Part shown: in pieces, positions 1 through 64,000 of the stretch
How the letters are laid out: each line of letters starts with the position of its first letter
Position numbering within the stretch: the stretch's first letter is position 1
Translations under genes and position numbers: made by a program
Assembly (NCBI GenBank): GCA_047601445.1
Contig: JASGJH010000001.1
Location: 4,928,001-4,992,000 of the forward strand
Length of the DNA: 64,000 nt
Source of the DNA: Myxococcales bacterium
GTDB lineage: Bacteria > Myxococcota_A > Polyangia > Polyangiales > DASUME01
Direction: 5' to 3'
Notes under the pieces: generated by a model
Database searches by the model: none
The model's input: the letters and a program-made list of their open reading frames with translations, nothing else
Told to the model about the DNA's origin: nothing

Positions 1-640
1 GCTCTACCCCATGGACGACACCTTCAAGGCCTGGCTCGACAAGCGCAGTGGTGGCGTAGTCGCCCTCGATTTCATGAAGCTCACGGCCGACGTGCTGAAG
101 CCGTTCGACGTGATCATCGTGCAGAGTCTGCACATGCACGCCTACACGGCCGATGAGATCAAGGTGGTGGAAGATTGGGTCAAGGCCGGTGGCGGCATCT
201 TCTCGCTCACGGCCTACACCGCGGACAGCAACGCCAACGTGAACGCCTTGCTCGCACCCTATGGCATCTCCTACGGCACCTCCCTCGTGCTGGTGAACGT
301 GTTCGCCGATCAGAGCTTGCCCGTGGACATCTGGCTCCCTCACCCTGTCACCAAGGGCATCTCCAAGGTGGGCGCCGTGAGCGCGTACGAGGTGCTCGGC
401 GGCGGAGACATCTTGGCCAAGGGCAAGGATCAACCCGTCCCCGTACTCCCGGCGAACGAAGTCGTGATGATGCGCGCCACCGAGCACGGCAAGGGCAAGG
501 TGATCGCCTGGGGCGACGAGTGGATTACCTACGACTCGGAGTGGGCGGGTCACAAGGACTATCAGGTCGAGCGCCTGTGGCAGAACGCGATGCAGTGGCT
601 CGGCCCGGAAAACGAGTGCAACGTCCTGGTGCTGCTCTGA
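1..640 (+). CDS. Hypothetical protein with a class I glutamine-amidotransferase-like/DUF4350-like domain, probably 5'-truncated
   Basis: The frame of ORF 11..640 is open back to the window edge. Motifs 'FDVIIV', 'WVKAGGGIFSL' and 'GKGKVIAWGDEW' resemble DUF4350/GATase-like folds. Confidence 0.5.
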   Translation, partial: LYPMDDTFKAWLDKRSGGVVALDFMKLTADVLKPFDVIIVQSLHMHAYTADEIKVVEDWVKAGGGIFSLTAYTADSNANVNALLAPYGISYGTSLVLVNVFADQSLPVDIWLPHPVTKGISKVGAVSAYEVLGGGDILAKGKDQPVPVLPANEVVMMRATEHGKGKVIAWGDEWITYDSEWAGHKDYQVERLWQNAMQWLGPENECNVLVLL

Positions 641-681
641 AGCACCGCGTCGGAAGGTGATGTCGTTGTCGAGGAGGCCCT

Positions 682-1665
682 ATGCATGTCACTCATTGCC
701 CAGCTCATCCAACAGCAACGCTCACTCCGCTGTTCACGGCGCGCGACCGCTTTTGGGGGTTCGACGGCAGCTTTTCCTATTGTCGCTGTGACACCTGCCG
801 CAGCTGGGTGCTCTCACCACGACCCGACCCGCAGGATCTCGGTCGCTACTACGCGGGTTACTACAACCCGGAGATGATCGAGGTCTACGAACGCACCTGG
901 CGCGAGCAGAAGCCCGAGCAGGCCGGGATGTTGGAGCGCGCACGCGCGAGCCAGTTCGTTGCCTGCATCCGCAAACTCGAGGTGCCTCTCACGCCCGAGA
1001 CACGTCTGCTCGACGCTGGCTGCGGACTCGGCAGCTTTGCACGCTTCGTCCGCGAGGACCTGGGCATTCAGGTGCGTGGAGTGGACTTCGACCCGGCGTG
1101 TCGCGCTTTCGCCGCGAGCACGCACGGTGTGGAGATCGACGCTGGCGAGCTGCATGCCCAGCGATACCCGAGCGCGAGCTTCGACCTGGTCACGAGCTGG
1201 CACTGCATGGAGCACGTGCTCGATCCGCGGGCCGAGCTCGCGGAGATGGCCCGCATCACCAAGCCGGGTGGCGTTCTGATGGTCGAGGTGCCCACCATCA
1301 CCCTGCTCGCGCGGATCTTCCGGGGACGTTGGCTCTTCTTGCAGGCGCCGACCCACCTCTATCACTTCAGGCCGCGCGCGCTGCGCGAGCTGGTGGAGGG
1401 AGCCGGTTTCGACACCGTCGAAGTCAGCCGTCCGTGGTTGCCCAGCGAGCTCGCGGGGAGCCTGGTCATGCTGCTCACGGGGGTGGTGGGGTTCGCGCCG
1501 CGCCTGCACAAGAAGATGGTGGGCGCCACCCTGGTGCGCACCCTGTTCATCCTGTTGTTGCTGCTCGACCTGCCGGTGACGCTCCTGCTCGCACTCATGG
1601 GCGACGCGGGCGTCGTGCGCATCGTCGCCCGGCGACGCAACGCTGAGGTCGCCGAGCCTAGCTGA
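682..1665 (+). CDS. Class I SAM-dependent methyltransferase
   Basis: SAM motif 'LLDAGCGLG', then 'FDLVTSWHCMEHV' and 'KPGGVL'. N-terminal Cys cluster CRCDTC. GAGGAGG RBS upstream. Confidence 0.85.
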   Translation: MHVTHCPAHPTATLTPLFTARDRFWGFDGSFSYCRCDTCRSWVLSPRPDPQDLGRYYAGYYNPEMIEVYERTWREQKPEQAGMLERARASQFVACIRKLEVPLTPETRLLDAGCGLGSFARFVREDLGIQVRGVDFDPACRAFAASTHGVEIDAGELHAQRYPSASFDLVTSWHCMEHVLDPRAELAEMARITKPGGVLMVEVPTITLLARIFRGRWLFLQAPTHLYHFRPRALRELVEGAGFDTVEVSRPWLPSELAGSLVMLLTGVVGFAPRLHKKMVGATLVRTLFILLLLLDLPVTLLLALMGDAGVVRIVARRRNAEVAEPS

Positions 1666-2212
1666 AGCGTGCAACCCACTTGTCGAAGGCAGTGACGAAG
1701 CCGCGCAAGAACTCGCGGCTGGGCTCGCTGGTGAGCTTGCCGTTCTCGTCGAAGAGCTTGGATGCGCCGCCCACGTAGGCCTCGGGTTGCTGCATCATCC
1801 ACACGTTCAAGAACACCATCGATTGGCGCAAGTGATGGTTGGCGCCGAAGGCCGCGAGGTTGCCGGGTGATACGCTGATGATCGCACCGGGTTTGTCGGC
1901 CCATACGCTCTTGCCATAGGGGCGTGAGCCCACGTCGATCGCGTTCTTGAGGCAACCGGGCACCGAGCGGTTGTACTCGGGCGTGAGGAACAGAAGGGCC
2001 TGGGCTTTTCTCACACGGTCACGGAAGGTGAGCCATGCTTGGGGTGGTGTCTCCTCCAGGTCCTGGTTGTACAGCGGGAGGTCGGCGATCTCGACGATCT
2101 CGAGCTTCAGACTGGCCGGGGCCAGCTCGGCCACCGCCTGGGCCGTCATGCGCGTGAACGAGCCCTTGCGCAGGCTCCCCACGATCACTGCGACATCACG
2201 CTGGATTGTCAT
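1658..2212 (-). CDS. NADPH-dependent FMN reductase (ChrR-like flavoprotein)
   Basis: 'VIVGSLRKGSF', 'TPEYNRSVPGCLKNAIDVGSRP', 'GANHHLRQ'. GAGGAGG precedes the ATG at 2212 (alternative 2215). Confidence 0.9.
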   Translation of the reverse strand: MTIQRDVAVIVGSLRKGSFTRMTAQAVAELAPASLKLEIVEIADLPLYNQDLEETPPQAWLTFRDRVRKAQALLFLTPEYNRSVPGCLKNAIDVGSRPYGKSVWADKPGAIISVSPGNLAAFGANHHLRQSMVFLNVWMMQQPEAYVGGASKLFDENGKLTSEPSREFLRGFVTAFDKWVARFS

Positions 2213-2358
2213 CATTCCCTCCTCGAATTGCATCGGTCCACGGCGCGAACTCTACCCCAAGTAGGCGCGGGCGCCGGCCGTGCCTGTGCCTCACGGGGCC
2301 TCAAAATGCCCCCGGGCGCAGACAAGCGCGCCGGCCAACTGCTAGTCTCGGCCCCACC

Positions 2359-3618
2359 ATGGGATTCTGTTTCGTCCATGCGGCAGACCTGCACCTGGAC
2401 AGCCCTCTCCGTGGGCTAGCCCGCTACGAGGGAGCACCGGTCGCCGAGGTGCGAGGCGCCACCCGGCGCGCGCTCGAGAACCTCGTGCAACTCTGCCTCG
2501 AGGAGAACGCGCGCTTCCTGTTGCTTGCGGGCGATCTGTACGACGGCGAATGGCGCGACTACTCCACCGGCCTGTTCTTCGGGCACCAGATGGCACGCCT
2601 GCGCGAGACCGGCACGCGGGTGATCTGGATCCGTGGCAACCACGATGCCCAGAGCAAGTTGACCCGACACCTCGCGCTGGGTGAGCACTGCATCGAGCTC
2701 GGCTCGCGGCGTCCCGAAACCCAGGTGCTTGAGGATGTACAGGTGGCGGTGCACGGGCAGGGCTTCGCCAGCGCGGCCGTCACCGAAGATCTGAGCGCGA
2801 ACTATCCCGAGCCATTGCGCGGCATGCTGAATATCGGGCTGCTCCACACCGCCTTGAGCGGTCGGCCCGGCCACGCTGCCTATGCCCCCACGGACGTGCG
2901 AGCCTTGGTGGCGCGCGGCTATGACTACTGGGCGCTCGGCCACGTGCACAAGCGCGAGGTGGTGCACCGCGAGCCCCACGTGGTGTTCCCGGGCAATTTG
3001 CAGGCCCGTCACGTGCGCGAGACGGGTCCCAAGGGCGCCACCCTGGTGCGCGTGGAGAACGGCAGCATCGCCAGCGTGGAGCATCGCAGCCTGGACCTGG
3101 TGCGCTTTGCGCTGCTCGAGCTGTCGGCTGTGGAGGCGCAGAGCGTCGGTGACCTGGCGGAGCTGGCCAAGCGGGCGTTCGCGGAGGCGCTGGTCGAGGC
3201 CGAAGGACGCTTGCTGGCGGCGCGCGTGAGTGTGGTCGGGCGCTCCCATGCGCACGCGGAGATGGCTGCGGACCTGGAGCGCGTGCGGGCGCAGATTCAA
3301 ACCGCCGCCAACGACTTGAGCGCGGGAGACGTGTGGGTCGAAGACGTGCGCCTGCACAGCCAACTTCCGCTCGACCTGGTCAGTCTGCGCAAGCGCGACG
3401 ACGCCATCGGCCACCTCGTCTCGGCGCTCGAGCGCAGCATGGACGACCCGGAGACCGCACTGCTGTTGTCCGATGACCTGGCCGAACTGAGCAAGGCCTT
3501 GCCGGCCGAGGTGCGCGCCGAGGCCCTGGACCTCGACCTGCGCGACGAGCAGCAGGCCCGCGAGTTGCTTCATTCGGTGGGTCAGCTGCTGTTGCCGCGT
3601 CTGGTGGGATCGGTATGA
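2359..3618 (+). CDS. SbcD/Mre11-family metallophosphoesterase DNA repair exonuclease (YhaO-like)
   Basis: Motifs DLHLD, AGDLYD, GNHD, GLLH, ALGHVH and PGNLQAR. Stop overlaps the start of the next gene (ATGA). Confidence 0.9.
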   Translation: MGFCFVHAADLHLDSPLRGLARYEGAPVAEVRGATRRALENLVQLCLEENARFLLLAGDLYDGEWRDYSTGLFFGHQMARLRETGTRVIWIRGNHDAQSKLTRHLALGEHCIELGSRRPETQVLEDVQVAVHGQGFASAAVTEDLSANYPEPLRGMLNIGLLHTALSGRPGHAAYAPTDVRALVARGYDYWALGHVHKREVVHREPHVVFPGNLQARHVRETGPKGATLVRVENGSIASVEHRSLDLVRFALLELSAVEAQSVGDLAELAKRAFAEALVEAEGRLLAARVSVVGRSHAHAEMAADLERVRAQIQTAANDLSAGDVWVEDVRLHSQLPLDLVSLRKRDDAIGHLVSALERSMDDPETALLLSDDLAELSKALPAEVRAEALDLDLRDEQQARELLHSVGQLLLPRLVGSV

Positions 3619-6600
3619 GGATCGCGCGTCTGGAACTGCACGCGTTCGGTCCCTTCACCAACGCACGCCTCGACTTCGCGCACAAGCCGCGGGCCCTCCA
3701 GCTGGTGTACGGGCCCAACGAGGCGGGGAAGAGCAGCACCCTGCGCGCCGTGATCGCATTGCTCTACGGGATCCCGGTGCGGACGGTCGACGCTCATGTC
3801 CACGAGATGAACAGGCTGCGCATCGGGGGAATCCTGCTCGACGAGCAGGGCAACCGTCACGAGGTGGTGCGGCGCAAGGGCATGAAGCACACGTTGCTCG
3901 GCGCCAAGGACAAGCCGCTACCAGACGACAGCTTGCACGGATTGCTTGGCGGACTCGACGAGAACCTGTTCCGTCAGATGTTCGGGCTCGACCACGAGCG
4001 GCTGCGACAGGGCGCCGAGGCGCTGCTCGAAGGCGGCGGTAACCTGGGCGAGGGCTTGTTCGACGCGGGCACCGGTGCGCGCACGATCCGAGCTGCCATG
4101 CTCGGTCTGGCGCAGGAGGCCGACGCGTTGTTTCGCGCGCGCGGCCGCACGCCGAAGCTCAATGCCGCCATCGACGCGCTACGCGAGCATCAGCGAGCGC
4201 AACGAGAGGCGGCCCTGTCGCCGCAGGCCTTCCTGGAGCAGCAGCGTGGCCTCACCGAGGCCCGCGAGGCGCGCGAGAGCCGGGCGGCCAGGCGGCGCGC
4301 GCTGTTCGAGGAGAAGGCGCGGCTGTCGCGAGCCATCAGCTTGATCCCGTTGCTCACGCGGCGAGCCTCGCTGGTAGCACCCCCAGACAGTCAGCTGGAG
4401 CCCGGCGATCCGCTCGAGGCATGGGATGCCGAGCACAAGCGGCTCACGGCGCGCTTTCAGGCCACCCGGCGCGTGGAAGCCGAGCTACCGGGCGATCGCG
4501 CCCGGGCTCAACGCCTGACCCAAGAGATCGCCGAGCTCAAGGGGCGTGTGTTGAGCGCGGGCGAGCTGCACGGCGCCCTCGATACCCCTACCCGGTCGCG
4601 CATCCGCAAGCTCGCGGAGAGCCACGAAGCGCTGCAGCGAGAGCTCCAACAGGCCGTGCGCGCGCAGGTAGAGCAAGCGGCTGCCCACGCGCTGGTGACG
4701 CAGCAACTCTCGAGCTGGGAGCGCCTCGAGCCCCCGCACGAGCTCGCGCGGCTGGTGGATCGGATCGAGCGCGACGGACTCGAGCGCGAGCTCCTGAACC
4801 TGGAGCTAGAGCTGTCGCAGGCTCAGCGCGCGCTGAACCAGCGCGCCAAGGCGCTCGGCGTGGGGGCCGACCTCACGCACCTGGCCAACCTTGCGGTGCC
4901 GGACGATGTGGCGCTGCTGAAGCTCGAAACCACCCGTAGCGAGCTCGACGAGGCCGACAAGCGGCTCCACGCCAGCGAGCGGGAACTCGCGCAGCGCGCC
5001 TCGACGCTGGGTCGTCAGCGCGACCTATTGTTGACCCGCGGTGAGCCGGCCTCGCCCTCTGCCCTGCGCGAGGCGCGCGAGCAACGGACGCGCGCCTACC
5101 ACGAGCTGCGCCGGGCCGTGTCGGCGGGCACGCACGACGAGCAAGACTTCCGCGCCCTCGAGGCCAGCGTCCAGCTGAGCGACGAGCTCGCCGACCGCAT
5201 GCAGCGCGAGGCCGAGCAGGTCTTCGAGCTCCTCCGCATCGAGGCCGAAGAACGCGCCCTCGAGCGCGAGCAGCAGGCGCTCGTGCAAGCCAAATCCGCG
5301 CAGCAGGTGGAGCGCGCGGCCCTGGTGGAGCGCCTGCGGGCGCTGAGCGAGAGCCTGGGCCTGAGCCACGTGCCGGGGGCGGAGCTGCGCGGGCAAGTGT
5401 TCAAGCTCGGGCAAGTGTCGGAGCAGGCGGGCCAGATCCTGGCGAGGCTGGGCTCGCTCGACATGTTGTCGGAGCGCGTCGCAGAGGCCGGGCAGCGCCT
5501 CGAGCGTGCCCTGGGACGCGAGCCGCAGAGTGCGCACGACGGCGCGGGGGGAGCGGGCGCCCGCCTCGCGCACGCGCTCGGGGCAGCCAAGGCCGAGGTC
5601 GAGGCCCGCCTCGCCGCGCAACGTGAGCTCGACAAGTCGCGTGCGCGTCGCGACGAGTTCGCGCTCACCCGAGAGGCGGTCGGCGCGCGCGCGGAGGCGC
5701 TCTCACGGGAGCTCGACGGCGCGCGCGAGTCGTTCCGCGCGGAGCTGCGCAAGCTCGGCTTGTCCGAGACGCTTGGGCCGGACGAAGCCCTCTCGAGCCT
5801 CGACGAGCTGGTGGAACTCGAACGCAAGGGCCGCGAGCTCACCGGCTTGCGGGCGCGCATCGAGGGCGCGGTGGCAGACCTCGCAGGCCTGGCGAGCGAC
5901 GTGCACAGTCTGGTTCGTCGCGTCGAGCCGGCGCTTGCCTCGGCCGAGGGCACCGAGACCGGCATCCTGCTGGAGGGCCTCGAACAAACCCTGCGCACGC
6001 GCAGGGAAGCGCGGCGCGATCAGGAAGAGCGCGCGCGGGAGCTGCAGAAGATCAACGAGCAGCTCGTGCACAGCGGCGATGGATCGTCGGTGGACGAGCT
6101 GAGGCAGCAGGTGCAGGGCCTCGAGCCCGACCGGTCCCGAGCACGCTTGCTGGAGCTGGAGGACGAGCTCGAGCAACTCGACCAGGAGATCGCCGAGCTC
6201 AACCAGGCCATCGGCAGCAAAGAAGCGGGCTTGAACCTGCTCGAGCAGCCTTCCGGGGCAGTCTCCCTCGCCGAGGAGGTGCAGAGCGATCTCTCTCACG
6301 TACGCCAGCTGGTCCGGCGCTACCTCGAGGTACGCCTCTCGCAGGCCCTGCTCAAGCGCGAGGTGGACCTGTATCGCACGCAGCATCAGGGGCCGGTGCT
6401 GGCGCGCGCCAACCAGCTGTTCCCGCGCCTCACGCTGCAGCGTTACCGCGGGCTCGATGTGGAGTTCGACGAGCGCGACGAGGCCGTGCTGTGCGCGGTG
6501 CGACAGGACGGGAAGACCGTGCGGGTGGCGGGGCTCAGCGATGGCACCCGTGACCAGCTCTATCTGGCCCTGCGCGTGGCGAGCATCGAGCGCTTTCTAC

Positions 6601-6854
6601 AGCACAACTCGCCCTTGCCGCTCATCCTCGACGACGCCTTCGTCCACTTCGACGACCAACGCGCCGAGGCAGCGCTGGTGGTCCTGGCCGAGCTCTGTGC
6701 ACGCACGCAGGTGCTGCTCTTCACCCATCACCACCGCATGGTGGAGCTCGCCAAGAACGCGCTCGGGCGCGACGGTATGATCCTGCACGAGCTCGACCCC
6801 GCCCGGGGCGTGATCAACCTGCGCGACGACGGACCGCTGTTCGCGCGCCTTTGA
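3615..6854 (+). CDS. YhaN-like SMC/Rad50-type ABC ATPase with long coiled coil (AAA_27)
   Basis: Walker A GPNEAGKSS, long coiled coil, signature LSDGT, Walker B LILDDAF, H-loop FTHH. Translationally coupled to the nuclease. Confidence 0.9.
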   Translation: MRIARLELHAFGPFTNARLDFAHKPRALQLVYGPNEAGKSSTLRAVIALLYGIPVRTVDAHVHEMNRLRIGGILLDEQGNRHEVVRRKGMKHTLLGAKDKPLPDDSLHGLLGGLDENLFRQMFGLDHERLRQGAEALLEGGGNLGEGLFDAGTGARTIRAAMLGLAQEADALFRARGRTPKLNAAIDALREHQRAQREAALSPQAFLEQQRGLTEAREARESRAARRRALFEEKARLSRAISLIPLLTRRASLVAPPDSQLEPGDPLEAWDAEHKRLTARFQATRRVEAELPGDRARAQRLTQEIAELKGRVLSAGELHGALDTPTRSRIRKLAESHEALQRELQQAVRAQVEQAAAHALVTQQLSSWERLEPPHELARLVDRIERDGLERELLNLELELSQAQRALNQRAKALGVGADLTHLANLAVPDDVALLKLETTRSELDEADKRLHASERELAQRASTLGRQRDLLLTRGEPASPSALREAREQRTRAYHELRRAVSAGTHDEQDFRALEASVQLSDELADRMQREAEQVFELLRIEAEERALEREQQALVQAKSAQQVERAALVERLRALSESLGLSHVPGAELRGQVFKLGQVSEQAGQILARLGSLDMLSERVAEAGQRLERALGREPQSAHDGAGGAGARLAHALGAAKAEVEARLAAQRELDKSRARRDEFALTREAVGARAEALSRELDGARESFRAELRKLGLSETLGPDEALSSLDELVELERKGRELTGLRARIEGAVADLAGLASDVHSLVRRVEPALASAEGTETGILLEGLEQTLRTRREARRDQEERARELQKINEQLVHSGDGSSVDELRQQVQGLEPDRSRARLLELEDELEQLDQEIAELNQAIGSKEAGLNLLEQPSGAVSLAEEVQSDLSHVRQLVRRYLEVRLSQALLKREVDLYRTQHQGPVLARANQLFPRLTLQRYRGLDVEFDERDEAVLCAVRQDGKTVRVAGLSDGTRDQLYLALRVASIERFLQHNSPLPLILDDAFVHFDDQRAEAALVVLAELCARTQVLLFTHHHRMVELAKNALGRDGMILHELDPARGVINLRDDGPLFARL

Positions 6855-6872
6855 GCCGACGCGTCTGGCTCC

Positions 6873-9800
6873 TCAACCGCGTGCGGAGTGGTGGGTCTCG
6901 AGCTCGCGCTGGGCGAGCAGCATGCCAATTTCCTCGAGCACGCTGTCGTAACCCCAGGGAGCCTCGGGGTGCGCGATGACGACCACCGCCACGCGGCTCC
7001 CCACCTGGACCGGCTTGAGCAAGAACCCGCGCGTTGCGAGGGTGCGCACCTCTTCACTTGTCTGCGAGTGAGCGCCCACGGGCACGATGCCGGAGCCGGG
7101 ACGTAGGCGCATCACCTTGTCGACCACGTCCAGGATCTGCGCGGGCAGCTCGCCACCCTTACCCGCCATCGCGGAAGGCATGCCGCTGTCGTCCTCGTAC
7201 ACGTGCGCGGCGTCGGCTTCCATCATCTTGCGCAGCTCGGAGAGCAAGCGCTGGACCGGCGAGCTCTGTCGGCGCGGACCATCCACGGTGGTCTCTTCCG
7301 TGCCCATCTCGTTCTGGGCGGTGTCGGGGTCCAGACGAAACGACTGTGAGCGCCCCTCGTATTGCTGGGTCACGTGCGCGGCGTGGGCGATCAACGAGGA
7401 GCACTCCGTCTGCTCCGCGCTCTCCGAGAGCGCCCGCAAGCTTAGCTTGAGCTCGTCCTGATCCTGCGCCAGCACGGCAGCGACCACACGCTTCTCGTGC
7501 AGCATCACCAGCGCCCCCAGCTCGTTCGTCTCCTCCAGCTTCTTCTTCCAGCGCGACTCGAGGTCGTACGCGGCTTCGATCTCGCCGAGCCCCACCATCG
7601 CCACCGACCGCTCCAGGTCCAGCGGGCCGTACATGATCATGTACTCTTGGTCCGCCTCGCTGAGCGCCGACAACCCGAGCTCGCAGATCTCTCTCGCACG
7701 CGCGTATTGCTGCAGGCCGTTGTAGGCCCCGGCCAAGTCCGCGTAGGCGTTGCCCCATCCGATCACGCTATGGGGCGGGTACTGAGCCAGAAAGCGTTCG
7801 CCCTGCTCGATCGCCGCTTGCAGCTCGCCGCGGCGCGCCAGATAGCCGATGCTCACCATGTCGCGCAAAGGTTCCAGCGACGGTAGCTCACTGGCCAGCT
7901 CGCGCAGCCGCGTGAGCGCGCGACGTGCGCCGACGAGATCGCCGTAACGGGTACTCGCCATGCCTTCGATGGGCACCGCGAACCACTCGACCTGCCAGGT
8001 AGTGCCTCCCTGGATGCCATGCAGCTCGATCTGCTTGCGATGATGCTCGGTGCGGTCGCGGTCGCCGCGCACGAGGTAATACGTCATGCGCAGGCGATGG
8101 GCGGAGGCCTGGGCCAGGCGGGTGCCGAGCTTCTCGAGCTCGTCTGCGCGCGCGAGGGCCTGCGAACCCATGCGGTAACACTCGTTGATGCCGCCAGCCA
8201 GGAGCAGCCCCACCTTGAGGTCCACCCGATCGACCTCGGACATGCCGATGCCCGGTCGCTCCAGCGCGGCCAAGGCGGTCTGCACGGCCGTGGCCAGCTC
8301 GGCCTCACGGCCCTGGGGCTGCAGTGCGAAGGCCTGACAGGCGAGGTTCACCGATTGCAACCCCGAGTAGCTGAGCATGCCGAATGGCTTCACGAGCTCC
8401 ACCAGGCGCTGCGCGCCGGCCCTATCGAGCGAGGTGGCGCGCACGCCCATCAGCCCCATCACGGAGCGACCGAACAGCACCAGCAGCGTGTAGATGTTGG
8501 GTGCGCTGCGCGTCAGCGCGCCGAAGGGTTGGCGCAGCACCGCGCACACGACGGCTAACCACAGGCCCAGCCGGTTTCCGAACAGGCGCACGAATCGCAA
8601 GAACAGGGGGAAACCCGCCAGGTCCGCGATCTGTCGCACGGTCTCTTCGCCATACTTGAGCCCGAGCCGATAGTCGAACAGGTAGCCGCACAACACGAGC
8701 TGCTGGCGCAGCGCCAGGCTCTTGCGCAAGGGCGCCCCACGCCGCTCGAACACCTCGAGCGCGGACTCCATCGCAGGGATGGCGGCGCCCCAGGCGCGTC
8801 CCTCTCGAATCAAACTGGCCGAAGCCTCGGCGATCAACTCGGCGCCCCTGAGCTCGTCGTCGCTCTGCACCAGATGGATGCCGGCTTCGAGTCTGCGCTC
8901 GAGGGTGGCGGGCAGGGACAGGAGGGCCTTGCCGAGCGCCTTGCGGATGCTGCGCGCGCGAGGCTCGTCGAGGTGTTGCAGCACGGCGTCGCGCAGGGCC
9001 TCCTGGGCGAACGCATAGCCCCCGCGCAGGCCCACGAAGATGCCCTCCGCCATCAGCTCGTTCAGGGTCGCCATGGTCTGCTGGTGGGAAGTGCGGGAGA
9101 CCAACAAGCACAGCTCGAGCGCCGCGTCGCGCCCCAACACCGCCACGATGTCCGCCAGCTCGCGAGCCGCGTCGCTCAAGGGCTCGAGCCGCGACGTCAG
9201 GGTATCGGCGAGATCGCGCGGAATGCGCTCGCGGATCTCCGCGTCGGGCAGCACCCAGGTACCGTCCACGTAGCGCACGAGCCCGCGGCGAACGAGCAGC
9301 TGGATCAGCTCGATGGTGAGTCCGGGGTTGCCGCGGGCACCACGCTCCAGCCAGTCGATCAAGCGCTCCAGGTTCGGCACGTCGCCGACCATGTTCGAGA
9401 CCAGCTCGCGCAGCGCCGTGGAATCGAGCGGCGCGATCTGCAGGGAGTCGGCGCGCGACTCGAAGGCGGTGAGCGCGGTGCGGGCCAGCGGCTCGCGGTC
9501 GGCTCCCACCGAGGCCACCACGAACAACGGCAGCTCGCGCGCCTGATACGCGAGGCCGGCGAGCAACGACGCCGAGAACTCGTCCGCGCGGTCGAGGTCG
9601 TCGACCACGATCAACAACGGCCGCTCGCGCGCCACCTGCACGAACAGCTCGTTGAGCCGCGCCTGCTCCTTGGCGCGCAGCTCGAAGCCCAGCAAGTTCG
9701 GGTTTTGGCCGCGGGCAGAAGGCAGCTTGAGCTCCGGCTGCGAGGCGAGCAGGTCGGCCTGTTCGGAGTCGCTCGGCAGCGCCCGCACGAGGGCCCGGCG

Positions 9801-10880
9801 CAGCTGCTGGACCAGCGACTGACTGCCGTGCTCGTTGGAGGCAAACGCCCGCAACGTCAGGAGTCCGCGTGTCTGGGCCAACACCGCGAGCTCGTTCAAG
9901 AGCCGGCTCTTACCAACCCCTGCTGCACCCTCGATCAACAAGGCCGCCCCGTGCGCGCCGTGGTTGCGCTCCACGAGCCCGCGCAAGCGCGAGGTGGCCT
10001 CGTGTCGACCGCACAGCTTGGAGCTCGAGATGTAGCCTTGGGCGACCTCGGCGCTGCCGTCCGACTCGAGCTGGGCGATGGCGTTCAGACGTTCGATGAC
10101 CTCCGCCGCGTTGAACGGACGCTTCACTGGATCGAGTGCGAGCAACGACATCACCAGGATGTCGAGCGACTCTGGCACGCTCGGCTCGAAGGCACGCACG
10201 CGCTCCACGGGCAGCGGCCACAGAGCCGGCAGATCGTCGAGCTTTTGGGCGGGATAAGCGTGCCTTCCGGTCAGCATCCAGTAGGCGAGCGCACCCAGTG
10301 AGAACAGGTCCGCGCGCTGATCGAGCATGCCGCACTCGGCGGCCTCCGGCGGCACGTAGGGCGCCGTTCCGGCCACGTCGCGCGGCACGCCGAAGGGCGT
10401 CATGGTGCCGAAGTCGAAGAGCTTGCAGCGTCCATCGGCCGTGCGCCGGATGTTGCGTGGGCTCAGGTCGCGGTGCAGCAGACGCTGCGCATGCAGGAGC
10501 GCCAGCGAGGAAGCCACGTCGCGCAGGTAGCGACAGGCCTCACGGTAGGGCACGCAACCGATCTCACGCAGGTCTTCTCCGTCGAGCAGCTCCATCGTGT
10601 AGAACGGCACGTCGGCGTGGACGCCGAACTCGTACACCTCGATGATGCGCGGATGCTTGAGGCGGGCGAGCGTGTGGTACTCGGCCGTAAAGTGCGCGAG
10701 GATCTGCTGACGCTTGGTGTGCTCGGCGCGCACGCGCTTGAGCGCGACGGTGTTCCCGGAGGCGCGGTCACGGGCCGCGAACACTTCTCCCATGCCGCCG
10801 CGAGAGAGCAGCGAGAGCAGTTCGTAGCGCCCCGCCACCACGACGGTCCCTTGCGAGACGGGTACAGACCTCGGGTCCAT
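6873..10880 (-). CDS. Ser/Thr protein kinase fused to an AAA ATPase domain and a helical C-terminal region
   Basis: Kinase motifs GGMGEV, VALKR, HRDLSPRN, DFG and GTAPYVPPE. P-loop GAAGVGKS, Walker B-like IVVDDLD, and 'ARGNPG'. Confidence 0.9.
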   Translation of the reverse strand: MDPRSVPVSQGTVVVAGRYELLSLLSRGGMGEVFAARDRASGNTVALKRVRAEHTKRQQILAHFTAEYHTLARLKHPRIIEVYEFGVHADVPFYTMELLDGEDLREIGCVPYREACRYLRDVASSLALLHAQRLLHRDLSPRNIRRTADGRCKLFDFGTMTPFGVPRDVAGTAPYVPPEAAECGMLDQRADLFSLGALAYWMLTGRHAYPAQKLDDLPALWPLPVERVRAFEPSVPESLDILVMSLLALDPVKRPFNAAEVIERLNAIAQLESDGSAEVAQGYISSSKLCGRHEATSRLRGLVERNHGAHGAALLIEGAAGVGKSRLLNELAVLAQTRGLLTLRAFASNEHGSQSLVQQLRRALVRALPSDSEQADLLASQPELKLPSARGQNPNLLGFELRAKEQARLNELFVQVARERPLLIVVDDLDRADEFSASLLAGLAYQARELPLFVVASVGADREPLARTALTAFESRADSLQIAPLDSTALRELVSNMVGDVPNLERLIDWLERGARGNPGLTIELIQLLVRRGLVRYVDGTWVLPDAEIRERIPRDLADTLTSRLEPLSDAARELADIVAVLGRDAALELCLLVSRTSHQQTMATLNELMAEGIFVGLRGGYAFAQEALRDAVLQHLDEPRARSIRKALGKALLSLPATLERRLEAGIHLVQSDDELRGAELIAEASASLIREGRAWGAAIPAMESALEVFERRGAPLRKSLALRQQLVLCGYLFDYRLGLKYGEETVRQIADLAGFPLFLRFVRLFGNRLGLWLAVVCAVLRQPFGALTRSAPNIYTLLVLFGRSVMGLMGVRATSLDRAGAQRLVELVKPFGMLSYSGLQSVNLACQAFALQPQGREAELATAVQTALAALERPGIGMSEVDRVDLKVGLLLAGGINECYRMGSQALARADELEKLGTRLAQASAHRLRMTYYLVRGDRDRTEHHRKQIELHGIQGGTTWQVEWFAVPIEGMASTRYGDLVGARRALTRLRELASELPSLEPLRDMVSIGYLARRGELQAAIEQGERFLAQYPPHSVIGWGNAYADLAGAYNGLQQYARAREICELGLSALSEADQEYMIMYGPLDLERSVAMVGLGEIEAAYDLESRWKKKLEETNELGALVMLHEKRVVAAVLAQDQDELKLSLRALSESAEQTECSSLIAHAAHVTQQYEGRSQSFRLDPDTAQNEMGTEETTVDGPRRQSSPVQRLLSELRKMMEADAAHVYEDDSGMPSAMAGKGGELPAQILDVVDKVMRLRPGSGIVPVGAHSQTSEEVRTLATRGFLLKPVQVGSRVAVVVIAHPEAPWGYDSVLEEIGMLLAQRELETHHSARG

Positions 10881-11079
10881 CTAGGATGCAGTTTTCCATA
10901 GTTTTGCAGCAAACAGAAGCGGCTGGGCCAGACGCCCACATGTGATCCGGGCGGCGCGCGGTCCCGCGATCGCGGCCGGCGACGACACGTGCTCCAGCGC
11001 GCGCACAGGCAGTCGGCGAAGATCGGCGTCGTGTGATTTCGCGCGCTGTTCGCCGCAGCACAACAAGCGCGATTACCCG

Positions 11080-12579
11080 CTAGCTATGCAGCCAGCCCGA
11101 GAGCCAACTTGGGGTGAAGCGCGCGAGGGCGGCCAATGCACCGATCATCACGGCGCACATCAAGCTGATGCGATCACGCAGTGCGAAACGCACCGGATCG
11201 TCTTGCATCTCACCCCGACCGGCCAAGATCCAGACTCGGCTCACCCAGTAGAGAAGGACGGGTACCAAGAGCCAGAGCAGCCGCGGCTCCCGATAGGCGC
11301 CGGGATGGGTGCCGTTCTCCACGTAAAGCGTGAACACGAGTGCCGCCAAGTAGCCGCTCGCGATGCCCATGCTGGCCACGTTCTGCAAGTCGACCTGGTA
11401 GTACGCGCGGTTCTTGATCCTGCCGCCGACGGCGAGGGGCAGAATCTCCACGTAGCGCTTGGCGAAGGCAAGGCTGAGGAAGAAGAAGAGCGAGAAGCCG
11501 AGCAACCAGGCGCTGATGGGCACGGCGGTCGCGATGCCACCCGACAAGATGCGGTGCGTGTACAGACCGGCCAGGGTCACCACGTCGAGCAAGAGCTTGC
11601 GCTTGAGCTCGAGTGAATAGGCCATGGTCCCCACGAAGTAGAGGCCGAGCATCAAGGTGAAGCTCAAGGGCAAGAGGCCAAGAGAGATGCCGAAGCTGAC
11701 GGCGAGTAGCACGGCGAGCAGCGGTGGGCCGAGCACCACGGGCAGCGCGCCGGAGGCGAAGGGGCGTTGCTTCTTGGTGCCATGCTGACGGTCGGCGCTG
11801 AGATCGAGCAGGTCGTTGATGACGTAGCCAGCCGAAGCACACAGCGAGAAGGCGAGCGCCGCCAACAGACCTCTCGCGACGGTGTCGGGCGTGGGCACGC
11901 GCGGAGAGGCCGCCAGAGGCAAGAGCACGAGGGCGTTCTTGGCCCACTGATGCACGCGCAGTTCACGAAACATGGCGGCAGCCAAGCTCGGGCGCCGCGA
12001 GAGCACGGTGACCTTCTTGGAGCGGGACGCACGCGCCGCCACGCCCGGGCTCGCATTGATCAAAAAGCCTTGCCCGGCGCTTTCGAAGATCGGCAGGTCC
12101 GCCCGCGAGTCCCCCACGTAGTCGAAGCCGCCTTCACCGAAAGCCTCAATCAGGCGCTGCTTCTTGCGCTCCGCCTTGAGGTTCTCTCCGCCATCGCTCG
12201 AGAACACCTCGTCGAACAGCTCCACGTGGGCGGCCACGCTCTGAGCCACGTGGCGATCGGCGGCGGTGGCAAGCACCACCTTGCGCCCGGCTTGCCGGGT
12301 GGCCCGCAGCGCGTTCACGAGCCCCTCGCGATAGGGCAGTGCGGCGGCGTCGATGGAGATATGGGACGAGATCTTGCGCTTGAAGCCGGCCCGCCCGCTC
12401 AACATCCAGAAGGGCACGAGCAGTGCGAGCCAAGGTCGCTGCCGCAGCATGCCCACCACGCCCTCCCAAAGCGTGTCCGTCCCAACCAGGGTGCCGTCGA
12501 GGTCTACGCACAGCGGGCGGCCCTGCGCACTCTGCTCGAGAAAAGGGTAACTACTGGCAGCCAAATCCGCCTGGGACAT
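11080..12579 (-). CDS. UbiA-family prenyltransferase with an N-terminal HAD-like domain (phosphoribosyltransferase type)
   Basis: HAD motifs VDLDGTL and YVGDSRAD, then 'HQWAKN', 'YVINDLLDLSADRQH..K..RPFASG', many TM helices and 'DDPVRFAL'. Start is approximate. Confidence 0.88.
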   Translation of the reverse strand: MSQADLAASSYPFLEQSAQGRPLCVDLDGTLVGTDTLWEGVVGMLRQRPWLALLVPFWMLSGRAGFKRKISSHISIDAAALPYREGLVNALRATRQAGRKVVLATAADRHVAQSVAAHVELFDEVFSSDGGENLKAERKKQRLIEAFGEGGFDYVGDSRADLPIFESAGQGFLINASPGVAARASRSKKVTVLSRRPSLAAAMFRELRVHQWAKNALVLLPLAASPRVPTPDTVARGLLAALAFSLCASAGYVINDLLDLSADRQHGTKKQRPFASGALPVVLGPPLLAVLLAVSFGISLGLLPLSFTLMLGLYFVGTMAYSLELKRKLLLDVVTLAGLYTHRILSGGIATAVPISAWLLGFSLFFFLSLAFAKRYVEILPLAVGGRIKNRAYYQVDLQNVASMGIASGYLAALVFTLYVENGTHPGAYREPRLLWLLVPVLLYWVSRVWILAGRGEMQDDPVRFALRDRISLMCAVMIGALAALARFTPSWLSGWLHS

Positions 12580-12722
12580 GCCGCGCGAGCGTAGTCCATT
12601 CCCCGAATTTGGGCTAGCCATCCCCTTGCATCCTCGACTCGGGTACGAAGGCTCGATTGCCTCACAACTGCGCATGCCGAAGCGCGAAAACCGAGCGACT
12701 CCCTTGCGCAGTTTCGCGTGTG

Positions 12723-13637
12723 ATGACCACACTGCGTTGGGGGACCATGACCGGCTCACGGTGGACGCCCGTGATCAACACCGGCGCGCTGCGCCGAGGC
12801 GCCTGGGCGAGCGCGCTTGCGCTGAGCGTCACGCTGGCGCTGGCCGTGCTCGACTACACAGGCGGCCGCGAGCTGAACCTCGAGCCTCTCTACCTGCTGC
12901 CGGTCAGCGTGGCAGCCTGGTATGCGGGGGTCATCCCGGCTGCCTTGATCGCCGCGGTGAGCGCCGTGTCGTCCCAGCTCGCCAACGAGGCTGCGGGGCT
13001 CGTGTACCTCCAGCCCGAGCTGCGGCTCACCAACATGGCGATGCAGCTCCTGGTAGGCACCACGGTGGGTCTCTTGATCGGCCACTCGAAGCATCGCTTC
13101 GCGCTGGTGGAGTGGTCCTCGCGTCACGATGCCCTGACGGGTCTGCACAACGCTCGCGCCTTCTACGAGCGTGCCGACGAGGAGCTCGAGCGGGCGCGCC
13201 GCTACCGCAAGCCCCTCACCGCGGCGTACATCGACCTCGACAACTTCAAGACGCTCAACGACCGGCACGGACATCACGCCGGCGACACTGCGCTGCGTAC
13301 CGTGGCCAACCTGCTGCGGCGCACGGCGCGCGCCAGCGACGTCACGGCACGCCTGGGCGGTGACGAGTTCGCCATCCTGATGCCCGAGACCGATGCCGAG
13401 GGCGCACGTGCAGTACTCGAACGCCTGCGCAGCGAGCTCGAGCGCTCGCTCGCGGACTGTTCGGAGTTGGTGAGCGCGAGCATCGGTGCCGTCTCCTTCG
13501 TGGAACTACCGGACTCGGTGGAGCAGCTCATGAGCGCGGCCGATCACCGCATGTACGCGGTGAAACGCGCGGGCAAGAACCTGGTGCGGGTCGATCAATT
13601 CGAGCGCGAAGGCAGCTCTCCCACCCGCTCAGCGTGA
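12723..13637 (+). CDS. Membrane-anchored GGDEF diguanylate cyclase
   Basis: About four N-terminal TM segments, then DALTGLHN, IDLDNFK, RASD (RxxD I-site) and intact GGDEF. Start uncertain. Confidence 0.9.
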   Translation: MTTLRWGTMTGSRWTPVINTGALRRGAWASALALSVTLALAVLDYTGGRELNLEPLYLLPVSVAAWYAGVIPAALIAAVSAVSSQLANEAAGLVYLQPELRLTNMAMQLLVGTTVGLLIGHSKHRFALVEWSSRHDALTGLHNARAFYERADEELERARRYRKPLTAAYIDLDNFKTLNDRHGHHAGDTALRTVANLLRRTARASDVTARLGGDEFAILMPETDAEGARAVLERLRSELERSLADCSELVSASIGAVSFVELPDSVEQLMSAADHRMYAVKRAGKNLVRVDQFEREGSSPTRSA

Positions 13638-13788
13638 CATTCGCGCGCAGCACACTCGCCGCGTAGCGCGTGCGTCCATGAACGCGGCCGTGCCGCCGTG
13701 GGTCGATGCGTGTGCATTCCGCAGCGAAGTTCGGCTCGTGCGCAGCAAGACGTTGAACGCCCCCCGTCAAGCCGGCAACTTCAACGGG

Positions 13789-14069
13789 GAGGTCACGCGA
13801 CCTCCCCGCCCGCTGCGGCAAAGCCGCAACGGGACCCACCCCTCCGCGAGGTTCGCTTCGCTCACGTAGTGCGCCCCCTTTTGCCACGTATGAGGTCACG
13901 AGACCTCCCCGCCCGCTGCGGCAAAGCCGCAACGGGACCCACCCCTCCGCGAGGTTCGCTTCGCTCACGTAGTGCGCCCCCTTTTGCCACGTATGAGGTC
14001 ACGAGACCTCCCCGCCCGCTGCGGCAAAGCCGCAACGGGACCCACCCCTCCGCGAGGTTCGCTTCGCTC
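13789..14069 (+). repeat. 103-bp tandem repeat, about 2.7 copies (75-bp structured core x3 plus identical 28-bp linker x2)
   Basis: The core GAGGTCACG(C/A)GACCTCCCC...GCGAGGTTCGCTTCGCTC starts at 13789, 13892 and 13995. The linker ACGTAGTGCGCCCCCTTTTGCCACGTAT is identical in both gaps. Confidence 0.97.
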
Positions 14070-14151
14070 GAAAATGCCTGGTTTCGAGGGTCCTGGAGGC
14101 CCCTGAATGGCAACTATCGTTCATCCGTGATGGATGGAGTGAGGAACTCCC

Positions 14152-15273
14152 ATGAGTGCTACCCCCGTAAGCCTCCTTTCCTCGATGCCCGATCTGGCCG
14201 GGCTCGCACGCCGCCGCTCGTGGGTGGATGCCGTGCGCGGCCTGGGCATCTTGCTGGTCGTCGTGGGCCACGTGTTGCGCGGTCTGATGGCGTCACATCT
14301 GTTGCCCGAAGCTCCGCCGTGGACCTTCCTGGATCGCTTCATCTACGCGTTCCACATGCCGCTGTTCTTCTTCGTGGCGGGCCTGTTCCTGATGCCCGCG
14401 TCGGACGAGCGCTACGCCGACTTCGCGCACCGACGTCTGGTGCGGCTCGGCTACCCGTACCTCGTGTGGGCGAGCCTGCAGACGCTCTCGCAAATCATGC
14501 TCTCGCGCTACACCAACCATCCGGTAGGCGTGGCCGACTTCCTGAAGCTCGGCTTCCACCCTCAGATGCAGTTCTGGTTCTTGTACGCCCTGTTTCTGCA
14601 GGCGCTCTTCCTGGGCCTGTTGGCCAAGCTCGGCCTCGGCCGCGGCGGCATCTTGACCGTGTGCGCGATCGTGTTCGCCAGCATGCACGTGCTGCCGAGT
14701 GGTCACTGGTACCCGCTGAACCAGGCGCGCACTTACCTGATCTACACGGCGATCGGCGTCTACCTGGGCGCGCCCGATCGCATCGTGACGCCCGAGGAGC
14801 GTCATCCCGTGGTCTACCTGGGCGCGGCCGGCCTCGGCTACGTACTGGTCGCGCTGGCGGTCTGGGAACAGCCGATCCCTGCGCAGGATTCCTTGGGGGT
14901 CTTCCTGGTCGCGGCCGTGGGCAGCCTCGCGAGCATCTGCTTGTGTGCCTTCCTGGCCGGATGCCGGGGCCAAGCGGCCCAGGGGGTCACTCTGACCTTG
15001 AAGAGCTGGGGCGAGGCCTCGCTGGCCATCTTCGTGGCGCATACGCTGGCGTCGGCGGCGACGCGCATCGGGCTCGAAAAGGCCCTGCATACGCGGAGCA
15101 TCGCGGTGCATCTGGGGCTCGGCACGCTCGTCGGACTGGGGCTGCCCTGGGGGCTCTACGCGCTGACCCGGCGCTACCACATCCCCTACGTGTTCGAGTG
15201 GCCTAGCGCCCGCAAACAGGCCCGCCCGTCGCTGGTGGAGGAGTCCAACCTTCCGGGCAGCCCGGCTCACTGA
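14152..15273 (+). CDS. Acyltransferase family 3 (AT3) membrane protein
   Basis: 'RSWVDAVRGLGILLVVVGH', 'FHMPLFFFVAG', 'RLGYPY', 'WFLYALF'; about ten TM helices. Confidence 0.9.
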   Translation: MSATPVSLLSSMPDLAGLARRRSWVDAVRGLGILLVVVGHVLRGLMASHLLPEAPPWTFLDRFIYAFHMPLFFFVAGLFLMPASDERYADFAHRRLVRLGYPYLVWASLQTLSQIMLSRYTNHPVGVADFLKLGFHPQMQFWFLYALFLQALFLGLLAKLGLGRGGILTVCAIVFASMHVLPSGHWYPLNQARTYLIYTAIGVYLGAPDRIVTPEERHPVVYLGAAGLGYVLVALAVWEQPIPAQDSLGVFLVAAVGSLASICLCAFLAGCRGQAAQGVTLTLKSWGEASLAIFVAHTLASAATRIGLEKALHTRSIAVHLGLGTLVGLGLPWGLYALTRRYHIPYVFEWPSARKQARPSLVEESNLPGSPAH

Positions 15274-15292
15274 GACACACTAAGCTCGCGAC

Positions 15293-15799
15293 ATGGACAC
15301 CCAGCTGCTCAATGACGTGGCGGGCGCCACGGACGTCCTCGCCGCGATGATCACGCCGGCCCTGTTGATCTCGGCCAGCGGTACCTTGGTGCTCTCCACT
15401 TCGAACCGCCTGAGCCGCGTGGTCGACCGGGTGCGCGTGCTGACGCGCGACGCGGAGAACCTGGAAGACGCACCGCACGACAAGCGCACCGACGAGAAGC
15501 GCTTCTTGATCGCGAATCAGCTCACCGCCCTGACCAAACGCGCCCTGCTGCTACGCACTGCGCTGGCGGCGCTCTACTCGGCGATCGGCCTGCTGGTGGC
15601 CACCAGCGTGAGCGCCGGCGTGCTGACAATGCTGAAGCTGCGCTGGGTGCTGCCCCCCACGCTGCTCGCGATCAGCGGCTCGTGCGCCCTGCTCTGGGGC
15701 AGCCTGCTGTTGGTGCGCGAGGGGCGACTGGCCATCGGCTCGACACTCGGCGAGATGAGCTATGTGCGCGAGATCATCCACCGCAACGAGCCCCACTAG
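15293..15799 (+). CDS. DUF2721-like small membrane protein
   Basis: 'AMITPALLISASG.L..STSNRLSRVVDR.R' pattern and three hydrophobic helices. Confidence 0.75.
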   Translation: MDTQLLNDVAGATDVLAAMITPALLISASGTLVLSTSNRLSRVVDRVRVLTRDAENLEDAPHDKRTDEKRFLIANQLTALTKRALLLRTALAALYSAIGLLVATSVSAGVLTMLKLRWVLPPTLLAISGSCALLWGSLLLVREGRLAIGSTLGEMSYVREIIHRNEPH

Positions 15800-15805
15800 A
15801 CGAAC

Positions 15806-18800
15806 TCAAGGCAGCGAGACGACGAGCTCGCTGGACTCGGCCTGGTCCACCGCGCGGCAGTACTCGGCAAACTCAGGATAGGCGGCGGGCGCCACGCGAC
15901 CGGCCGGCAAGCGCAGGCTGCGGGTGAGCTCCACGCTGTCACCGGTCTGCTTGCTGGAGGACACGAAGCGGGCCTGCAGTGGATGCTCGAGCGTGGTGGT
16001 TTTGGGCGCGGAGATGAGCTTGGTGCCAGCGGGCAGGTTGAAGCGCACCTTGATGTCCGTGGCCTGCGGGGGCGCCACCAGCATGCTGGTGGTGCGGCTG
16101 CTGACCCGTGCGAACTGGGCGGCCAGCTGATTGGGCAACAGCGGGGGCACGCGCAGCTCGTGATCGGTGCGGTGACCCAGCACGTCGACGTCGAGCTGAT
16201 AGTCGATGATCAGGGGCTTCTCGGGTTCGTCGCGCGACTCGATGCTCAGCTTCTTGAGGCGAGCGCCAGGAATGACGCTCGAGAGATAGCTCTCCTCGAA
16301 GCGCGCCTCGAGCTCGGCCGCCGGGATCTCGTCGAGATCGTTACGCCAGCCCACCGCGCCTTGCCCGTGCAGAGCCTCGCGGACATGCACCGCGGCCGAG
16401 CCGGACTTGTCGAGCTGCACGTCCACGGCCACATCGCGCAGGTCCTGCGTCAGTTCACCGCGAGGCGTGGTCACGCGCTCCGCCTGGGCATTGAGCACGA
16501 GGCCGAGTTCACCCCGCACCTGGGGGGGTAGGTAGCCGAAGGGCGCGTGACGCGCCGCCGCGTGCAACCACACTGGGCCCTTCTCGGTCTGGGCCCGCAG
16601 CAGCAGGTAGCCGTAGGTCTCGAGGTCGGGCAAACGCGCGTCGCTGTGATCGGCCTCGATGCCGCGCACCAACACGAGGTCGCTCGGGACATCGGCCAGT
16701 GCCAGCAGGTACTTGAGGATGCGCTCGCGGTGACCGGTGCGCGCCGCGAGCATGGCCGGAGCGAGACCGAACACCTCGTCGGTGGGCTCGATCTGATCGG
16801 TGACCCAGCGATAGATCTTGGCGGCCTTCACGGAGGCGGGCGCGTTCGTCTGGTCGCGCTGGTCGCCAAGGATGGCGACCAGCGCCTGCTTGGCAGCGGG
16901 GTCGACCACGTCCTTGTCGGACAGCAGGTCGCGCAAGCTCTCCACGTAGGCTTCCCAGCTCACCTTCACGCCGAGGTTGATGGAGGGCAAGAACTCGCGT
17001 GAGGCCACGCTCATGGGCTCGGGCTTCAGGGGACGACTCTGGTCAGCGTACCAGCGCAGCACCTTGAGACCACTCTTGGTCTCCACCACCGTCTTGGGCG
17101 CGGGTCCCCGCGGATCGAGCACGGGCTCGAGCCCAGCGGGCGTCACCACCACCAGCTCCGTGTGGTCAAAGGGCACCTCGAAGCTCTTGAAGTAGAAGCG
17201 ATTGCCGAGGTACCCGCCGGGGAAGCCCACCGAGGGGGACTCGCCTCGCACGGTCTCGAACTCCACGTAGTCGCCAGGCGCGAGGTTCGGCAACGAGAGG
17301 CTGGTCTTGCCGGCGATGGCGTCGGGCTCGAGGCGGGTGCCGTCGGCCTTGACGGTGTGCAGGGTGAGCAGACGAGCGCCCTCGGGGATGCTGAACTCGC
17401 CGTTCTCGTCGACCGCCTCCTGGCTCTGCACACGCATGATGTTGTGCGTGAGCTCCACGCTGGAGCCGTCTTCGAACAGGCGGACCACGGTGTAGTCCAG
17501 CACCAGCACCTGAGGTTCCTGATAGTTCTGGCCGGACTTCTCGAAGGCCGCGATGACCTCGGCGCCGTTCTTGCGATAGTCCGCGAACATCGACTCGCCG
17601 CCGAGCGCCTCGTGCACGCGCCGCACGTCGTAGAGCTCGTTGGGATGCTTGCCGAGCGATGCGCCGAGGTACTCGACGGCTGCCTTTTTCTGTTGATCGG
17701 AGAACAGCATGTCCGCGCGGTCGAGAACGGGACCGGGGCGGTCTTCCCACAGCTTGCTGCGGGCCTCGCGCAGGGCGCGCGCGCGCGCCACGTCGCCCAG
17801 CACCTGAGCGCGCTCGAGCTCGCTCTCGATGCGCTGGGATTCGTCGAGCGGGTCGGCCAAGCTGGAAAGGCGCGTCAGCTCGTCGGCGGCTTCGCTGTAC
17901 TTGCGCTGGGCCTTGAGCACGGAGAAACGTGCGGTGGACGTGGCATCGCAGGCGATCATCCGCTCGCTGAGAGCGGCGACTTGGTCGATGCGCCCGCGCG
18001 CCCGCGCCGATGCCAGCGCGATACCGGTCACCGCGCAGGCGTTGGGCAGGCGCCGCTCGAGCTCCTGCACGCGCAAGTCGGCCTCTTCGGTGTAGCCGCG
18101 CTCGCGCAGCTGCTCGATGAGACTCGTGCGGATGACGATCACCTCGGGCCACTGCTCCTGGGCCGCCCGCAGCGAGTCGATGGCTTCCTTGACGCGCCCT
18201 TCGGCGGCCTCGAGGTTGGCGAGGCCCACGCTGGGATACCAGGCGAAGCCGTTCTGACGCCCGGCGCGACGCAACAGCTCGCGCGCGGTGTCGCGCCGCA
18301 GCTCCGCGGGACGCAGCGGGTCGGACACGGCGGCCGCCGCCGAGAGCACGAGCCAATGCGCGCTCGGCTTCTCCTGGGACAGCGCACGCAAGTACTCACG
18401 CGCCAACACGCCATTGCCACGTGCGAGCGCGACCTTGGCGTCGAGATAGCGGGTGAATGCGTCGTTCGGCTCCGGCAGCACCACGTCGGCCGCCTCCTCC
18501 TTGGTACCCGGCGTGAGCGCCAGCGAGACCACGGGGTTGGGGTGCCGCGAGCTGAGCTTCACCTTGAGCTCGTGCTTGCCCGCCGTGAGCTCGAGCGGAA
18601 GGAAGCGCACACCGAAGGCCGGCTGCGCGCGCAGGTCGATGCGCTCGATTTCCTTGCCGTCGAGCCACGCCATCACGCTGTTGGGAGACTCGAGGCGCAG
18701 CGCATAGGCGCCTGCCTTGGCCACGTCGAGTTCGGTCCGCAGATAGCTCGTGCCAGCCCGTGGATTGTGAGCACCACGGCCAGCGCCGAGCACACAGCGC

Positions 18801-19549
18801 CGCGTGTCGAGCTTGCGCGTTGGGGTGTTGCCGCGACCGGGTCCCATGTCGTAGCTGGCCGCAAAGGGGCCGGGGACCTCCGGAGGGAACGCCACGTCGA
18901 AGCCGAGCAGCTCGCGCGGACCGAAGGCTCCAGCGACCTCCGCCTTCTGCACGCAGCCGGCCTCCTTGGCCACGCTCTCGGCTGCCTTGAGATCGCCCGT
19001 CTGCAGCGCGTGTCCAAGCATCAGCATGCGTAGCTGGTGCGCCGCCGCGAGCCCGAGCTTGTCGGCCTGCGGATGGATTTCGGCCAAGAGCGCCTGCATG
19101 CGCTGACGGTAGTCGGGCACGGCGTCGTTCATGTCACCGAGCGAGGCGAGCGCGGCCTCCGCCAACAGCGGCGCCAGCGGCTCAGAATCATTGGGCGCGC
19201 GGCGCAAGAGCTCCGCGAAGGCGGCAAAGGAGAGCTCGGGGTGCCCCTCGAGCACGTGCTCCTCCGCCTCCACGTACAGCAGGCGCAGGCCCTTCGCGCC
19301 AATCTTCTTGGCGTGCGCGAGCGATTCGCGAGCGGCCTCCGGATCGCCCCCGTCACCCAGGTGCTCGGCGATCGCGAGCTCACTCCAGATGACCGGGTCG
19401 TTCTGCGCCTTGCGGGCGCGCTTGCGCAGCTCGTTGAGCGGCGTGTCGCCGGTGACGGTCTGGGTGCGTGCGCCACAGGCGGCAGCGTGCAGTGCCACGA
19501 GCAGCAGTAGAAGGAATACGTGAGGTGCGTTGGGGCGCGGGGACATCAC
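15806..19549 (-). CDS. Large lipoprotein: TPR repeats, DUF3857 and a degenerate transglutaminase-like domain
   Basis: Lipobox-like HAAAC, TPR-like helices, DUF3857 signature 'LPNLAPGDYVEF' and C-terminal 'AAYPEFAEYC'. The catalytic region lacks Cys. Confidence 0.75.
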   Translation of the reverse strand: MMSPRPNAPHVFLLLLLVALHAAACGARTQTVTGDTPLNELRKRARKAQNDPVIWSELAIAEHLGDGGDPEAARESLAHAKKIGAKGLRLLYVEAEEHVLEGHPELSFAAFAELLRRAPNDSEPLAPLLAEAALASLGDMNDAVPDYRQRMQALLAEIHPQADKLGLAAAHQLRMLMLGHALQTGDLKAAESVAKEAGCVQKAEVAGAFGPRELLGFDVAFPPEVPGPFAASYDMGPGRGNTPTRKLDTRRCVLGAGRGAHNPRAGTSYLRTELDVAKAGAYALRLESPNSVMAWLDGKEIERIDLRAQPAFGVRFLPLELTAGKHELKVKLSSRHPNPVVSLALTPGTKEEAADVVLPEPNDAFTRYLDAKVALARGNGVLAREYLRALSQEKPSAHWLVLSAAAAVSDPLRPAELRRDTARELLRRAGRQNGFAWYPSVGLANLEAAEGRVKEAIDSLRAAQEQWPEVIVIRTSLIEQLRERGYTEEADLRVQELERRLPNACAVTGIALASARARGRIDQVAALSERMIACDATSTARFSVLKAQRKYSEAADELTRLSSLADPLDESQRIESELERAQVLGDVARARALREARSKLWEDRPGPVLDRADMLFSDQQKKAAVEYLGASLGKHPNELYDVRRVHEALGGESMFADYRKNGAEVIAAFEKSGQNYQEPQVLVLDYTVVRLFEDGSSVELTHNIMRVQSQEAVDENGEFSIPEGARLLTLHTVKADGTRLEPDAIAGKTSLSLPNLAPGDYVEFETVRGESPSVGFPGGYLGNRFYFKSFEVPFDHTELVVVTPAGLEPVLDPRGPAPKTVVETKSGLKVLRWYADQSRPLKPEPMSVASREFLPSINLGVKVSWEAYVESLRDLLSDKDVVDPAAKQALVAILGDQRDQTNAPASVKAAKIYRWVTDQIEPTDEVFGLAPAMLAARTGHRERILKYLLALADVPSDLVLVRGIEADHSDARLPDLETYGYLLLRAQTEKGPVWLHAAARHAPFGYLPPQVRGELGLVLNAQAERVTTPRGELTQDLRDVAVDVQLDKSGSAAVHVREALHGQGAVGWRNDLDEIPAAELEARFEESYLSSVIPGARLKKLSIESRDEPEKPLIIDYQLDVDVLGHRTDHELRVPPLLPNQLAAQFARVSSRTTSMLVAPPQATDIKVRFNLPAGTKLISAPKTTTLEHPLQARFVSSSKQTGDSVELTRSLRLPAGRVAPAAYPEFAEYCRAVDQAESSELVVSLP

Positions 19550-22500
19550 TTGGCCTCCCGTGCGAACGCGATGCGCTGTTTCAAAATCTCGTCCGCCTGT
19601 TCGATGAAGCGCCGGAACTCGGGGTAGTCGGCCGCTTCCACCCGATCTACGTCCATCTGGAAGTGGCTGGTGGAGACCACCTCGCCCGCGCTCTTGCGCT
19701 CGCTGCTCACACGCAGGCTGCCGAAGCGGCTCTTTACCTCGCCGCCCGCAGGCAGCGTACGCACGGAGAACCCGGCCGGAGCTCGCACGGTGCGCTCCTC
19801 GCGGTAGGCGTTCTTCACGTTGAGCTCGAGCGGGAACTTGCGCGTGGGCCCGGTGGCCATCTCGCGCAGCAAATCGCGCAGCGAAGTGGCACCGATGCGC
19901 AGCTCGTCGCCCTCGAGGCGCGCTACCTGCGGCGCCTTCAGGCGATAGTCGAGGGTCACGTCGCGCTCCAGCTCGGTGAGTCCATCGACTGCGTGGTGCT
20001 CGAGCGTGAGGCCCGGGTACGACGAAGACAGCTGGCGCTCGAGGCGATCCTTGCGGGTACCTTCGGCCTGGAACGTGTTGCGATAGCGGGCCGCGTCCAC
20101 ACCGGCGATGGTCTCCTTGACCGTCACCTGACCCGCTCCATCGGCGCTCAGCTGGATCTGCAGGTTGCGCGTGCGCAGGTTGGATTCCGGCGGCAGCACC
20201 GGGGTCTTGACCAGCTCGGCCTTCACGTCGGGTCCCACCAACAGGACCATCACGCCCTGATCGCCTCCAGGCAGCTCGCGGGTGCCGCTGTGCTCCGCGG
20301 TGCCATCGAGGAACAGCTTGAGCGAGGGCACGTAGGCGATGGCGTGGTCGAACACGGACAAGGAGGCCGGTTCACTGTCGATGGCGCCGTTCTGGCGCGT
20401 GCGCACCAGGACCACGCGAGCGTCGACGCCTGCCTCGCGCAACATGGTGTAGATCAACGAGGCCTTGTCCTTGCAGTCGCCGAAGCCACGGCGGACCACC
20501 TCGGGCACGCGGTAGGGCAAGAAGCCGTGGATGCCGAACTCGAGCGCCACGTAGCGGGTGTTCTTCACGACCCAGCCGTAGATGCGCTGCACGATCTCGC
20601 GCTCGTCCTTGGCGCCCTTCTTCAGCTCCGCCACGACGTTCTTCAGGTGATCGTCCGCGTACAGCTGATCCTGAATCAGGCCCCAGTACCAGCGACCCAC
20701 GTCCTCCCAGGTCTTGTAGGTGGACACGTGCAGGTACGGAATGACCTCGGTGAGGCCGGGCATGCTGGGCTCGGAGCGCAGCGCCGGGACGTCCTCGGCG
20801 CTGAAGCGATCGACGCGACGCTGGCCCTCCACCTTCCGCTCGTGCTTGAGCGCCGGCATGTTGGGCTTGTTGAAGTAGAACTCGCGTGAGCTCGGCGTGA
20901 TGAGCACGTACTCCACACGCGCGCGCGGCTCGCCGCCCGCCAGCATGTGAAGATCACCGTAGTAGTCGGCGAACACGTTGCGCGGCGCCACGTCGTCGAC
21001 GCGATAGCGCAGCTCCACGCTGTCACCCGGCTCGAGATCGGGGAACACCACCACCAGCGCGCGCGTGTCGTAGTACACGCGGTACCAGGGCTCGCCGAGC
21101 TGCTGCTCGTAAGTCTCGGTGGCGTCCAGCACCTGGCCGTTCTCGCGGTGCACGCGAGCCAGGCGGATATCGACGCGCTGGGTCTCGGGGTCGAACTGGA
21201 TGGAGCGGGCGCGCATGCGGCGTGCTCCCTCGGCATCATGGACCTGGGCCGCGAACTGCACGAAGCGCGAGCCGAGACCGTTCTCGAACACCGTGTTCAC
21301 GGTGAGGTCCTGCAGCACGCTCACCGGGTGATTGCTGGTGCTCTTGCGGCGCTTGAGGATGGCCTCGCTGTCCTCGGCGAAGGCCTCGTCGACGCGCTTC
21401 TCGGGCACGATCTGCTCGAGCAGCTCGCGCGTCTCGGCGTCTTGTGGGGAGTACTTCAGCGCGGTGCGGAAGCTCTCGGCGGCGGCGTCGGTCTGGCCGG
21501 CCCTGAGCAGCGCTCGCCCGTAGCGCACGTGACCGACAGCGCTCTCGGGGGCGATGTCGATCACGGACTTGAGCGTGGCGAGCCGCAAATCCTCGCGGCC
21601 GATGGCGTCGTAGGCTTCGGCCACGAAGAACAGGCGCTTCTCGTCACCAGGGAACAGCGCACGCAGCGCGTCCAAATGCTCCATGGCCTCGGTCTCGCGA
21701 TCGCGGGCCACGGCATCCTCGAGCAGGATGCGGCGCGCCGGCAGGTGATCGTAGCGCTTCGCGAGCAGCGTCTTGGCGAGCTCGATCAGCTCGTCCTGAT
21801 GGGGATCACTCGCGAGCACGTCGAGCATGCGAGAGTCGAAGGACTCCGCGCGCGGAGCTTGCTTGTGCGCCTCGCGCACCAACACGGCAGCGCTGTCGTC
21901 GAGTCCGAGCTGACTCAAGAGCGCGCTCTTGGCCTTGGCCTTGTCTAGGCCGATGGCGCCGGTGTCCGGCAAGGCATCGAGCATCGCGAGAGCCGTCTCG
22001 CCAGACGGGCCCTGACTCACGAGCTGCGCGTGGGCGAGCACTACGTCGGGATCGTTGGGCGCGAGCGCACGGGCTTTGCCCACGAAGCGCAGCTTCTCGT
22101 AGCGTTCGTCGGCCAGGCTGCTCGCGAGCAGCCAGCGCGAGGCCGTGGGCTCGAGCTCGGCGGCCCGCCGCGCGAGCTGTTGAGCACGTCGCTCGGCCGG
22201 ATCGTCGGCGCCGGAGAACCAGAGAAAGCGAGCCAGGTTCTCGAGATCCTGGGCCTTGGGCTTGGGCTTGTTGGCAGCTTCCTCGAGCTGATGCAGGACG
22301 CTCTTGGGACCCGCCGCCGGCTTCTTCGGCGGCTCGGCCTTGGTCAGGGCCTCGATCTTGAGGGGATTGGCCCGCAACGTGAGAGGCTGACCGCGCGCAT
22401 CGCCCACGCGTAGGTAGAAGCCCCAGCTTCCGCTGGTGACGCAGCTCTTCACCAGGATGCGGTTCTCGCCTTGCTTGGCCTGCACCAGCGCCACATCGCG

Positions 22501-23235
22501 GTCGGGACTGGGCGCGCGATAGGCCGCGTCGGAGAGCACCTCGACGCCGTTGAAGTAGAGCTTGCTCGCCCCGCCCGCGCCCAACCACAGGGTGATGGGG
22601 CCGGCCTTGTCGGCATGCAGGCTGGTCTCGGCGAACCCGCACACGTTCTCGGTCGGACGGAACACGGCATCGAAGCTCACGTAGCCGCCCTGCACGATGT
22701 CGGGCATCGAACGAAAGCGCACGTCGCGCTCACGGCCCTTGTAGACGGCCGCCGAGCTCGGGGGCGCAAACCGGTCGGTCTCGGGCCCGAGTTCGGTGCC
22801 AAAGCCGCGCTTGCCCTCGTTGTCGAAGGGCCCCACCACGCGGAAGGCGCGCAAGTATCCGAGCGCGTCGAAGGCCGCCACCGAGCCTGGCACGTCGCCC
22901 GTGCGACGCAGGTCCCAAGCCACCCGGCGCGCCGCGAACACGCGATGCTGCGGGTCGAGGTTAGGCGCGTCGGCAAGCTTGCGGAACGCGGCGAGGGACA
23001 CCTCGGGATCGGCATCGTCCGCACGGCGTACCATCTGCAGCAGCTCGAGCTGAGCCGCCGGCTCCTTGCCATGCGCGAGCGCCGCGGTGGCGCTCTTCTG
23101 TTGTCGTTCGTCGTAGGCCGAGTCTGCGCGCGCGCTCGACCACGCGAACACGTTCGCCAGCGAGAGCAGCGCAAATACGAGCAGGAAACGGCTTACGAAC
23201 CGCTGAAGACGTCGCATGTGACTCCGGAAGAACAC
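19546..23235 (-). CDS. Secreted TPR, DUF3857 and transglutaminase-like protein with an intact Cys-His-Asp triad
   Basis: Signal peptide, TPR helices, 'FPDLEPGDSVELRY', 'RYVALEFG', GDCKDKA, FDHAIAY and FLDGT. Confidence 0.85.
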   Translation of the reverse strand: MFFRSHMRRLQRFVSRFLLVFALLSLANVFAWSSARADSAYDERQQKSATAALAHGKEPAAQLELLQMVRRADDADPEVSLAAFRKLADAPNLDPQHRVFAARRVAWDLRRTGDVPGSVAAFDALGYLRAFRVVGPFDNEGKRGFGTELGPETDRFAPPSSAAVYKGRERDVRFRSMPDIVQGGYVSFDAVFRPTENVCGFAETSLHADKAGPITLWLGAGGASKLYFNGVEVLSDAAYRAPSPDRDVALVQAKQGENRILVKSCVTSGSWGFYLRVGDARGQPLTLRANPLKIEALTKAEPPKKPAAGPKSVLHQLEEAANKPKPKAQDLENLARFLWFSGADDPAERRAQQLARRAAELEPTASRWLLASSLADERYEKLRFVGKARALAPNDPDVVLAHAQLVSQGPSGETALAMLDALPDTGAIGLDKAKAKSALLSQLGLDDSAAVLVREAHKQAPRAESFDSRMLDVLASDPHQDELIELAKTLLAKRYDHLPARRILLEDAVARDRETEAMEHLDALRALFPGDEKRLFFVAEAYDAIGREDLRLATLKSVIDIAPESAVGHVRYGRALLRAGQTDAAAESFRTALKYSPQDAETRELLEQIVPEKRVDEAFAEDSEAILKRRKSTSNHPVSVLQDLTVNTVFENGLGSRFVQFAAQVHDAEGARRMRARSIQFDPETQRVDIRLARVHRENGQVLDATETYEQQLGEPWYRVYYDTRALVVVFPDLEPGDSVELRYRVDDVAPRNVFADYYGDLHMLAGGEPRARVEYVLITPSSREFYFNKPNMPALKHERKVEGQRRVDRFSAEDVPALRSEPSMPGLTEVIPYLHVSTYKTWEDVGRWYWGLIQDQLYADDHLKNVVAELKKGAKDEREIVQRIYGWVVKNTRYVALEFGIHGFLPYRVPEVVRRGFGDCKDKASLIYTMLREAGVDARVVLVRTRQNGAIDSEPASLSVFDHAIAYVPSLKLFLDGTAEHSGTRELPGGDQGVMVLLVGPDVKAELVKTPVLPPESNLRTRNLQIQLSADGAGQVTVKETIAGVDAARYRNTFQAEGTRKDRLERQLSSSYPGLTLEHHAVDGLTELERDVTLDYRLKAPQVARLEGDELRIGATSLRDLLREMATGPTRKFPLELNVKNAYREERTVRAPAGFSVRTLPAGGEVKSRFGSLRVSSERKSAGEVVSTSHFQMDVDRVEAADYPEFRRFIEQADEILKQRIAFAREAK

Positions 23236-23377
23236 TCATTCGAGATGACTCGCAACTCGCGTTCGCGACCCAGCGTAGCCCTCTCGTCCGATGGGAACAA
23301 GGAATCGGCAGCAAGCGCGCTGGTGCCTTTTTTCAGGGGGCTTGCGCGTGGGCGAATAAAAGGACGTATGCGTGCGT

Positions 23378-24166
23378 TCAGGGCGTGAGCCTGGCGAGGG
23401 GAAGACCGCGCGCACGACTCGGCTCCTGGAACAGGGTCGGGTCGCAGAGGAGCTCGGCGAGCGCGCGATCGAGCACTGTTCTGAGCTCGGAGCGGCAATC
23501 GGTCTCACACGTTACGGGCACCACCACCAGGGTGCCCAGCATGTCGTCGCGCCCGAGCACCAGATGCTCGAACAACGCGTGTCCGAAGGGGACTGCGCGG
23601 GCGACCCGCGCCTCGAACCACGGCGCGAGTGCGCGCTCGAAGGCCTCGGGATCGTCCGGCAATGCTGCCGCGTGAGCGCTCGGCAAGGCCACCAGGATGC
23701 CCCCTTCGTCGAGCAGGGAGAGCGCGTCCTGCTCGCGCGTACGTGCCCCGGGCAAGCGCCGGGCATGGGGCGCGATGCGCGCCTGCAAGAGCCGATATTG
23801 GCGCGCGTGGAGTGCCCACTTGGCCGCGGGAAAAGCCAAAAAAGCCAGGGCGTTGAAGAAATCGTGCCAGTCGTCGAGCCGGGTCGGCACCTGCCCGCGC
23901 TCCACGATGCGCCCTTCGTACAGCTCGCCCAGCACCACCGGGCTCGTGCGGGTGCGCCGCCGCGGCTTTTTGGCGGGCGCGCTCGCGAACGTGAGTGCGG
24001 GCACCCCCGCACGCGGAGCCAGCTCCGCGTGCAGCTGGGTCCAGACCTCCGGCGCGGGAAATTCTTCACCTTGCGTGACCCGCGACAGCATGGGCTCCAA
24101 CCAGGCGTACCAGGGACTCTCCAGGAACACCTGGCGCGAGAAGCCACGCGCGTGAGACAGCGCCAC
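23378..24166 (-). CDS. DUF3025-family protein
   Basis: 'YEGRI...GQVPTR.DDWHDFFNAL..L.FP.AK.ALH', 'RT..QDALSLLDEGG', 'FGHALFEH'. Confidence 0.75.
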   Translation of the reverse strand: MALSHARGFSRQVFLESPWYAWLEPMLSRVTQGEEFPAPEVWTQLHAELAPRAGVPALTFASAPAKKPRRRTRTSPVVLGELYEGRIVERGQVPTRLDDWHDFFNALAFLAFPAAKWALHARQYRLLQARIAPHARRLPGARTREQDALSLLDEGGILVALPSAHAAALPDDPEAFERALAPWFEARVARAVPFGHALFEHLVLGRDDMLGTLVVVPVTCETDCRSELRTVLDRALAELLCDPTLFQEPSRARGLPLARLTP

Positions 24167-24176
24167 CGATGCGTCC

Positions 24177-25211
24177 TCAGTACGAGAGCCAGGTCAGCTC
24201 GAGTTGGTCGGGGTGTGCGCCCGCCGCCGTCGCCACGTGGTAGCGGGGCCCCGTGCAACCGTGCCGTGCCAGCTGCTCGCGCAGCGCCGCGCCGCGTGAC
24301 TCCGCCAGCGCGGGAGGCTGCGAAGGCAGCGCGACTTGCACGGGCCCGCGGGGGTGAGCCTGGGCCAGCGAGCACAAGTGGGACAGAACGTGCTGGGAAG
24401 CGGGCGAGAGGCGGCCGCCCGCAAAGGCATGGTCGATCGACACGCCGAGTCCGCGCTCGTTGCGCGTGAGCGCCGCGCCGCTCTGCGTGAGCGCCTCGCT
24501 GAGCGAGGCCCGCTCGAGTTCGCTTGGTGCCGCCTCGCCCGTACGCAGCGCCCCGAGCGACGCAAGCCCGTCGAACAGGGCCGCGTCGGCCAGCGCCAGA
24601 GCGTCGTCGGGTTGCTTGGCGAGCGAGGCCTGCGCCCGCTCGAGCTTGGCCTGGACAGGGGCCAGCTGCGCGCCCGGCAAGCCGTAGCTTTGGAGCGCCA
24701 TCCACACCAACTGGGCCCGCATGATCAGGGAATTCGCAGCGGCTTCAATTTCCGGGCGCGCGAGCTTGACCCGCTGCTGGGGCAACAAGGCCGCCCGCGC
24801 CAGCGCGAGCTCCTCTTCGCGACGCACGATCTCCCCCGCCGCCGCGCGCTGCGCCTGCACGGCCAGCTCCTCGCGCGCGCGCTCCTCTGCCAATGCGCGT
24901 GCTTCGAGCTCCGCGGTCTCGCGCTCCACCTTCAGACGCGCCAGCGACAGCTGCTTGCGCTCGCCCTCGGCGATGGCGGCCTCCAACCAGGCGCGCGCCT
25001 CCGTCTCGTAGTCGGCGTGCGCGACGCTCTCGGACTTGACCTCACCGGCAAGTTGCTGGGCGCTCTCGTAGCGCTGGTAGAGCTCGGGGGCGGCCTCCGC
25101 GGCGTCACGATGCTTCGCGCGCGCGAGCTGCAGTTGCTGCAGTTGCTGCGCCTCCGAAAGGCCACCCGCGCAGGCCGCGAGCCCCACGCCAACGAGCGCC
25201 CAGGCTCTCAT
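24177..25211 (-). CDS. Putative lipoprotein with coiled coil and a possible degenerate OmpA-like C-terminal fold
   Basis: Lipobox LAAC and helical middle region. The C-terminal 'LAESRGAALREQL' weakly resembles the OmpA_C helix. Confidence 0.5.
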   Translation of the reverse strand: MRAWALVGVGLAACAGGLSEAQQLQQLQLARAKHRDAAEAAPELYQRYESAQQLAGEVKSESVAHADYETEARAWLEAAIAEGERKQLSLARLKVERETAELEARALAEERAREELAVQAQRAAAGEIVRREEELALARAALLPQQRVKLARPEIEAAANSLIMRAQLVWMALQSYGLPGAQLAPVQAKLERAQASLAKQPDDALALADAALFDGLASLGALRTGEAAPSELERASLSEALTQSGAALTRNERGLGVSIDHAFAGGRLSPASQHVLSHLCSLAQAHPRGPVQVALPSQPPALAESRGAALREQLARHGCTGPRYHVATAAGAHPDQLELTWLSY

Positions 25212-25735
25212 GGGTTGGGACCTACAGCGGCCGGAGCCACCGGAGTCGTCAAGGTGCGCAGCCGCTCGGCCTCCGCCGCCCGCGCGGCCTGTGCGCTCTG
25301 CAGACGTGTCCGGGCGGCCTCCCGCCGCGCCTCGGCCGCACGCATGAGCTCCCGCTCCAGCATCAGCGAGTAGCGGCGCTCGGCCAGGGCCAGCCCCGCG
25401 CGCGCCAGCCCCTCGGTACGCTGCGCACCAGACATATCCCGACGTGCCCAGGCCTGACGCATGGCATCTAGCGCCAGCTTCACCCCGCTCAGCGGTCCGC
25501 GGACCTCCGGCGGCAAGTTGCCTCGCTCCTCGAGCGCTGCCGCGCGCCGGGTGAGCTCGGCGATGGTGCGCGAGGTGTCGTCATCGAGGAGCTCTGGTGC
25601 TGCGGCCGACGCGCTGTCCTCCTCGACCTCGGCCTCCCCTTCCTGCCCGAAAGCGCGCGCGCCTCCCGACAGCAGCACCAGCACGACCAAGCTGCCAGCC
25701 AGGCCCCGTGTCGCCGTGTTTGCCCCCCTGCGCAT
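25208..25735 (-). CDS. Secreted helical hypothetical protein
   Basis: Signal-peptide-like N-terminus and Ala-rich coiled coil. ATGA overlap with the downstream gene. Confidence 0.55.
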   Translation of the reverse strand: MRRGANTATRGLAGSLVVLVLLSGGARAFGQEGEAEVEEDSASAAAPELLDDDTSRTIAELTRRAAALEERGNLPPEVRGPLSGVKLALDAMRQAWARRDMSGAQRTEGLARAGLALAERRYSLMLERELMRAAEARREAARTRLQSAQAARAAEAERLRTLTTPVAPAAVGPNP

Positions 25736-25776
25736 GGCCCCGAGTGTACCCGACCCTGGCCCGCGTCAACCCGGGA

Positions 25777-26364
25777 CTACTCCGCGCGTGCCTGATCCTC
25801 GGCCACCGCCTTGGCGGCTTCCTTCGCGGAAAGCGGAGGCGCCCCCAAAAAGGTGCGCTCCTCCAGCGTGAGGCTCACCCCGCGCCCCTGATCGACGAGC
25901 GCGACCTGGACGTCGAAGCGCATCGCGTTGGCCTCCGCCGACAGCGGCATCACCGAGCGATAGATGGCCCCTTCCCCGAGCTCGTCCACCTGCCCTGTGA
26001 GCATGCGCGCGGCCAGGTAGTCCCGCAGCTGCGTCATGCTGACCTGGTGCGACACGAACGCGTGGTGTTGGGGCCGGGAGGCCGCGTTCTCGAAGCCGGC
26101 GGGGATCTCGAACCAGGCGATGCGTAGGCCGCTGGGCTTCAGGCGCCCCTCCGCATCGATGGGGCTCTCCGCGCGCACCGCGGCGCTGGTGACCGACGCT
26201 GCTTTGGGCGCGCTCGAGGGCTCCTCGCGAGGACCCGCCGCTGGTCCACTACACGCGGCCAGCCCCCACGAGACCACGAGCGCCATCGATGCGGCCCCGC
26301 AACTCGGCCCGGAGCCGGTCCGCAGCCCTCGCGGCCGCGACCCGCGCCAACCCTCGCGTCTCAT
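25777..26364 (-). CDS. Hypothetical lipoprotein
   Basis: Lipobox 'GLAAC'. The ATG at 26364 overlaps the pilY1 stop (ATGA); alternative start at 26286. Confidence 0.55.
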   Translation of the reverse strand: MRREGWRGSRPRGLRTGSGPSCGAASMALVVSWGLAACSGPAAGPREEPSSAPKAASVTSAAVRAESPIDAEGRLKPSGLRIAWFEIPAGFENAASRPQHHAFVSHQVSMTQLRDYLAARMLTGQVDELGEGAIYRSVMPLSAEANAMRFDVQVALVDQGRGVSLTLEERTFLGAPPLSAKEAAKAVAEDQARAE

Positions 26365-29300
26365 TCGAGCGACCCACCCCAACCGACGAAGCGTGCTTCG
26401 GCCGGGATCGAGAGCGACTGTGTGTACTGATTGAGCAGCGAGTTGTCGGCGCGCGTGCCGCCCTTGCCGGAGATCATGGCGCGGATCTGGTACTGACCGC
26501 CCGTGATCTGGGAGTCGGCCGCGGCGGACTTCTTGATGGCGAACGGAGAGTACTGATTGTCCGAGAGCCCCGCCACGCATACCGGATCACTCGCGACCGA
26601 CACGCCGAGGATCAAGCTGTCGTCGAAGTCCTTGTTGATGTAGCTGACGTAGATCGGCTTGTGATCGGCGTCCTCGCCGTTGACGAACATCGGCTCGGGC
26701 CCGCTCGAAGGGACATTCTTGCCCTCGGGGGTCTTCGTCTTGGTGTCCATGTAGTGGATGCCCCACAGGCGACTGAAGCCGAAGTCGCAGGCATTGCCGG
26801 TCTGCGGACTCACGAAGCTGCCGAAGTAGAGCACCTTGTTGAACAGCGACAGCGGACCCGTGACCGACTCACCGGGCTCGAGCTGGACGTCCCAGTTGGC
26901 ATCGACCGTGCCCTTGAAGATCTGCCCATTCGAAGTGTCGAGCTCACGTGTCTCGAGCAGCGACACCAGACGCTGACGAACGGGGTCGGCGGCGTTGGGC
27001 TTCTCCACCAGGTTATCGATGTCGCCGGTGCCCACCATGATCACGTAGTGACCGCTGGCGTCGCGGCTCAACAGCGGAGGATGAATGGAGGGACGGCCCT
27101 TGTCGTAGCCAGTGAGCGTGTTGAGCGGATCGTGGAACAGATCCCAGAGCGGCTCCACGAGCCACTTGCTCGGGTTGGGATCGGCCATCGAGAGGCGCCA
27201 CAGCACGCCGTCCTGGTCGGTGAAATAGGCAGCGCGGGACACGTCGAGGCCGTCGCCGTCCACCGCCACGGAGCCCGTGAGCGGAGACGGGAAGTGTTGG
27301 GCGTCGAACTCCTGGATCAGCTGACCCGTGGCAACATCCACGATGTAGAGGCCGCGTCCGCGCTGCTCCCAGCAGCGCACCTTGGCGCGCTTGCCCGCCG
27401 GGAACTTGGCGAGGGTCTTGTCGGCCACCAGCGTGGTGGTGGTACAGGTACCGGACGAAGGCTGATGTCCCTGACCGCCCGGCAAGATGGCGATGGCGCG
27501 CTCGCGCGCGGTGCTCTCGTTGTCCCACAGGATGCGGGCCTGGGCGAGCGCGGGAGTCGCCACGGTGAGTCCCATCGCGGCTGACGAGAACTGCCACAGG
27601 AACTTCGGCGGCTTGTCGGCTTCCGTGATGTCGAGCGCGACGTAGGCGGGCGCCCCGCGCAACGCGGAGACCAACACCGTGGCGTAGGTCCCCTGGCGGG
27701 TCGTGGCATCGCGCGAGAGCAGCATGTTGCGGACCTGCGGGGTGCCGTCGAACATCTCCTGGTGCGTGGGCGCGGCGGCCGAGGCGAGCTTGCCGAACAG
27801 GGCCGGCGGCACGAAGCCCCAGAACTCCACGCCAGCCTTGACCTCGGTGTTGCTCCTATCCTTCCAGGTGTCGAGGTTGAAGGCGTGCAACACGCCGTCG
27901 TTGGTGCCCACGAACACCACACCCGGACGGCCGTCTGCGCCGTACTTGTCGAGGCCCGTGGGTGCCGGCAGCGAGAGCTTGCGCAGGTAGTTGTTGAGCT
28001 GCTCGTCGCTGGTGTTGATGAAGCGGCTGTTCGAGACGAGCGGCGGCAAGGCCACGGGGTTCGAGTGATAGATGTCGGCCAAGGCGGGCTTGCGCTCGGT
28101 GGGATCGGCGCGCACGTAGCGCACGATCTTGTCGCGGTCGCTGCCCTCGCCGGACACGCCGTTCCCATCGGCGTCACCGAACAAGGAGCTCGCGAGGCTG
28201 TCCTTGTCGAAGTTCACGTCGGTGTAGTCGTAGGCGACCTCGGCCTGATTCGTGTTGATCGAGACGTCGTAGGCCGGGCGATTCGTATCGAAGGTGCCCG
28301 AGGACGCTCGCACGTTGTAGACGTTCGTGGCGTTCTCGTTGGACTTGGTGCGGTAGCGCGTGGACAGCTCCCCGAAGCGGCCACCCAGGATGGTGGCGCG
28401 CGCAGCCGTGGCCGACTTGGGCACCACCGTGGTGATAGTGCGGCCGTTCGACGTCTTACTCTGCTCGTCCAGCTTAAGGTGGAAGAAGTCACCGTCTGCC
28501 TCGGAGAGGTCCAACGGCTCCGGCGCCAGCGGCGCGCCCACGCAGCCGAAGCGTTGGCGATACAAGAGGCCCTCCCAGGGGTCGTTCTCGTCGTCGCCGA
28601 TGCGGAAGCCGGCCGTGATCTCGTACTGCTGCGCGCCCGCGTACGGAGGCAGGCCGTTGTCGACGACCTGCGGCGTGGAGCGCGTGGCCGCGTCATGCGA
28701 CACGTTGCCGAGGATGCTGCTGAGCTTCTTGCGCAGTTCGGCCGGCGTGGACGCGGGGATGGAGGGGCGCTCGCCGCCCTTCTGGGCGATCTCGTCGAGG
28801 ATGGCCTTGGCGTTCTCGTCCACGTCGAAGGCCACCACCAAGAGCTCCTTGAGCAGCTTGCTGGTCTTCAGCTCGGCGGCCAGCTCGGACTCGGTGGGAT
28901 AGGGGCAGGAGCACTTGTGGTCGCTGCAGTTGTCGAGGTCGCCCGTACTCAGACAGGCGCAGTCGGCGTCGTTGGTGGTCTGGCACTGAAAGCGATTGTC
29001 GCGGAACAGGGCATCGGGCGCGCCGTCGGTGATCAAGATGGCGTAGCGCTCACGGCATTCCGCGAAGACGTCGTTGCCGCCGCTCTTCACCGAGTCGTCG
29101 TTCGTCAGGTAGTACTTGAGGTCGTCGAGCATGGCGGCGATGGGGGTGCCGCCGAAGGGGCGCACCGCGAGCAGCGAGCTCTGCACGTCCTGATTCACTT
29201 TGACGATGTCGTCGCCGTCCTCGGCCACCGCGATCAGCGCGCCCTCGTGGTCGCCGGGTCCGCGAGCTCCCGCGTTCACGCCGTAGGCTTCGCAGTGCGG

Positions 29301-29906
29301 GAACGCCAGGCGTCCGGTGCGGCCGTAGGAGTAGATGCCGGGCGAGCTGGCCACAGCATCCATGAAGGGGATGTCCTTGCTAAAACGGTCGAAGGCCACC
29401 AGGGTCTCGCCGCCCAGCGTGGTGCCCACGCCGTCGAAGGTCATCAAGCCGAACTTGATGCGCTGCGAGAAGGCGTCCACTACGCCGTCCGAATCCTGAT
29501 TCTGCAGGGTCACGAAGTCGCTGGCGGCGGTGGTGAAGTTGTAGTGCGGGATGTAGTAGCCGGAGTCGTACTTCTTGGCGTACTTGTTCTCGCTGCGCAG
29601 CTCCTTGCGACAGGTGAAGTCCTGGAAGGTGCCGGTCAGCGCCTCGAGGGTCACCGCCCAGCGATTCTTCTGCGTCGTGTCCTTGGTCGTGTCGCCCGTG
29701 CACTTGGGAAAGTCGTCGTCGGTGGTCGCCGTGGCCGGCCCGGGCATGCGCTCCATGGAGCCCGAGGTATCGACCAGCAGCATCACCACCGGCTTGGGCC
29801 GCCGCACGTCGATGGCCGCTCCCGATTGGGCGGATGCAACGCCGGCCGCGCTCAAGGCGGCGAATGCGGATACGGCGACGCTTCGTTGGAACCAACGCAT
29901 GACCAC
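26361..29906 (-). CDS. pilY1: PilY1/PilC type IV pilus tip adhesin with an N-terminal vWA domain
   Basis: Signal peptide; MIDAS residues DTSGS, GGTP and ITDG; PilY1 propeller motifs 'LADIYHSNP', 'VFVGTNDGVLHAF', 'EFWGFVPP', 'FDGTP' and 'FLWQF'. Last gene after four prepilins. Confidence 0.9.
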   Translation of the reverse strand: MVMRWFQRSVAVSAFAALSAAGVASAQSGAAIDVRRPKPVVMLLVDTSGSMERMPGPATATTDDDFPKCTGDTTKDTTQKNRWAVTLEALTGTFQDFTCRKELRSENKYAKKYDSGYYIPHYNFTTAASDFVTLQNQDSDGVVDAFSQRIKFGLMTFDGVGTTLGGETLVAFDRFSKDIPFMDAVASSPGIYSYGRTGRLAFPHCEAYGVNAGARGPGDHEGALIAVAEDGDDIVKVNQDVQSSLLAVRPFGGTPIAAMLDDLKYYLTNDDSVKSGGNDVFAECRERYAILITDGAPDALFRDNRFQCQTTNDADCACLSTGDLDNCSDHKCSCPYPTESELAAELKTSKLLKELLVVAFDVDENAKAILDEIAQKGGERPSIPASTPAELRKKLSSILGNVSHDAATRSTPQVVDNGLPPYAGAQQYEITAGFRIGDDENDPWEGLLYRQRFGCVGAPLAPEPLDLSEADGDFFHLKLDEQSKTSNGRTITTVVPKSATAARATILGGRFGELSTRYRTKSNENATNVYNVRASSGTFDTNRPAYDVSINTNQAEVAYDYTDVNFDKDSLASSLFGDADGNGVSGEGSDRDKIVRYVRADPTERKPALADIYHSNPVALPPLVSNSRFINTSDEQLNNYLRKLSLPAPTGLDKYGADGRPGVVFVGTNDGVLHAFNLDTWKDRSNTEVKAGVEFWGFVPPALFGKLASAAAPTHQEMFDGTPQVRNMLLSRDATTRQGTYATVLVSALRGAPAYVALDITEADKPPKFLWQFSSAAMGLTVATPALAQARILWDNESTARERAIAILPGGQGHQPSSGTCTTTTLVADKTLAKFPAGKRAKVRCWEQRGRGLYIVDVATGQLIQEFDAQHFPSPLTGSVAVDGDGLDVSRAAYFTDQDGVLWRLSMADPNPSKWLVEPLWDLFHDPLNTLTGYDKGRPSIHPPLLSRDASGHYVIMVGTGDIDNLVEKPNAADPVRQRLVSLLETRELDTSNGQIFKGTVDANWDVQLEPGESVTGPLSLFNKVLYFGSFVSPQTGNACDFGFSRLWGIHYMDTKTKTPEGKNVPSSGPEPMFVNGEDADHKPIYVSYINKDFDDSLILGVSVASDPVCVAGLSDNQYSPFAIKKSAAADSQITGGQYQIRAMISGKGGTRADNSLLNQYTQSLSIPAEARFVGWGGSLE

Positions 29907-30617
29907 CTACCTCAGGTCGAAATATGCGCGCGAGATGCCGAGGCTCTCGTGCAGTTGACGCGCCTCACCGGTGCGCCCGGTGTCGCCCGGCAAGAGCAGG
30001 CGGGAATAGGCCGTGGCACAGACGCGGAAATTCCTCAGCCCACTCTGCATGCCGGCATTGACGCCCATGCCTTGCCCCGCGTCGGCGGGCATGTCGTAGC
30101 GTTCGAGCAGGGCGATGCCGTCGAACTCGAAGGGCGTCACGGTGCCGGAGTTGATCTCGGCGTCCTTGGGCAAGGTCGCCTTGCCGAGCGGGAAGCTGGC
30201 GCCGCCGAACTCGTTGCGGCCTACCTGCATCAAGGAGGTATCGCTCACGTACTCGGGCAAGTTGTAGCGCCGACGCAGGTTCTCGTTCGGGTCGCTCGTG
30301 GTGGCTGCAGCCATCCAGCGCGTGTCCGCGATGGACACGGTCCCTTTGCCGCCCACGAAGCGCTCCGCAAGGAAGGCTCCCACCACCACCAGGAACGACT
30401 CGCCCGAACGGCGCAGCCGGGACAGCTGACGCGTGCCACCCACGGAGCGCACCTCGAAGGTGCCGTTCTGGGCCGCAAACCCGGCCAGGCCCGACATCAT
30501 CATGACCACCACCAACACCAGGAGCAGCACGGCACCCTCCTGGCCTCGCGCCCGCGCGCGGCGACGAGCGCTGCGCGCGTGGGGCACTGAGGTCTGCGTT
30601 GACTTGGGCTGCCGCAT
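29907..30617 (-). CDS. pilX: PilX-like minor pilin
   Basis: Basic leader followed by 'QEG|AVLLLVLVVVMMMSGLA', lacking Glu5 as PilX/GspK do. Lies immediately before pilY1. Confidence 0.7.
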   Translation of the reverse strand: MRQPKSTQTSVPHARSARRRARARGQEGAVLLLVLVVVMMMSGLAGFAAQNGTFEVRSVGGTRQLSRLRRSGESFLVVVGAFLAERFVGGKGTVSIADTRWMAAATTSDPNENLRRRYNLPEYVSDTSLMQVGRNEFGGASFPLGKATLPKDAEINSGTVTPFEFDGIALLERYDMPADAGQGMGVNAGMQSGLRNFRVCATAYSRLLLPGDTGRTGEARQLHESLGISRAYFDLR

Positions 30618-31786
30618 CACTCGACCCCCATATTGGGCAAGAAGAACTCCTGACGCAGCGTGCGCACACGGGCGTAGACCGTCTTGCCAGCAATCGACAC
30701 AGGAAAGACCAGCAGCGGGCCTGCGCGCGGCGGCGGATCGACGATGGTCGCGTCCACGTCCTCGGAGCGTCCCGACAGCGTGACGCGCAGTCCGCGTGGC
30801 ACGAGGTTCGCCGAACCGTAGGCGGCATGGGCGATGGGCGGCGTCTGGGTCGCCCAGCTGCTCGCCGTGAGCCCCGGCACGATGGGACTCACCTCGAACT
30901 CCACGGCGTAGTCGAGCACCACACGTGCAGAGCGCTCCAAGAAACTGCCATTCACGTAGTCGAACTCCCTGCGCACCAGGGCCGCCTTGGAGGCCGAGCC
31001 CGGACGCGCGGAGTTGGTGGCGATAATGCGCGCGAAGTCGGCGCCGGTCAGGACCTCGACGTTGTAGCGAACGAAGGACAATGGGGTGACCAGCGCGGTA
31101 GTGCGGTTGAAGCACGCATCGGTGACCGGTGCGTCGAGGGTAATCGAACCCGCGGCAGAGTCGGCCGCCGCCACCTGCCGAAAGAACTTGTGTTGATTGG
31201 AGTCGATGCGAACGATGCGGCCCACACGGAACACTTCGTTGAAGTGCGCCGCGTTGAAGTCGTTCAGGCCGCTCACGAAGCTGCGACGGAAGCTCTCGCG
31301 GTTGGCCTCGAAGAACAGCGTCGAGGACGTGCTGTCGGGCGTGATCTTGTACACGTCACCGTCGTCGTAGTTGCCGAACATGCGCAGACCGTCGACCCGC
31401 GTGTCGGGCAACAGGGTGCGCAGTGGCGTGGCGCTCGCGGGACTGAGCGTATGGCTCTCGTTGTAGGCCACGCTGGCTCCGCGCAGCACGGGCAACAGCG
31501 TGCCGTTCGCGAGCGCAGTCGGCTCCCCGAGGCAGTTCTGCTCCAGCGAAGCCTCGGGGGTCGAGAGGAAGCCGGCGCGGGTCACGTCCCTGCGCAGCTG
31601 GTCCATGGCTGAGCGCAGCGAGCTCTGAGTCGCCGTGGTGCGCATCTGGTTGTTGAAGCTCTTGGAGGAGGCGCTGCCCAGGTAGTAGGCCGCCGTCACG
31701 GTGATGCCGCCCGCGAGCACGGCGATCATGAGCTCCACCAGCGTGAAGCCACCGCGCTTGCTGCGAGTGCGCTCGGAAGCTCTCAT
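30617..31786 (-). CDS. pilW: PilW-like minor pilin
   Basis: Type IV prepilin cleavage motif 'KRGG|FTLVELMIAV' and 'AMDQLRRDVTRAGF'. ATGA-coupled to the upstream gene. Confidence 0.75.
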   Translation of the reverse strand: MRASERTRSKRGGFTLVELMIAVLAGGITVTAAYYLGSASSKSFNNQMRTTATQSSLRSAMDQLRRDVTRAGFLSTPEASLEQNCLGEPTALANGTLLPVLRGASVAYNESHTLSPASATPLRTLLPDTRVDGLRMFGNYDDGDVYKITPDSTSSTLFFEANRESFRRSFVSGLNDFNAAHFNEVFRVGRIVRIDSNQHKFFRQVAAADSAAGSITLDAPVTDACFNRTTALVTPLSFVRYNVEVLTGADFARIIATNSARPGSASKAALVRREFDYVNGSFLERSARVVLDYAVEFEVSPIVPGLTASSWATQTPPIAHAAYGSANLVPRGLRVTLSGRSEDVDATIVDPPPRAGPLLVFPVSIAGKTVYARVRTLRQEFFLPNMGVE

Positions 31787-32382
31787 TGCCATCGCACCAC
31801 GACCGAGTTGACGACCTTGAAGACCTGGTCCGACTCGAGCAGCCCCGGATTGGCGTTGCAGTTGGTGCCCCCGTTGAGGGTGAGTGCGCTGACGGCGGTG
31901 CCACCCGGGCGCGGGCGCCAGACCATCACGTCCACACGCAGGGCGTCTTCCACCAAGCCCCCCGACAGCGTGGACAAGTGGGCCACCTGGTAGCGGAGCA
32001 GCGTGCAGTAGCGCACGTCCGGACCATCGACTTTGTCCCAGCCCCACGTGTCGGCGCCAGCGAAGTTCTGGAATCCACCGTCGTCGGTGACCGGCGGCGG
32101 TTTGATCCACTGGCCCGGTAGGGCCAAACCCGCCTTGAGGTACGTGGTGTTCGCCGTGTTCACGAGTCCGGCCTCGGTCCAGCGCGAGTTGTCGCGGCGC
32201 ACTCGCTCGATCCAGGTCTCGAGCACCTGCAGCGCCACCGTGTGCTCCTGCGCGTTCTGTACGGAGCGGATGGAGGCGCCCTGGAGGAACGTGAACCCCG
32301 TGGCCCCCACCACCAAGACGGACACTGCGAGCATGACCTCGACCAGCGTGTAACCCGCGCGTTGTCTGCGTGCGCGCCTCAT
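31783..32382 (-). CDS. pilV: PilV-like minor pilin
   Basis: 'RAG|YTLVEVMLAVSVL' prepilin motif; position in the cluster. Confidence 0.7.
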   Translation of the reverse strand: MRRARRQRAGYTLVEVMLAVSVLVVGATGFTFLQGASIRSVQNAQEHTVALQVLETWIERVRRDNSRWTEAGLVNTANTTYLKAGLALPGQWIKPPPVTDDGGFQNFAGADTWGWDKVDGPDVRYCTLLRYQVAHLSTLSGGLVEDALRVDVMVWRPRPGGTAVSALTLNGGTNCNANPGLLESDQVFKVVNSVVVRWQ

Positions 32383-33062
32383 CGGAACACCTTCGCCATT
32401 CCGTTGAGCGGCACGAGCACCTGGCGCGCGACGAAGTCAGGGCTCGGATCGCTTTCGCCGGGCCGCACGACGTCGATCTGGAACATGAAGCCCCCTCCGA
32501 GGGACACGCCGCCTGCGGTCTTGCCGTCGGACGTCATCGCCCCACCGCCGATGGATTGGTAGACGGTGCCGTTGGGCGAGAAGCACACCAGGCGCACATC
32601 CTTGGATTGCGTGTCCGGTCCGGGCGGCGTGGTGCCGTCGGGCAGCAGTTCGCGCAGCCGAAACGTTGGTCCACCTGGCAGCGACCAGGGCTGCTCGACG
32701 AGCGACATGGTGGTGCATTCCGTACCGAGCTGCCCGAACAGGCTGGCGTTGGCGCACTGGACGTTGAGCGCTTCCCAGTTGGCAGCCAGGCAGCTGTTGT
32801 TGGCTGCGTGGAGCACCCGGACGGTGCCGTTGGCAGGGTCGAAGCGCACCGTGTGGGCAACCCGGAGCACACTGGCGCTCAGCTTCGCGTCACGCACCAG
32901 GCTGGTGATCTGGCGCGCGGCGGCCGCGCCGCGCTGCTCCAGCACCGTTCGCCTTACACTGACGCCAAAGGCCCCGGCCAGGATCGCGATGATCATCACG
33001 ATGATCATCAGCTCCACCAGGGTCACTCCCTGCTTGGCTCGACTTCGGCGCTGGGCGGACAT
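32379..33062 (-). CDS. fimU: FimU/FimT-like minor pilin
   Basis: 'KQG|VTLVELMIIVMIIAILA', 'AAARQITSLVRDAK' and 'CFSPNG', a GspH/FimT-like pattern. Confidence 0.7.
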   Translation of the reverse strand: MSAQRRSRAKQGVTLVELMIIVMIIAILAGAFGVSVRRTVLEQRGAAAARQITSLVRDAKLSASVLRVAHTVRFDPANGTVRVLHAANNSCLAANWEALNVQCANASLFGQLGTECTTMSLVEQPWSLPGGPTFRLRELLPDGTTPPGPDTQSKDVRLVCFSPNGTVYQSIGGGAMTSDGKTAGGVSLGGGFMFQIDVVRPGESDPSPDFVARQVLVPLNGMAKVFR

Positions 33063-33078
33063 GTGCGATTGCGGCCGA

Positions 33079-33094
33079 TGCAATGCCCGTACCT
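33079..33094 (-). promoter_or_regulatory. Candidate sigma54 (-24/-12) promoter of the minor pilin operon
   Basis: Minus strand AGGTACG-GGCA-TTGCA matches TGGCACG-N4-TTGCW with correct GG/GC spacing, just upstream of fimU. Confidence 0.35.
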
Positions 33095-33218
33095 CTCGGA
33101 TCAAACTCGACAATCCAGAGAAATTGCCAGCAGATCGACCAGGGCCTCAAGTTCTCGGCTCCGCACAGGATGCGGGAGTATGAAAAAGTTGCGGCGCCGC
33201 TTTGCGACCCTCGCTGGC

Positions 33219-33247
33219 TTGACAGACGGCCCAGGAGCAGATATCCC
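33219..33247 (+). promoter_or_regulatory. Sigma70-type promoter of tRNA-Leu
   Basis: TTGACA, a 17-bp spacer, then TATCCC, about 25 bp upstream of the tRNA. Confidence 0.65.
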
Positions 33248-33271
33248 ACTCGCCCTTTTCGAAGGGTACCG

Positions 33272-33356
<85 letters not shown>

Positions 33357-33379
33357 CAACGGCAACAAACCTGACCTTG

Positions 33380-33417
33380 ACCCCTCGGGCTAATACCCCG
33401 AGGGGTTTCGTGTTTTT
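33380..33417 (+). terminator. Intrinsic terminator after tRNA-Leu
   Basis: Stem ACCCCTCGGG/CCCGAGGGGT followed by TTCGTGTTTTT. Confidence 0.8.
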
Positions 33418-33430
33418 GGGGGAGAAGAAC

Positions 33431-33842
33431 CCGGAAACCGGAGACCAAGGGCAGTGGCCGGAGAGCGTGGCTGTGGCCGGAGACCGCGGCCGGAGACCGA
33501 GGCTGTGGCGGTTGACCGTGTGGGTGCCCGGAGACTGTGGCCGTGGGTCGTAGTCGTCCCCGGCGACCGCGACGTCGATCCCGTCGCCACAACGACCGTC
33601 AAGTCACCTTCCGGGTTTACACAACCAACGCGCGCAGAGGCAGCCAAGACGAAGACACGCCCCTGCCATCGGACTCGGTTCCGACTACGGTCTTCCGCCA
33701 CCCACACGGTTCCGGCCACCAACACGACCACGGTCTCCGGCCACCAACACGGTTCCGGCCACGGCCCCCGCCACGGTGACCGCCACCGCCGAGGCCACGG
33801 CCCCCGCCGCCGCTACGGTGACCGCCACCGCCACCGTGACCC
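33431..33842. repeat. Intergenic imperfect palindrome built from GTGGCCGGAGACC-type short repeats
   Basis: The left arm repeats GTGGCCGGAGAC and the right arm repeats CACGGTCTCCGGCCAC. ACCGTGTGGGTG (33515-33526) is the exact inverse of CACCCACACGGT (33699-33710). Confidence 0.75.
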
Positions 33843-33866
33843 CCTCCCTCGTGCCATTCTTCCTTC

Positions 33867-34256
33867 ATGTCAAACGACACCCACAGCCTGACCGTCGGCT
33901 ACCTGTTGTGGATCTTTGGCGTCACGGGGGCGCATCGCTTCTACTTCGGCAAGCCCGTGTCCGGCACCATCTGGTTCCTCACTCTGGGACTCTGCGGCGT
34001 CGGCTGGCTGCTCGATTTGTTCTTGATGCCTGGTCTCGAACGCAGCGCCGAGGCTCGCTACGCGCGCGGTCCCTTCGACTACACGCTCGCCTGGATCCTG
34101 CTCACGTTCTTCGGCCTTTTCGGCGTGCATCGCTTCTATCTGGGCAAGTGGCCGAGCGGTCTGCTCTATCTGCTGACGTTCGGTTTGCTGGGGATCGGTT
34201 ACCTATTCGACTACTGGACGCTCAACACCCAGGTCGACACCCGCAACCGCGCTTGA
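33867..34256 (+). CDS. TM2-domain (NINE) membrane protein with two TM2 repeats
   Basis: 'GVTGAHRFYFGK' and 'GLFGVHRFYLGK' repeats. Confidence 0.9.
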   Translation: MSNDTHSLTVGYLLWIFGVTGAHRFYFGKPVSGTIWFLTLGLCGVGWLLDLFLMPGLERSAEARYARGPFDYTLAWILLTFFGLFGVHRFYLGKWPSGLLYLLTFGLLGIGYLFDYWTLNTQVDTRNRA

Positions 34257-34484
34257 TGCCTCGCTGAGGCGGTCTTGCCGTGTGCGTCGGCGAGGTGCGG
34301 CGCTGCTGTAGAACGGCTGTGGGCCAGCCCTCCAACTCGCGAGCGCCGACGCGCGAAACCCAAGTGCGTGCGGTCCCGGGCGACTACGTGCTGCGTGTGG
34401 CCCATGGCTTGCTCGCTGGCGCTCGTCGGCAGCGCCACGCGAGCGCCTCGCTCCAGAGCCGCTGCTGCAAATGGGGGGTTGTCC

Positions 34485-35525
34485 GTGAGGCAGTCATTTC
34501 CGAGAGCCGCAGTGTCGGCGACATCAGAGTCGCCTTTCACCTCCGTCCTACTCTTGGTGTTGAGCTACGGGCTCGTGCTCGGGGCTCCGCTGGCTTTGCG
34601 CGGGCTGCGCGCCGCACCGTCCGCCGCCACGGACTTCGTCGACCTCCAGCCCTGGATGCTCTCGGTGGCGGCCGCGGGGCTCGGGCTCGCAGGCGCCGCG
34701 CTGATGGTGTTGGTGATGCTCAAGGTAGTGCGCGGCATGGAGCACCATCCCTACCCGGCCGTGGCGTCGGCGCTCGCGGTGTTGCTCGGCGTAATGATGC
34801 TGGGACTGGGTGCCGAGCTACGGGCCGGTTCGCTCGACGCCAGCGCGGTGTGCTTCCTGTGCCTTGTAACCAGCGTGTTGGGCGGGGGCCTCACGCAACG
34901 AGGGCACGGCTGGACGGCCCTGCTCGGCATCGTGGTGGCCACCTTGCCCGGCGAGCTCGTCTTGCTCTCGCTGTGGTCCCAGGCGGGGTTCCCGAGCAAC
35001 CCGCTCTCGCTCCTCTCCGAGCTCAGCTCGGCCGACCGCACCTTCCTGGCTCTGCTCACCGCCTCTGGTGTGCTGCTTTCCATCGTGGCCGTGGTGACGC
35101 GCACGCTCGTGCCCGCCGGCACGTCGGAGCTCGAGGAGCAGTCGAACCTGCGCGAGCGCTTGTACGCCGAGTGGATCCTGGAAGACCCCGACCTGGTCTA
35201 CGACGCACCCGAGCAGCCGAGCGACGTACCCGAGCAGCCGAGCGACGTACCCGAGCAGCCGAACGACAGCGCGAGCTCCAAGTCCCGCGAACGTCTGGCG
35301 CGCGCCATGTCGCTCGCCATCGCCGACCTCAGCCGCGGCGACGGTCCACCCGCGCTGCCGCGCGAGCACGACTCGGCCTGGAATTTCCAGGACACCGAAG
35401 TCGAGGTGCTCCCCTACGAAGAAGAGGCGGTCATTCGGCCGCGGTCTCAGGTCCTGGTGCTCGGCTCCCTGGTGGTGGTACTGACCGTGGTCGTGGCCAC
35501 GGGCTGGGTGCTCGCCCGCAGCTGA
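34485..35525 (+). CDS. Hypothetical multi-pass membrane protein with an acidic linker and C-terminal TM anchor
   Basis: Several hydrophobic helices, an acidic Pro-rich segment and a C-terminal TM helix. Start uncertain. Confidence 0.55.
   Translation: MRQSFPRAAVSATSESPFTSVLLLVLSYGLVLGAPLALRGLRAAPSAATDFVDLQPWMLSVAAAGLGLAGAALMVLVMLKVVRGMEHHPYPAVASALAVLLGVMMLGLGAELRAGSLDASAVCFLCLVTSVLGGGLTQRGHGWTALLGIVVATLPGELVLLSLWSQAGFPSNPLSLLSELSSADRTFLALLTASGVLLSIVAVVTRTLVPAGTSELEEQSNLRERLYAEWILEDPDLVYDAPEQPSDVPEQPSDVPEQPNDSASSKSRERLARAMSLAIADLSRGDGPPALPREHDSAWNFQDTEVEVLPYEEEAVIRPRSQVLVLGSLVVVLTVVVATGWVLARS
35201..35267 (+). repeat. In-frame 21-bp tandem repeat x3 (DVPEQPS)
   Basis: CGACG(C/T)ACCCGAGCAGCCGA(G/A) at 35201, 35222 and 35243. 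Confidence 0.9.
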
Positions 35526-35578
35526 ACCCGGGTAGCGCGCCGCCGCGGCAGGCAAGCCTGTCAGCCCTCGCGCCACCC

Positions 35579-35619
35579 AAAGCAAAAGGCCGGCCTCGGA
35601 AGCTCCGAGTGCCGGCCTT
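35579..35619 (-). terminator. Intrinsic terminator downstream of groEL
   Basis: Hairpin AAGGCCGGC-CTCGGA/TCCGAG-T-GCCGGCCTT followed on the minus strand by a T-rich tract. Confidence 0.7.
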
Positions 35620-35658
35620 GGCGCATTCGAGGAGCACGCGTTCACGCGCTCCAGGGGC

Positions 35659-37323
<1,665 letters not shown>

Positions 37324-37734
37324 CAGAACTCTCCTCAGTAGTCGGTCGAACGCGGCGCGATCCGTTGTCGCACCGCATGCGGCGCGAGCAGTTGTCCCAG
37401 GCGCCGCAAGCGATCGTCACCGCGCGTAGGCGCGAGCAACGAAACGAGGCCCCACTGGTAGCCACTTCTGTGCCTGCGTCAACCGGGGTAGGCCCAGAAA
37501 ACAGCGCGTCTGGACGTGGTTGCCCGCAGGTCCCGGGCCTGCGCCGCACAGGTCCGAACATCCCTGAACGACGTCCGCCCCCGCGCAACAGGGCTGCAAA
37601 GTTCCGAGTTTTCTGAATTTTTCTGGGCTCAAGTGCCGAAAAACCCCTGAGAAATCCCATTTACCCACATCAATTTCGCACTTTTACGCGCGTTTGGCCT
37701 GACCTGGTTCGAACCCAGCGGGGTACCAAGCCAC

Positions 37735-39462
37735 GTGGCTCATCCAAGCTCTCCTCGGCTTTCGGCCCACTCCTGCCTGCTCGCCCTGGTCATGGCTGCC
37801 GGGTCCGCCTGTAGCGGCTCGGTCGGGTCCCCCCTTGGACCCGGCCAGCCCGGCGACTTCGGCCAGGGCGCGGCCCAGGGCGGCAGCTTCATCAACGGTG
37901 GCGTCGACCAGGCGCTGTGCGCCAAGGACCCGCCCAAGCCCGCGGCTAGCCCCAACTTGGTGCGACTCACGCACCGCCAGTACGACAACACCATTCGCGA
38001 CCTGATGGGCATCGAGTCCGGGGTATTGACCGAGTTCCTGGCGGACCAGGTGTTCTACGGCTTCGACAACAACGCCCAGAACCTCTCGGTCCCCTACAAC
38101 CAGACCCTGCGCTACCGAACCGCGGCCGAGCGCATCGCTCAGCAGGCAGCCGGCGACCTCTCCAGGTTCGCCAGCAGCGCCCCGTGCGTGAGCAAGACCC
38201 AGGACACGGCCTGCCGCGACGTGTGGCTCTCGGGCTTCCTCAAGCGCCTCTTCCGGCGCCCGCTCGAGAACGCCGAGCTCACCCGCTATCAGGGCGTGTT
38301 CCAGCAGGGTGCGAGCCTCTACGAAGACGGTTCGTCGTTTCAGCGCGGCGTGCGCCTGGTGTTGGAGGTGGCACTGCAATCGCCCAGCTTCCTGTATCGA
38401 GCGGAGGTGCGGGAGCCGCAGGAGAAGGACGGCATGATCCCCCTCAGCGGCCACGAGGTCGCCGCGCGTCTCTCGTTCCTGCTCTGGTCCTCGGTGCCCG
38501 ATGATGCGCTGCTCGCCAAGGCCGACGCCGATCAGCTCACGAGCGATGCGCAGGTCGAGGCCGAGGTGCGGCGCATGCTCGACGATCCCAAGGCCCAGCG
38601 CACGTTCGAGGACTTCCACGCGCAGTGGCTGGAGCTCGACAAGCTGCGGTTCGACAAGGATCCGTTGACCTTCCCTAGCTACAACCGCGATGCGTTCCAG
38701 AGCGCCGCGCGCGCCGAGACCATGGCTTTCGTGAAATACGTCGGCCTCGAGTCGGGCGGCAGCCTGGCGGACCTTTTCACGAGCCCCGAGACCTTCGTCA
38801 ACGCCACCACGGCCAGCGTGTACGGCGTGAGCGCGAGCGGCAACGGCATGACCAAAGTGGAGCTCGATCCCAGCCAACGCGCGGGCTTGCTCACGCAGAC
38901 CAACTTCCTCGCCGGCCACGCGGACGCCCTCAACGGCTCGCCTATCCATCGCGGAGCCTTCATTCAGAAGCGCCTGTTGTGCAGGGTCTACGGCTCGTTG
39001 CCCGCCAACGTGGGCACCCTACCCGACCGCGGCGGAGACATCGTCACCACGCGCGATCAAGTGGAAGCCAAGACGGCGCCGCCGCAGTGCCAGGCCTGCC
39101 ACTCCACCATCAACCCCGCGGGCTTCGCCTTCGAGGGCTTCGATACGCTCGGTCAGGCGCGCACCATGGATCACGGCGAAGCGGTGAACACCACGGGGAC
39201 GCTGACCATCGACGGCAAGGACGTGAGCTTCGCCAACGCGGTGGAGTTCGCCGACGCGCTGGCCGCGAGCGACACGGCGCGGCGCTGCTACGAGACCCAG
39301 TGGTTCCGCTACGCCATGGGACGCGTGGAGAGCGACCAGGACGATTGCGCGCTCTCGGGCATCGACACCCGCATGCGCGACAAGGGCGAGGCCATCAAGG
39401 AGATATTGGTGGCGCTCTCACTGTCGCGCGGCTTCCGTTTCAGGACTCAGGAGGATATGTGA
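37735..39462 (+). CDS. DUF1592/DUF1588/DUF1587/DUF1595-type lipoprotein with a CxxCH motif
   Basis: Lipobox-like 'GSAC', 'RLTHRQYDNTIRDL', 'LQSPSFLYRAE', 'ARLSFLLWSSVPD', 'RAGLLTQ', 'SPIHRG', 'CQACH' and 'GFAFEGFD'. GTG start. Confidence 0.88.
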   Translation: MAHPSSPRLSAHSCLLALVMAAGSACSGSVGSPLGPGQPGDFGQGAAQGGSFINGGVDQALCAKDPPKPAASPNLVRLTHRQYDNTIRDLMGIESGVLTEFLADQVFYGFDNNAQNLSVPYNQTLRYRTAAERIAQQAAGDLSRFASSAPCVSKTQDTACRDVWLSGFLKRLFRRPLENAELTRYQGVFQQGASLYEDGSSFQRGVRLVLEVALQSPSFLYRAEVREPQEKDGMIPLSGHEVAARLSFLLWSSVPDDALLAKADADQLTSDAQVEAEVRRMLDDPKAQRTFEDFHAQWLELDKLRFDKDPLTFPSYNRDAFQSAARAETMAFVKYVGLESGGSLADLFTSPETFVNATTASVYGVSASGNGMTKVELDPSQRAGLLTQTNFLAGHADALNGSPIHRGAFIQKRLLCRVYGSLPANVGTLPDRGGDIVTTRDQVEAKTAPPQCQACHSTINPAGFAFEGFDTLGQARTMDHGEAVNTTGTLTIDGKDVSFANAVEFADALAASDTARRCYETQWFRYAMGRVESDQDDCALSGIDTRMRDKGEAIKEILVALSLSRGFRFRTQEDM

Positions 39463-40886
39463 ATCGTCGTCGTTTCCTGCGTGGATTGGGCGGCGTGGTG
39501 GTGGGCTTGCCGCTGCTCGAATCGCTCGGCTTTCGCCGCTTCGTGCGCTCGCAGAGCACGCCCGTGACCCGGCGCTTCGTCACGTTCTTCCAGTGCAACG
39601 GCGCCAACATGCAGAAGTTCTGGCCGGCCGACGGGGTGGGCTTCGGCGATCTCACCGACGCGCACTTCGGTGCGGACCGCACGCTCTATGCGCTGCGTGG
39701 CTACAAGCAGAAGCTGCTCTTGCCCCGCCACATGAACATGTCCCCCAAGGGCTTCGGCCAGGACCCGGGCACAAACGGCTGCGACCATCAAAAGGGCATG
39801 GGGCAGAAGCTGACCGCGGCGCCGCTCGACACGTCCGGTTTCGCCACGGGCATCTCGCTCGACCAGTTCATCGCCAAGCAGGTGAACCCGATGGGTCGCC
39901 CTGCGCTCACCATCGGCGTGCACAACACGGGCGGTGGAGGCACCGGCAGCATCTCCTACAGCGGTCCGATGCAGCCCGTGACCAGCGAGTCGAATCCCAG
40001 GCTGGTGTTCCAGGACTTGATGGGGCTGGGCAGCACGCCGAACCCGCAGGTCGAAGACCTGCTGACCAAGCGCAGAAAGAGCGTGCTCGACCTGGTGAGC
40101 GAGGACTTCGCCACTCTCCAGGCCAAGCGCCTCAGCAAGAACGACCAGATGAAGCTCGACATGCATTTCAGCACCATCCGCACGCTCGAGCAGGAAATCA
40201 CGATGCCGATGGGCCCCGTGATGGGCTGCCACCCGCTCGAGACGTCACGCCAGCAGGAGATCGCCACGGCCGACACGGGCGTGAACATCAAGGCCGACGA
40301 GCAGTATCCACGCGCGGGGCGCATGCAGATGGACCTGATCGCACTCGCGCTGTCCTGTGATCATACGCGCGTCGCGACCTTGCAGTGGGGCGCGGGCGCG
40401 GGTGGCCCGATCTTCAAGTGGGACGGCATGAACCACCTCTACAACCACCACAAGCTCTCGCACGGCAACACGCGCGACGACAACAGTGGCGATGCAGTGG
40501 CCGGCTACGAAGGCATGATCTTCGATATCGACAAGTGGTTCGCGGGCGAGTTCGTGTACCTGCTGGACAAGCTCAACGCCTACGAGGAGGACGGCGGCAC
40601 CCTGCTCGACCACTCGCTGGTGATGTGGATCAACGAGCTCTCGGACGGCAAGGCCCACGACTTCACGGACCTGCCGACGGTGCTCGCGGGTAGCTGCGGC
40701 GGGTACTTCAAGCAGGGCAAGTACGTGGAGCTCTCCAAGGGAGGGTACGCCGATGCTCCTCACAACAAGCTACTTACGAGCATCGCTAACGCGATGGGCG
40801 CCAAGGCCGCGGGCGGGGGTCCGGTGACCCACTTCGGAGACACCAAGTACGGGGAGCCGGGGGAGTATGCGCAGTTGCTGGCTTAG
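39459..40886 (+). CDS. DUF1552-family protein with a Tat signal
   Basis: GTG start overlaps the upstream stop, with RBS CAGGAGG. 'NRRRFLRG...LPLLESL', 'RRKSVLD', 'ALSCDHTRVAT', 'HHKLSH', 'TLLDHS'. Confidence 0.88.
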   Translation: MNRRRFLRGLGGVVVGLPLLESLGFRRFVRSQSTPVTRRFVTFFQCNGANMQKFWPADGVGFGDLTDAHFGADRTLYALRGYKQKLLLPRHMNMSPKGFGQDPGTNGCDHQKGMGQKLTAAPLDTSGFATGISLDQFIAKQVNPMGRPALTIGVHNTGGGGTGSISYSGPMQPVTSESNPRLVFQDLMGLGSTPNPQVEDLLTKRRKSVLDLVSEDFATLQAKRLSKNDQMKLDMHFSTIRTLEQEITMPMGPVMGCHPLETSRQQEIATADTGVNIKADEQYPRAGRMQMDLIALALSCDHTRVATLQWGAGAGGPIFKWDGMNHLYNHHKLSHGNTRDDNSGDAVAGYEGMIFDIDKWFAGEFVYLLDKLNAYEEDGGTLLDHSLVMWINELSDGKAHDFTDLPTVLAGSCGGYFKQGKYVELSKGGYADAPHNKLLTSIANAMGAKAAGGGPVTHFGDTKYGEPGEYAQLLA

Positions 40887-41117
40887 AAGGAAACCCGCCC
40901 TCGAGACGCCCCTCCCATCATCCACGTGAACTTTGACGGCGAGCGGCGACGTGAACGTCCTCGCCCGAACCCGTCGAGCCCGTCCACCCCACCTCCCCTC
41001 GGTAAGCACCGCCGATATCGAGTCGTGACCGCAAACGACCATGGTGCTGACCGCCCTCACAGGCGCTTACCTCCAAGCTTGACCTCGGGGGCTCAAGCGC
41101 GGCACCTTTGACTGCTG

Positions 41118-42383
41118 ATGTGGCGGTCGTCCCTTATTTTCCTGGGTTTTCTTGTCTTGAGCGGCTCTGGCTTCCCCGAGGGACGTCCCCGCAAACGTGA
41201 GGGACTTCACGCGAACCTGCGCTCCGTCCAGCTGCTCCAGCATCAGTGGGCCAAGGAGCCCGAGAGTCCGGCCGCCATCGACCGCGTGATGTTCGCCCAG
41301 GCCCTGACCAAGCTCTGCGCCGGCATGCCCACGGAGCGCGCCGAGCGCTACGCCGCCTATATCGAAGACAGCGCGCGCGCCCACGGCGAGGATCCCTTCC
41401 TGTTGGCCGCCCTCATGCACCGCATGAGCCTGTGTCGCCCCGACTACTCCAACGCCATCGGCCACGGCCTCACGGCGCTCGATCCGGGGATGCTCAAGGA
41501 CAACGTACGCGGACGCACGCTGCGCTACTTGGTGCCGCAAGGCTCGGGGGCAAGCGTGGAGCGCGAGAAGACGCTGAGCCGGCCCCTCACCGAGGAGAGC
41601 GCGCTGGACGCGGAGACGAACCTGGAGTGGGCCGCAGCCGTGCTTTCGATGTTCCGCGAGCAGCACGGCGGGCTCGATGGAGACGCCGATCAAGTGGCGC
41701 ATCGCCACTACGTTTCGCACTTCATCTGGGGCGACAAGGTCCCGAGTGACCGCGAGGAAGATCGGGTGTTCACCGATCGCCGGCGCTTGCTCGAGAACTA
41801 CGGCGTCCACCAGGTCGAGCCCACCAGCACCTATCGCAACATCGTGTGGGGTTCGCCGCTGCAGGCCAGCCCGCGCGTGGTGAGCAGCGCGCCAGGTGCC
41901 GCGCGCGACGCAGGACTGCGACGGCACAAGGGTGTGGACGTCGAGTCCGTGCAGGGTGAGCCGGTGCTGGCCATGGCCGACGGCGTGGTGTTCTTCGCGG
42001 GCGTGGACTTGCCCGGCCAGGGCGCGCGGCCGCTCGATCCCAAGCAGGTGAAGCGCGTGAAGCGCGCGCGCATGGGACGTGGCGGGCGCTTCGTGTGCAT
42101 CGACCACGGGCCCGGAGGCCCACTGGAAGACGAGGCCTTCCTGCAGAGCTGCTACATGCACCTCGAAGAGATCCACGTGGCGACTGGAGAGGTGGTCAAG
42201 CGCGGACAACCGATCGGCACCGTGGGCCGCACCGGCTGCAAGCATTCACCGCCGCACCTGCACCTGGAGATCAAGAGTGACAAGCGCCGCTACGACGCGC
42301 GCGAATTCGTGCCCGGGATCCTGATCGGCGAACCGCCCCATGAGAAGTGGAAGCGCCGCAAGCCCAAAGTACCGCGCGTTTAG
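41118..42383 (+). CDS. M23 family metallopeptidase with an N-terminal lysozyme/SLT-like region
   Basis: HKGVD, YMHL and HLHLE zinc motifs; 'GEVVKRGQPIGTVGRTG'. Confidence 0.85.
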   Translation: MWRSSLIFLGFLVLSGSGFPEGRPRKREGLHANLRSVQLLQHQWAKEPESPAAIDRVMFAQALTKLCAGMPTERAERYAAYIEDSARAHGEDPFLLAALMHRMSLCRPDYSNAIGHGLTALDPGMLKDNVRGRTLRYLVPQGSGASVEREKTLSRPLTEESALDAETNLEWAAAVLSMFREQHGGLDGDADQVAHRHYVSHFIWGDKVPSDREEDRVFTDRRRLLENYGVHQVEPTSTYRNIVWGSPLQASPRVVSSAPGAARDAGLRRHKGVDVESVQGEPVLAMADGVVFFAGVDLPGQGARPLDPKQVKRVKRARMGRGGRFVCIDHGPGGPLEDEAFLQSCYMHLEEIHVATGEVVKRGQPIGTVGRTGCKHSPPHLHLEIKSDKRRYDAREFVPGILIGEPPHEKWKRRKPKVPRV

Positions 42384-42443
42384 GTCAATCAATTGCCCCC
42401 CGCGAACAAGCGGCAGAGGTCGCTCTCGCGCTAACTTGGGCGC

Positions 42444-42884
42444 GTGCTTACACGTTCCTTACGCTTTGCTTGTTGGTTGCTGTTGGTAGGGTCGCAGGTT
42501 GCCTGCGCGCGCCATGACCTGCCCGAACTCGACCTGGACGAAAACGACCTGATTCACCGCCACGCCGACGCGGGCAAGCCGGGAACGCCCGAGCCCAAGC
42601 CCGAGCCAGATCCCGGACAGGGCGATGGCGACGGTGATGGCGATGATGAGCAGGGTCCGGACGAGCCGGCTCGCGACGCGTCGACCCCGGAAGAGCACAG
42701 CGACGCGGGCCCCAGCGAAGCAGATCGCACGCCGGCGGCCAGCAACGTCGATGGCTGCCCGGACACGGCACCCAAGGACGGCTTCAACGTGGGGCTGTGC
42801 AATCCCGCTGACGGGTTCATCTGCAAGTACGGGCCTTCGTTCAGCTGCTACTGCAGTGGACCAGGCTGGGTTTGCACCAAGTAG
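42444..42884 (+). CDS. Small lipoprotein with an acidic linker and a Cys-rich C-terminus
   Basis: Lipobox 'QVAC', a GDGDGDGD linker and six C-terminal Cys. GTG start. Confidence 0.6.
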   Translation: MLTRSLRFACWLLLVGSQVACARHDLPELDLDENDLIHRHADAGKPGTPEPKPEPDPGQGDGDGDGDDEQGPDEPARDASTPEEHSDAGPSEADRTPAASNVDGCPDTAPKDGFNVGLCNPADGFICKYGPSFSCYCSGPGWVCTK

Positions 42885-43015
42885 GACGCTGACGAAGTCA
42901 GCGCCCTACTTCCCGTGCCAGCCCTGCGCCAGCAAGGCGTGCCCGTGCCCGCACCCGAATTAGTGCGCCCGACCTCATGCACCCGAACCAGTGCGCTGAC
43001 TTCGTCGGCGCCTGC
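42881..43015. repeat. Inverted pair of GTAG-type REP-like hairpins between convergent genes
   Basis: Left copy GTAGGACGCTGAC-GAA-GTCAGCGCCCTAC (42881-42909). The right copy reads GCAGGCGCCGACGAAGTCAGCGCAC on the minus strand (42991-43015). Confidence 0.75.
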
Positions 43016-43239
43016 TAGCCCTTGACCTTGAGCTCGTCGCGCACGCTCTTCGCCACGTTGAGGCCGCGTATCATCTCGGTGATTTGTTGGCGCTCGGTTT
43101 GACCGGGCACCTCGCCGCGGAGCGTGACGATGCCGTCTGCCACCCGCACCTCGAGCGTGGGTGTTTCGCCCTGGAACGGCAGCTGCACGAGGCGCTCATG
43201 GACGGCCTCGCGGATTTGTTCGTCGGATTGTTCAGCCAT
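43015..43239 (-). CDS. BON-domain protein
   Basis: 'SDEQIREAV', 'VRVADGIVTLRGEVP', 'VRDELKV'; GGAGGA RBS. Confidence 0.85.
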   Translation of the reverse strand: MAEQSDEQIREAVHERLVQLPFQGETPTLEVRVADGIVTLRGEVPGQTERQQITEMIRGLNVAKSVRDELKVKG

Positions 43240-43442
43240 GTCGTCCTCCAGTCCGGTTGGGTAGACACGAGCCCCCCGCTCGCAACATCAGCGGCCCTGG
43301 AGCAAAGCGTGCACGCATGCACCGTGGAGCGTGACGAAGGTCACGAGCAGCGACCGGAAGCGGCGTACCAGAGCGGAAAAATCGCCGAAGGATGCGAGCC
43401 TTTCGAGGCTCGTGCGCACTTGCAATACACAGGTGATCCATC

Positions 43443-44387
43443 ATGGCGACGCACTATGGGAGAACGCTTCTCTCGGTGGGAAGCATCAATCTGGACATTC
43501 AGGTTCGCGGCAAGCCGGCGGCCGGGGAGACACTCAAGGCCCGCGACTACTTGCGAGCAGGCGGAGGTAAGGGTGCCAACGCGGCCGTCTTCGCTGGCAG
43601 GCTCGAAGCCAACACCGCGCTCGTCGGACGCGTGGGCGACGACGCGTTCGCCAAGCTCGCGCTGCGCGAGTTGCGCGCTGCGCGCGTGGACCTCGACGGG
43701 GTGCTCGAGCGTCCAGGCAAGGACACAGGCAATGCAGTGGTGATCGTGCAGGACGATGGCACCAAGATGATCGTGCTGGCGCCCAACGCCAACCAGGCCT
43801 GGGAAGCCAACGCCGAGGACGTGGTCACCGATCGCGTGAATCGTTGCGGACCGGGCTCGGTGGTGGTCACCGATCTCGACATCTCTCGGCGCGTGGTGCG
43901 CGCCGCCCTGTCGGCCGCCCGTGCGCAGGGACTCATGACGGTTCTCGACCCCGCCCCCGCGACCGAGATGCGCGACGACCTCTACGCGCTGTGCGACTTC
44001 ATCACCCCCAATCCACGTGAGGCCGAGCAGCTGACGGGTGTCACAGTGAGGTCCGAGAAGGACGCAGCGAGGGCGGGCCACATCCTGCTCGATCGCGGCG
44101 TGCGCCACGCGTGCATCAAGCTGCCCCACGGGGGCGCCGCGCTGGTGGATGCACAGGGTGTGTGGGCGACCCTCGCTCCCAAGGTCAATGTGGTGGACAC
44201 GACCGGAGCGGGCGATGCCTTCGCAGCCGGACTCGGCGCGGCGCTGCTCAAGGGCTGCGACGCGCGTGAGGCGATGGTCCAGGCGGTGGCGGCCGCGTCG
44301 CTCGCGGTGACACGCTATGGAGCGCAGTTCGACTTCGAACGCAGTGAGTTCGAGACGCTGCTCGAGCGCACCCGTCAGGTCAACTAG
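43443..44387 (+). CDS. Ribokinase-like PfkB carbohydrate kinase
   Basis: 'VGSINLD', 'GGKGANAA', 'VLDPAP', 'TPNPRE', 'VDTTGAGDAF'. Confidence 0.9.
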   Translation: MATHYGRTLLSVGSINLDIQVRGKPAAGETLKARDYLRAGGGKGANAAVFAGRLEANTALVGRVGDDAFAKLALRELRAARVDLDGVLERPGKDTGNAVVIVQDDGTKMIVLAPNANQAWEANAEDVVTDRVNRCGPGSVVVTDLDISRRVVRAALSAARAQGLMTVLDPAPATEMRDDLYALCDFITPNPREAEQLTGVTVRSEKDAARAGHILLDRGVRHACIKLPHGGAALVDAQGVWATLAPKVNVVDTTGAGDAFAAGLGAALLKGCDAREAMVQAVAAASLAVTRYGAQFDFERSEFETLLERTRQVN

Positions 44388-45538
44388 AAGGCCTCCTTGA
44401 ACTGCAGATACACATAGAGCGCGTCACCGTAGGCGATGTCCAAACGGAAGTTGGCGCGCGTCTCGGACACCACCGCGAAGCGACCCCCCACGCCGCCGGC
44501 GGCGTGCAGTCCGCGGGGCGTGAAGTCCGCGACGCGCGAGGCCACCCTGCCCACCGAGCCGAATCCCACCAGCGCCCAACGGGTGGAAAGGGGCACGCGG
44601 TACTCGAACTCGAGGGCCCCGAGCACCCGGTCGCGCAGCCGCCCCTGGTACCAACCGCGAAAGAGCAAAGGTCCCCCGAGCATCGGCATCAGCTGCAGCG
44701 GCACGTCACCGAGCGTGCCCGACGCGACCAGGCGCATCGCCAACACATGATCGCGCCAGAGGGGCTGATAGTGCCGCAGGTCCGCGCGCAACAGCGTGGC
44801 CGAAAAGTCGGAGCCCAGTCGCGCCCCGAAGCGGGTGACGTCCGCGTGCAAGAAGCTCCCGCGCTCCGGCCAAAACAAGCCCTTGCGCGTGTCCCACGCC
44901 GCGACCGCGCCCAACCCATGCCAGTGCACGCTTCCCACGCCGAGCGGGCCCGCAGCGCGCAACGCTCGGTCTTCTTGCTCGGAGTCACTGAAGCGCAGTT
45001 GATGGTGGAGCCCGAGGTACAGCCTCGAGATGACGCGATGTAGGAGCTCGGTCTCGGCCTGGCTGTAGTGATCGGTGTAGTCCTGACGATCGCTGACGCG
45101 CGTGTGGTTGCCGATCCCATAGAAGCGATCGGGCCAATCCACGTAGCGAAGGTCCTGCCACAACACCCAGCGGTCATCCCTGAAATGCAGCTCGGCGGTG
45201 CCCCCCGCCACCGTTTGCTTGCGGGTGGTGTAGATGCCGTAGGCGATCACGTTGCTGGGGCGGTCGCGAAAGGCACCTGGTAGCTGCCAGGTGGACAACA
45301 GGCCCGCGCCGAAGCCGAACTGCGTCTCGGGCGTGTAGAGCACGATGGGTACGGCCGTGACGTACCTCCACCATGGGGTCTCTGGCTCGATCTCGGGGGT
45401 GATCACGTTCTGGTGCGGCGGGGGCGCGGCCGGCTCCGCGTTCGCGGGCGTGGGCGAGCTCACCTGAGCATGCGCAGAACGCAGGCCGAGCAGGCTCAAC
45501 ACGGCGCAACAGAGCCATGAAAGTCCGAACCGCAGCAC
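44384..45538 (-). CDS. Omp85/BamA-TamA-family outer-membrane beta-barrel with no obvious POTRA domains
   Basis: Signal peptide, 'YTPETQFGFG', 'LGG...FRGW..GR.RD', 'EYRVP', 'GVGGRF', 'RLDIAYG' and a terminal Phe. Confidence 0.8.
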   Translation of the reverse strand: MLRFGLSWLCCAVLSLLGLRSAHAQVSSPTPANAEPAAPPPHQNVITPEIEPETPWWRYVTAVPIVLYTPETQFGFGAGLLSTWQLPGAFRDRPSNVIAYGIYTTRKQTVAGGTAELHFRDDRWVLWQDLRYVDWPDRFYGIGNHTRVSDRQDYTDHYSQAETELLHRVISRLYLGLHHQLRFSDSEQEDRALRAAGPLGVGSVHWHGLGAVAAWDTRKGLFWPERGSFLHADVTRFGARLGSDFSATLLRADLRHYQPLWRDHVLAMRLVASGTLGDVPLQLMPMLGGPLLFRGWYQGRLRDRVLGALEFEYRVPLSTRWALVGFGSVGRVASRVADFTPRGLHAAGGVGGRFAVVSETRANFRLDIAYGDALYVYLQFKEAF

Positions 45539-45922
45539 GGGGGGTCGCCGACTCTAGCCCGCCTCGCCGGCGCACCCGCAGTTCGCGCCGGGTGTGCCCC
45601 GCGCTTACGGATTGAGGCCTGGATCTCGCTCAATTGAACGCTTTCGTCTCGGTGCGACCGCCTGGCGCCGGCAGCCCCCGAACGCCCTCCCGCCCATGCA
45701 TCTCCCACGGCGTTCACCCGCTCGGCCCATGTCCGCGCCCGCCGAGGCTATCGCGCAACTCCGAGGGGTGAGTTCAGGCTGCGAGATCCTGAGGGATGTC
45801 CGTCTGCAGCCCGATTTTGTCCGCCTCGAGCACGGATCGCGCGCGGAATTGGGGGGCTCGACTGTCCGAAGGGAGGGGAGGCTGGTTTGACTCCACTGAC
45901 TGTGATAACAGTGGCGGCGAGC

Positions 45923-46738
45923 ATGTCTCTCGCCGTCGTTCGCAACCTGTCCCTCGCAGACCAGGTGTTCCAGCAACTCGCGAGCGCCATCATTTCATCT
46001 CGTTACAAGCCCGGGCAGGCGTTGCCCGCGGAGCGCAAGCTGGTGGAGACCTTCAAGGTCAACCGGCACGTGGTGCGCGAAGCCCTCAAGCGCCTCGAGC
46101 AAATCGGCCTCGTGCGCATCACACAGGGTGGCGGCACACACGTGCTCGACTTCACCAAGCACGCCGGCTTGGACCTGCTAGCCATGATGGCCGACTACTC
46201 CAACGCCCAGCAATCCGCGATGGGCGTGTGGCTGGCCGTGCACGAGATGCGCGCGGTGATCATGGCCGACGCTGTGAGACTGTGTGCCGTGCGTGGGGGC
46301 GCCGAGCTCAAGGCCGAGCTGGTGGAGATCGCCGCCAAGATGCACGCCCTCGGCGACGGTCCGGAGCTCTATACGCTCGAGATCTCGTTCTGGGATCGGG
46401 TGCTCGAAGGGGCGAACAACATCGCCTACCGACTCGCGTTCAATAGCTTGGTCAAGGGCACCCACGCCCCAGCCGTAAGCGACATTGCACGTGTGTGGGC
46501 CATCTTCGAGGTCAAGCAGGGCGGCTACCGAGTGGAGCTGGCCAAGCACATCCAAGCCGGCGACGGCACGGCCGCTGAAACCAACGCCCGCGATTCGGTG
46601 CGCATGGTCACCGAGGCGCTCTCGCGCGTGGCCCAGGCCGCCAGCATGGCGCCGGTCCCCTTCACGGAGCCCGAGGGTGTTGAGCTGCAAGCCGCGACGG
46701 TGCGCCGGCGCCCCAAGCGCACGCCTTCCACCACCTGA
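45923..46738 (+). CDS. GntR/FadR-family transcriptional regulator
   Basis: 'SLADQVFQQL', 'PGQALPAERKL', 'VNRHVVREALKRL..IGLV...QGGG'. Confidence 0.92.
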   Translation: MSLAVVRNLSLADQVFQQLASAIISSRYKPGQALPAERKLVETFKVNRHVVREALKRLEQIGLVRITQGGGTHVLDFTKHAGLDLLAMMADYSNAQQSAMGVWLAVHEMRAVIMADAVRLCAVRGGAELKAELVEIAAKMHALGDGPELYTLEISFWDRVLEGANNIAYRLAFNSLVKGTHAPAVSDIARVWAIFEVKQGGYRVELAKHIQAGDGTAAETNARDSVRMVTEALSRVAQAASMAPVPFTEPEGVELQAATVRRRPKRTPSTT

Positions 46739-46764
46739 CCAAGTGCCGTGAGACCCACGGCAAC

Positions 46765-48927
46765 TTAGGCAGCGCGCTTCACTTCCGAGAGGCGCTTCTG
46801 GAGCTGGGCCACGCGCTCGCGTGAGAGCTGGCTCCCACCGTAGCGGGCCGCCGTGTAGGCGTCGGTCAGCTCGCGTACTTGGGGCGCCGTAGGGAAACCT
46901 TCTCGCTCGAGCGCGCGCGCATGGGCCTCCGGACTGACGTGAATCGGACGCGCTTTGCCCTGCTTCGCGAGCGCACGCTCGAGCTCCCGATACAGCGCCT
47001 GGGCGCGCCGCGCCGATTCAGGCAGTGCGCGCACGGCGGCGGCCCGGCGACGTAGGGCCCGCCACACCAGGAGCAGCACCACGATCACCGCGAGCCCCAT
47101 CGCCAGGCGACTCGGAAGCTGACCGATGGCGTCGCCATTCTTGTTGCGGGCGCCGTCCGCAGGGCCGGAGGAGGGCTTGATTCCTTCGAGGCTAGGCCAC
47201 TTGATCTCGCGCAAAAACGCCTGCATTTCGCGCAAGAATCGGATCTGCGCGCGCACGTCGTAGCTGACCACCTTGGTCATCCAGTAGGCACGCGCGGCAT
47301 CCACCATCGCGCTCAAGTCGCGCACCAACCAGTCGTTCGGCCCCACCTCGTAGCGAGAAGCCGGGGTCGGATCGAGCGTCACCCAGCCGCGCTCCGGAAA
47401 CTGCGCTTCGACCCAGCTGTGCGCGTCCGATTGTCGGATCCCGTAGTAGCCGCCGTAAGGGTTGTACTTACCGCCCAGGAAGCCGGTCACGTTGCGGCTC
47501 GGGATGCCGACCGCGCGCAACATGATCGCCAGCGCCGTCGCGAAATACTCGCAGTGGCCACGGCGGGCCTCGAACAAGAACACCTCGAGCGGCGGCTTCG
47601 AGCCCACGTCGGGCATATCGGTGCTGTATCGGTAGCGGCCACCGTCGCGTAGGTGAGTGAGCAAGCGGGCGGCCTTCTCCCGCGGGTCGGAGAGGTCCTT
47701 GGTGAGCTCACGCGCCAGCGCGTACACGCGTTCGTGCCCAGGTGGCAGCGCGAGGTAGCGATCGTCGTCGAGGTCGCGGGCCAAGGGCACGTCGAAATCG
47801 CCGAGGTCCGTGCTGACCACCGCGTCATACATGAGGGCGATGTCTTCGGGCGCGCGGAAGCGCAGGTCGAAGCCGTGCCCGCGCGTGAGCTCCACCTTCT
47901 CGCGTGGGCCGCCGGGCAGGCCGCGGTGCGGGATGCGCACGCCCACGCTGCCGTGGGGCAAGAACAACACGGGCTCGTCGAGCCGCTCGAGGATCAGCTT
48001 GAAGATGCGATCCTCAGGGCGGCCCATGCGGCGCAGCGCGAAGTACTCGTTGAGGCGGGCCATCGGCACCGCGGCGTCGCTGGAGCGCGTCCAGATGCGC
48101 CCGTCGTAGCGATCGAAGGCGGTCCCGCGCAGACGCAGGTAGCGCGCCTCCTCGCGCGGCGTGAGTGGGCGATCGGGCGTGAGTCGGATGACCACCGTGG
48201 GGTCGTCGCGGATGACACCGAACTGGCCGAGCTCGATGTTGTTTCCGAAGCCTGCCATGTGCTGCCCGCGCGAGCTGCCGAAGCTCAACATGCCGAGCCC
48301 GACGCGCGGAAAGATCACGAACAGCCCGAGGGTCATCAGCAACATGGGCACGCTCAGCAGCAGCGTCCACAGCAAGAACGGCGCGCCCACGATGCGTTTG
48401 GAGGAGAGCACGCGCGCGAGATCGGTGCCGCCGCGCGCATCGGCCTGCGGCGGGTAGTTGCGCTCGATCTCACGGCGAAGGTGCGCGAACGTGAGCACCC
48501 ACGGAGTCACGATCACGAAGGCCACGAACAAGACCGCGTAGCCGAGATCGGTGGTGAGCACCGTGGCTGCGATGAGCTGGACGAAGGCCAACATGGCGAT
48601 CTGCTGGTAGTCGGCCGCGTTGCGTCGGTTGCTGAGCCGCGAGATGGTCAAGAGACCCGCGAACTCCATGGTCAGTGCGAGCCAACCGTCGCCAAAGAAC
48701 AGGCCGCGCGCCACTTGCAGCGCGAGCGCCGCGGGCATGAGCCAGCTCCACAACCTGCTCCAGGCAGGGCGCGCGAACCAGGGCCCCTCCGCGAACCAGC
48801 TGGCGACGAAGCCCACACCCAGCGCAGCGAGCGACGCCGGCGAGAGCTCGCCGCCGAAGCTGAGCGCGCACAGGCCGAGCGCGGCGAGCAGGTAGGTGAC
48901 GACCTTCTGGAGCGCGCCGAAGCTCAT
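46765..48927 (-). CDS. TgpA-like membrane transglutaminase (DUF3488, TGase, DUF4129)
   Basis: Multiple TM helices, 'FPRV', 'YLRLRGTAFDRYDG', and the triad GHCEYFA, DAHSWVE, LDPTP. Confidence 0.88.
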   Translation of the reverse strand: MSFGALQKVVTYLLAALGLCALSFGGELSPASLAALGVGFVASWFAEGPWFARPAWSRLWSWLMPAALALQVARGLFFGDGWLALTMEFAGLLTISRLSNRRNAADYQQIAMLAFVQLIAATVLTTDLGYAVLFVAFVIVTPWVLTFAHLRREIERNYPPQADARGGTDLARVLSSKRIVGAPFLLWTLLLSVPMLLMTLGLFVIFPRVGLGMLSFGSSRGQHMAGFGNNIELGQFGVIRDDPTVVIRLTPDRPLTPREEARYLRLRGTAFDRYDGRIWTRSSDAAVPMARLNEYFALRRMGRPEDRIFKLILERLDEPVLFLPHGSVGVRIPHRGLPGGPREKVELTRGHGFDLRFRAPEDIALMYDAVVSTDLGDFDVPLARDLDDDRYLALPPGHERVYALARELTKDLSDPREKAARLLTHLRDGGRYRYSTDMPDVGSKPPLEVFLFEARRGHCEYFATALAIMLRAVGIPSRNVTGFLGGKYNPYGGYYGIRQSDAHSWVEAQFPERGWVTLDPTPASRYEVGPNDWLVRDLSAMVDAARAYWMTKVVSYDVRAQIRFLREMQAFLREIKWPSLEGIKPSSGPADGARNKNGDAIGQLPSRLAMGLAVIVVLLLVWRALRRRAAAVRALPESARRAQALYRELERALAKQGKARPIHVSPEAHARALEREGFPTAPQVRELTDAYTAARYGGSQLSRERVAQLQKRLSEVKRAA

Positions 48928-50012
48928 GCGGCGTCCCGTCCTCCGCCCGAGCCAGCCAAGTCGCGCGCCTCGAGCACGCGGCCGCCGGTGGTGGGTGCCG
49001 CGAACTCGAGCCCCTTCTGCGTCGGTTGCAGCGAGGCCAAGAATCGAAAGATGGGGTCCGCGGGTGCATGGGAGGGCACGTTCGGCGAGCGCTCCCCACG
49101 CGCGCAGATCTCCACGGCGTAGCCGCGGCCGAGTGCGTACTCCGCGAGATAGGCGCAGCGTGAGATCTGCTCCTCGAAGCTGCCCTGCCAGGCGGTGTCG
49201 CCGGGGTCGGCGCACAGGTTGTCGAGGCGGATGCTCAAGAGATGCCCTGCTTCACGCTCGAACTCACGTACCACCAGGCGCCCGACCGCTGCGCTGCGCT
49301 TCCAGTGGACGGCGCGCAGCTCGTCGTGGGCGCGGAACTCGCGTAGCTCGCGCGTCTCGGTGCCGCGGCCTCGCGCCGTGCCTGCATGATCACCATGGTC
49401 GTGCATGGTCATCAACGGCAGCTCGGTCTTGAGGCGCGCCGGAAACACCAGCAGCGAGTCTTCCACGGCCAACTCGCGCCACTTCTCGAACAGGGCGAAG
49501 GGGAAGCGCGTGGCGACACGAAAGGCCACGAATACGGCCTCACCACGGCGCATCGGGATCCGGCGATAGGAGGCCACCTGTTCGCTACCCGGGGCCACCT
49601 TGAGGAAATAGCAGCGGCGGTCGTTTACCAGCTCGCGGGCGTGATCCTCGACCTCGATGGAGTAGCTGACCAGGCGCTCCTTGCGGTTCTCCACGGCAAT
49701 CTCGATCAACATCGGCTCACCCACGAAGGCCTGCGCCGGCAGGCGCCGCGTCACCCTGAGCTTGCGCAGCGCGTGCTCGCTGAGGATGCCGCTCAGCACG
49801 ATCAGGCTCAGCATGAAGCCGAACACGAGGTACATCAGGTTGGTGCCCGTGTTGACCGCGCCGAAGCCGAGGCCCACCGTGACGAACACGAACACCTTGC
49901 CCTCGCGGGTGAACTTCAGGTGTCGGCGGTAGCGCCGGTTCCGCGGCAGATACCAGGGGACCCGCGCCTCTGTCAGCGACACCGAGTCCGCGTGCGCGCT
50001 CGGCTCCGCCAT
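48924..50012 (-). CDS. DUF58 (vWA-like) protein
   Basis: 'AVNTGTNLMY', 'TRFPFALF', 'LREFRAHDELRAVHWKRSA', 'VVREFE'. Confidence 0.88.
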   Translation of the reverse strand: MAEPSAHADSVSLTEARVPWYLPRNRRYRRHLKFTREGKVFVFVTVGLGFGAVNTGTNLMYLVFGFMLSLIVLSGILSEHALRKLRVTRRLPAQAFVGEPMLIEIAVENRKERLVSYSIEVEDHARELVNDRRCYFLKVAPGSEQVASYRRIPMRRGEAVFVAFRVATRFPFALFEKWRELAVEDSLLVFPARLKTELPLMTMHDHGDHAGTARGRGTETRELREFRAHDELRAVHWKRSAAVGRLVVREFEREAGHLLSIRLDNLCADPGDTAWQGSFEEQISRCAYLAEYALGRGYAVEICARGERSPNVPSHAPADPIFRFLASLQPTQKGLEFAAPTTGGRVLEARDLAGSGGGRDAA

Positions 50013-50989
50013 CAGATAGGCACGGGGATCTTGGAAACCAGCTCGCGCACCACGCGCTCGGCGTCCATGCGATGGGCGCCCGCCTCGTGGGTGCCGCCCA
50101 GGCGCACGCGGTGGGCCAAGGCGTGCACGGCCAGGGACTGCACGTCGTCGGGCGTGGCGTACGTGCGCCCCGAGACCAGCGCGCGAGCTCGCACTGCGCG
50201 CTCGAAGGACAGCGCGCCGCGCGTGGAGGCCCCGAGCGAGAGCAGCTTGCTCTCACGGGTAGCGAGGACCAGACGGTGCAGGTAACCGATGACCTCTTCG
50301 TCCACGTGTACGTCGTCGACCACGCTCTGGGCCGCGAGGAGATCTTCCTTGCTCGCCACCACCGCCAGGTTCTCGGTGGGATCCTGGCCGCGCCTGCGCA
50401 TCAGGATCTGCCGCTCCACCTCGGGCTCGGGGTAACCCACGTGAATGCGCAGGAGGAAGCGATCGAGCTGCGACTCGGGCAGCGGATAGGTGCCGTAGAA
50501 CTCCTCGGGGTTCTGGGTGGCGATCACGAAGAACGGCTGGTCGAGGGGATAGGTGACACCGTCGATGGACACGCGGCGCTCGTCCATGGCCTCGAGCAAT
50601 GCGCTCTGAGTGCGCGGCGTGGTGCGGTTGATCTCGTCCGCCAGGAGCACGTGCGTGAACACCGGCCCCTTGCGGAACGTGAAGCTGCCCGTGGCAGGCT
50701 CGAGCACGCTTCCGCCGAGGACGTCGGCGGGCATCAGGTCGGAGGTGAACTGCAGGCGCGTGAAGTCCACCCCCAACGAGCGTGAGAGCGCGCGAGCCAG
50801 CGTGGTCTTGCCGACGCCAGGCACGTCTTCCACCAGCAGGTGTCCGCGCGCGAGCAGGCAGGTGACCGAGAGCTCCACCGCCTCTCGCTTGCCTTGCAAG
50901 ACCTTGCCAACGTTGTCGACGAGCGCGCTGGCGAGGCGGGCGGCGCGCTCTGCGCCCAGGTTCGTTGCCGCTAGTTCAGGCCGAGCCAT
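50012..50989 (-). CDS. MoxR-family AAA+ ATPase
   Basis: 'LLVEDVPGVGKTT', 'LQFTSDLMPAD', 'LADEINRTTPRTQSALLEAM', 'ATQNP', 'LPESQLDRF'. Confidence 0.95.
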   Translation of the reverse strand: MARPELAATNLGAERAARLASALVDNVGKVLQGKREAVELSVTCLLARGHLLVEDVPGVGKTTLARALSRSLGVDFTRLQFTSDLMPADVLGGSVLEPATGSFTFRKGPVFTHVLLADEINRTTPRTQSALLEAMDERRVSIDGVTYPLDQPFFVIATQNPEEFYGTYPLPESQLDRFLLRIHVGYPEPEVERQILMRRRGQDPTENLAVVASKEDLLAAQSVVDDVHVDEEVIGYLHRLVLATRESKLLSLGASTRGALSFERAVRARALVSGRTYATPDDVQSLAVHALAHRVRLGGTHEAGAHRMDAERVVRELVSKIPVPI

Positions 50990-51120
50990 GTGCTCGAGAT
51001 CGTACCATGGGCCTTTCGGCGACGCGGGCGCAGAGAGCTCTCTTGATCCGCGACAGCCATGTGGGCTGAGGTGATCTAAGCGCACCAGCAAGCCAGACGG
51101 CGGGATTTCGCGGCGGCGTA

Positions 51121-51999
51121 TTAGCCCCGCCGGGCCAGCGCGACATGGCGTTCCCGGCGGGGGAAACGCCGCGCCTGGCGCGCGTCGACGTAGCGCGTGG
51201 CGAGTGCGGCGTCGGTCTCGTCGGCGAGCAGTTGGAAGTTTCGTTCGCCCAACCACGCAGGCAGCCGCTCGGGTCGAAAGCCGAACCGATAGGGTTCCCC
51301 GACGCGGGACACCAATGTGGCGGTGAGCCGCGCGTCTCCTTCGGGGGCCCGGATGGCCTTGTGATCGAGATAGGTCACGGCGAGCCAGGAGTCGGGCCCG
51401 CTGTAGTCGGCCACGGCGCGCACGGTCTCGTCCACGCTCTCGGCCTGCAGGTACATGGTCACGCCCTCCCAAATCGTCAGCGTGCGCGCACTGAGGTCGA
51501 GGCCCTTGCGCGCGAGCTCCGCAGGCAGCCCGTGGGTACCGCGGTGCTCGAAGTCCCAATCCACGTACGACACGGGGGCCGAACGCTCGCTGCTCGAGAA
51601 GAGCTTCTTCTTGGCCTGGGTGGCCGGGTGGTCCACCTCGAACACGCGCGCCTGCGCGAGCGCGTCGGCGAAGCGCAGCGCGCGACAGTCGTAGCCGGCA
51701 CCGAGCAGCACGACCTGGCGTCCGCCCTCGGCCGCAAAGCGCTGCAAGATGTCATCGAGGGCGCGGGTCCGGAGCTGCATCCACAGCAGGAACGCGGTCA
51801 ACGGTCCGCCCGCCGAGACCACGCTTCGTCCCAGCTCCGGGTGCCTCAAGCAAAAGCGCGCAAACGCGCCCACCACGCCGTCGGCGAGCTCCGCCCCAAA
51901 CCGATCCTCCGCCAGTTGCAGCCGCTCCGGCAGCAAGCGGCCCACCCCACGCGCCGCGGCGACCCAGGCCGCGGTTGCACTCGCTTGATTGCGCCTCAT
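51121..51999 (-). CDS. SAM-dependent methyltransferase, LCM/leucine-carboxyl-methyltransferase-like
   Basis: 'ASATAAWVAAAR', 'RTRALDD', 'QVVLLGAGYDCRA', 'FEVDHP', 'IWEGVTMYL'. Confidence 0.88.
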   Translation of the reverse strand: MRRNQASATAAWVAAARGVGRLLPERLQLAEDRFGAELADGVVGAFARFCLRHPELGRSVVSAGGPLTAFLLWMQLRTRALDDILQRFAAEGGRQVVLLGAGYDCRALRFADALAQARVFEVDHPATQAKKKLFSSSERSAPVSYVDWDFEHRGTHGLPAELARKGLDLSARTLTIWEGVTMYLQAESVDETVRAVADYSGPDSWLAVTYLDHKAIRAPEGDARLTATLVSRVGEPYRFGFRPERLPAWLGERNFQLLADETDAALATRYVDARQARRFPRRERHVALARRG

Positions 52000-52040
52000 G
52001 GAGGGCCAAGAGTAATTCAGCCGAAGCACCCACGCCCCTT

Positions 52041-52205
52041 TGGCGGTGGCCGTGGCGGAGACCGTGGCCGTGGCGGGGGACCGTGGCCATGGCCGTGGCG
52101 GAGACCGTGGCCGTGGACCGTGCTGGTGGCCGGAGACCGTGGCCGCTGATGGCTGAGGGCTGAGGGCTGATGCCAGACGACCGATGCCAGACGGCAGACA
52201 ACCGA
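52041..52205. repeat. Intergenic hexamer repeats (GTGGCC/GGAGAC) followed by heptamer repeats (GGCTGAG)
   Basis: The reverse complement contains CCACGGTCTCCGGCCACCAGCACGGT, nearly identical to 33728-33753. It is followed by GGCTGAG GGCTGAG GGCTGAT and two copies of GATGCCAGACG. Confidence 0.75.
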
Positions 52206-52255
52206 TTATCCCCCCCTCCCCGCCGGGGGCTCGCCCGCGCGCTACCATGCCCGCC

Positions 52256-52666
52256 ATGCAAATCACCCGCCTGCTCGGACTCGGATGCCTGGTGCTCCTC
52301 GGTGCCTGCGCCAAGAAGCCCACTGCCTACGAAACGCTGCCGCAGCTCCGGCAAGCGATCGAAGAGCCGGTGACGTCGCCGGAGCAAAACCAACGGCACA
52401 GCCAGCTGGTGCAGATGGTGAGCGAGGAAGGACACCTCGAGGGGCTGTCGCGCACGGACGTGGAAGCCAAGATCGGCAAGGGCGACGTGTGCTCGAAGCA
52501 TCCCCTGTGCAGCCAGCAGGGCTTCATGGACGACGACTGGTACTACGAAATCGGCACCGCCAGCGAAGGCCCCGACGCCTCCTACCTGCGCTATCGGCCC
52601 GCGCTGATCCTCGGCTTCAATCGCTTTGGCAAGGTCGAGCGCACCTACGTGCTACGGGTCGAATAG
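52256..52666 (+). CDS. Hypothetical lipoprotein, possibly SmpA/BamE-like fold
   Basis: Lipobox LGAC, 'GLSRTDVEAKIG', 'WYY', 'LILGFNRFGKV'. Confidence 0.6.
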   Translation: MQITRLLGLGCLVLLGACAKKPTAYETLPQLRQAIEEPVTSPEQNQRHSQLVQMVSEEGHLEGLSRTDVEAKIGKGDVCSKHPLCSQQGFMDDDWYYEIGTASEGPDASYLRYRPALILGFNRFGKVERTYVLRVE

Positions 52667-52698
52667 CCCGCTTGGCTCATTCGGAATAGCCTGAGGCC

Positions 52699-53124
52699 AT
52701 GCGCTACCTCCACACCATGATCCGGGTCTACGACCTCGATGCGACGCTCACGTTCTTCTGTCAGCTCCTCGGCCTGCGCGAGGTGCGCCGCAGGGAGTCG
52801 GAGCAGGGCCGCTTCACGCTCGTGTTTTTGAGCAGTGGCCACGACGGCGATCCGGCCGAAGTCGAGCTCACATACAACTGGGATCAGACCGAGCCCTACA
52901 GCGTCGGACGCAACTTTGGTCATCTGGCCTTCGAAGTAGACGACGTCTACGAAACCTGCCGGAAGCTCATGGCCGGTGGCGTCCAAATTTTGCGCCCCCC
53001 ACGCGATGGACGCATGGCTTTCGTGCGCTCTCCCGATCAGACCTCGGTGGAACTTTTACAGCGCGGCGACGCTCTGGCGCCCGCGGAACCATGGAAATCC
53101 ATGCCCAGTCAAGGCGAGTGGTAA
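52699..53124 (+). CDS. gloA: Lactoylglutathione lyase (glyoxalase I, VOC family)
   Basis: 'YLHTMIRV', 'ELTYNW', 'GRNFGHLAF', '[12 protein letters not shown]'. Confidence 0.9.
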
Positions 53125-53199
53125 GCCCGGTCAACTTCCACGGATATGACAAAGGGCTGACACAGCCGGACCGGGCAAGCTGATAACAACGTCTCATCT

Positions 53200-54129
53200 A
53201 TGCAGAGCAGCAGTGGTGTGGCGCCGGCTTCGGGTCATTGGACGAAAGACTACCTTCACGCGGGAGCCCTGCCGTTCTGGCTGATGCACGTGGCCGCGGC
53301 CATCGGCGTCGCCATGGTGGGCTTCTCCTGGTTCGGCCTGGGGCTCTTGTTCGTCACGTACTACGCCCGCATGTTCTTGATCACGGGCGGCTACCACCGC
53401 TACTTCTGCCACCGCGCCTACAAGACCTCGCGCTTCTTCCAGTTCGTGCTCGCCTTCTTGGGCGCGAGTTGTCTGCAGAAGGGCGCCATGTGGTGGGCAG
53501 GCAATCATCGCCACCACCACAAGTTTGCAGACACGTCGGAAGACCCGCACTCGCCGCGTGAGCAGGGTCTGGTCTGGGCGCACATGGGCTGGATCGTGAG
53601 CCCTAGAAACAACCGCACGCGCATCGAGCACGTGCGTGACCTGGCGCGCTATCCCGAGTTGGTATGGCTGGACAAGTATCACCTGGTGCCGGTGGTGCTC
53701 TACGCCGTGTGCATGCTCTGGGCCTTCGGAGGCACGGGCTTGGTCTGGGGCTTCCTCGTGTCCTCGGTCGTGCTCTGGCACGGCACCTTCACCATCAACT
53801 CCCTCACCCACGTGTTCGGCAAGCGTCGCTTCGAGAACAGCGACGACTCCTTGAACAGCCTGCCGCTGGCGCTGCTGACCATGGGCGAGGGCTGGCACAA
53901 CAACCACCACTACTACCAGAGCACGGCCAACCAGGGCTTCTACTGGTGGGAAATCGATATGTCCTACTACGTGCTGCTCGGCCTCGAAAAGCTCGGCATC
54001 GTGTGGGACCTGCGCAAGCCCCCGCAGTGGGTGCTCGACAAGGGCCTCGGCAAGCAGGTGGAAGAGCCTGCGGACGCCAAGGCTTCGCGCGAGCACAAGG
54101 TCGAGGCAGACGCCGTAGCGAGCCTCTGA
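53200..54129 (+). CDS. Membrane acyl-CoA/acyl-lipid delta-9-type fatty acid desaturase
   Basis: His boxes HRYFCH, HRHHH and GEGWHNNHH; 'DPHSP', 'INSLTH', 'WWEID'. Confidence 0.93.
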   Translation: MQSSSGVAPASGHWTKDYLHAGALPFWLMHVAAAIGVAMVGFSWFGLGLLFVTYYARMFLITGGYHRYFCHRAYKTSRFFQFVLAFLGASCLQKGAMWWAGNHRHHHKFADTSEDPHSPREQGLVWAHMGWIVSPRNNRTRIEHVRDLARYPELVWLDKYHLVPVVLYAVCMLWAFGGTGLVWGFLVSSVVLWHGTFTINSLTHVFGKRRFENSDDSLNSLPLALLTMGEGWHNNHHYYQSTANQGFYWWEIDMSYYVLLGLEKLGIVWDLRKPPQWVLDKGLGKQVEEPADAKASREHKVEADAVASL

Positions 54130-54254
54130 TCGCCGCTCTGACGATCGGACCGAGTGAGAGCTCCAGCGTCGTCGCACGTTTTAGATAGGCCCCTGGGGGC
54201 GTCCCTGATTCCGGCGCACGCCAGCATCGCGCCTTTCCGCCGCATCGCGGATAG

Positions 54255-56303
54255 TCAGGCCGGCTCGGGCTCCCGAGCTGGCTCGCTGCGCGCCGGGACG
54301 GGCGCGACGGGGGCGGCCGCGAGGAGATCCGGCGCCACGCCGAGCTCGGCAATCTCGAGCAGCGCGTGCAGCGCCTCGGGGTTCTTGATCGCGGTCAGAT
54401 TGCGGGGTCGACGCCCGCTCAAGAGATCCTGCACGGCGCGCTCGGAGCGCTTGCCGTTGTGGGTCTGGGGCAGCGCCTGCACCTGCACCACCACGTCGGG
54501 AACGTGCACCGGGCTGGCCTTCTCCTTGAGCTCGCGCTTGATGCGAAAGGTCAAGGGACGGTCGAGCACCACACCGGGCTTGAGCACCAGGAGCAGCACC
54601 AGCTTCTTGCCGCCGGCCACGTTGGGCGCGTCCTGGTCGACCGCCATGGCCTCGGCCACCTCGGGGATGCGGCCCACGATGCCGTAGATCTCCGCGGGAC
54701 CGATGCGAATGCCGCGAATGTTGAGCACGCCATCGGAGCGCCCGAGGATGCGCGCGCTGCCGCGCTCGGTGAGCGCGATGAGGTCGCCGTGGGTCCACAC
54801 GTCTTCGTGCTGGGAAAAGTAGGCGTCGTGAAAGCGCGTGCCCTCTGGATCGCCGTAGAGCCCCACCGGACGCGAGGGGAAAGGTCGCACGCACACCAGC
54901 TCGCCCGTGCCCGCGCGCAGGTTCTCCGCGCCATCTCGCGCCCGCACGTCGTGTCCGAGGCTCACGCACTGGCTCTCGCCGCGGTACACGGGGAGCACGG
55001 GATTGCCGAGCACGAAGCAGCCGAGGATGTCGGTCCCCCCGGAGATGGACTGCAGCGGCAGGTCGCCGAAGGCTTGCTGGACGAAGTCGAATTGCTCGGG
55101 ATAAAGGATGGAGCCGGTAGAGAGCACTGCTCTCAGGCGACCGAGGTCACAGCGCTCCCGGGCGATAATCTCCGAATCCTGCAAGAACCGCAGGTAAGCC
55201 GGGCTCGTGCCAAACACGGTGACCTTGCGCTCCGCCAGGTGCTTGAGCAGGGAGTCGCTCTCCGGAAAGGACACGGAGCCGTCGTAGAGCACCACCTCGG
55301 CCTCGGTGGCCAAACCCGATACCAGCCAGTTCCACATCATCCAGCCTGTGCTGGTGACGAAGCAAATCGCGTCTTCGCGGGTGAGATCGGTATGGAGGAC
55401 CAGCTCCTTGAGGTGCTCGAGCAGCGTGCCGCCGTGGCCGTGCACGATGCACTTGGGGACCCCCGTGGTGCCCGACGAGAACAAGATGAACAGGGGATGA
55501 TCGAAGGGCACGCGCGTGAACCCGGCGCGCGCCGGCCCCTGCACCAGCTCCGCGAGGCGCAGCACCGGCACCGCCGGCGTGAAGCCGAGCTCCCCGTCGT
55601 CGAGTAGCACCAAGGTCTTCACGGACGGCAGGGCCTGCAAGAGGCGCTCGATGAACTCGGAGAGCGGCCGCGTTTGCCCCTGGAGCAAGAGCTTGGTGTG
55701 GGCGAACAGGAGCTCGGGCGCCAGCGCGCCGAAGCGACTCAAGACGCTGTCCACGCCCAAGTCGGGCGACACCGAGGACCAGCTGGCTCCCAGGCTTGCG
55801 CTGGCGAGACACGCCGTGACGGCGGCGGAGTCGTTGCGCGCGAGGGCCGCCACCCTGCTGTGACTACCGATGCCGCGCGCCTCGAGGCCCTGGGCCAGCG
55901 AGAGCACGTTGCCGCGCAGCTCGGCCCGCGTGAGCTGCACGAGCGTGCCGGCTTCGTCGAGCGTGCTCAAGACCACGCGCTTTTCGCCATCATCGGGCAA
56001 CGCTGCGTCGCCGCGCTGGCGCAGCAGGTTCTCCGCGTAATTCAGCCGGAGCTCGGGGAAGAAGCGGGCGCGCTCCACCTCGTCGCTCGTGCACACGGGT
56101 TCGAGCTCGCCCTCGCAAACAGGGGACAGGAACTCGACCAGACAGCGCCAAAAGTCACGATAGTGCTCGGTGGACCAGCGGTGCAGGGCTGGCCAGTCGG
56201 CGAGCTCCAGCTGAGTGCGGGCGCGCGCGAACTCCACGAAGCGTGCGAGCTGCGAGGACGCCGCCGCGGGACCGGGCTGGTAGGTGACCTTGGGCGCGCT
56301 CAC
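54255..56303 (-). CDS. Acetoacetate-CoA ligase family adenylate-forming enzyme
   Basis: 'RLNYAENLL', 'ILFSSGTTGVPKCIVHGHGG', 'GWMMWNWL', 'SISGGTDI', 'WTHGD', 'GRSDGVLN' and the A10 Lys in 'THNGK'. The GTG start abuts the carrier-protein stop. Confidence 0.9.
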   Translation of the reverse strand: MSAPKVTYQPGPAAASSQLARFVEFARARTQLELADWPALHRWSTEHYRDFWRCLVEFLSPVCEGELEPVCTSDEVERARFFPELRLNYAENLLRQRGDAALPDDGEKRVVLSTLDEAGTLVQLTRAELRGNVLSLAQGLEARGIGSHSRVAALARNDSAAVTACLASASLGASWSSVSPDLGVDSVLSRFGALAPELLFAHTKLLLQGQTRPLSEFIERLLQALPSVKTLVLLDDGELGFTPAVPVLRLAELVQGPARAGFTRVPFDHPLFILFSSGTTGVPKCIVHGHGGTLLEHLKELVLHTDLTREDAICFVTSTGWMMWNWLVSGLATEAEVVLYDGSVSFPESDSLLKHLAERKVTVFGTSPAYLRFLQDSEIIARERCDLGRLRAVLSTGSILYPEQFDFVQQAFGDLPLQSISGGTDILGCFVLGNPVLPVYRGESQCVSLGHDVRARDGAENLRAGTGELVCVRPFPSRPVGLYGDPEGTRFHDAYFSQHEDVWTHGDLIALTERGSARILGRSDGVLNIRGIRIGPAEIYGIVGRIPEVAEAMAVDQDAPNVAGGKKLVLLLVLKPGVVLDRPLTFRIKRELKEKASPVHVPDVVVQVQALPQTHNGKRSERAVQDLLSGRRPRNLTAIKNPEALHALLEIAELGVAPDLLAAAPVAPVPARSEPAREPEPA

Positions 56304-56570
56304 TCACGCTCCCTTGAACTGCGGGTGATTCACCACATAGGTGGTGATCTTGCGGAGCGAGTCGAAGTTCTCGCGCGTGAGGCTCTTGCGATCGATCTTG
56401 AGCTTGTAGTTCTCCTCGAGGAAGAGCGTGAGGTTCACGAAGCCCAGGCTATCGAGCACGCCGTTCTCGAGCAGCGACAGATCGTCGCTCTTGATCAGCG
56501 TCTCCGCGTCCCCGAAGTGATACTTGTCGTCGAGCCAGTCGATCACCGCACGTCGAACCTTGTCAGTCAT
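56304..56570 (-). CDS. Stand-alone acyl/aminoacyl carrier protein (DltC-like)
   Basis: 88 aa, with 'LLENGVLDSLG' phosphopantetheine site and 'ENFDSL'; GGAG RBS. Confidence 0.9.
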   Translation of the reverse strand: MTDKVRRAVIDWLDDKYHFGDAETLIKSDDLSLLENGVLDSLGFVNLTLFLEENYKLKIDRKSLTRENFDSLRKITTYVVNHPQFKGA

Positions 56571-56597
56571 CGCAACACTCCGCAGGCAAGACCCAGC

Positions 56598-58070
56598 TCA
56601 GAACTGGGCGTAGATGAACGACCCCTCGGACAGGGGCTTGAACAGGAACAAGTAGACCACGACCGTGCCATAGGCGAAACCGCGCAGCGGGGCGGGCACG
56701 CGCGCCGCCAGCTCGCGCAGGCGCTTGGCGGGCTCGGTCGCGGACAGATGGTAGAAAACCACGAAGCTCATGCAGAGCAGAAAGTTGAGCTTGTTGGAGA
56801 ACGCCCCCAGCTCGATCCTCTCTGCGCCGTTGGCCGCCCCGAGCAGACCGAGCGTGAAGGTGCCCGCGGTCTTGAGGTCCGGCGCGCGGAACGGGACGAG
56901 CGAGAACATGAACCAGCCCTGCGTCAGCAACCACGAGGTGACCACGTAGGCCCGGGACTTCCTGCGCTGCACCCAGACGCGGTCCTTGCGGCACAGGGTG
57001 CGGTAGTACTCGTCCCAGCGGTGCGCCGTCATGAGCACGAAGCCGTGCAACGCGCCCCACAGCACGAACATCCAGGTGGCGCCGTGCCAGATGCCGCTCA
57101 CCAGGAGCACGATGAAGAGGCCGGCCCCGAGCTTGCCGCGTAGGCGGCCCTCGCCGGTGACGAGCGGGCTGTAGATGTAGTCGAACAGGAAGTTGGTGAG
57201 CGAGATGTGCCAGCGCTTCCAGAAGTCGCTGATGTTGCGCGCCAGGAAGGGGAAACGGAAGTTCTCCACCAGCCCGATGCCGAAGAACTCGGCCACGCCC
57301 AGGGCGAGCAAGCTGTAGCCGGCGAAGTCGCAGAAGATCTGGCAGGTGTAGAGGTAGAGCACGAGCCAGTGGGCCGTGAGGGTGTAGTTAGCGGGCGCGA
57401 GATAGACCTGATCCACGAAGGGGCCCAGGAACGCCGACACCAGGAACTTCATGGAGAAGCCGAGCAAGAAAGCCTGGGCGCCGCGGGCGAAGCGCTCTGC
57501 ACTCGGCGCGCGCGGCTTCTCGAGCTGGTCGATGAGGTCGCCGCGGGCGATGGGGCCCGAGAGGATCTGCGGGAAAAAGGCCACGAAGGTGGCGAAGTCG
57601 AGCAGGGACTTGGGGCCCGCGCGGCGGCCATAGGAGACGTCGGTCACGTAGGCCACGAGCTGCAGCGTCCAGAACGAGATGCCGATGGGCACTCCCCAGC
57701 TCAACACCGGCGGCACGAAGCTCAACCCCAGCACCTGGGCGATGGCCGCGGCGGTGCTGGCGAAGAAGCCGAGATACTTGAGCAGCACCAGCTGCCCGAG
57801 GTTGTAGACCAGGCCGAGCCGCAAGATGGACTTGGAGTTCTCGGGCACGCCCTCGGCGTCGGGCTTACGCAGGCTCTTGAGCAGTCCGTAGTTCACCAGG
57901 GCAGTGAACACGAAGAGCCCGAGCATCTTGGGCCCGTAGCTGAAGTAGTAAATGTAGCTGGCCAGCAGAAGCACCGTGTTCTGCAGCCATGCCTTGCGGG
58001 GCACGAGCCAGTACAGCGCCAACACGGCGGGCATGAAGTACACGATGAACAGCGCGCTCGAGAAGCTCAT
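56598..58070 (-). CDS. MBOAT family O-acyltransferase (AlgI/DltB/PatA-like) with a C-terminal Tyr motif
   Basis: 'PIGISFWT', 'FFPQILSGPI', 'DFAGYS', 'ENF..P', 'DFWKRWHISL', catalytic 'SGIWHGA'; ends FIYAQF. Confidence 0.93.
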   Translation of the reverse strand: MSFSSALFIVYFMPAVLALYWLVPRKAWLQNTVLLLASYIYYFSYGPKMLGLFVFTALVNYGLLKSLRKPDAEGVPENSKSILRLGLVYNLGQLVLLKYLGFFASTAAAIAQVLGLSFVPPVLSWGVPIGISFWTLQLVAYVTDVSYGRRAGPKSLLDFATFVAFFPQILSGPIARGDLIDQLEKPRAPSAERFARGAQAFLLGFSMKFLVSAFLGPFVDQVYLAPANYTLTAHWLVLYLYTCQIFCDFAGYSLLALGVAEFFGIGLVENFRFPFLARNISDFWKRWHISLTNFLFDYIYSPLVTGEGRLRGKLGAGLFIVLLVSGIWHGATWMFVLWGALHGFVLMTAHRWDEYYRTLCRKDRVWVQRRKSRAYVVTSWLLTQGWFMFSLVPFRAPDLKTAGTFTLGLLGAANGAERIELGAFSNKLNFLLCMSFVVFYHLSATEPAKRLRELAARVPAPLRGFAYGTVVVYLFLFKPLSEGSFIYAQF

Positions 58071-59218
58071 GGCAAGGCACTCGCGGAGCCGGGGGAGCCG
58101 GCAGAGCTGATGTTGGCGGAACCGGCGGCGCCGGTGGAGCTGGTGTTGGCAGAAGGGGCGGAGCCGGGGGAGCTCATGGAGCCGGCTGAACCCAGCGTCG
58201 CGGGGGCCGGCGTCCCGAGGAACTTGAGCGGGCCCTCGAGGGCCCAACGGCTGATCTTCACGTCGCCCTCGTGGATGAGGTGATCGAGATCGGGCCGGAA
58301 GTCCGCATCGACCAGGGGACCGTCGGTCTGGAAGTCGAGCACCTTGGCGCCGAAGGGCGCCGCGCGCTTCTCGAGGTAGGCCTTGAAACGGTCGGTGACG
58401 GCCAGGGTCTCCGCGTTCTGCGCCTTGGGAATCACGGGCCAGATCACGAAGGTGACCTGGACGTTGCGCGCCTGGGCGAACTCCATCATCCGGTCGAGCG
58501 CGGGCTCCTGTTCACGCACGATGCACTTGGGGTGCGTCATGTCGCCCTCTTTGATCATGTCGATCCAGCCGACCAACGTGGCGTCTGCCACGGCTTGCTT
58601 GTCGGCTTCGCTCTTGGGGCTGAAGCGCTCGCGCACGTCGCGGAAGATGCGGAACACGCCGCGGTCGCGCACCAGCGCGGAGCCCGTGGTGAGCTCGTTC
58701 CAGCGCTGGTCTACGTAGTTGGCGTTGAAGGGTGTGGAGCCATTGACCGCGAAGTCGGCCACGTAGTCGCCGAGGTCCCAGGCGCGCGCGGGGAGGTTGG
58801 GATAGAGCTCGTCGTTGCCGCAGATGTCCCAGTAGTTGGTGACCACCACCATGTGCTTGAGCTTGGGTCGAACCAACGCGCCCTGAGCGTTCTTCTCGTC
58901 GATCATCGGCTGCAGTCGGTGCGTGAGCAGCCAGGTGTAAGCCAGGAAGCGTCCACCCTCGATGGGCACCACCGAGAGGTCGAGCGGACGGGCGGCCTCT
59001 TTGTACATGCCCGCGAGCGGGATGAAGGAGCGCACGTAGCTCGAGCCGAGCACCAGTACATCGGGGTTGGCGTCGTGGTAGTCGTCGATGGATTCTGCGG
59101 TCTCGTATTCGGCGGCCGGGATGCGCGCGATGCGCCCGAGGGCGACGTCCGCCAGCGCCACGAAAGCGACGGCGGAGAGCGCGACCACCAAAAGAGATTT
59201 GACAGAGCCGCTCGCCAT
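58067..59218 (-). CDS. Membrane-anchored SGNH-like protein (DltD/AlgJ-like)
   Basis: N-terminal TM helix, 'VLVLGSS' nucleophile block and 'DLDHL' (DxxH); low-complexity tail; ATGA overlap with the MBOAT gene. Start 59218 or 59227. Confidence 0.7.
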   Translation of the reverse strand: MASGSVKSLLVVALSAVAFVALADVALGRIARIPAAEYETAESIDDYHDANPDVLVLGSSYVRSFIPLAGMYKEAARPLDLSVVPIEGGRFLAYTWLLTHRLQPMIDEKNAQGALVRPKLKHMVVVTNYWDICGNDELYPNLPARAWDLGDYVADFAVNGSTPFNANYVDQRWNELTTGSALVRDRGVFRIFRDVRERFSPKSEADKQAVADATLVGWIDMIKEGDMTHPKCIVREQEPALDRMMEFAQARNVQVTFVIWPVIPKAQNAETLAVTDRFKAYLEKRAAPFGAKVLDFQTDGPLVDADFRPDLDHLIHEGDVKISRWALEGPLKFLGTPAPATLGSAGSMSSPGSAPSANTSSTGAAGSANISSAGSPGSASALP

Positions 59219-59238
59219 GAAAACCATTCTCCCGGCGC

Positions 59239-60204
59239 ATGGAAGCTAAAGACGACGCCGACGACCACAGTGTTTGGGCAGCGTTCGCCGCCTCGGCCAT
59301 CGACCCCAAGGTCGATGCGTTCAACCGGATGACCGCCCAAGCGCTCAGTCAGGTCGCGCCACTATACACGAAATCCATCGCCGTAGCTCGCCAGGAACGC
59401 GCCGATTGGACGCGGATTTCCGCGGTATCGGACGCATTTTGGCTCGATGTTCCGGAGGCCCGCAGCGCGCTCCGTGTGAGGGTGTTGCGCGCGAACTCGG
59501 CCAAGGCCGTGTACCTCCACGTGCATGGCGGAGGTTGGGTGCTCGGTGGAGCAGATCACCAAGACGGCCTGCTCGACGAGCTGCGCGTCCGGGCCGGTGT
59601 CAGCGTGGTGTCGGTGGAGTACCGGCTGGCACCTGAGCACCCGTTTCCCGCGGCGCTGGACGACGTCGAAGACGCGCTGCGCTGGGTATTGCAGGATGGC
59701 GCACAGAGTTTTGGCACTCGTCTCGTTATCGTGGGCGGCGAATCGGCCGGCGCGAACTTGGTTGTTTCGGCTCTGACCCGCCTGCGCGGACACCCGGCGT
59801 TCTCGGGCGTGGTGGCGGCCTGTCTTCACTACGGCACCTTCGATCTGATGGGGACCCCGAGTCTGTGGACGGCCGCGCCCGGCACGCCCTTCCTCGATCC
59901 CGCTCTGAGCAAATGGTTTCGTGAGCACTACGCGCATCCGGACCGGCACCGTGACCCGGAAGTCTCACCCATGTACGCGGATCTTACTGGCCTTCCCCCC
60001 GCTCAGTTTCTGATCGGTACGGTGGACGTGGTCCGCGACGATACCTTGTTCATGTGGGCCCGCTGGCGCGCCGCGGGCAATCGCGCGGAACTCGTGGCCT
60101 TGCCGGGCGGCCTGCACGGTCTCCTGGAAATGCGAACACCCCTCACGAAGCTCGGCCGCGAACGCGTGGTGAGCTTCATGCGACGCGCGGTCGCCGGCGA
60201 GTGA
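59239..60204 (+). CDS. Alpha/beta hydrolase, HSL esterase family
   Basis: HGGGW, 'YRLAPEHPFP', GESAG, and Asp/His in 'VDVVRDD' and 'GLHG'. The start may be later (59329). Confidence 0.9.
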   Translation: MEAKDDADDHSVWAAFAASAIDPKVDAFNRMTAQALSQVAPLYTKSIAVARQERADWTRISAVSDAFWLDVPEARSALRVRVLRANSAKAVYLHVHGGGWVLGGADHQDGLLDELRVRAGVSVVSVEYRLAPEHPFPAALDDVEDALRWVLQDGAQSFGTRLVIVGGESAGANLVVSALTRLRGHPAFSGVVAACLHYGTFDLMGTPSLWTAAPGTPFLDPALSKWFREHYAHPDRHRDPEVSPMYADLTGLPPAQFLIGTVDVVRDDTLFMWARWRAAGNRAELVALPGGLHGLLEMRTPLTKLGRERVVSFMRRAVAGE

Positions 60205-60260
60205 ACGGGGCGCGCTCCCATGCGTGCCACTTTGCCGCTGCGGAAGCTCCGAAAGCTCCG

Positions 60261-60321
60261 TCGTACGCGTGCCCGTGCCCGTACGCGAAAAACGAGAGAT
60301 CGGGCACGGGCACGCGTACGA
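60261..60321. repeat. Perfect 21-bp inverted repeat between convergent genes
   Basis: TCGTACGCGTGCCCGTGCCCG, a 19-nt loop, then CGGGCACGGGCACGCGTACGA. Confidence 0.9.
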
Positions 60322-60355
60322 TCAGAAGGTACCGCTAGCCTAGGGGCAGCGACCC

Positions 60356-61384
60356 CTAGTGCGCGGGCTCGGGCGTCTCGCGTCCGAGCAGCTTCTTGAT
60401 GGTGCGCTTGAGGGCCGCGGCGTTGTTGCGCAGCTTGCGCTCCTGGAAGTGATTCTCACCAAAGCGATCACCCAGGAACGACTTGAGCTTTCCGTCGGCC
60501 AAGAGGAACGCGTGCAGGAGCTTCTTGCGCGTTTCGCTCGGGTAGTCGTGCAGCACTTCCTTGGCCACGCCTTCCCAGTGGGCGAGGTTGGCGAAGGTGG
60601 ACGAGACCGCGATGGAGATGGAGACCATGCGCGTGGCGTGCCACCAACCTTCGGGCACGTACACGGCTTCGCCGGGCTCCTGCACGAAGCGGATGGGCGT
60701 GGCCTTCTTGAACAGCGGGAAACGCTCGAAGTCCGGGTTTTCCAGGTTCGGGATGCGCGAGAGGCGACCGTCAGCGTAGAGATAGGGCGTGTCGACTGGG
60801 TCGAACATCCAGAAGCCCTTCTTGCCGTAGACCTGGCACAGCAGCACGGGGCAGGCGCTCGGGTCGTAGTGCAGGTCCGCGTAACCCTGGATGAACGCGC
60901 CGTGCACGCCGGCGTAGGCCCCCTGCTCGTCCGCCACGCGGCGCTCGAGGCGCGTGCCGGGTCCGCCGATGAAGAGCTCCGGTTCCGAGGCGCGGTTCAT
61001 GTGGTGGTCGACGCCCCAGTCGGGGTAGTAGCCGCGCAACCAGTTGGGCAACGCGTACTGCACGAAGGGCTGCAGGTCTTCACCGAGCTCCGGGGCGAAC
61101 TCGCGGATCACGCACTCGCGCAGGTAGGGCGCGGGCTTGTCGGGCGTGGCGGCTTCGACGGACTTGATGTAGTCGCCCATCTTCATGGACTTGCCACCGA
61201 GCGTCACGGTGCGGTGGCCGTGCTCGCTACGGAAGAACTCGGGCGACCACTTGCCGAGCGCCTTCCACTCCGGGAAGGCGTTGCGGATCACCACGGGGCG
61301 CTGGGCTTTGGCGTACTCGTTGATGAAGTCCGTATAGGAAAGCCGATCTCGTACGTCGATCTTGCCGGCAAGCACTTCCGTCAT
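60356..61384 (-). CDS. JmjC/cupin-8 2-oxoglutarate Fe(II) oxygenase
   Basis: 'QRPVVIR..WKA..KWS', 'LFIGG', 'LHYD' (HxD), 'QVYGKK', 'PGEAVYVPEGWWH'. GAGGAG RBS before the ATG at 61384. Confidence 0.88.
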   Translation of the reverse strand: MTEVLAGKIDVRDRLSYTDFINEYAKAQRPVVIRNAFPEWKALGKWSPEFFRSEHGHRTVTLGGKSMKMGDYIKSVEAATPDKPAPYLRECVIREFAPELGEDLQPFVQYALPNWLRGYYPDWGVDHHMNRASEPELFIGGPGTRLERRVADEQGAYAGVHGAFIQGYADLHYDPSACPVLLCQVYGKKGFWMFDPVDTPYLYADGRLSRIPNLENPDFERFPLFKKATPIRFVQEPGEAVYVPEGWWHATRMVSISIAVSSTFANLAHWEGVAKEVLHDYPSETRKKLLHAFLLADGKLKSFLGDRFGENHFQERKLRNNAAALKRTIKKLLGRETPEPAH

Positions 61385-61484
61385 GACTGTCCGCTCCTCG
61401 AAATCCGAAGCTCGCTGTGCTCCGTGAAAAACTGCCGCAGAAGATAGCTCGCGGCCGTGAACCACGAAAGCTGGTTGCCTTCGT

Positions 61485-61561
61485 GCGCGAAGCGAACCTC
61501 GCGGTGGGGTGGGCCCCGGCACGGCTTGGCCGCGACGGGCGGGAGGTCGCGTGACCTCCCC
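61485..61561 (-). repeat. Diverged single copy of the 75-bp core element from 13789-14069
   Basis: The minus strand reads GGGGAGGTCACGCGACCTCCCGCCCGTCGCGGCCAAGCCGTGCCGGGGCCCACCCCACCGCGAGGTTCGCTTCGCGC. Confidence 0.92.
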
Positions 61562-61566
61562 GAAAA

Positions 61567-62292
61567 TCAGGTGCCGGCGCGACGGAAGTAGGCGTGGTTG
61601 AATTCACCGGCGTAGAGCACGGAAATCTGCTCCGGCTTGTCCTTGATGAAGCGGTCGGCTCCGACGCGAACGCCAGGGTTCAGGTTCTCTGCATCGGGCG
61701 TCTCCGGGTGCCAGTAGTCGATGAACGAGCAGATGGCGCCCGGAGCCATGCGCGGGTAGAGGTGTGTGAGTACGGTCTCGATGGTCTTGGCGTGCTCTTC
61801 GGGGTCGCCGCCAAAGCCGCAATCGATGTGTGCGAAGGCGACGCGCTCCGGGAATTCCTGGGGAATCGTCTTGGCGAAGTCGCCCTGGTGAATCTGGGGC
61901 ACGGGCAGCGAACGCTCACGGAAGTTCTGCTCGAGGCGCGCGCGGGGATTGGGTTCGCTCCAGTTGGGTACGAAGCTGTCGTAGACGTGCATCGTGCGGG
62001 GAGCCTTGGCCTGGCCCTCGCCCTGCAGGATCTTGGTGATCAAGACGGCCGTCTGACCCGTGAACGTGCCGACTTCGATGAAGTCGCCCGGCACGTCGAA
62101 GGCCAGGAGCTGACTCACCATGTGATAGAGATTGATGCGCTGCTCGACGCAGGTCATGTAGCCGGTCACACCGGACGCGCGGACGTACATGCCGCGCCCC
62201 AGAGCCTTGAGCGCGCGGTTGACGAGCTTGACCCGGCGGCTTCCGCCATCGAAGGTCCAATCGAAATCACGTGTGATGAATAGGTTGTGCAT
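61567..62292 (-). CDS. TylF/MycF/NovP-like O-methyltransferase
   Basis: 'VPGDFIEVGTFTG', 'VYDSF', 'GDFAKTIP', 'AFAHIDC', 'LYPRMAPGA', 'GVRVGADRF'. Confidence 0.82.
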   Translation of the reverse strand: MHNLFITRDFDWTFDGGSRRVKLVNRALKALGRGMYVRASGVTGYMTCVEQRINLYHMVSQLLAFDVPGDFIEVGTFTGQTAVLITKILQGEGQAKAPRTMHVYDSFVPNWSEPNPRARLEQNFRERSLPVPQIHQGDFAKTIPQEFPERVAFAHIDCGFGGDPEEHAKTIETVLTHLYPRMAPGAICSFIDYWHPETPDAENLNPGVRVGADRFIKDKPEQISVLYAGEFNHAYFRRAGT

Positions 62293-62303
62293 GACTCTCG
62301 GAG

Positions 62304-64000
62304 CTACTCGGCTTCCACCAGGGGGAGTTGTTGTTCGAGGCGGACTCCGGCGAAGAAGCCGCCCTTGGCGTCCGACTCTTTTTCCAGGGAGCGCAGGGCG
62401 CGATCGAGCGAGGAGCGCACGCGCTGGGCGAGCGCGCGCACGTGGGGCTCGTCGAGCAGCGAAGCGTGATTGCCCGGCACCTCGATGACCTGGAGGGCGC
62501 CCTGGATGACTCCACCCCAACCGTTGTGCTCGTCGCGCATGTACTCGAAGTCACCGGCCGCACGGTTGGTGCGCACGCGGAACAGCACGGCGTCGCCAGG
62601 ATAGTTCGGCGGCGCGTAGCCCTGGATGGCGCGCGACCAGGCAGCTTCCACGCGTCCGCCGTCGAGGGAGCGCTCCCAGAGTCGGACCGCCACCGCTGGC
62701 GCATGGCGCTCGAGGAATTCCTTGCTGCGCTCCTCGACGCGGCGGCGTCCGAGCATCGTCACGTAGCGCGGACCCAGCTCCTGCAGGAGCGAGAAGTGCT
62801 CGGCCACGCGCTCGGGCCAGTCGAGCCCCTTGGTGGCGGGGTTCCAGGCGTCGAGGAAGAACAGCGGCGCCACCTTGCCCCCACCCTGCTGCAGCTTGAG
62901 GGCCATGTGGATGATGAGGGCGCCGCCCGCCGAGAAACCGGCCAAGAGGTAGGGTCCTCGCGGGCAAACCTTGCGCACCTCGGCCACGTACTCATCGACC
63001 ATGGCGTCGATGCTCTCGTGGGGCGCCATGATGCCGTCCACACCGCGCGACTGCAGTCCGTAGACGGGTTGATCGGGTCCGAGCGATATCGCCAAGTGAC
63101 GCAGGTTCATCACGTTGCCGCCACTGCCGCCCACGCAGAACAAGGGCGGGCGATGTCCGGCCGGCTGCATGGCCACCAGGCTCGACCAGGTGTACTCGCG
63201 CGGAGGCGGCGGCACGCTGTGGCCGTTGTTCGACTCCACGCGGGTCTCGACCTCGATGAGCTTCGCGAACTCGCGCACCGTGGGGGCTTTGATGAGCAGG
63301 GCCAGCGGGACCGGAATGCCGTAGGCAGCCTTGATCTTGGCGCTGACGCGCACCGCCGAGAGCGAGCTGCCGCCGAGATCGAAGAAGTTGTCCGTGGCCC
63401 CCACGCGGTCGAGGTTGAGCGCCTGGGCCCAGATCTTGGCGATGGCGCGCTCGATGCCCGCGTCGGGCTCGACGAAGTCGCGGCGGATCTCGCTGCGAGA
63501 AAGCACGTTGACCCCTACGTGCAGGGGCTCCGGAAGCTGCCCTACGACCGACTGCGCCGTGGACGAAGCCAGGTCGTCGAGCACGATGCGCGCGACCTCC
63601 TGGGCCGGCACGCCGCGGCGGATTTGGGCGGCCAGCGCGCGCGCGTTGCGGTCGGCGGCGGTACCCTCCTGCTCGATGGAGCGCGCCAGGGTCGCGTACA
63701 TGCCCTGATCCGAGACCAGGCCCAAGTCGAAGACCTGGGCCATCCCGTCCACGTGACGCGCGTTGGCGTCGGCGAACTCGGCTGCCGCGATGCTGGCGGA
63801 GAGGCCGGCGCGGGGCGAGAACCGCGCGGCGTTGCCGAAGCCCACCAGGAAGTCGAGCTCGTAGCGGATCACCTCACGCAACACGCGCCAGCCGTAGACC
63901 TCCGCGGCCAACGCATCATGGGCCTCACTGACGGTGCCGGTGGCGAGCAGCCACTCATCGAGCGTACCGGCGGCGTGGAACACGCCGTTGAGGGTGCCGA
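62304..64000 (-). CDS. 3' end of a modular PKS or PKS/NRPS hybrid: KR-like domain, carrier domain and thioesterase (partial)
   Basis: KR 'GVFHAAGTLD'; carrier 'IWAQAL..DRVG.TDNFFDLGGSSL'; TE 'PLFCV', 'VYGLQ', 'GPYLLAGFSAGG', 'VPGNH'. The frame is open to the window edge. Confidence 0.9.
   Translation of the reverse strand, partial: GTLNGVFHAAGTLDEWLLATGTVSEAHDALAAEVYGWRVLREVIRYELDFLVGFGNAARFSPRAGLSASIAAAEFADANARHVDGMAQVFDLGLVSDQGMYATLARSIEQEGTAADRNARALAAQIRRGVPAQEVARIVLDDLASSTAQSVVGQLPEPLHVGVNVLSRSEIRRDFVEPDAGIERAIAKIWAQALNLDRVGATDNFFDLGGSSLSAVRVSAKIKAAYGIPVPLALLIKAPTVREFAKLIEVETRVESNNGHSVPPPPREYTWSSLVAMQPAGHRPPLFCVGGSGGNVMNLRHLAISLGPDQPVYGLQSRGVDGIMAPHESIDAMVDEYVAEVRKVCPRGPYLLAGFSAGGALIIHMALKLQQGGGKVAPLFFLDAWNPATKGLDWPERVAEHFSLLQELGPRYVTMLGRRRVEERSKEFLERHAPAVAVRLWERSLDGGRVEAAWSRAIQGYAPPNYPGDAVLFRVRTNRAAGDFEYMRDEHNGWGGVIQGALQVIEVPGNHASLLDEPHVRALAQRVRSSLDRALRSLEKESDAKGGFFAGVRLEQQLPLVEAE

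Follow-up and report, generated by a model that had tools for sequence, protein, structure and literature searches.

Can an enzyme of the acetoacetate-CoA ligase (AACS) family feed a Dlt-like acylation pathway at the cell envelope? The question is raised by a minus-strand operon at 54255..59227 of the window, which here means the whole 64,000-nt stretch of DNA that was analysed. The preliminary description had read four tightly coupled genes at this place, and the open reading frames and their junctions were confirmed. The order is SGNH-like protein, MBOAT, carrier and ligase; the SGNH and MBOAT genes share a 4-bp ATGA overlap, 27 bp separate the MBOAT from the carrier, and the gap between carrier and ligase is 0 bp. 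The motifs listed there are likewise present, namely GSS (S62) and DLDH (D313/H316) in the SGNH-like protein, SGIWHGA (H329) and the terminal FIYAQF in the MBOAT, and GVLDSL (S41) in the carrier. The operon and its neighbours comprise the following features.

58067..59227, minus strand: membrane-anchored SGNH-fold acyltransferase candidate with a DltD/PatB-like role (alignment, fold match)
56598..58070, minus strand: MBOAT with catalytic H329 and a fused C-terminal FxYxxF (F485-Y487-F490) (PF03062, 96.7 bits)
56304..56570, minus strand: dedicated stand-alone carrier protein with Ser41 in GVLDSLG (weak AmcB, DltC and ACP matches, all below cut-off)
54255..56303, minus strand: AACS-derived adenylating enzyme of a separate clade, the predicted loader of the carrier (TIGR01217/NF002937, phylogeny)
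59239..60204, plus strand: divergent alpha/beta hydrolase of the HSL family (PF07859)
60356..64000, minus strand: JmjC/cupin gene, TylF O-methyltransferase gene and the 3' end of a KS-KR-T-TE PKS, which are neighbours and not core genes

The second ATG (59218) is the likely start of the SGNH gene, being favoured by ribosome-binding spacing. A composition scan showed no shift marking the operon, a scan for promoters and terminators at the operon gave results at chance level, and no sequencing runs were listed for it.

Conservation of the operon

The four-gene operon is real and conserved. When loci were picked by the carrier alone, 62 of 71 had the ligase immediately downstream of it and 64 of 82 the MBOAT immediately upstream; all four genes are contiguous in 31 of the 48 such loci with long flanks. 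The 17 exceptions include nine genome loci, and there the absent genes were found elsewhere in the same genome. Of 401 genomes, 21 hold the carrier family and 22 the SGNH family. All 21 carrier genomes have the SGNH family, a co-occurrence whose counts are not independent since these genomes represent only eight families; the one additional genome holds a partial SGNH gene only. In the controls, the profiles of carrier, SGNH protein and MBOAT found no match in 37 canonical AACS loci, and only weak ones, of at most 37 bits, in 79 generic MBOAT loci. The neighbourhood survey suggested in the preliminary description thus found the linkage conserved, and it is far beyond chance.

Two simpler explanations were rejected. 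Both chance clustering and a housekeeping AACS caught beside an AlgI-type pair were dismissed on the linkage counts, the 401-genome co-occurrence, the control loci and the co-occurrence with ScoAB.

The distribution is patchy, as no carrier was found beside a ligase match in 60 relatives, nine of them of the same genus. A genome search with the MBOAT returned mostly generic MBOATs, with the operon in 1 of 80 loci, and in a plasmid collection the 20 listed of 74 records gave carrier matches at just 30-34% identity. Three further loci came from a local profile built on PMT_2-type neighbours; this profile did not match the membrane protein adjoining a solo SGNH paralogue. The labels of the named homologues are Gram-negative (Myxococcota, Polyangiaceae, Gemmatimonadales, Panacagrimonas).

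The favoured reading, with a probability of roughly 0.6, is a carrier-fed relay in which acetoacetate or 3-hydroxybutyrate would pass from the carrier to the MBOAT Tyr, on to the SGNH Ser and finally to an extracytoplasmic glycan. To the genes, residues, folds, linkage and phylogeny described here, this relay adds chemical steps, each of which we infer from Dlt and PatAB. The earlier reading of a Dlt-like envelope acylation driven by an AACS-family loader is supported at the sequence level, because the linkage is conserved, the ligases form a clade of their own, no relay residue varies and the neighbours fit.

The adenylating enzyme, its carrier and its acid

The acetoacetate-CoA ligase signatures first noticed in the ligase hold up. 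It passes TIGR01217 (620.8 against a cut-off of 520.9) and NF002937 (682.1 against 639), and its best PDB match is the acetoacetate-CoA ligase 4wd1 (E 7.5e-130). No DltA model was among the best 25 of 80 NCBIfam matches. Phylogeny against housekeeping enzymes, also suggested at the outset, places the ligase in a clade separate from 37 canonical AACS (IQ-TREE; SH-aLRT 95 in a 36-sequence subset). Clade ligases score 526-658 bits versus 715-973 for full-length canonical matches, and the clade includes a ligase(A)-carrier-TE fusion (L082/L269; L numbers denote related loci).

The acid pocket is shared by both groups. The motifs TxGWMMWNW, STGS and SISGGTD are essentially identical; W321, M322, M323, T396, G397, G422, G423 and D425 occur in 50/50 clade and 37/37 canonical sequences, and the catalytic Lys618 in 49/50 and 37/37, respectively. 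The difference lies on the CoA side. Position 593, equivalent to R584 of Salmonella Acs, which binds the CoA 3'-phosphate, is Arg in only 3/50 clade members versus 37/37 canonical enzymes, although the canonical set, drawn mostly from a single phylum sample as its 30 top scorers, is biased towards conservation. The ligase of this window has Lys there. Of the 119 closest database homologues, 8 have Arg at the R584-equivalent position; at least these 119 share the clade signature. Arg at position 599 is found in 0/50 clade versus 37/37 canonical sequences, and position 210, K/R in 35/37 canonical enzymes, is V/A/Q in 42/50 of the clade, so that all three basic positions are lost together. New conserved basic residues appear at R156, R530, R582 and K589, and motif A8 reads NxRG in the clade versus NPGG in canonical AACS. 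These features are read as signs that the ligase is predicted to use a carrier and not CoA: it would adenylate free acetoacetate, possibly 3-hydroxybutyrate, and transfer it to the carrier thiol instead of CoA.

It is improbable that the enzyme is still a CoA ligase whose product, acetoacetyl-CoA, is used directly by the MBOAT (the PatA case) or is brought to the carrier by some other route, leaving the carrier a secondary role. Loss of the R584 equivalent alone is no proof of lost CoA use, because Acs-Arg variants retain activity and Macs uses CoA without these arginines, as do some CoA ligases in general (PMC10455477). The mildest variant, M. thermautotrophicus Arg586Lys, has a catalytic efficiency reduced 58-fold, and in the Salmonella study, as reported in the same paper, kcat was just ~2-fold lower for the variants (PMC10455477). 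The ligase also passes the AACS equivalog cut-off, and no canonical AACS exceeds it in any of the 21 carrier genomes, so the clade enzyme, the sole AACS-like enzyme over the cut-off there, could serve CoA as well. A fused-FxYxxF MBOAT, moreover, uses acyl-CoA in the tested case that the cited passage describes (PMC12148441). Against this stand the joint loss of the three basic positions, the fusion of one clade member to carrier and TE domains, and the co-occurrence of the clade with ScoAB, unlike canonical AACS. Where the operon is split, the carrier mostly stays with the ligase (10 loci), although L198 and L208 keep it with the MBOAT instead.

The carrier has a family signature, WLDDxYHFG, and S41, L42 and G43 are present in 63/63 members. 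It has no Pfam match, including PF00550, although several homologues do carry PF00550. Its matches to NCBIfam carrier models (E 4e-10 to 9e-3) are all below cut-off, among them the DltC models TIGR01688 (26.6 bits, cut-off 52.35) and NF003464 (32.3 bits, cut-off 68). The invariant Ser in a (D)SL motif and these profile matches characterize it as a putative phosphopantetheinyl carrier, which a PPTase would prime at Ser41; of the 47 annotated loci, 4 have a PPTase gene close by. Complex prediction for ligase and carrier gave 0.32 versus 0.00 for the best control, with at least 91% of contacts shared between runs and a partner pLDDT of at least 84. In the benchmark, passes at or below 0.60 comprised 18 of 157 solved complexes and both passing mismatches (215 mismatches). 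The prediction weakly supports a complex. The score lies exactly at the mark and may reflect likeness, A-domain/carrier complexes having already been solved.

The genes adjoining related loci point to acetoacetate as the acid. HMG-CoA lyase and/or ScoAB genes adjoin the operon in L138, L121, L164 and L183, and ScoB, the 3-oxoacid CoA-transferase, was found in 19/21 carrier genomes versus 16/83 canonical-AACS genomes. No 3-hydroxybutyrate dehydrogenase scored over the cut-off in the genome of this window. The free acid would come from the 3-oxoacid CoA-transferase, HMG-CoA lyase or the linked hydrolase. This hydrolase, which has orthologues adjoining the operon or the ligase gene in L001, L114, L117, L146 and L267 (38-49% identity, 140-273 bits, versus at most 86 bits for own-genome paralogues), may supply or edit the free acid. 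HMG-CoA lyase as a universal supplier was rejected, as it is present in just 10 of 20 carrier genomes.

The relay could also run as proposed with a different acid, such as 3-hydroxy-3-methylglutarate, a short hydroxy or keto acid, or the product of a neighbouring thioesterase or hydrolase. Immediately upstream in L183 lie genes for an HMG-CoA synthase, a thiolase and a ChsH2 OB-fold protein, a MaoC-dehydratase/SDR fusion follows downstream in L149, and some pocket-adjacent positions (316, 418, 428) differ from canonical AACS. The chance of this is judged small, given that the three pocket motifs are shared with canonical AACS and that the lyase and the CoA-transferase encoded beside the operon both yield acetoacetate.

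Transfer across the membrane and the acceptor

In the relay as proposed, the acyl-carrier would dock on the cytoplasmic face of the MBOAT, where His329 would move the acyl group to the enzyme's own Tyr487, in the C-terminal FIYAQF, on the outer face. The MBOAT passes PF03062, and H329, F485, Y487 and F490 are invariant in 43/43 aligned family members. All 43 end in FxYxxF, fused to the MBOAT, and the junctions leave no space for a further gene (ORFs of at least 60 aa); residues 488-490 have a pLDDT below 50 in the model. The best fold match is DltB (6bug, E 4e-13), although the DltB model TIGR04091 gave 165.9 bits, below its cut-off of 375. The subfamily is distinct, with scores of 659-776 bits where the remaining MBOATs of these genomes reach no more than 441.

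The SGNH protein has a single N-terminal hydrophobic helix (residues 12-30) and a low-complexity Ser/Ala/Gly tail. It matched no Pfam or NCBIfam model. S62, S63, G92, D134, D313 and H316 are invariant in 63/63 aligned members, with S62-D313-H316 as the putative triad. In the sequence alignment, the invariant Asp134 stands where block III usually has Asn, and the region holds no conserved Asn. The model (pLDDT 94) adopts an SGNH fold, and Foldseek ranks DltD and PatB first, with DltD at the top (E 8e-5). The best structural match by Z-score has Z 14.8 (rmsd 3.0, 177 aligned), PatB Z 14.1 (rmsd 3.6, 181 aligned) and DltD Z 12.9 (rmsd 5.2), the last aligning over the most residues of any match (238-239). 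At the level of the fold, the protein is consistent with a DltD-like anchored transferase, in which Ser62 would take the acyl group and pass it to an extracytoplasmic glycan, such as an exopolysaccharide, a capsule or a lipid-linked amino sugar.

GDSL esterases, by contrast, make up the majority of the top matches by Z-score, and a second, solo SGNH gene is present in the same genome. The protein might then be an esterase, in a module that removes, recycles or exports the acyl group rather than attaching it. This is very improbable: a loader that consumes ATP, together with a carrier and an MBOAT that has the shuttle Tyr, forms a set for forward transfer, and the Foldseek ranking and the extent of the DltD alignment favour a transferase.

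The acceptor is the least certain part of the relay model. Glycan-synthesis genes were found in 20 of 47 annotated related loci; the other 27 have no glycan gene within ~6.5 kb, some of their contigs being short. No glycan genes were found among the genes of the window, where the operon instead adjoins an NRPS/PKS cluster that runs on past the window end. This cluster raises an alternative in which the same relay would here acylate the adjoining NRPS/PKS product, a secreted or membrane-bound lipopeptide or glycolipid. Related clusters (A-T-KS-AT-T-aminotransferase) lie beside the operon in the genome of this window and in L001, L114, L124, L194 and L200, spread over three ligase sub-branches, and TylF genes go with them in this window, L124 and L194. 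A precedent is offered by AerO/AerP/AerQ of the varlaxins, although the varlaxin passage names no SGNH partner (PMC10143770). Such an acceptor is nevertheless thought unlikely. Just 5 of the 47 loci have the cluster, fewer than have glycan genes. Both kinds of gene occur in L124 and L194, which means that the NRPS/PKS could itself take part in decorating glycans. In L117, whose ligase is a close relative, the annotated neighbours include no NRPS/PKS.

Genes for aminotransferases and polysaccharide deacetylases, enzymes whose action leaves free amines, are also present in many related loci.

With a glycan as the acceptor, a function may be imagined for the product. Enamine formation by keto esters with amines is familiar from polymer chemistry. 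Acetoacetyl (beta-keto) groups on surface glycans might act as a ketone-body-fed chemical cross-linker (enamine) or metal chelator of the extracellular matrix, a rather doubtful suggestion. No paper found in the full-text literature describes such a substituent on surface glycans.

Comparison with known acylation systems

In the full texts searched, outside which lie Schultz et al. 2023 (on the Dlt mechanism; it may list such clusters) and Mitchell et al. 2015 (4wd1), no combination of AACS-like ligase, carrier, MBOAT and SGNH protein was found. The closest system is the Dlt pathway (DltA/DltC/DltB/DltX/DltD), which D-alanylates lipoteichoic acid (PMC12148441; PMC11035591). Shared with it are an adenylating loader, a free phosphopantetheinyl carrier, an MBOAT with a catalytic His, an FxYxxF Tyr shuttle and an anchored SGNH transferase, and both membrane proteins have their closest folds there. 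As the preliminary description held, equivalents of all Dlt components appear to be encoded with a loader that is not a D-Ala ligase, judging from the folds, the invariant relay residues and the AACS-type pocket. The loader is AACS-derived, the shuttle motif is part of the MBOAT itself, apparently in place of a DltX, matches to the DltB and DltC models fall far short of the cut-offs, and the named homologues bear Gram-negative labels. By analogy, the operon would work like Dlt, but it is not Dlt.

A fused C-terminal FxYxxF MBOAT and a membrane-anchored SGNH partner are found in the O-acetyltransferase systems PatA/PatB and AlgI/AlgJ, and the FIYANF of NgPatA is close to the FIYAQF seen here (PMC12148441). 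PatA uses acetyl-CoA, and MBOAT/SGNH pathways other than Dlt are described in the cited passage as having no carrier protein (PMC12148441). The operon differs in its distinct MBOAT subfamily and in its tightly linked ligase and dedicated carrier, the latter directly following the MBOAT in most loci.

Canonical AACS shares with the ligase both passed cut-offs, the acid-pocket motifs and the catalytic Lys618. It differs in its clade, CoA-side arginines and A8 motif, and it replaces ScoAB, whereas the ligase clade occurs with ScoAB and has one member fused to carrier and TE domains. If the proposal is true, a clade annotated as acetoacetate-CoA ligase loads carrier proteins, and this annotation would mislead metabolic reconstructions.

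A stand-alone adenylation domain, a carrier and an MBOAT also meet in varlaxin biosynthesis, where AerO (A domain), AerP (PCP) and AerQ (MBOAT) are proposed to acylate an NRPS product (PMC10143770). This assignment is a biosynthetic proposal; the acid is Hpaa, and no AACS-type loader is named in the passage cited (PMC10143770).

Two classes are distinguished in the cited passage: Dlt, with a carrier and a separate DltX, and the PatA/AlgI type, with acyl-CoA and a fused motif but without a carrier (PMC12148441). The operon, whose four genes occur together in many uncultured bacteria, appears to mix these two systems. It would represent a third arrangement, carrier plus fused motif, from which one would expect either a novel substituent of the envelope or another, new way of making 3-hydroxybutyryl glycans.

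Layout and conservation of the operon

The operon is real and conserved, and apparently uncharacterised to date. By analogy, it appears to be a variant form of the MBOAT-SGNH acyl relay. Its four minus-strand open reading frames were found head to tail at the positions claimed in the preliminary description, the first two genes overlapping by 4 bp, the MBOAT and carrier genes lying 27 bp apart and the ligase gene following the carrier gene with 0 bp between them:

59227-58067, minus strand, SGNH-like protein
58070-56598, minus strand, MBOAT
56570-56304, minus strand, carrier protein
56303-54255, minus strand, acetoacetate-CoA ligase-like enzyme (AACS-like)
Beside the operon and divergent from it: 59239-60204, plus strand, HSL-type hydrolase

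The protein identities first assigned were borne out. The ligase scores above cut-off with both acetoacetate-CoA ligase models and matches PDB 4wd1 (E 7.5e-130), while the MBOAT passes the PF03062 cut-off and has DltB as the closest structure to its predicted model. The genome holds one MBOAT and one AACS-like gene. A family search with the first operon gene returned no match; a search of the representatives library found 118 relatives. Its predicted model (pLDDT 94) has an SGNH fold, with DltD and PatB ranking top in Foldseek and GDSL/SGNH proteins matching it at Z values as high as 14.8. Ser62, Gly92, Asp313 and His316 are invariant across an alignment of 62 near-full-length relatives and the window protein. 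The carrier has 288 relatives (E ≤0.001), and its Ser41 is invariant in 63/63 aligned sequences. The preceding residue is Asp in 47 of the 63 and Ala, Asn or Thr in 16 (carrier alignment A1).

Residues ~354-370 of the MBOAT (window 56961-57011) form a basic helical stretch typical of the subfamily, LCRKDRVWVQRRKS in the window protein, within which C360, R361, V367 and R370 are invariant (43/43). This stretch is a candidate carrier-docking surface. The SGNH and hydrolase genes diverge, and just 11 bases lie between their earliest possible starts (window 59227-59239), so that either the promoters overlap coding sequence or the real starts lie further inside. Elsewhere the genome encodes another SGNH paralogue on its own (47% identity; L268, G000:C1:3329563-3330600), divergent from a 526-residue membrane protein without a family match; this paralogue might give the same MBOAT an additional outlet, onto a different acceptor. 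Two SGNH copies also occur in several other carrier genomes, that is, genomes having the operon carrier family.

The neighbourhood survey proposed in the preliminary description was made on loci picked by the carrier profile only (80 metagenome and 20 genome loci, 92 after removal of 8 duplicates). The ligase is directly 3' of the carrier in 62 of the 71 loci having at least 400 bases downstream, farther downstream in 2 and not seen in 7. The MBOAT is directly 5' in 64/82 loci, and all four genes are contiguous in 31/48 long-flank loci. One of the 31 (L204, G074:C17) has a frameshifted ligase, through either decay or assembly error; this genome is one of two carrier genomes without detected CoA-transferase B. 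Nine of the 17 non-contiguous loci come from genomes, and in 9/9 the genes absent from the locus occur at another place in the same genome. In a 401-genome phylum sample, 21 genomes have the carrier family and 22 the SGNH family. In the one additional genome, which is 86% complete, the SGNH match is partial. Since the 21 fall into 8 families and 15 genera, these counts are not independent. The same order, at 48-70% identity, was found in a gammaproteobacterial Panacagrimonas record (L001), where the MBOAT gene is frameshifted. As controls, profiles of the carrier, SGNH and MBOAT families matched nothing at 37 canonical AACS loci (1.5-kb flanks), and found weak matches only at 79 generic MBOAT loci (flanks up to 8 kb).

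A distinct ligase clade and its probable acyl acceptor

The proposed phylogeny likewise separated the ligase from housekeeping AACS. Of the 91 sequences in the tree, the 50 carrier-associated ligases stand apart from the 37 canonical AACS, with support of 0.73 (FastTree; 0.97 without the divergent L212) or 95 (SH-aLRT, 36-sequence subset). Carrier-genome ligases score 526-658 bits with TIGR01217, versus 715-973 for full-length matches in other genomes, where the lower-scoring matches are fragments. A fusion protein of 1071 residues joining ligase, carrier and thioesterase (L269:582-3794, G047:C145) is nested among the clade members; the operon's carrier, MBOAT and SGNH were not found in the 12 kb around it.

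The clade and canonical AACS share the same acid pocket and adenylation motifs but differ on the CoA side. There, the Arg aligned with Salmonella Acs Arg584 is present in 37/37 canonical sequences, a set of mostly top scorers, versus 3/50 of the clade, and Arg at 599 in 37/37 versus 0/50. According to PMC10455477, Arg584 contacts the CoA 3'-phosphate and lets the enzyme distinguish CoA from dephospho-CoA, and these Acs arginines can be partly dispensable. The window ligase has Lys at 593, the Arg584-equivalent position. This Lys, the partial dispensability and the make-up of the canonical set caution against reading too much into the lost arginines. Conserved basic residues were gained in the clade at 156, 478, 530, 582 and 589; from sequence, these would suit the acidic carrier (mean net charge -3.6). 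The same signature is seen in the 119 closest database homologues.

Use of CoA by the clade ligase is argued for by the finding of canonical AACS in none of the carrier genomes. 3-Oxoacid CoA-transferase is the other route to activate acetoacetate. Its subunit B was found in 16/83 genomes with a non-clade TIGR01217 match, 215/297 genomes outside both this group and the carrier genomes, and 19/21 carrier genomes, which indicates that ordinary AACS usually takes the transferase's place, unlike the clade ligase. The predicted ligase-carrier complex scored 0.32 versus 0.00 for the best control (contact agreement ≥91%, partner pLDDT ≥84), on a scale where those passing at ≤0.60 include 18/157 solved complexes and both passing mismatches of 215. 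The model lends weak support to ligase-carrier pairing, and its score could stem from resemblance to A-domain/carrier complexes already solved.

Substrate and acceptor clues from neighbouring genes

HMG-CoA lyase and CoA-transferase A and B lie directly upstream of the operon at one compared locus (L138), CoA-transferase subunit B two genes upstream at another (L121), and both subunits directly 3' of the ligase at L164 and L183, the latter also having HMG-CoA synthase and thiolase. A short-chain fatty acid transporter, below the TIGR00366 cut-off, adjoins the carrier-ligase pair at L123. Acetoacetate is the common product of the lyase and CoA-transferase neighbours. Some AACS enzymes also take 3-hydroxybutyrate. 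The window's own genome has a CoA-transferase pair and three HMGL-like genes away from the operon, and an orthologous HSL-type hydrolase adjoins the operon or ligase in the window and five other loci. The L183 synthase is archaeal-type (passing TIGR00748) and forms a trio with the thiolase and a ChsH2 OB-fold protein directly upstream (L183:4861-7456), in a glycan locus. O-(3-hydroxybutanoyl) groups on Rhizobium exopolysaccharide are named in a title in the reference list of PMC6628131.

Neighbours were annotated within ~6.5 kb at 47 loci, 11 near-duplicates being left out except for a few genes, and classes were counted by hand. Glycan-synthesis genes occur at 20/47: glycosyltransferases, Wzx, Wzy, Wza/Wzc, UDP-GlcNAc 2-epimerase, DegT aminotransferases, polysaccharide deacetylases and PMT_2 proteins. 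PPTase genes occur at 4/47 and related NRPS/PKS at 5/47. None of the 41 other window genes scanned is a glycan gene, and next to the operon lie the hydrolase, JmjC, TylF and NRPS/PKS genes. Different lineages may therefore use different acceptors. 

This NRPS/PKS (window 62304-64000; L264, G000:C1:4990304-5006666) seems split by inversion into C-A-T-KS-AT (plus strand) and T-aminotransferase, C-A-T, KS-KR-T-TE (minus strand); A-T-KS-AT-T-aminotransferase lies within one ORF at L001, L114, L124, L194 and L200. A fatty acid desaturase (PF00487; window 53200-54129) is convergent with the ligase gene, and this family is absent among annotated neighbours of related loci. Three large ORFs (1142-1246 residues) lie at window 15809-23235 and 26364-29789, two without a Pfam match at 1e-8 and one with DUF3857 and a transglutaminase-like domain.

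The full mechanism, in which acetoacetate or 3-hydroxybutyrate would pass from ligase to carrier, MBOAT Tyr487, SGNH Ser62 and an extracytoplasmic glycan, holds with a probability of roughly 0.6. Carrier-dependent transfer, whichever the acid or acceptor, is highly probable.

Comparison with known systems

Full-text literature searches, whose coverage did not include the 2023 Dlt mechanism paper (Schultz), found no description of the ligase, carrier, MBOAT and SGNH combination. The varlaxin A/PCP/MBOAT set (PMC10143770) is a partial precedent, alongside a passage on MBOAT tailoring in PMC13122637; PMC11255334 and PMC11584562 served for motif and substrate background only. The His-Tyr-Ser relay and FXYXXF motif are described in PMC12148441, which also states that MBOAT/SGNH pathways except Dlt have no carrier because the donor is acyl-CoA. 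The operon would, by analogy, work like Dlt, in which DltC docks at the cytoplasmic face of DltB (PMC11035591), but membership tests place the window proteins outside DltA, DltB and DltC. The fused motif is common to PatA and the window system, and the latter adds a carrier.
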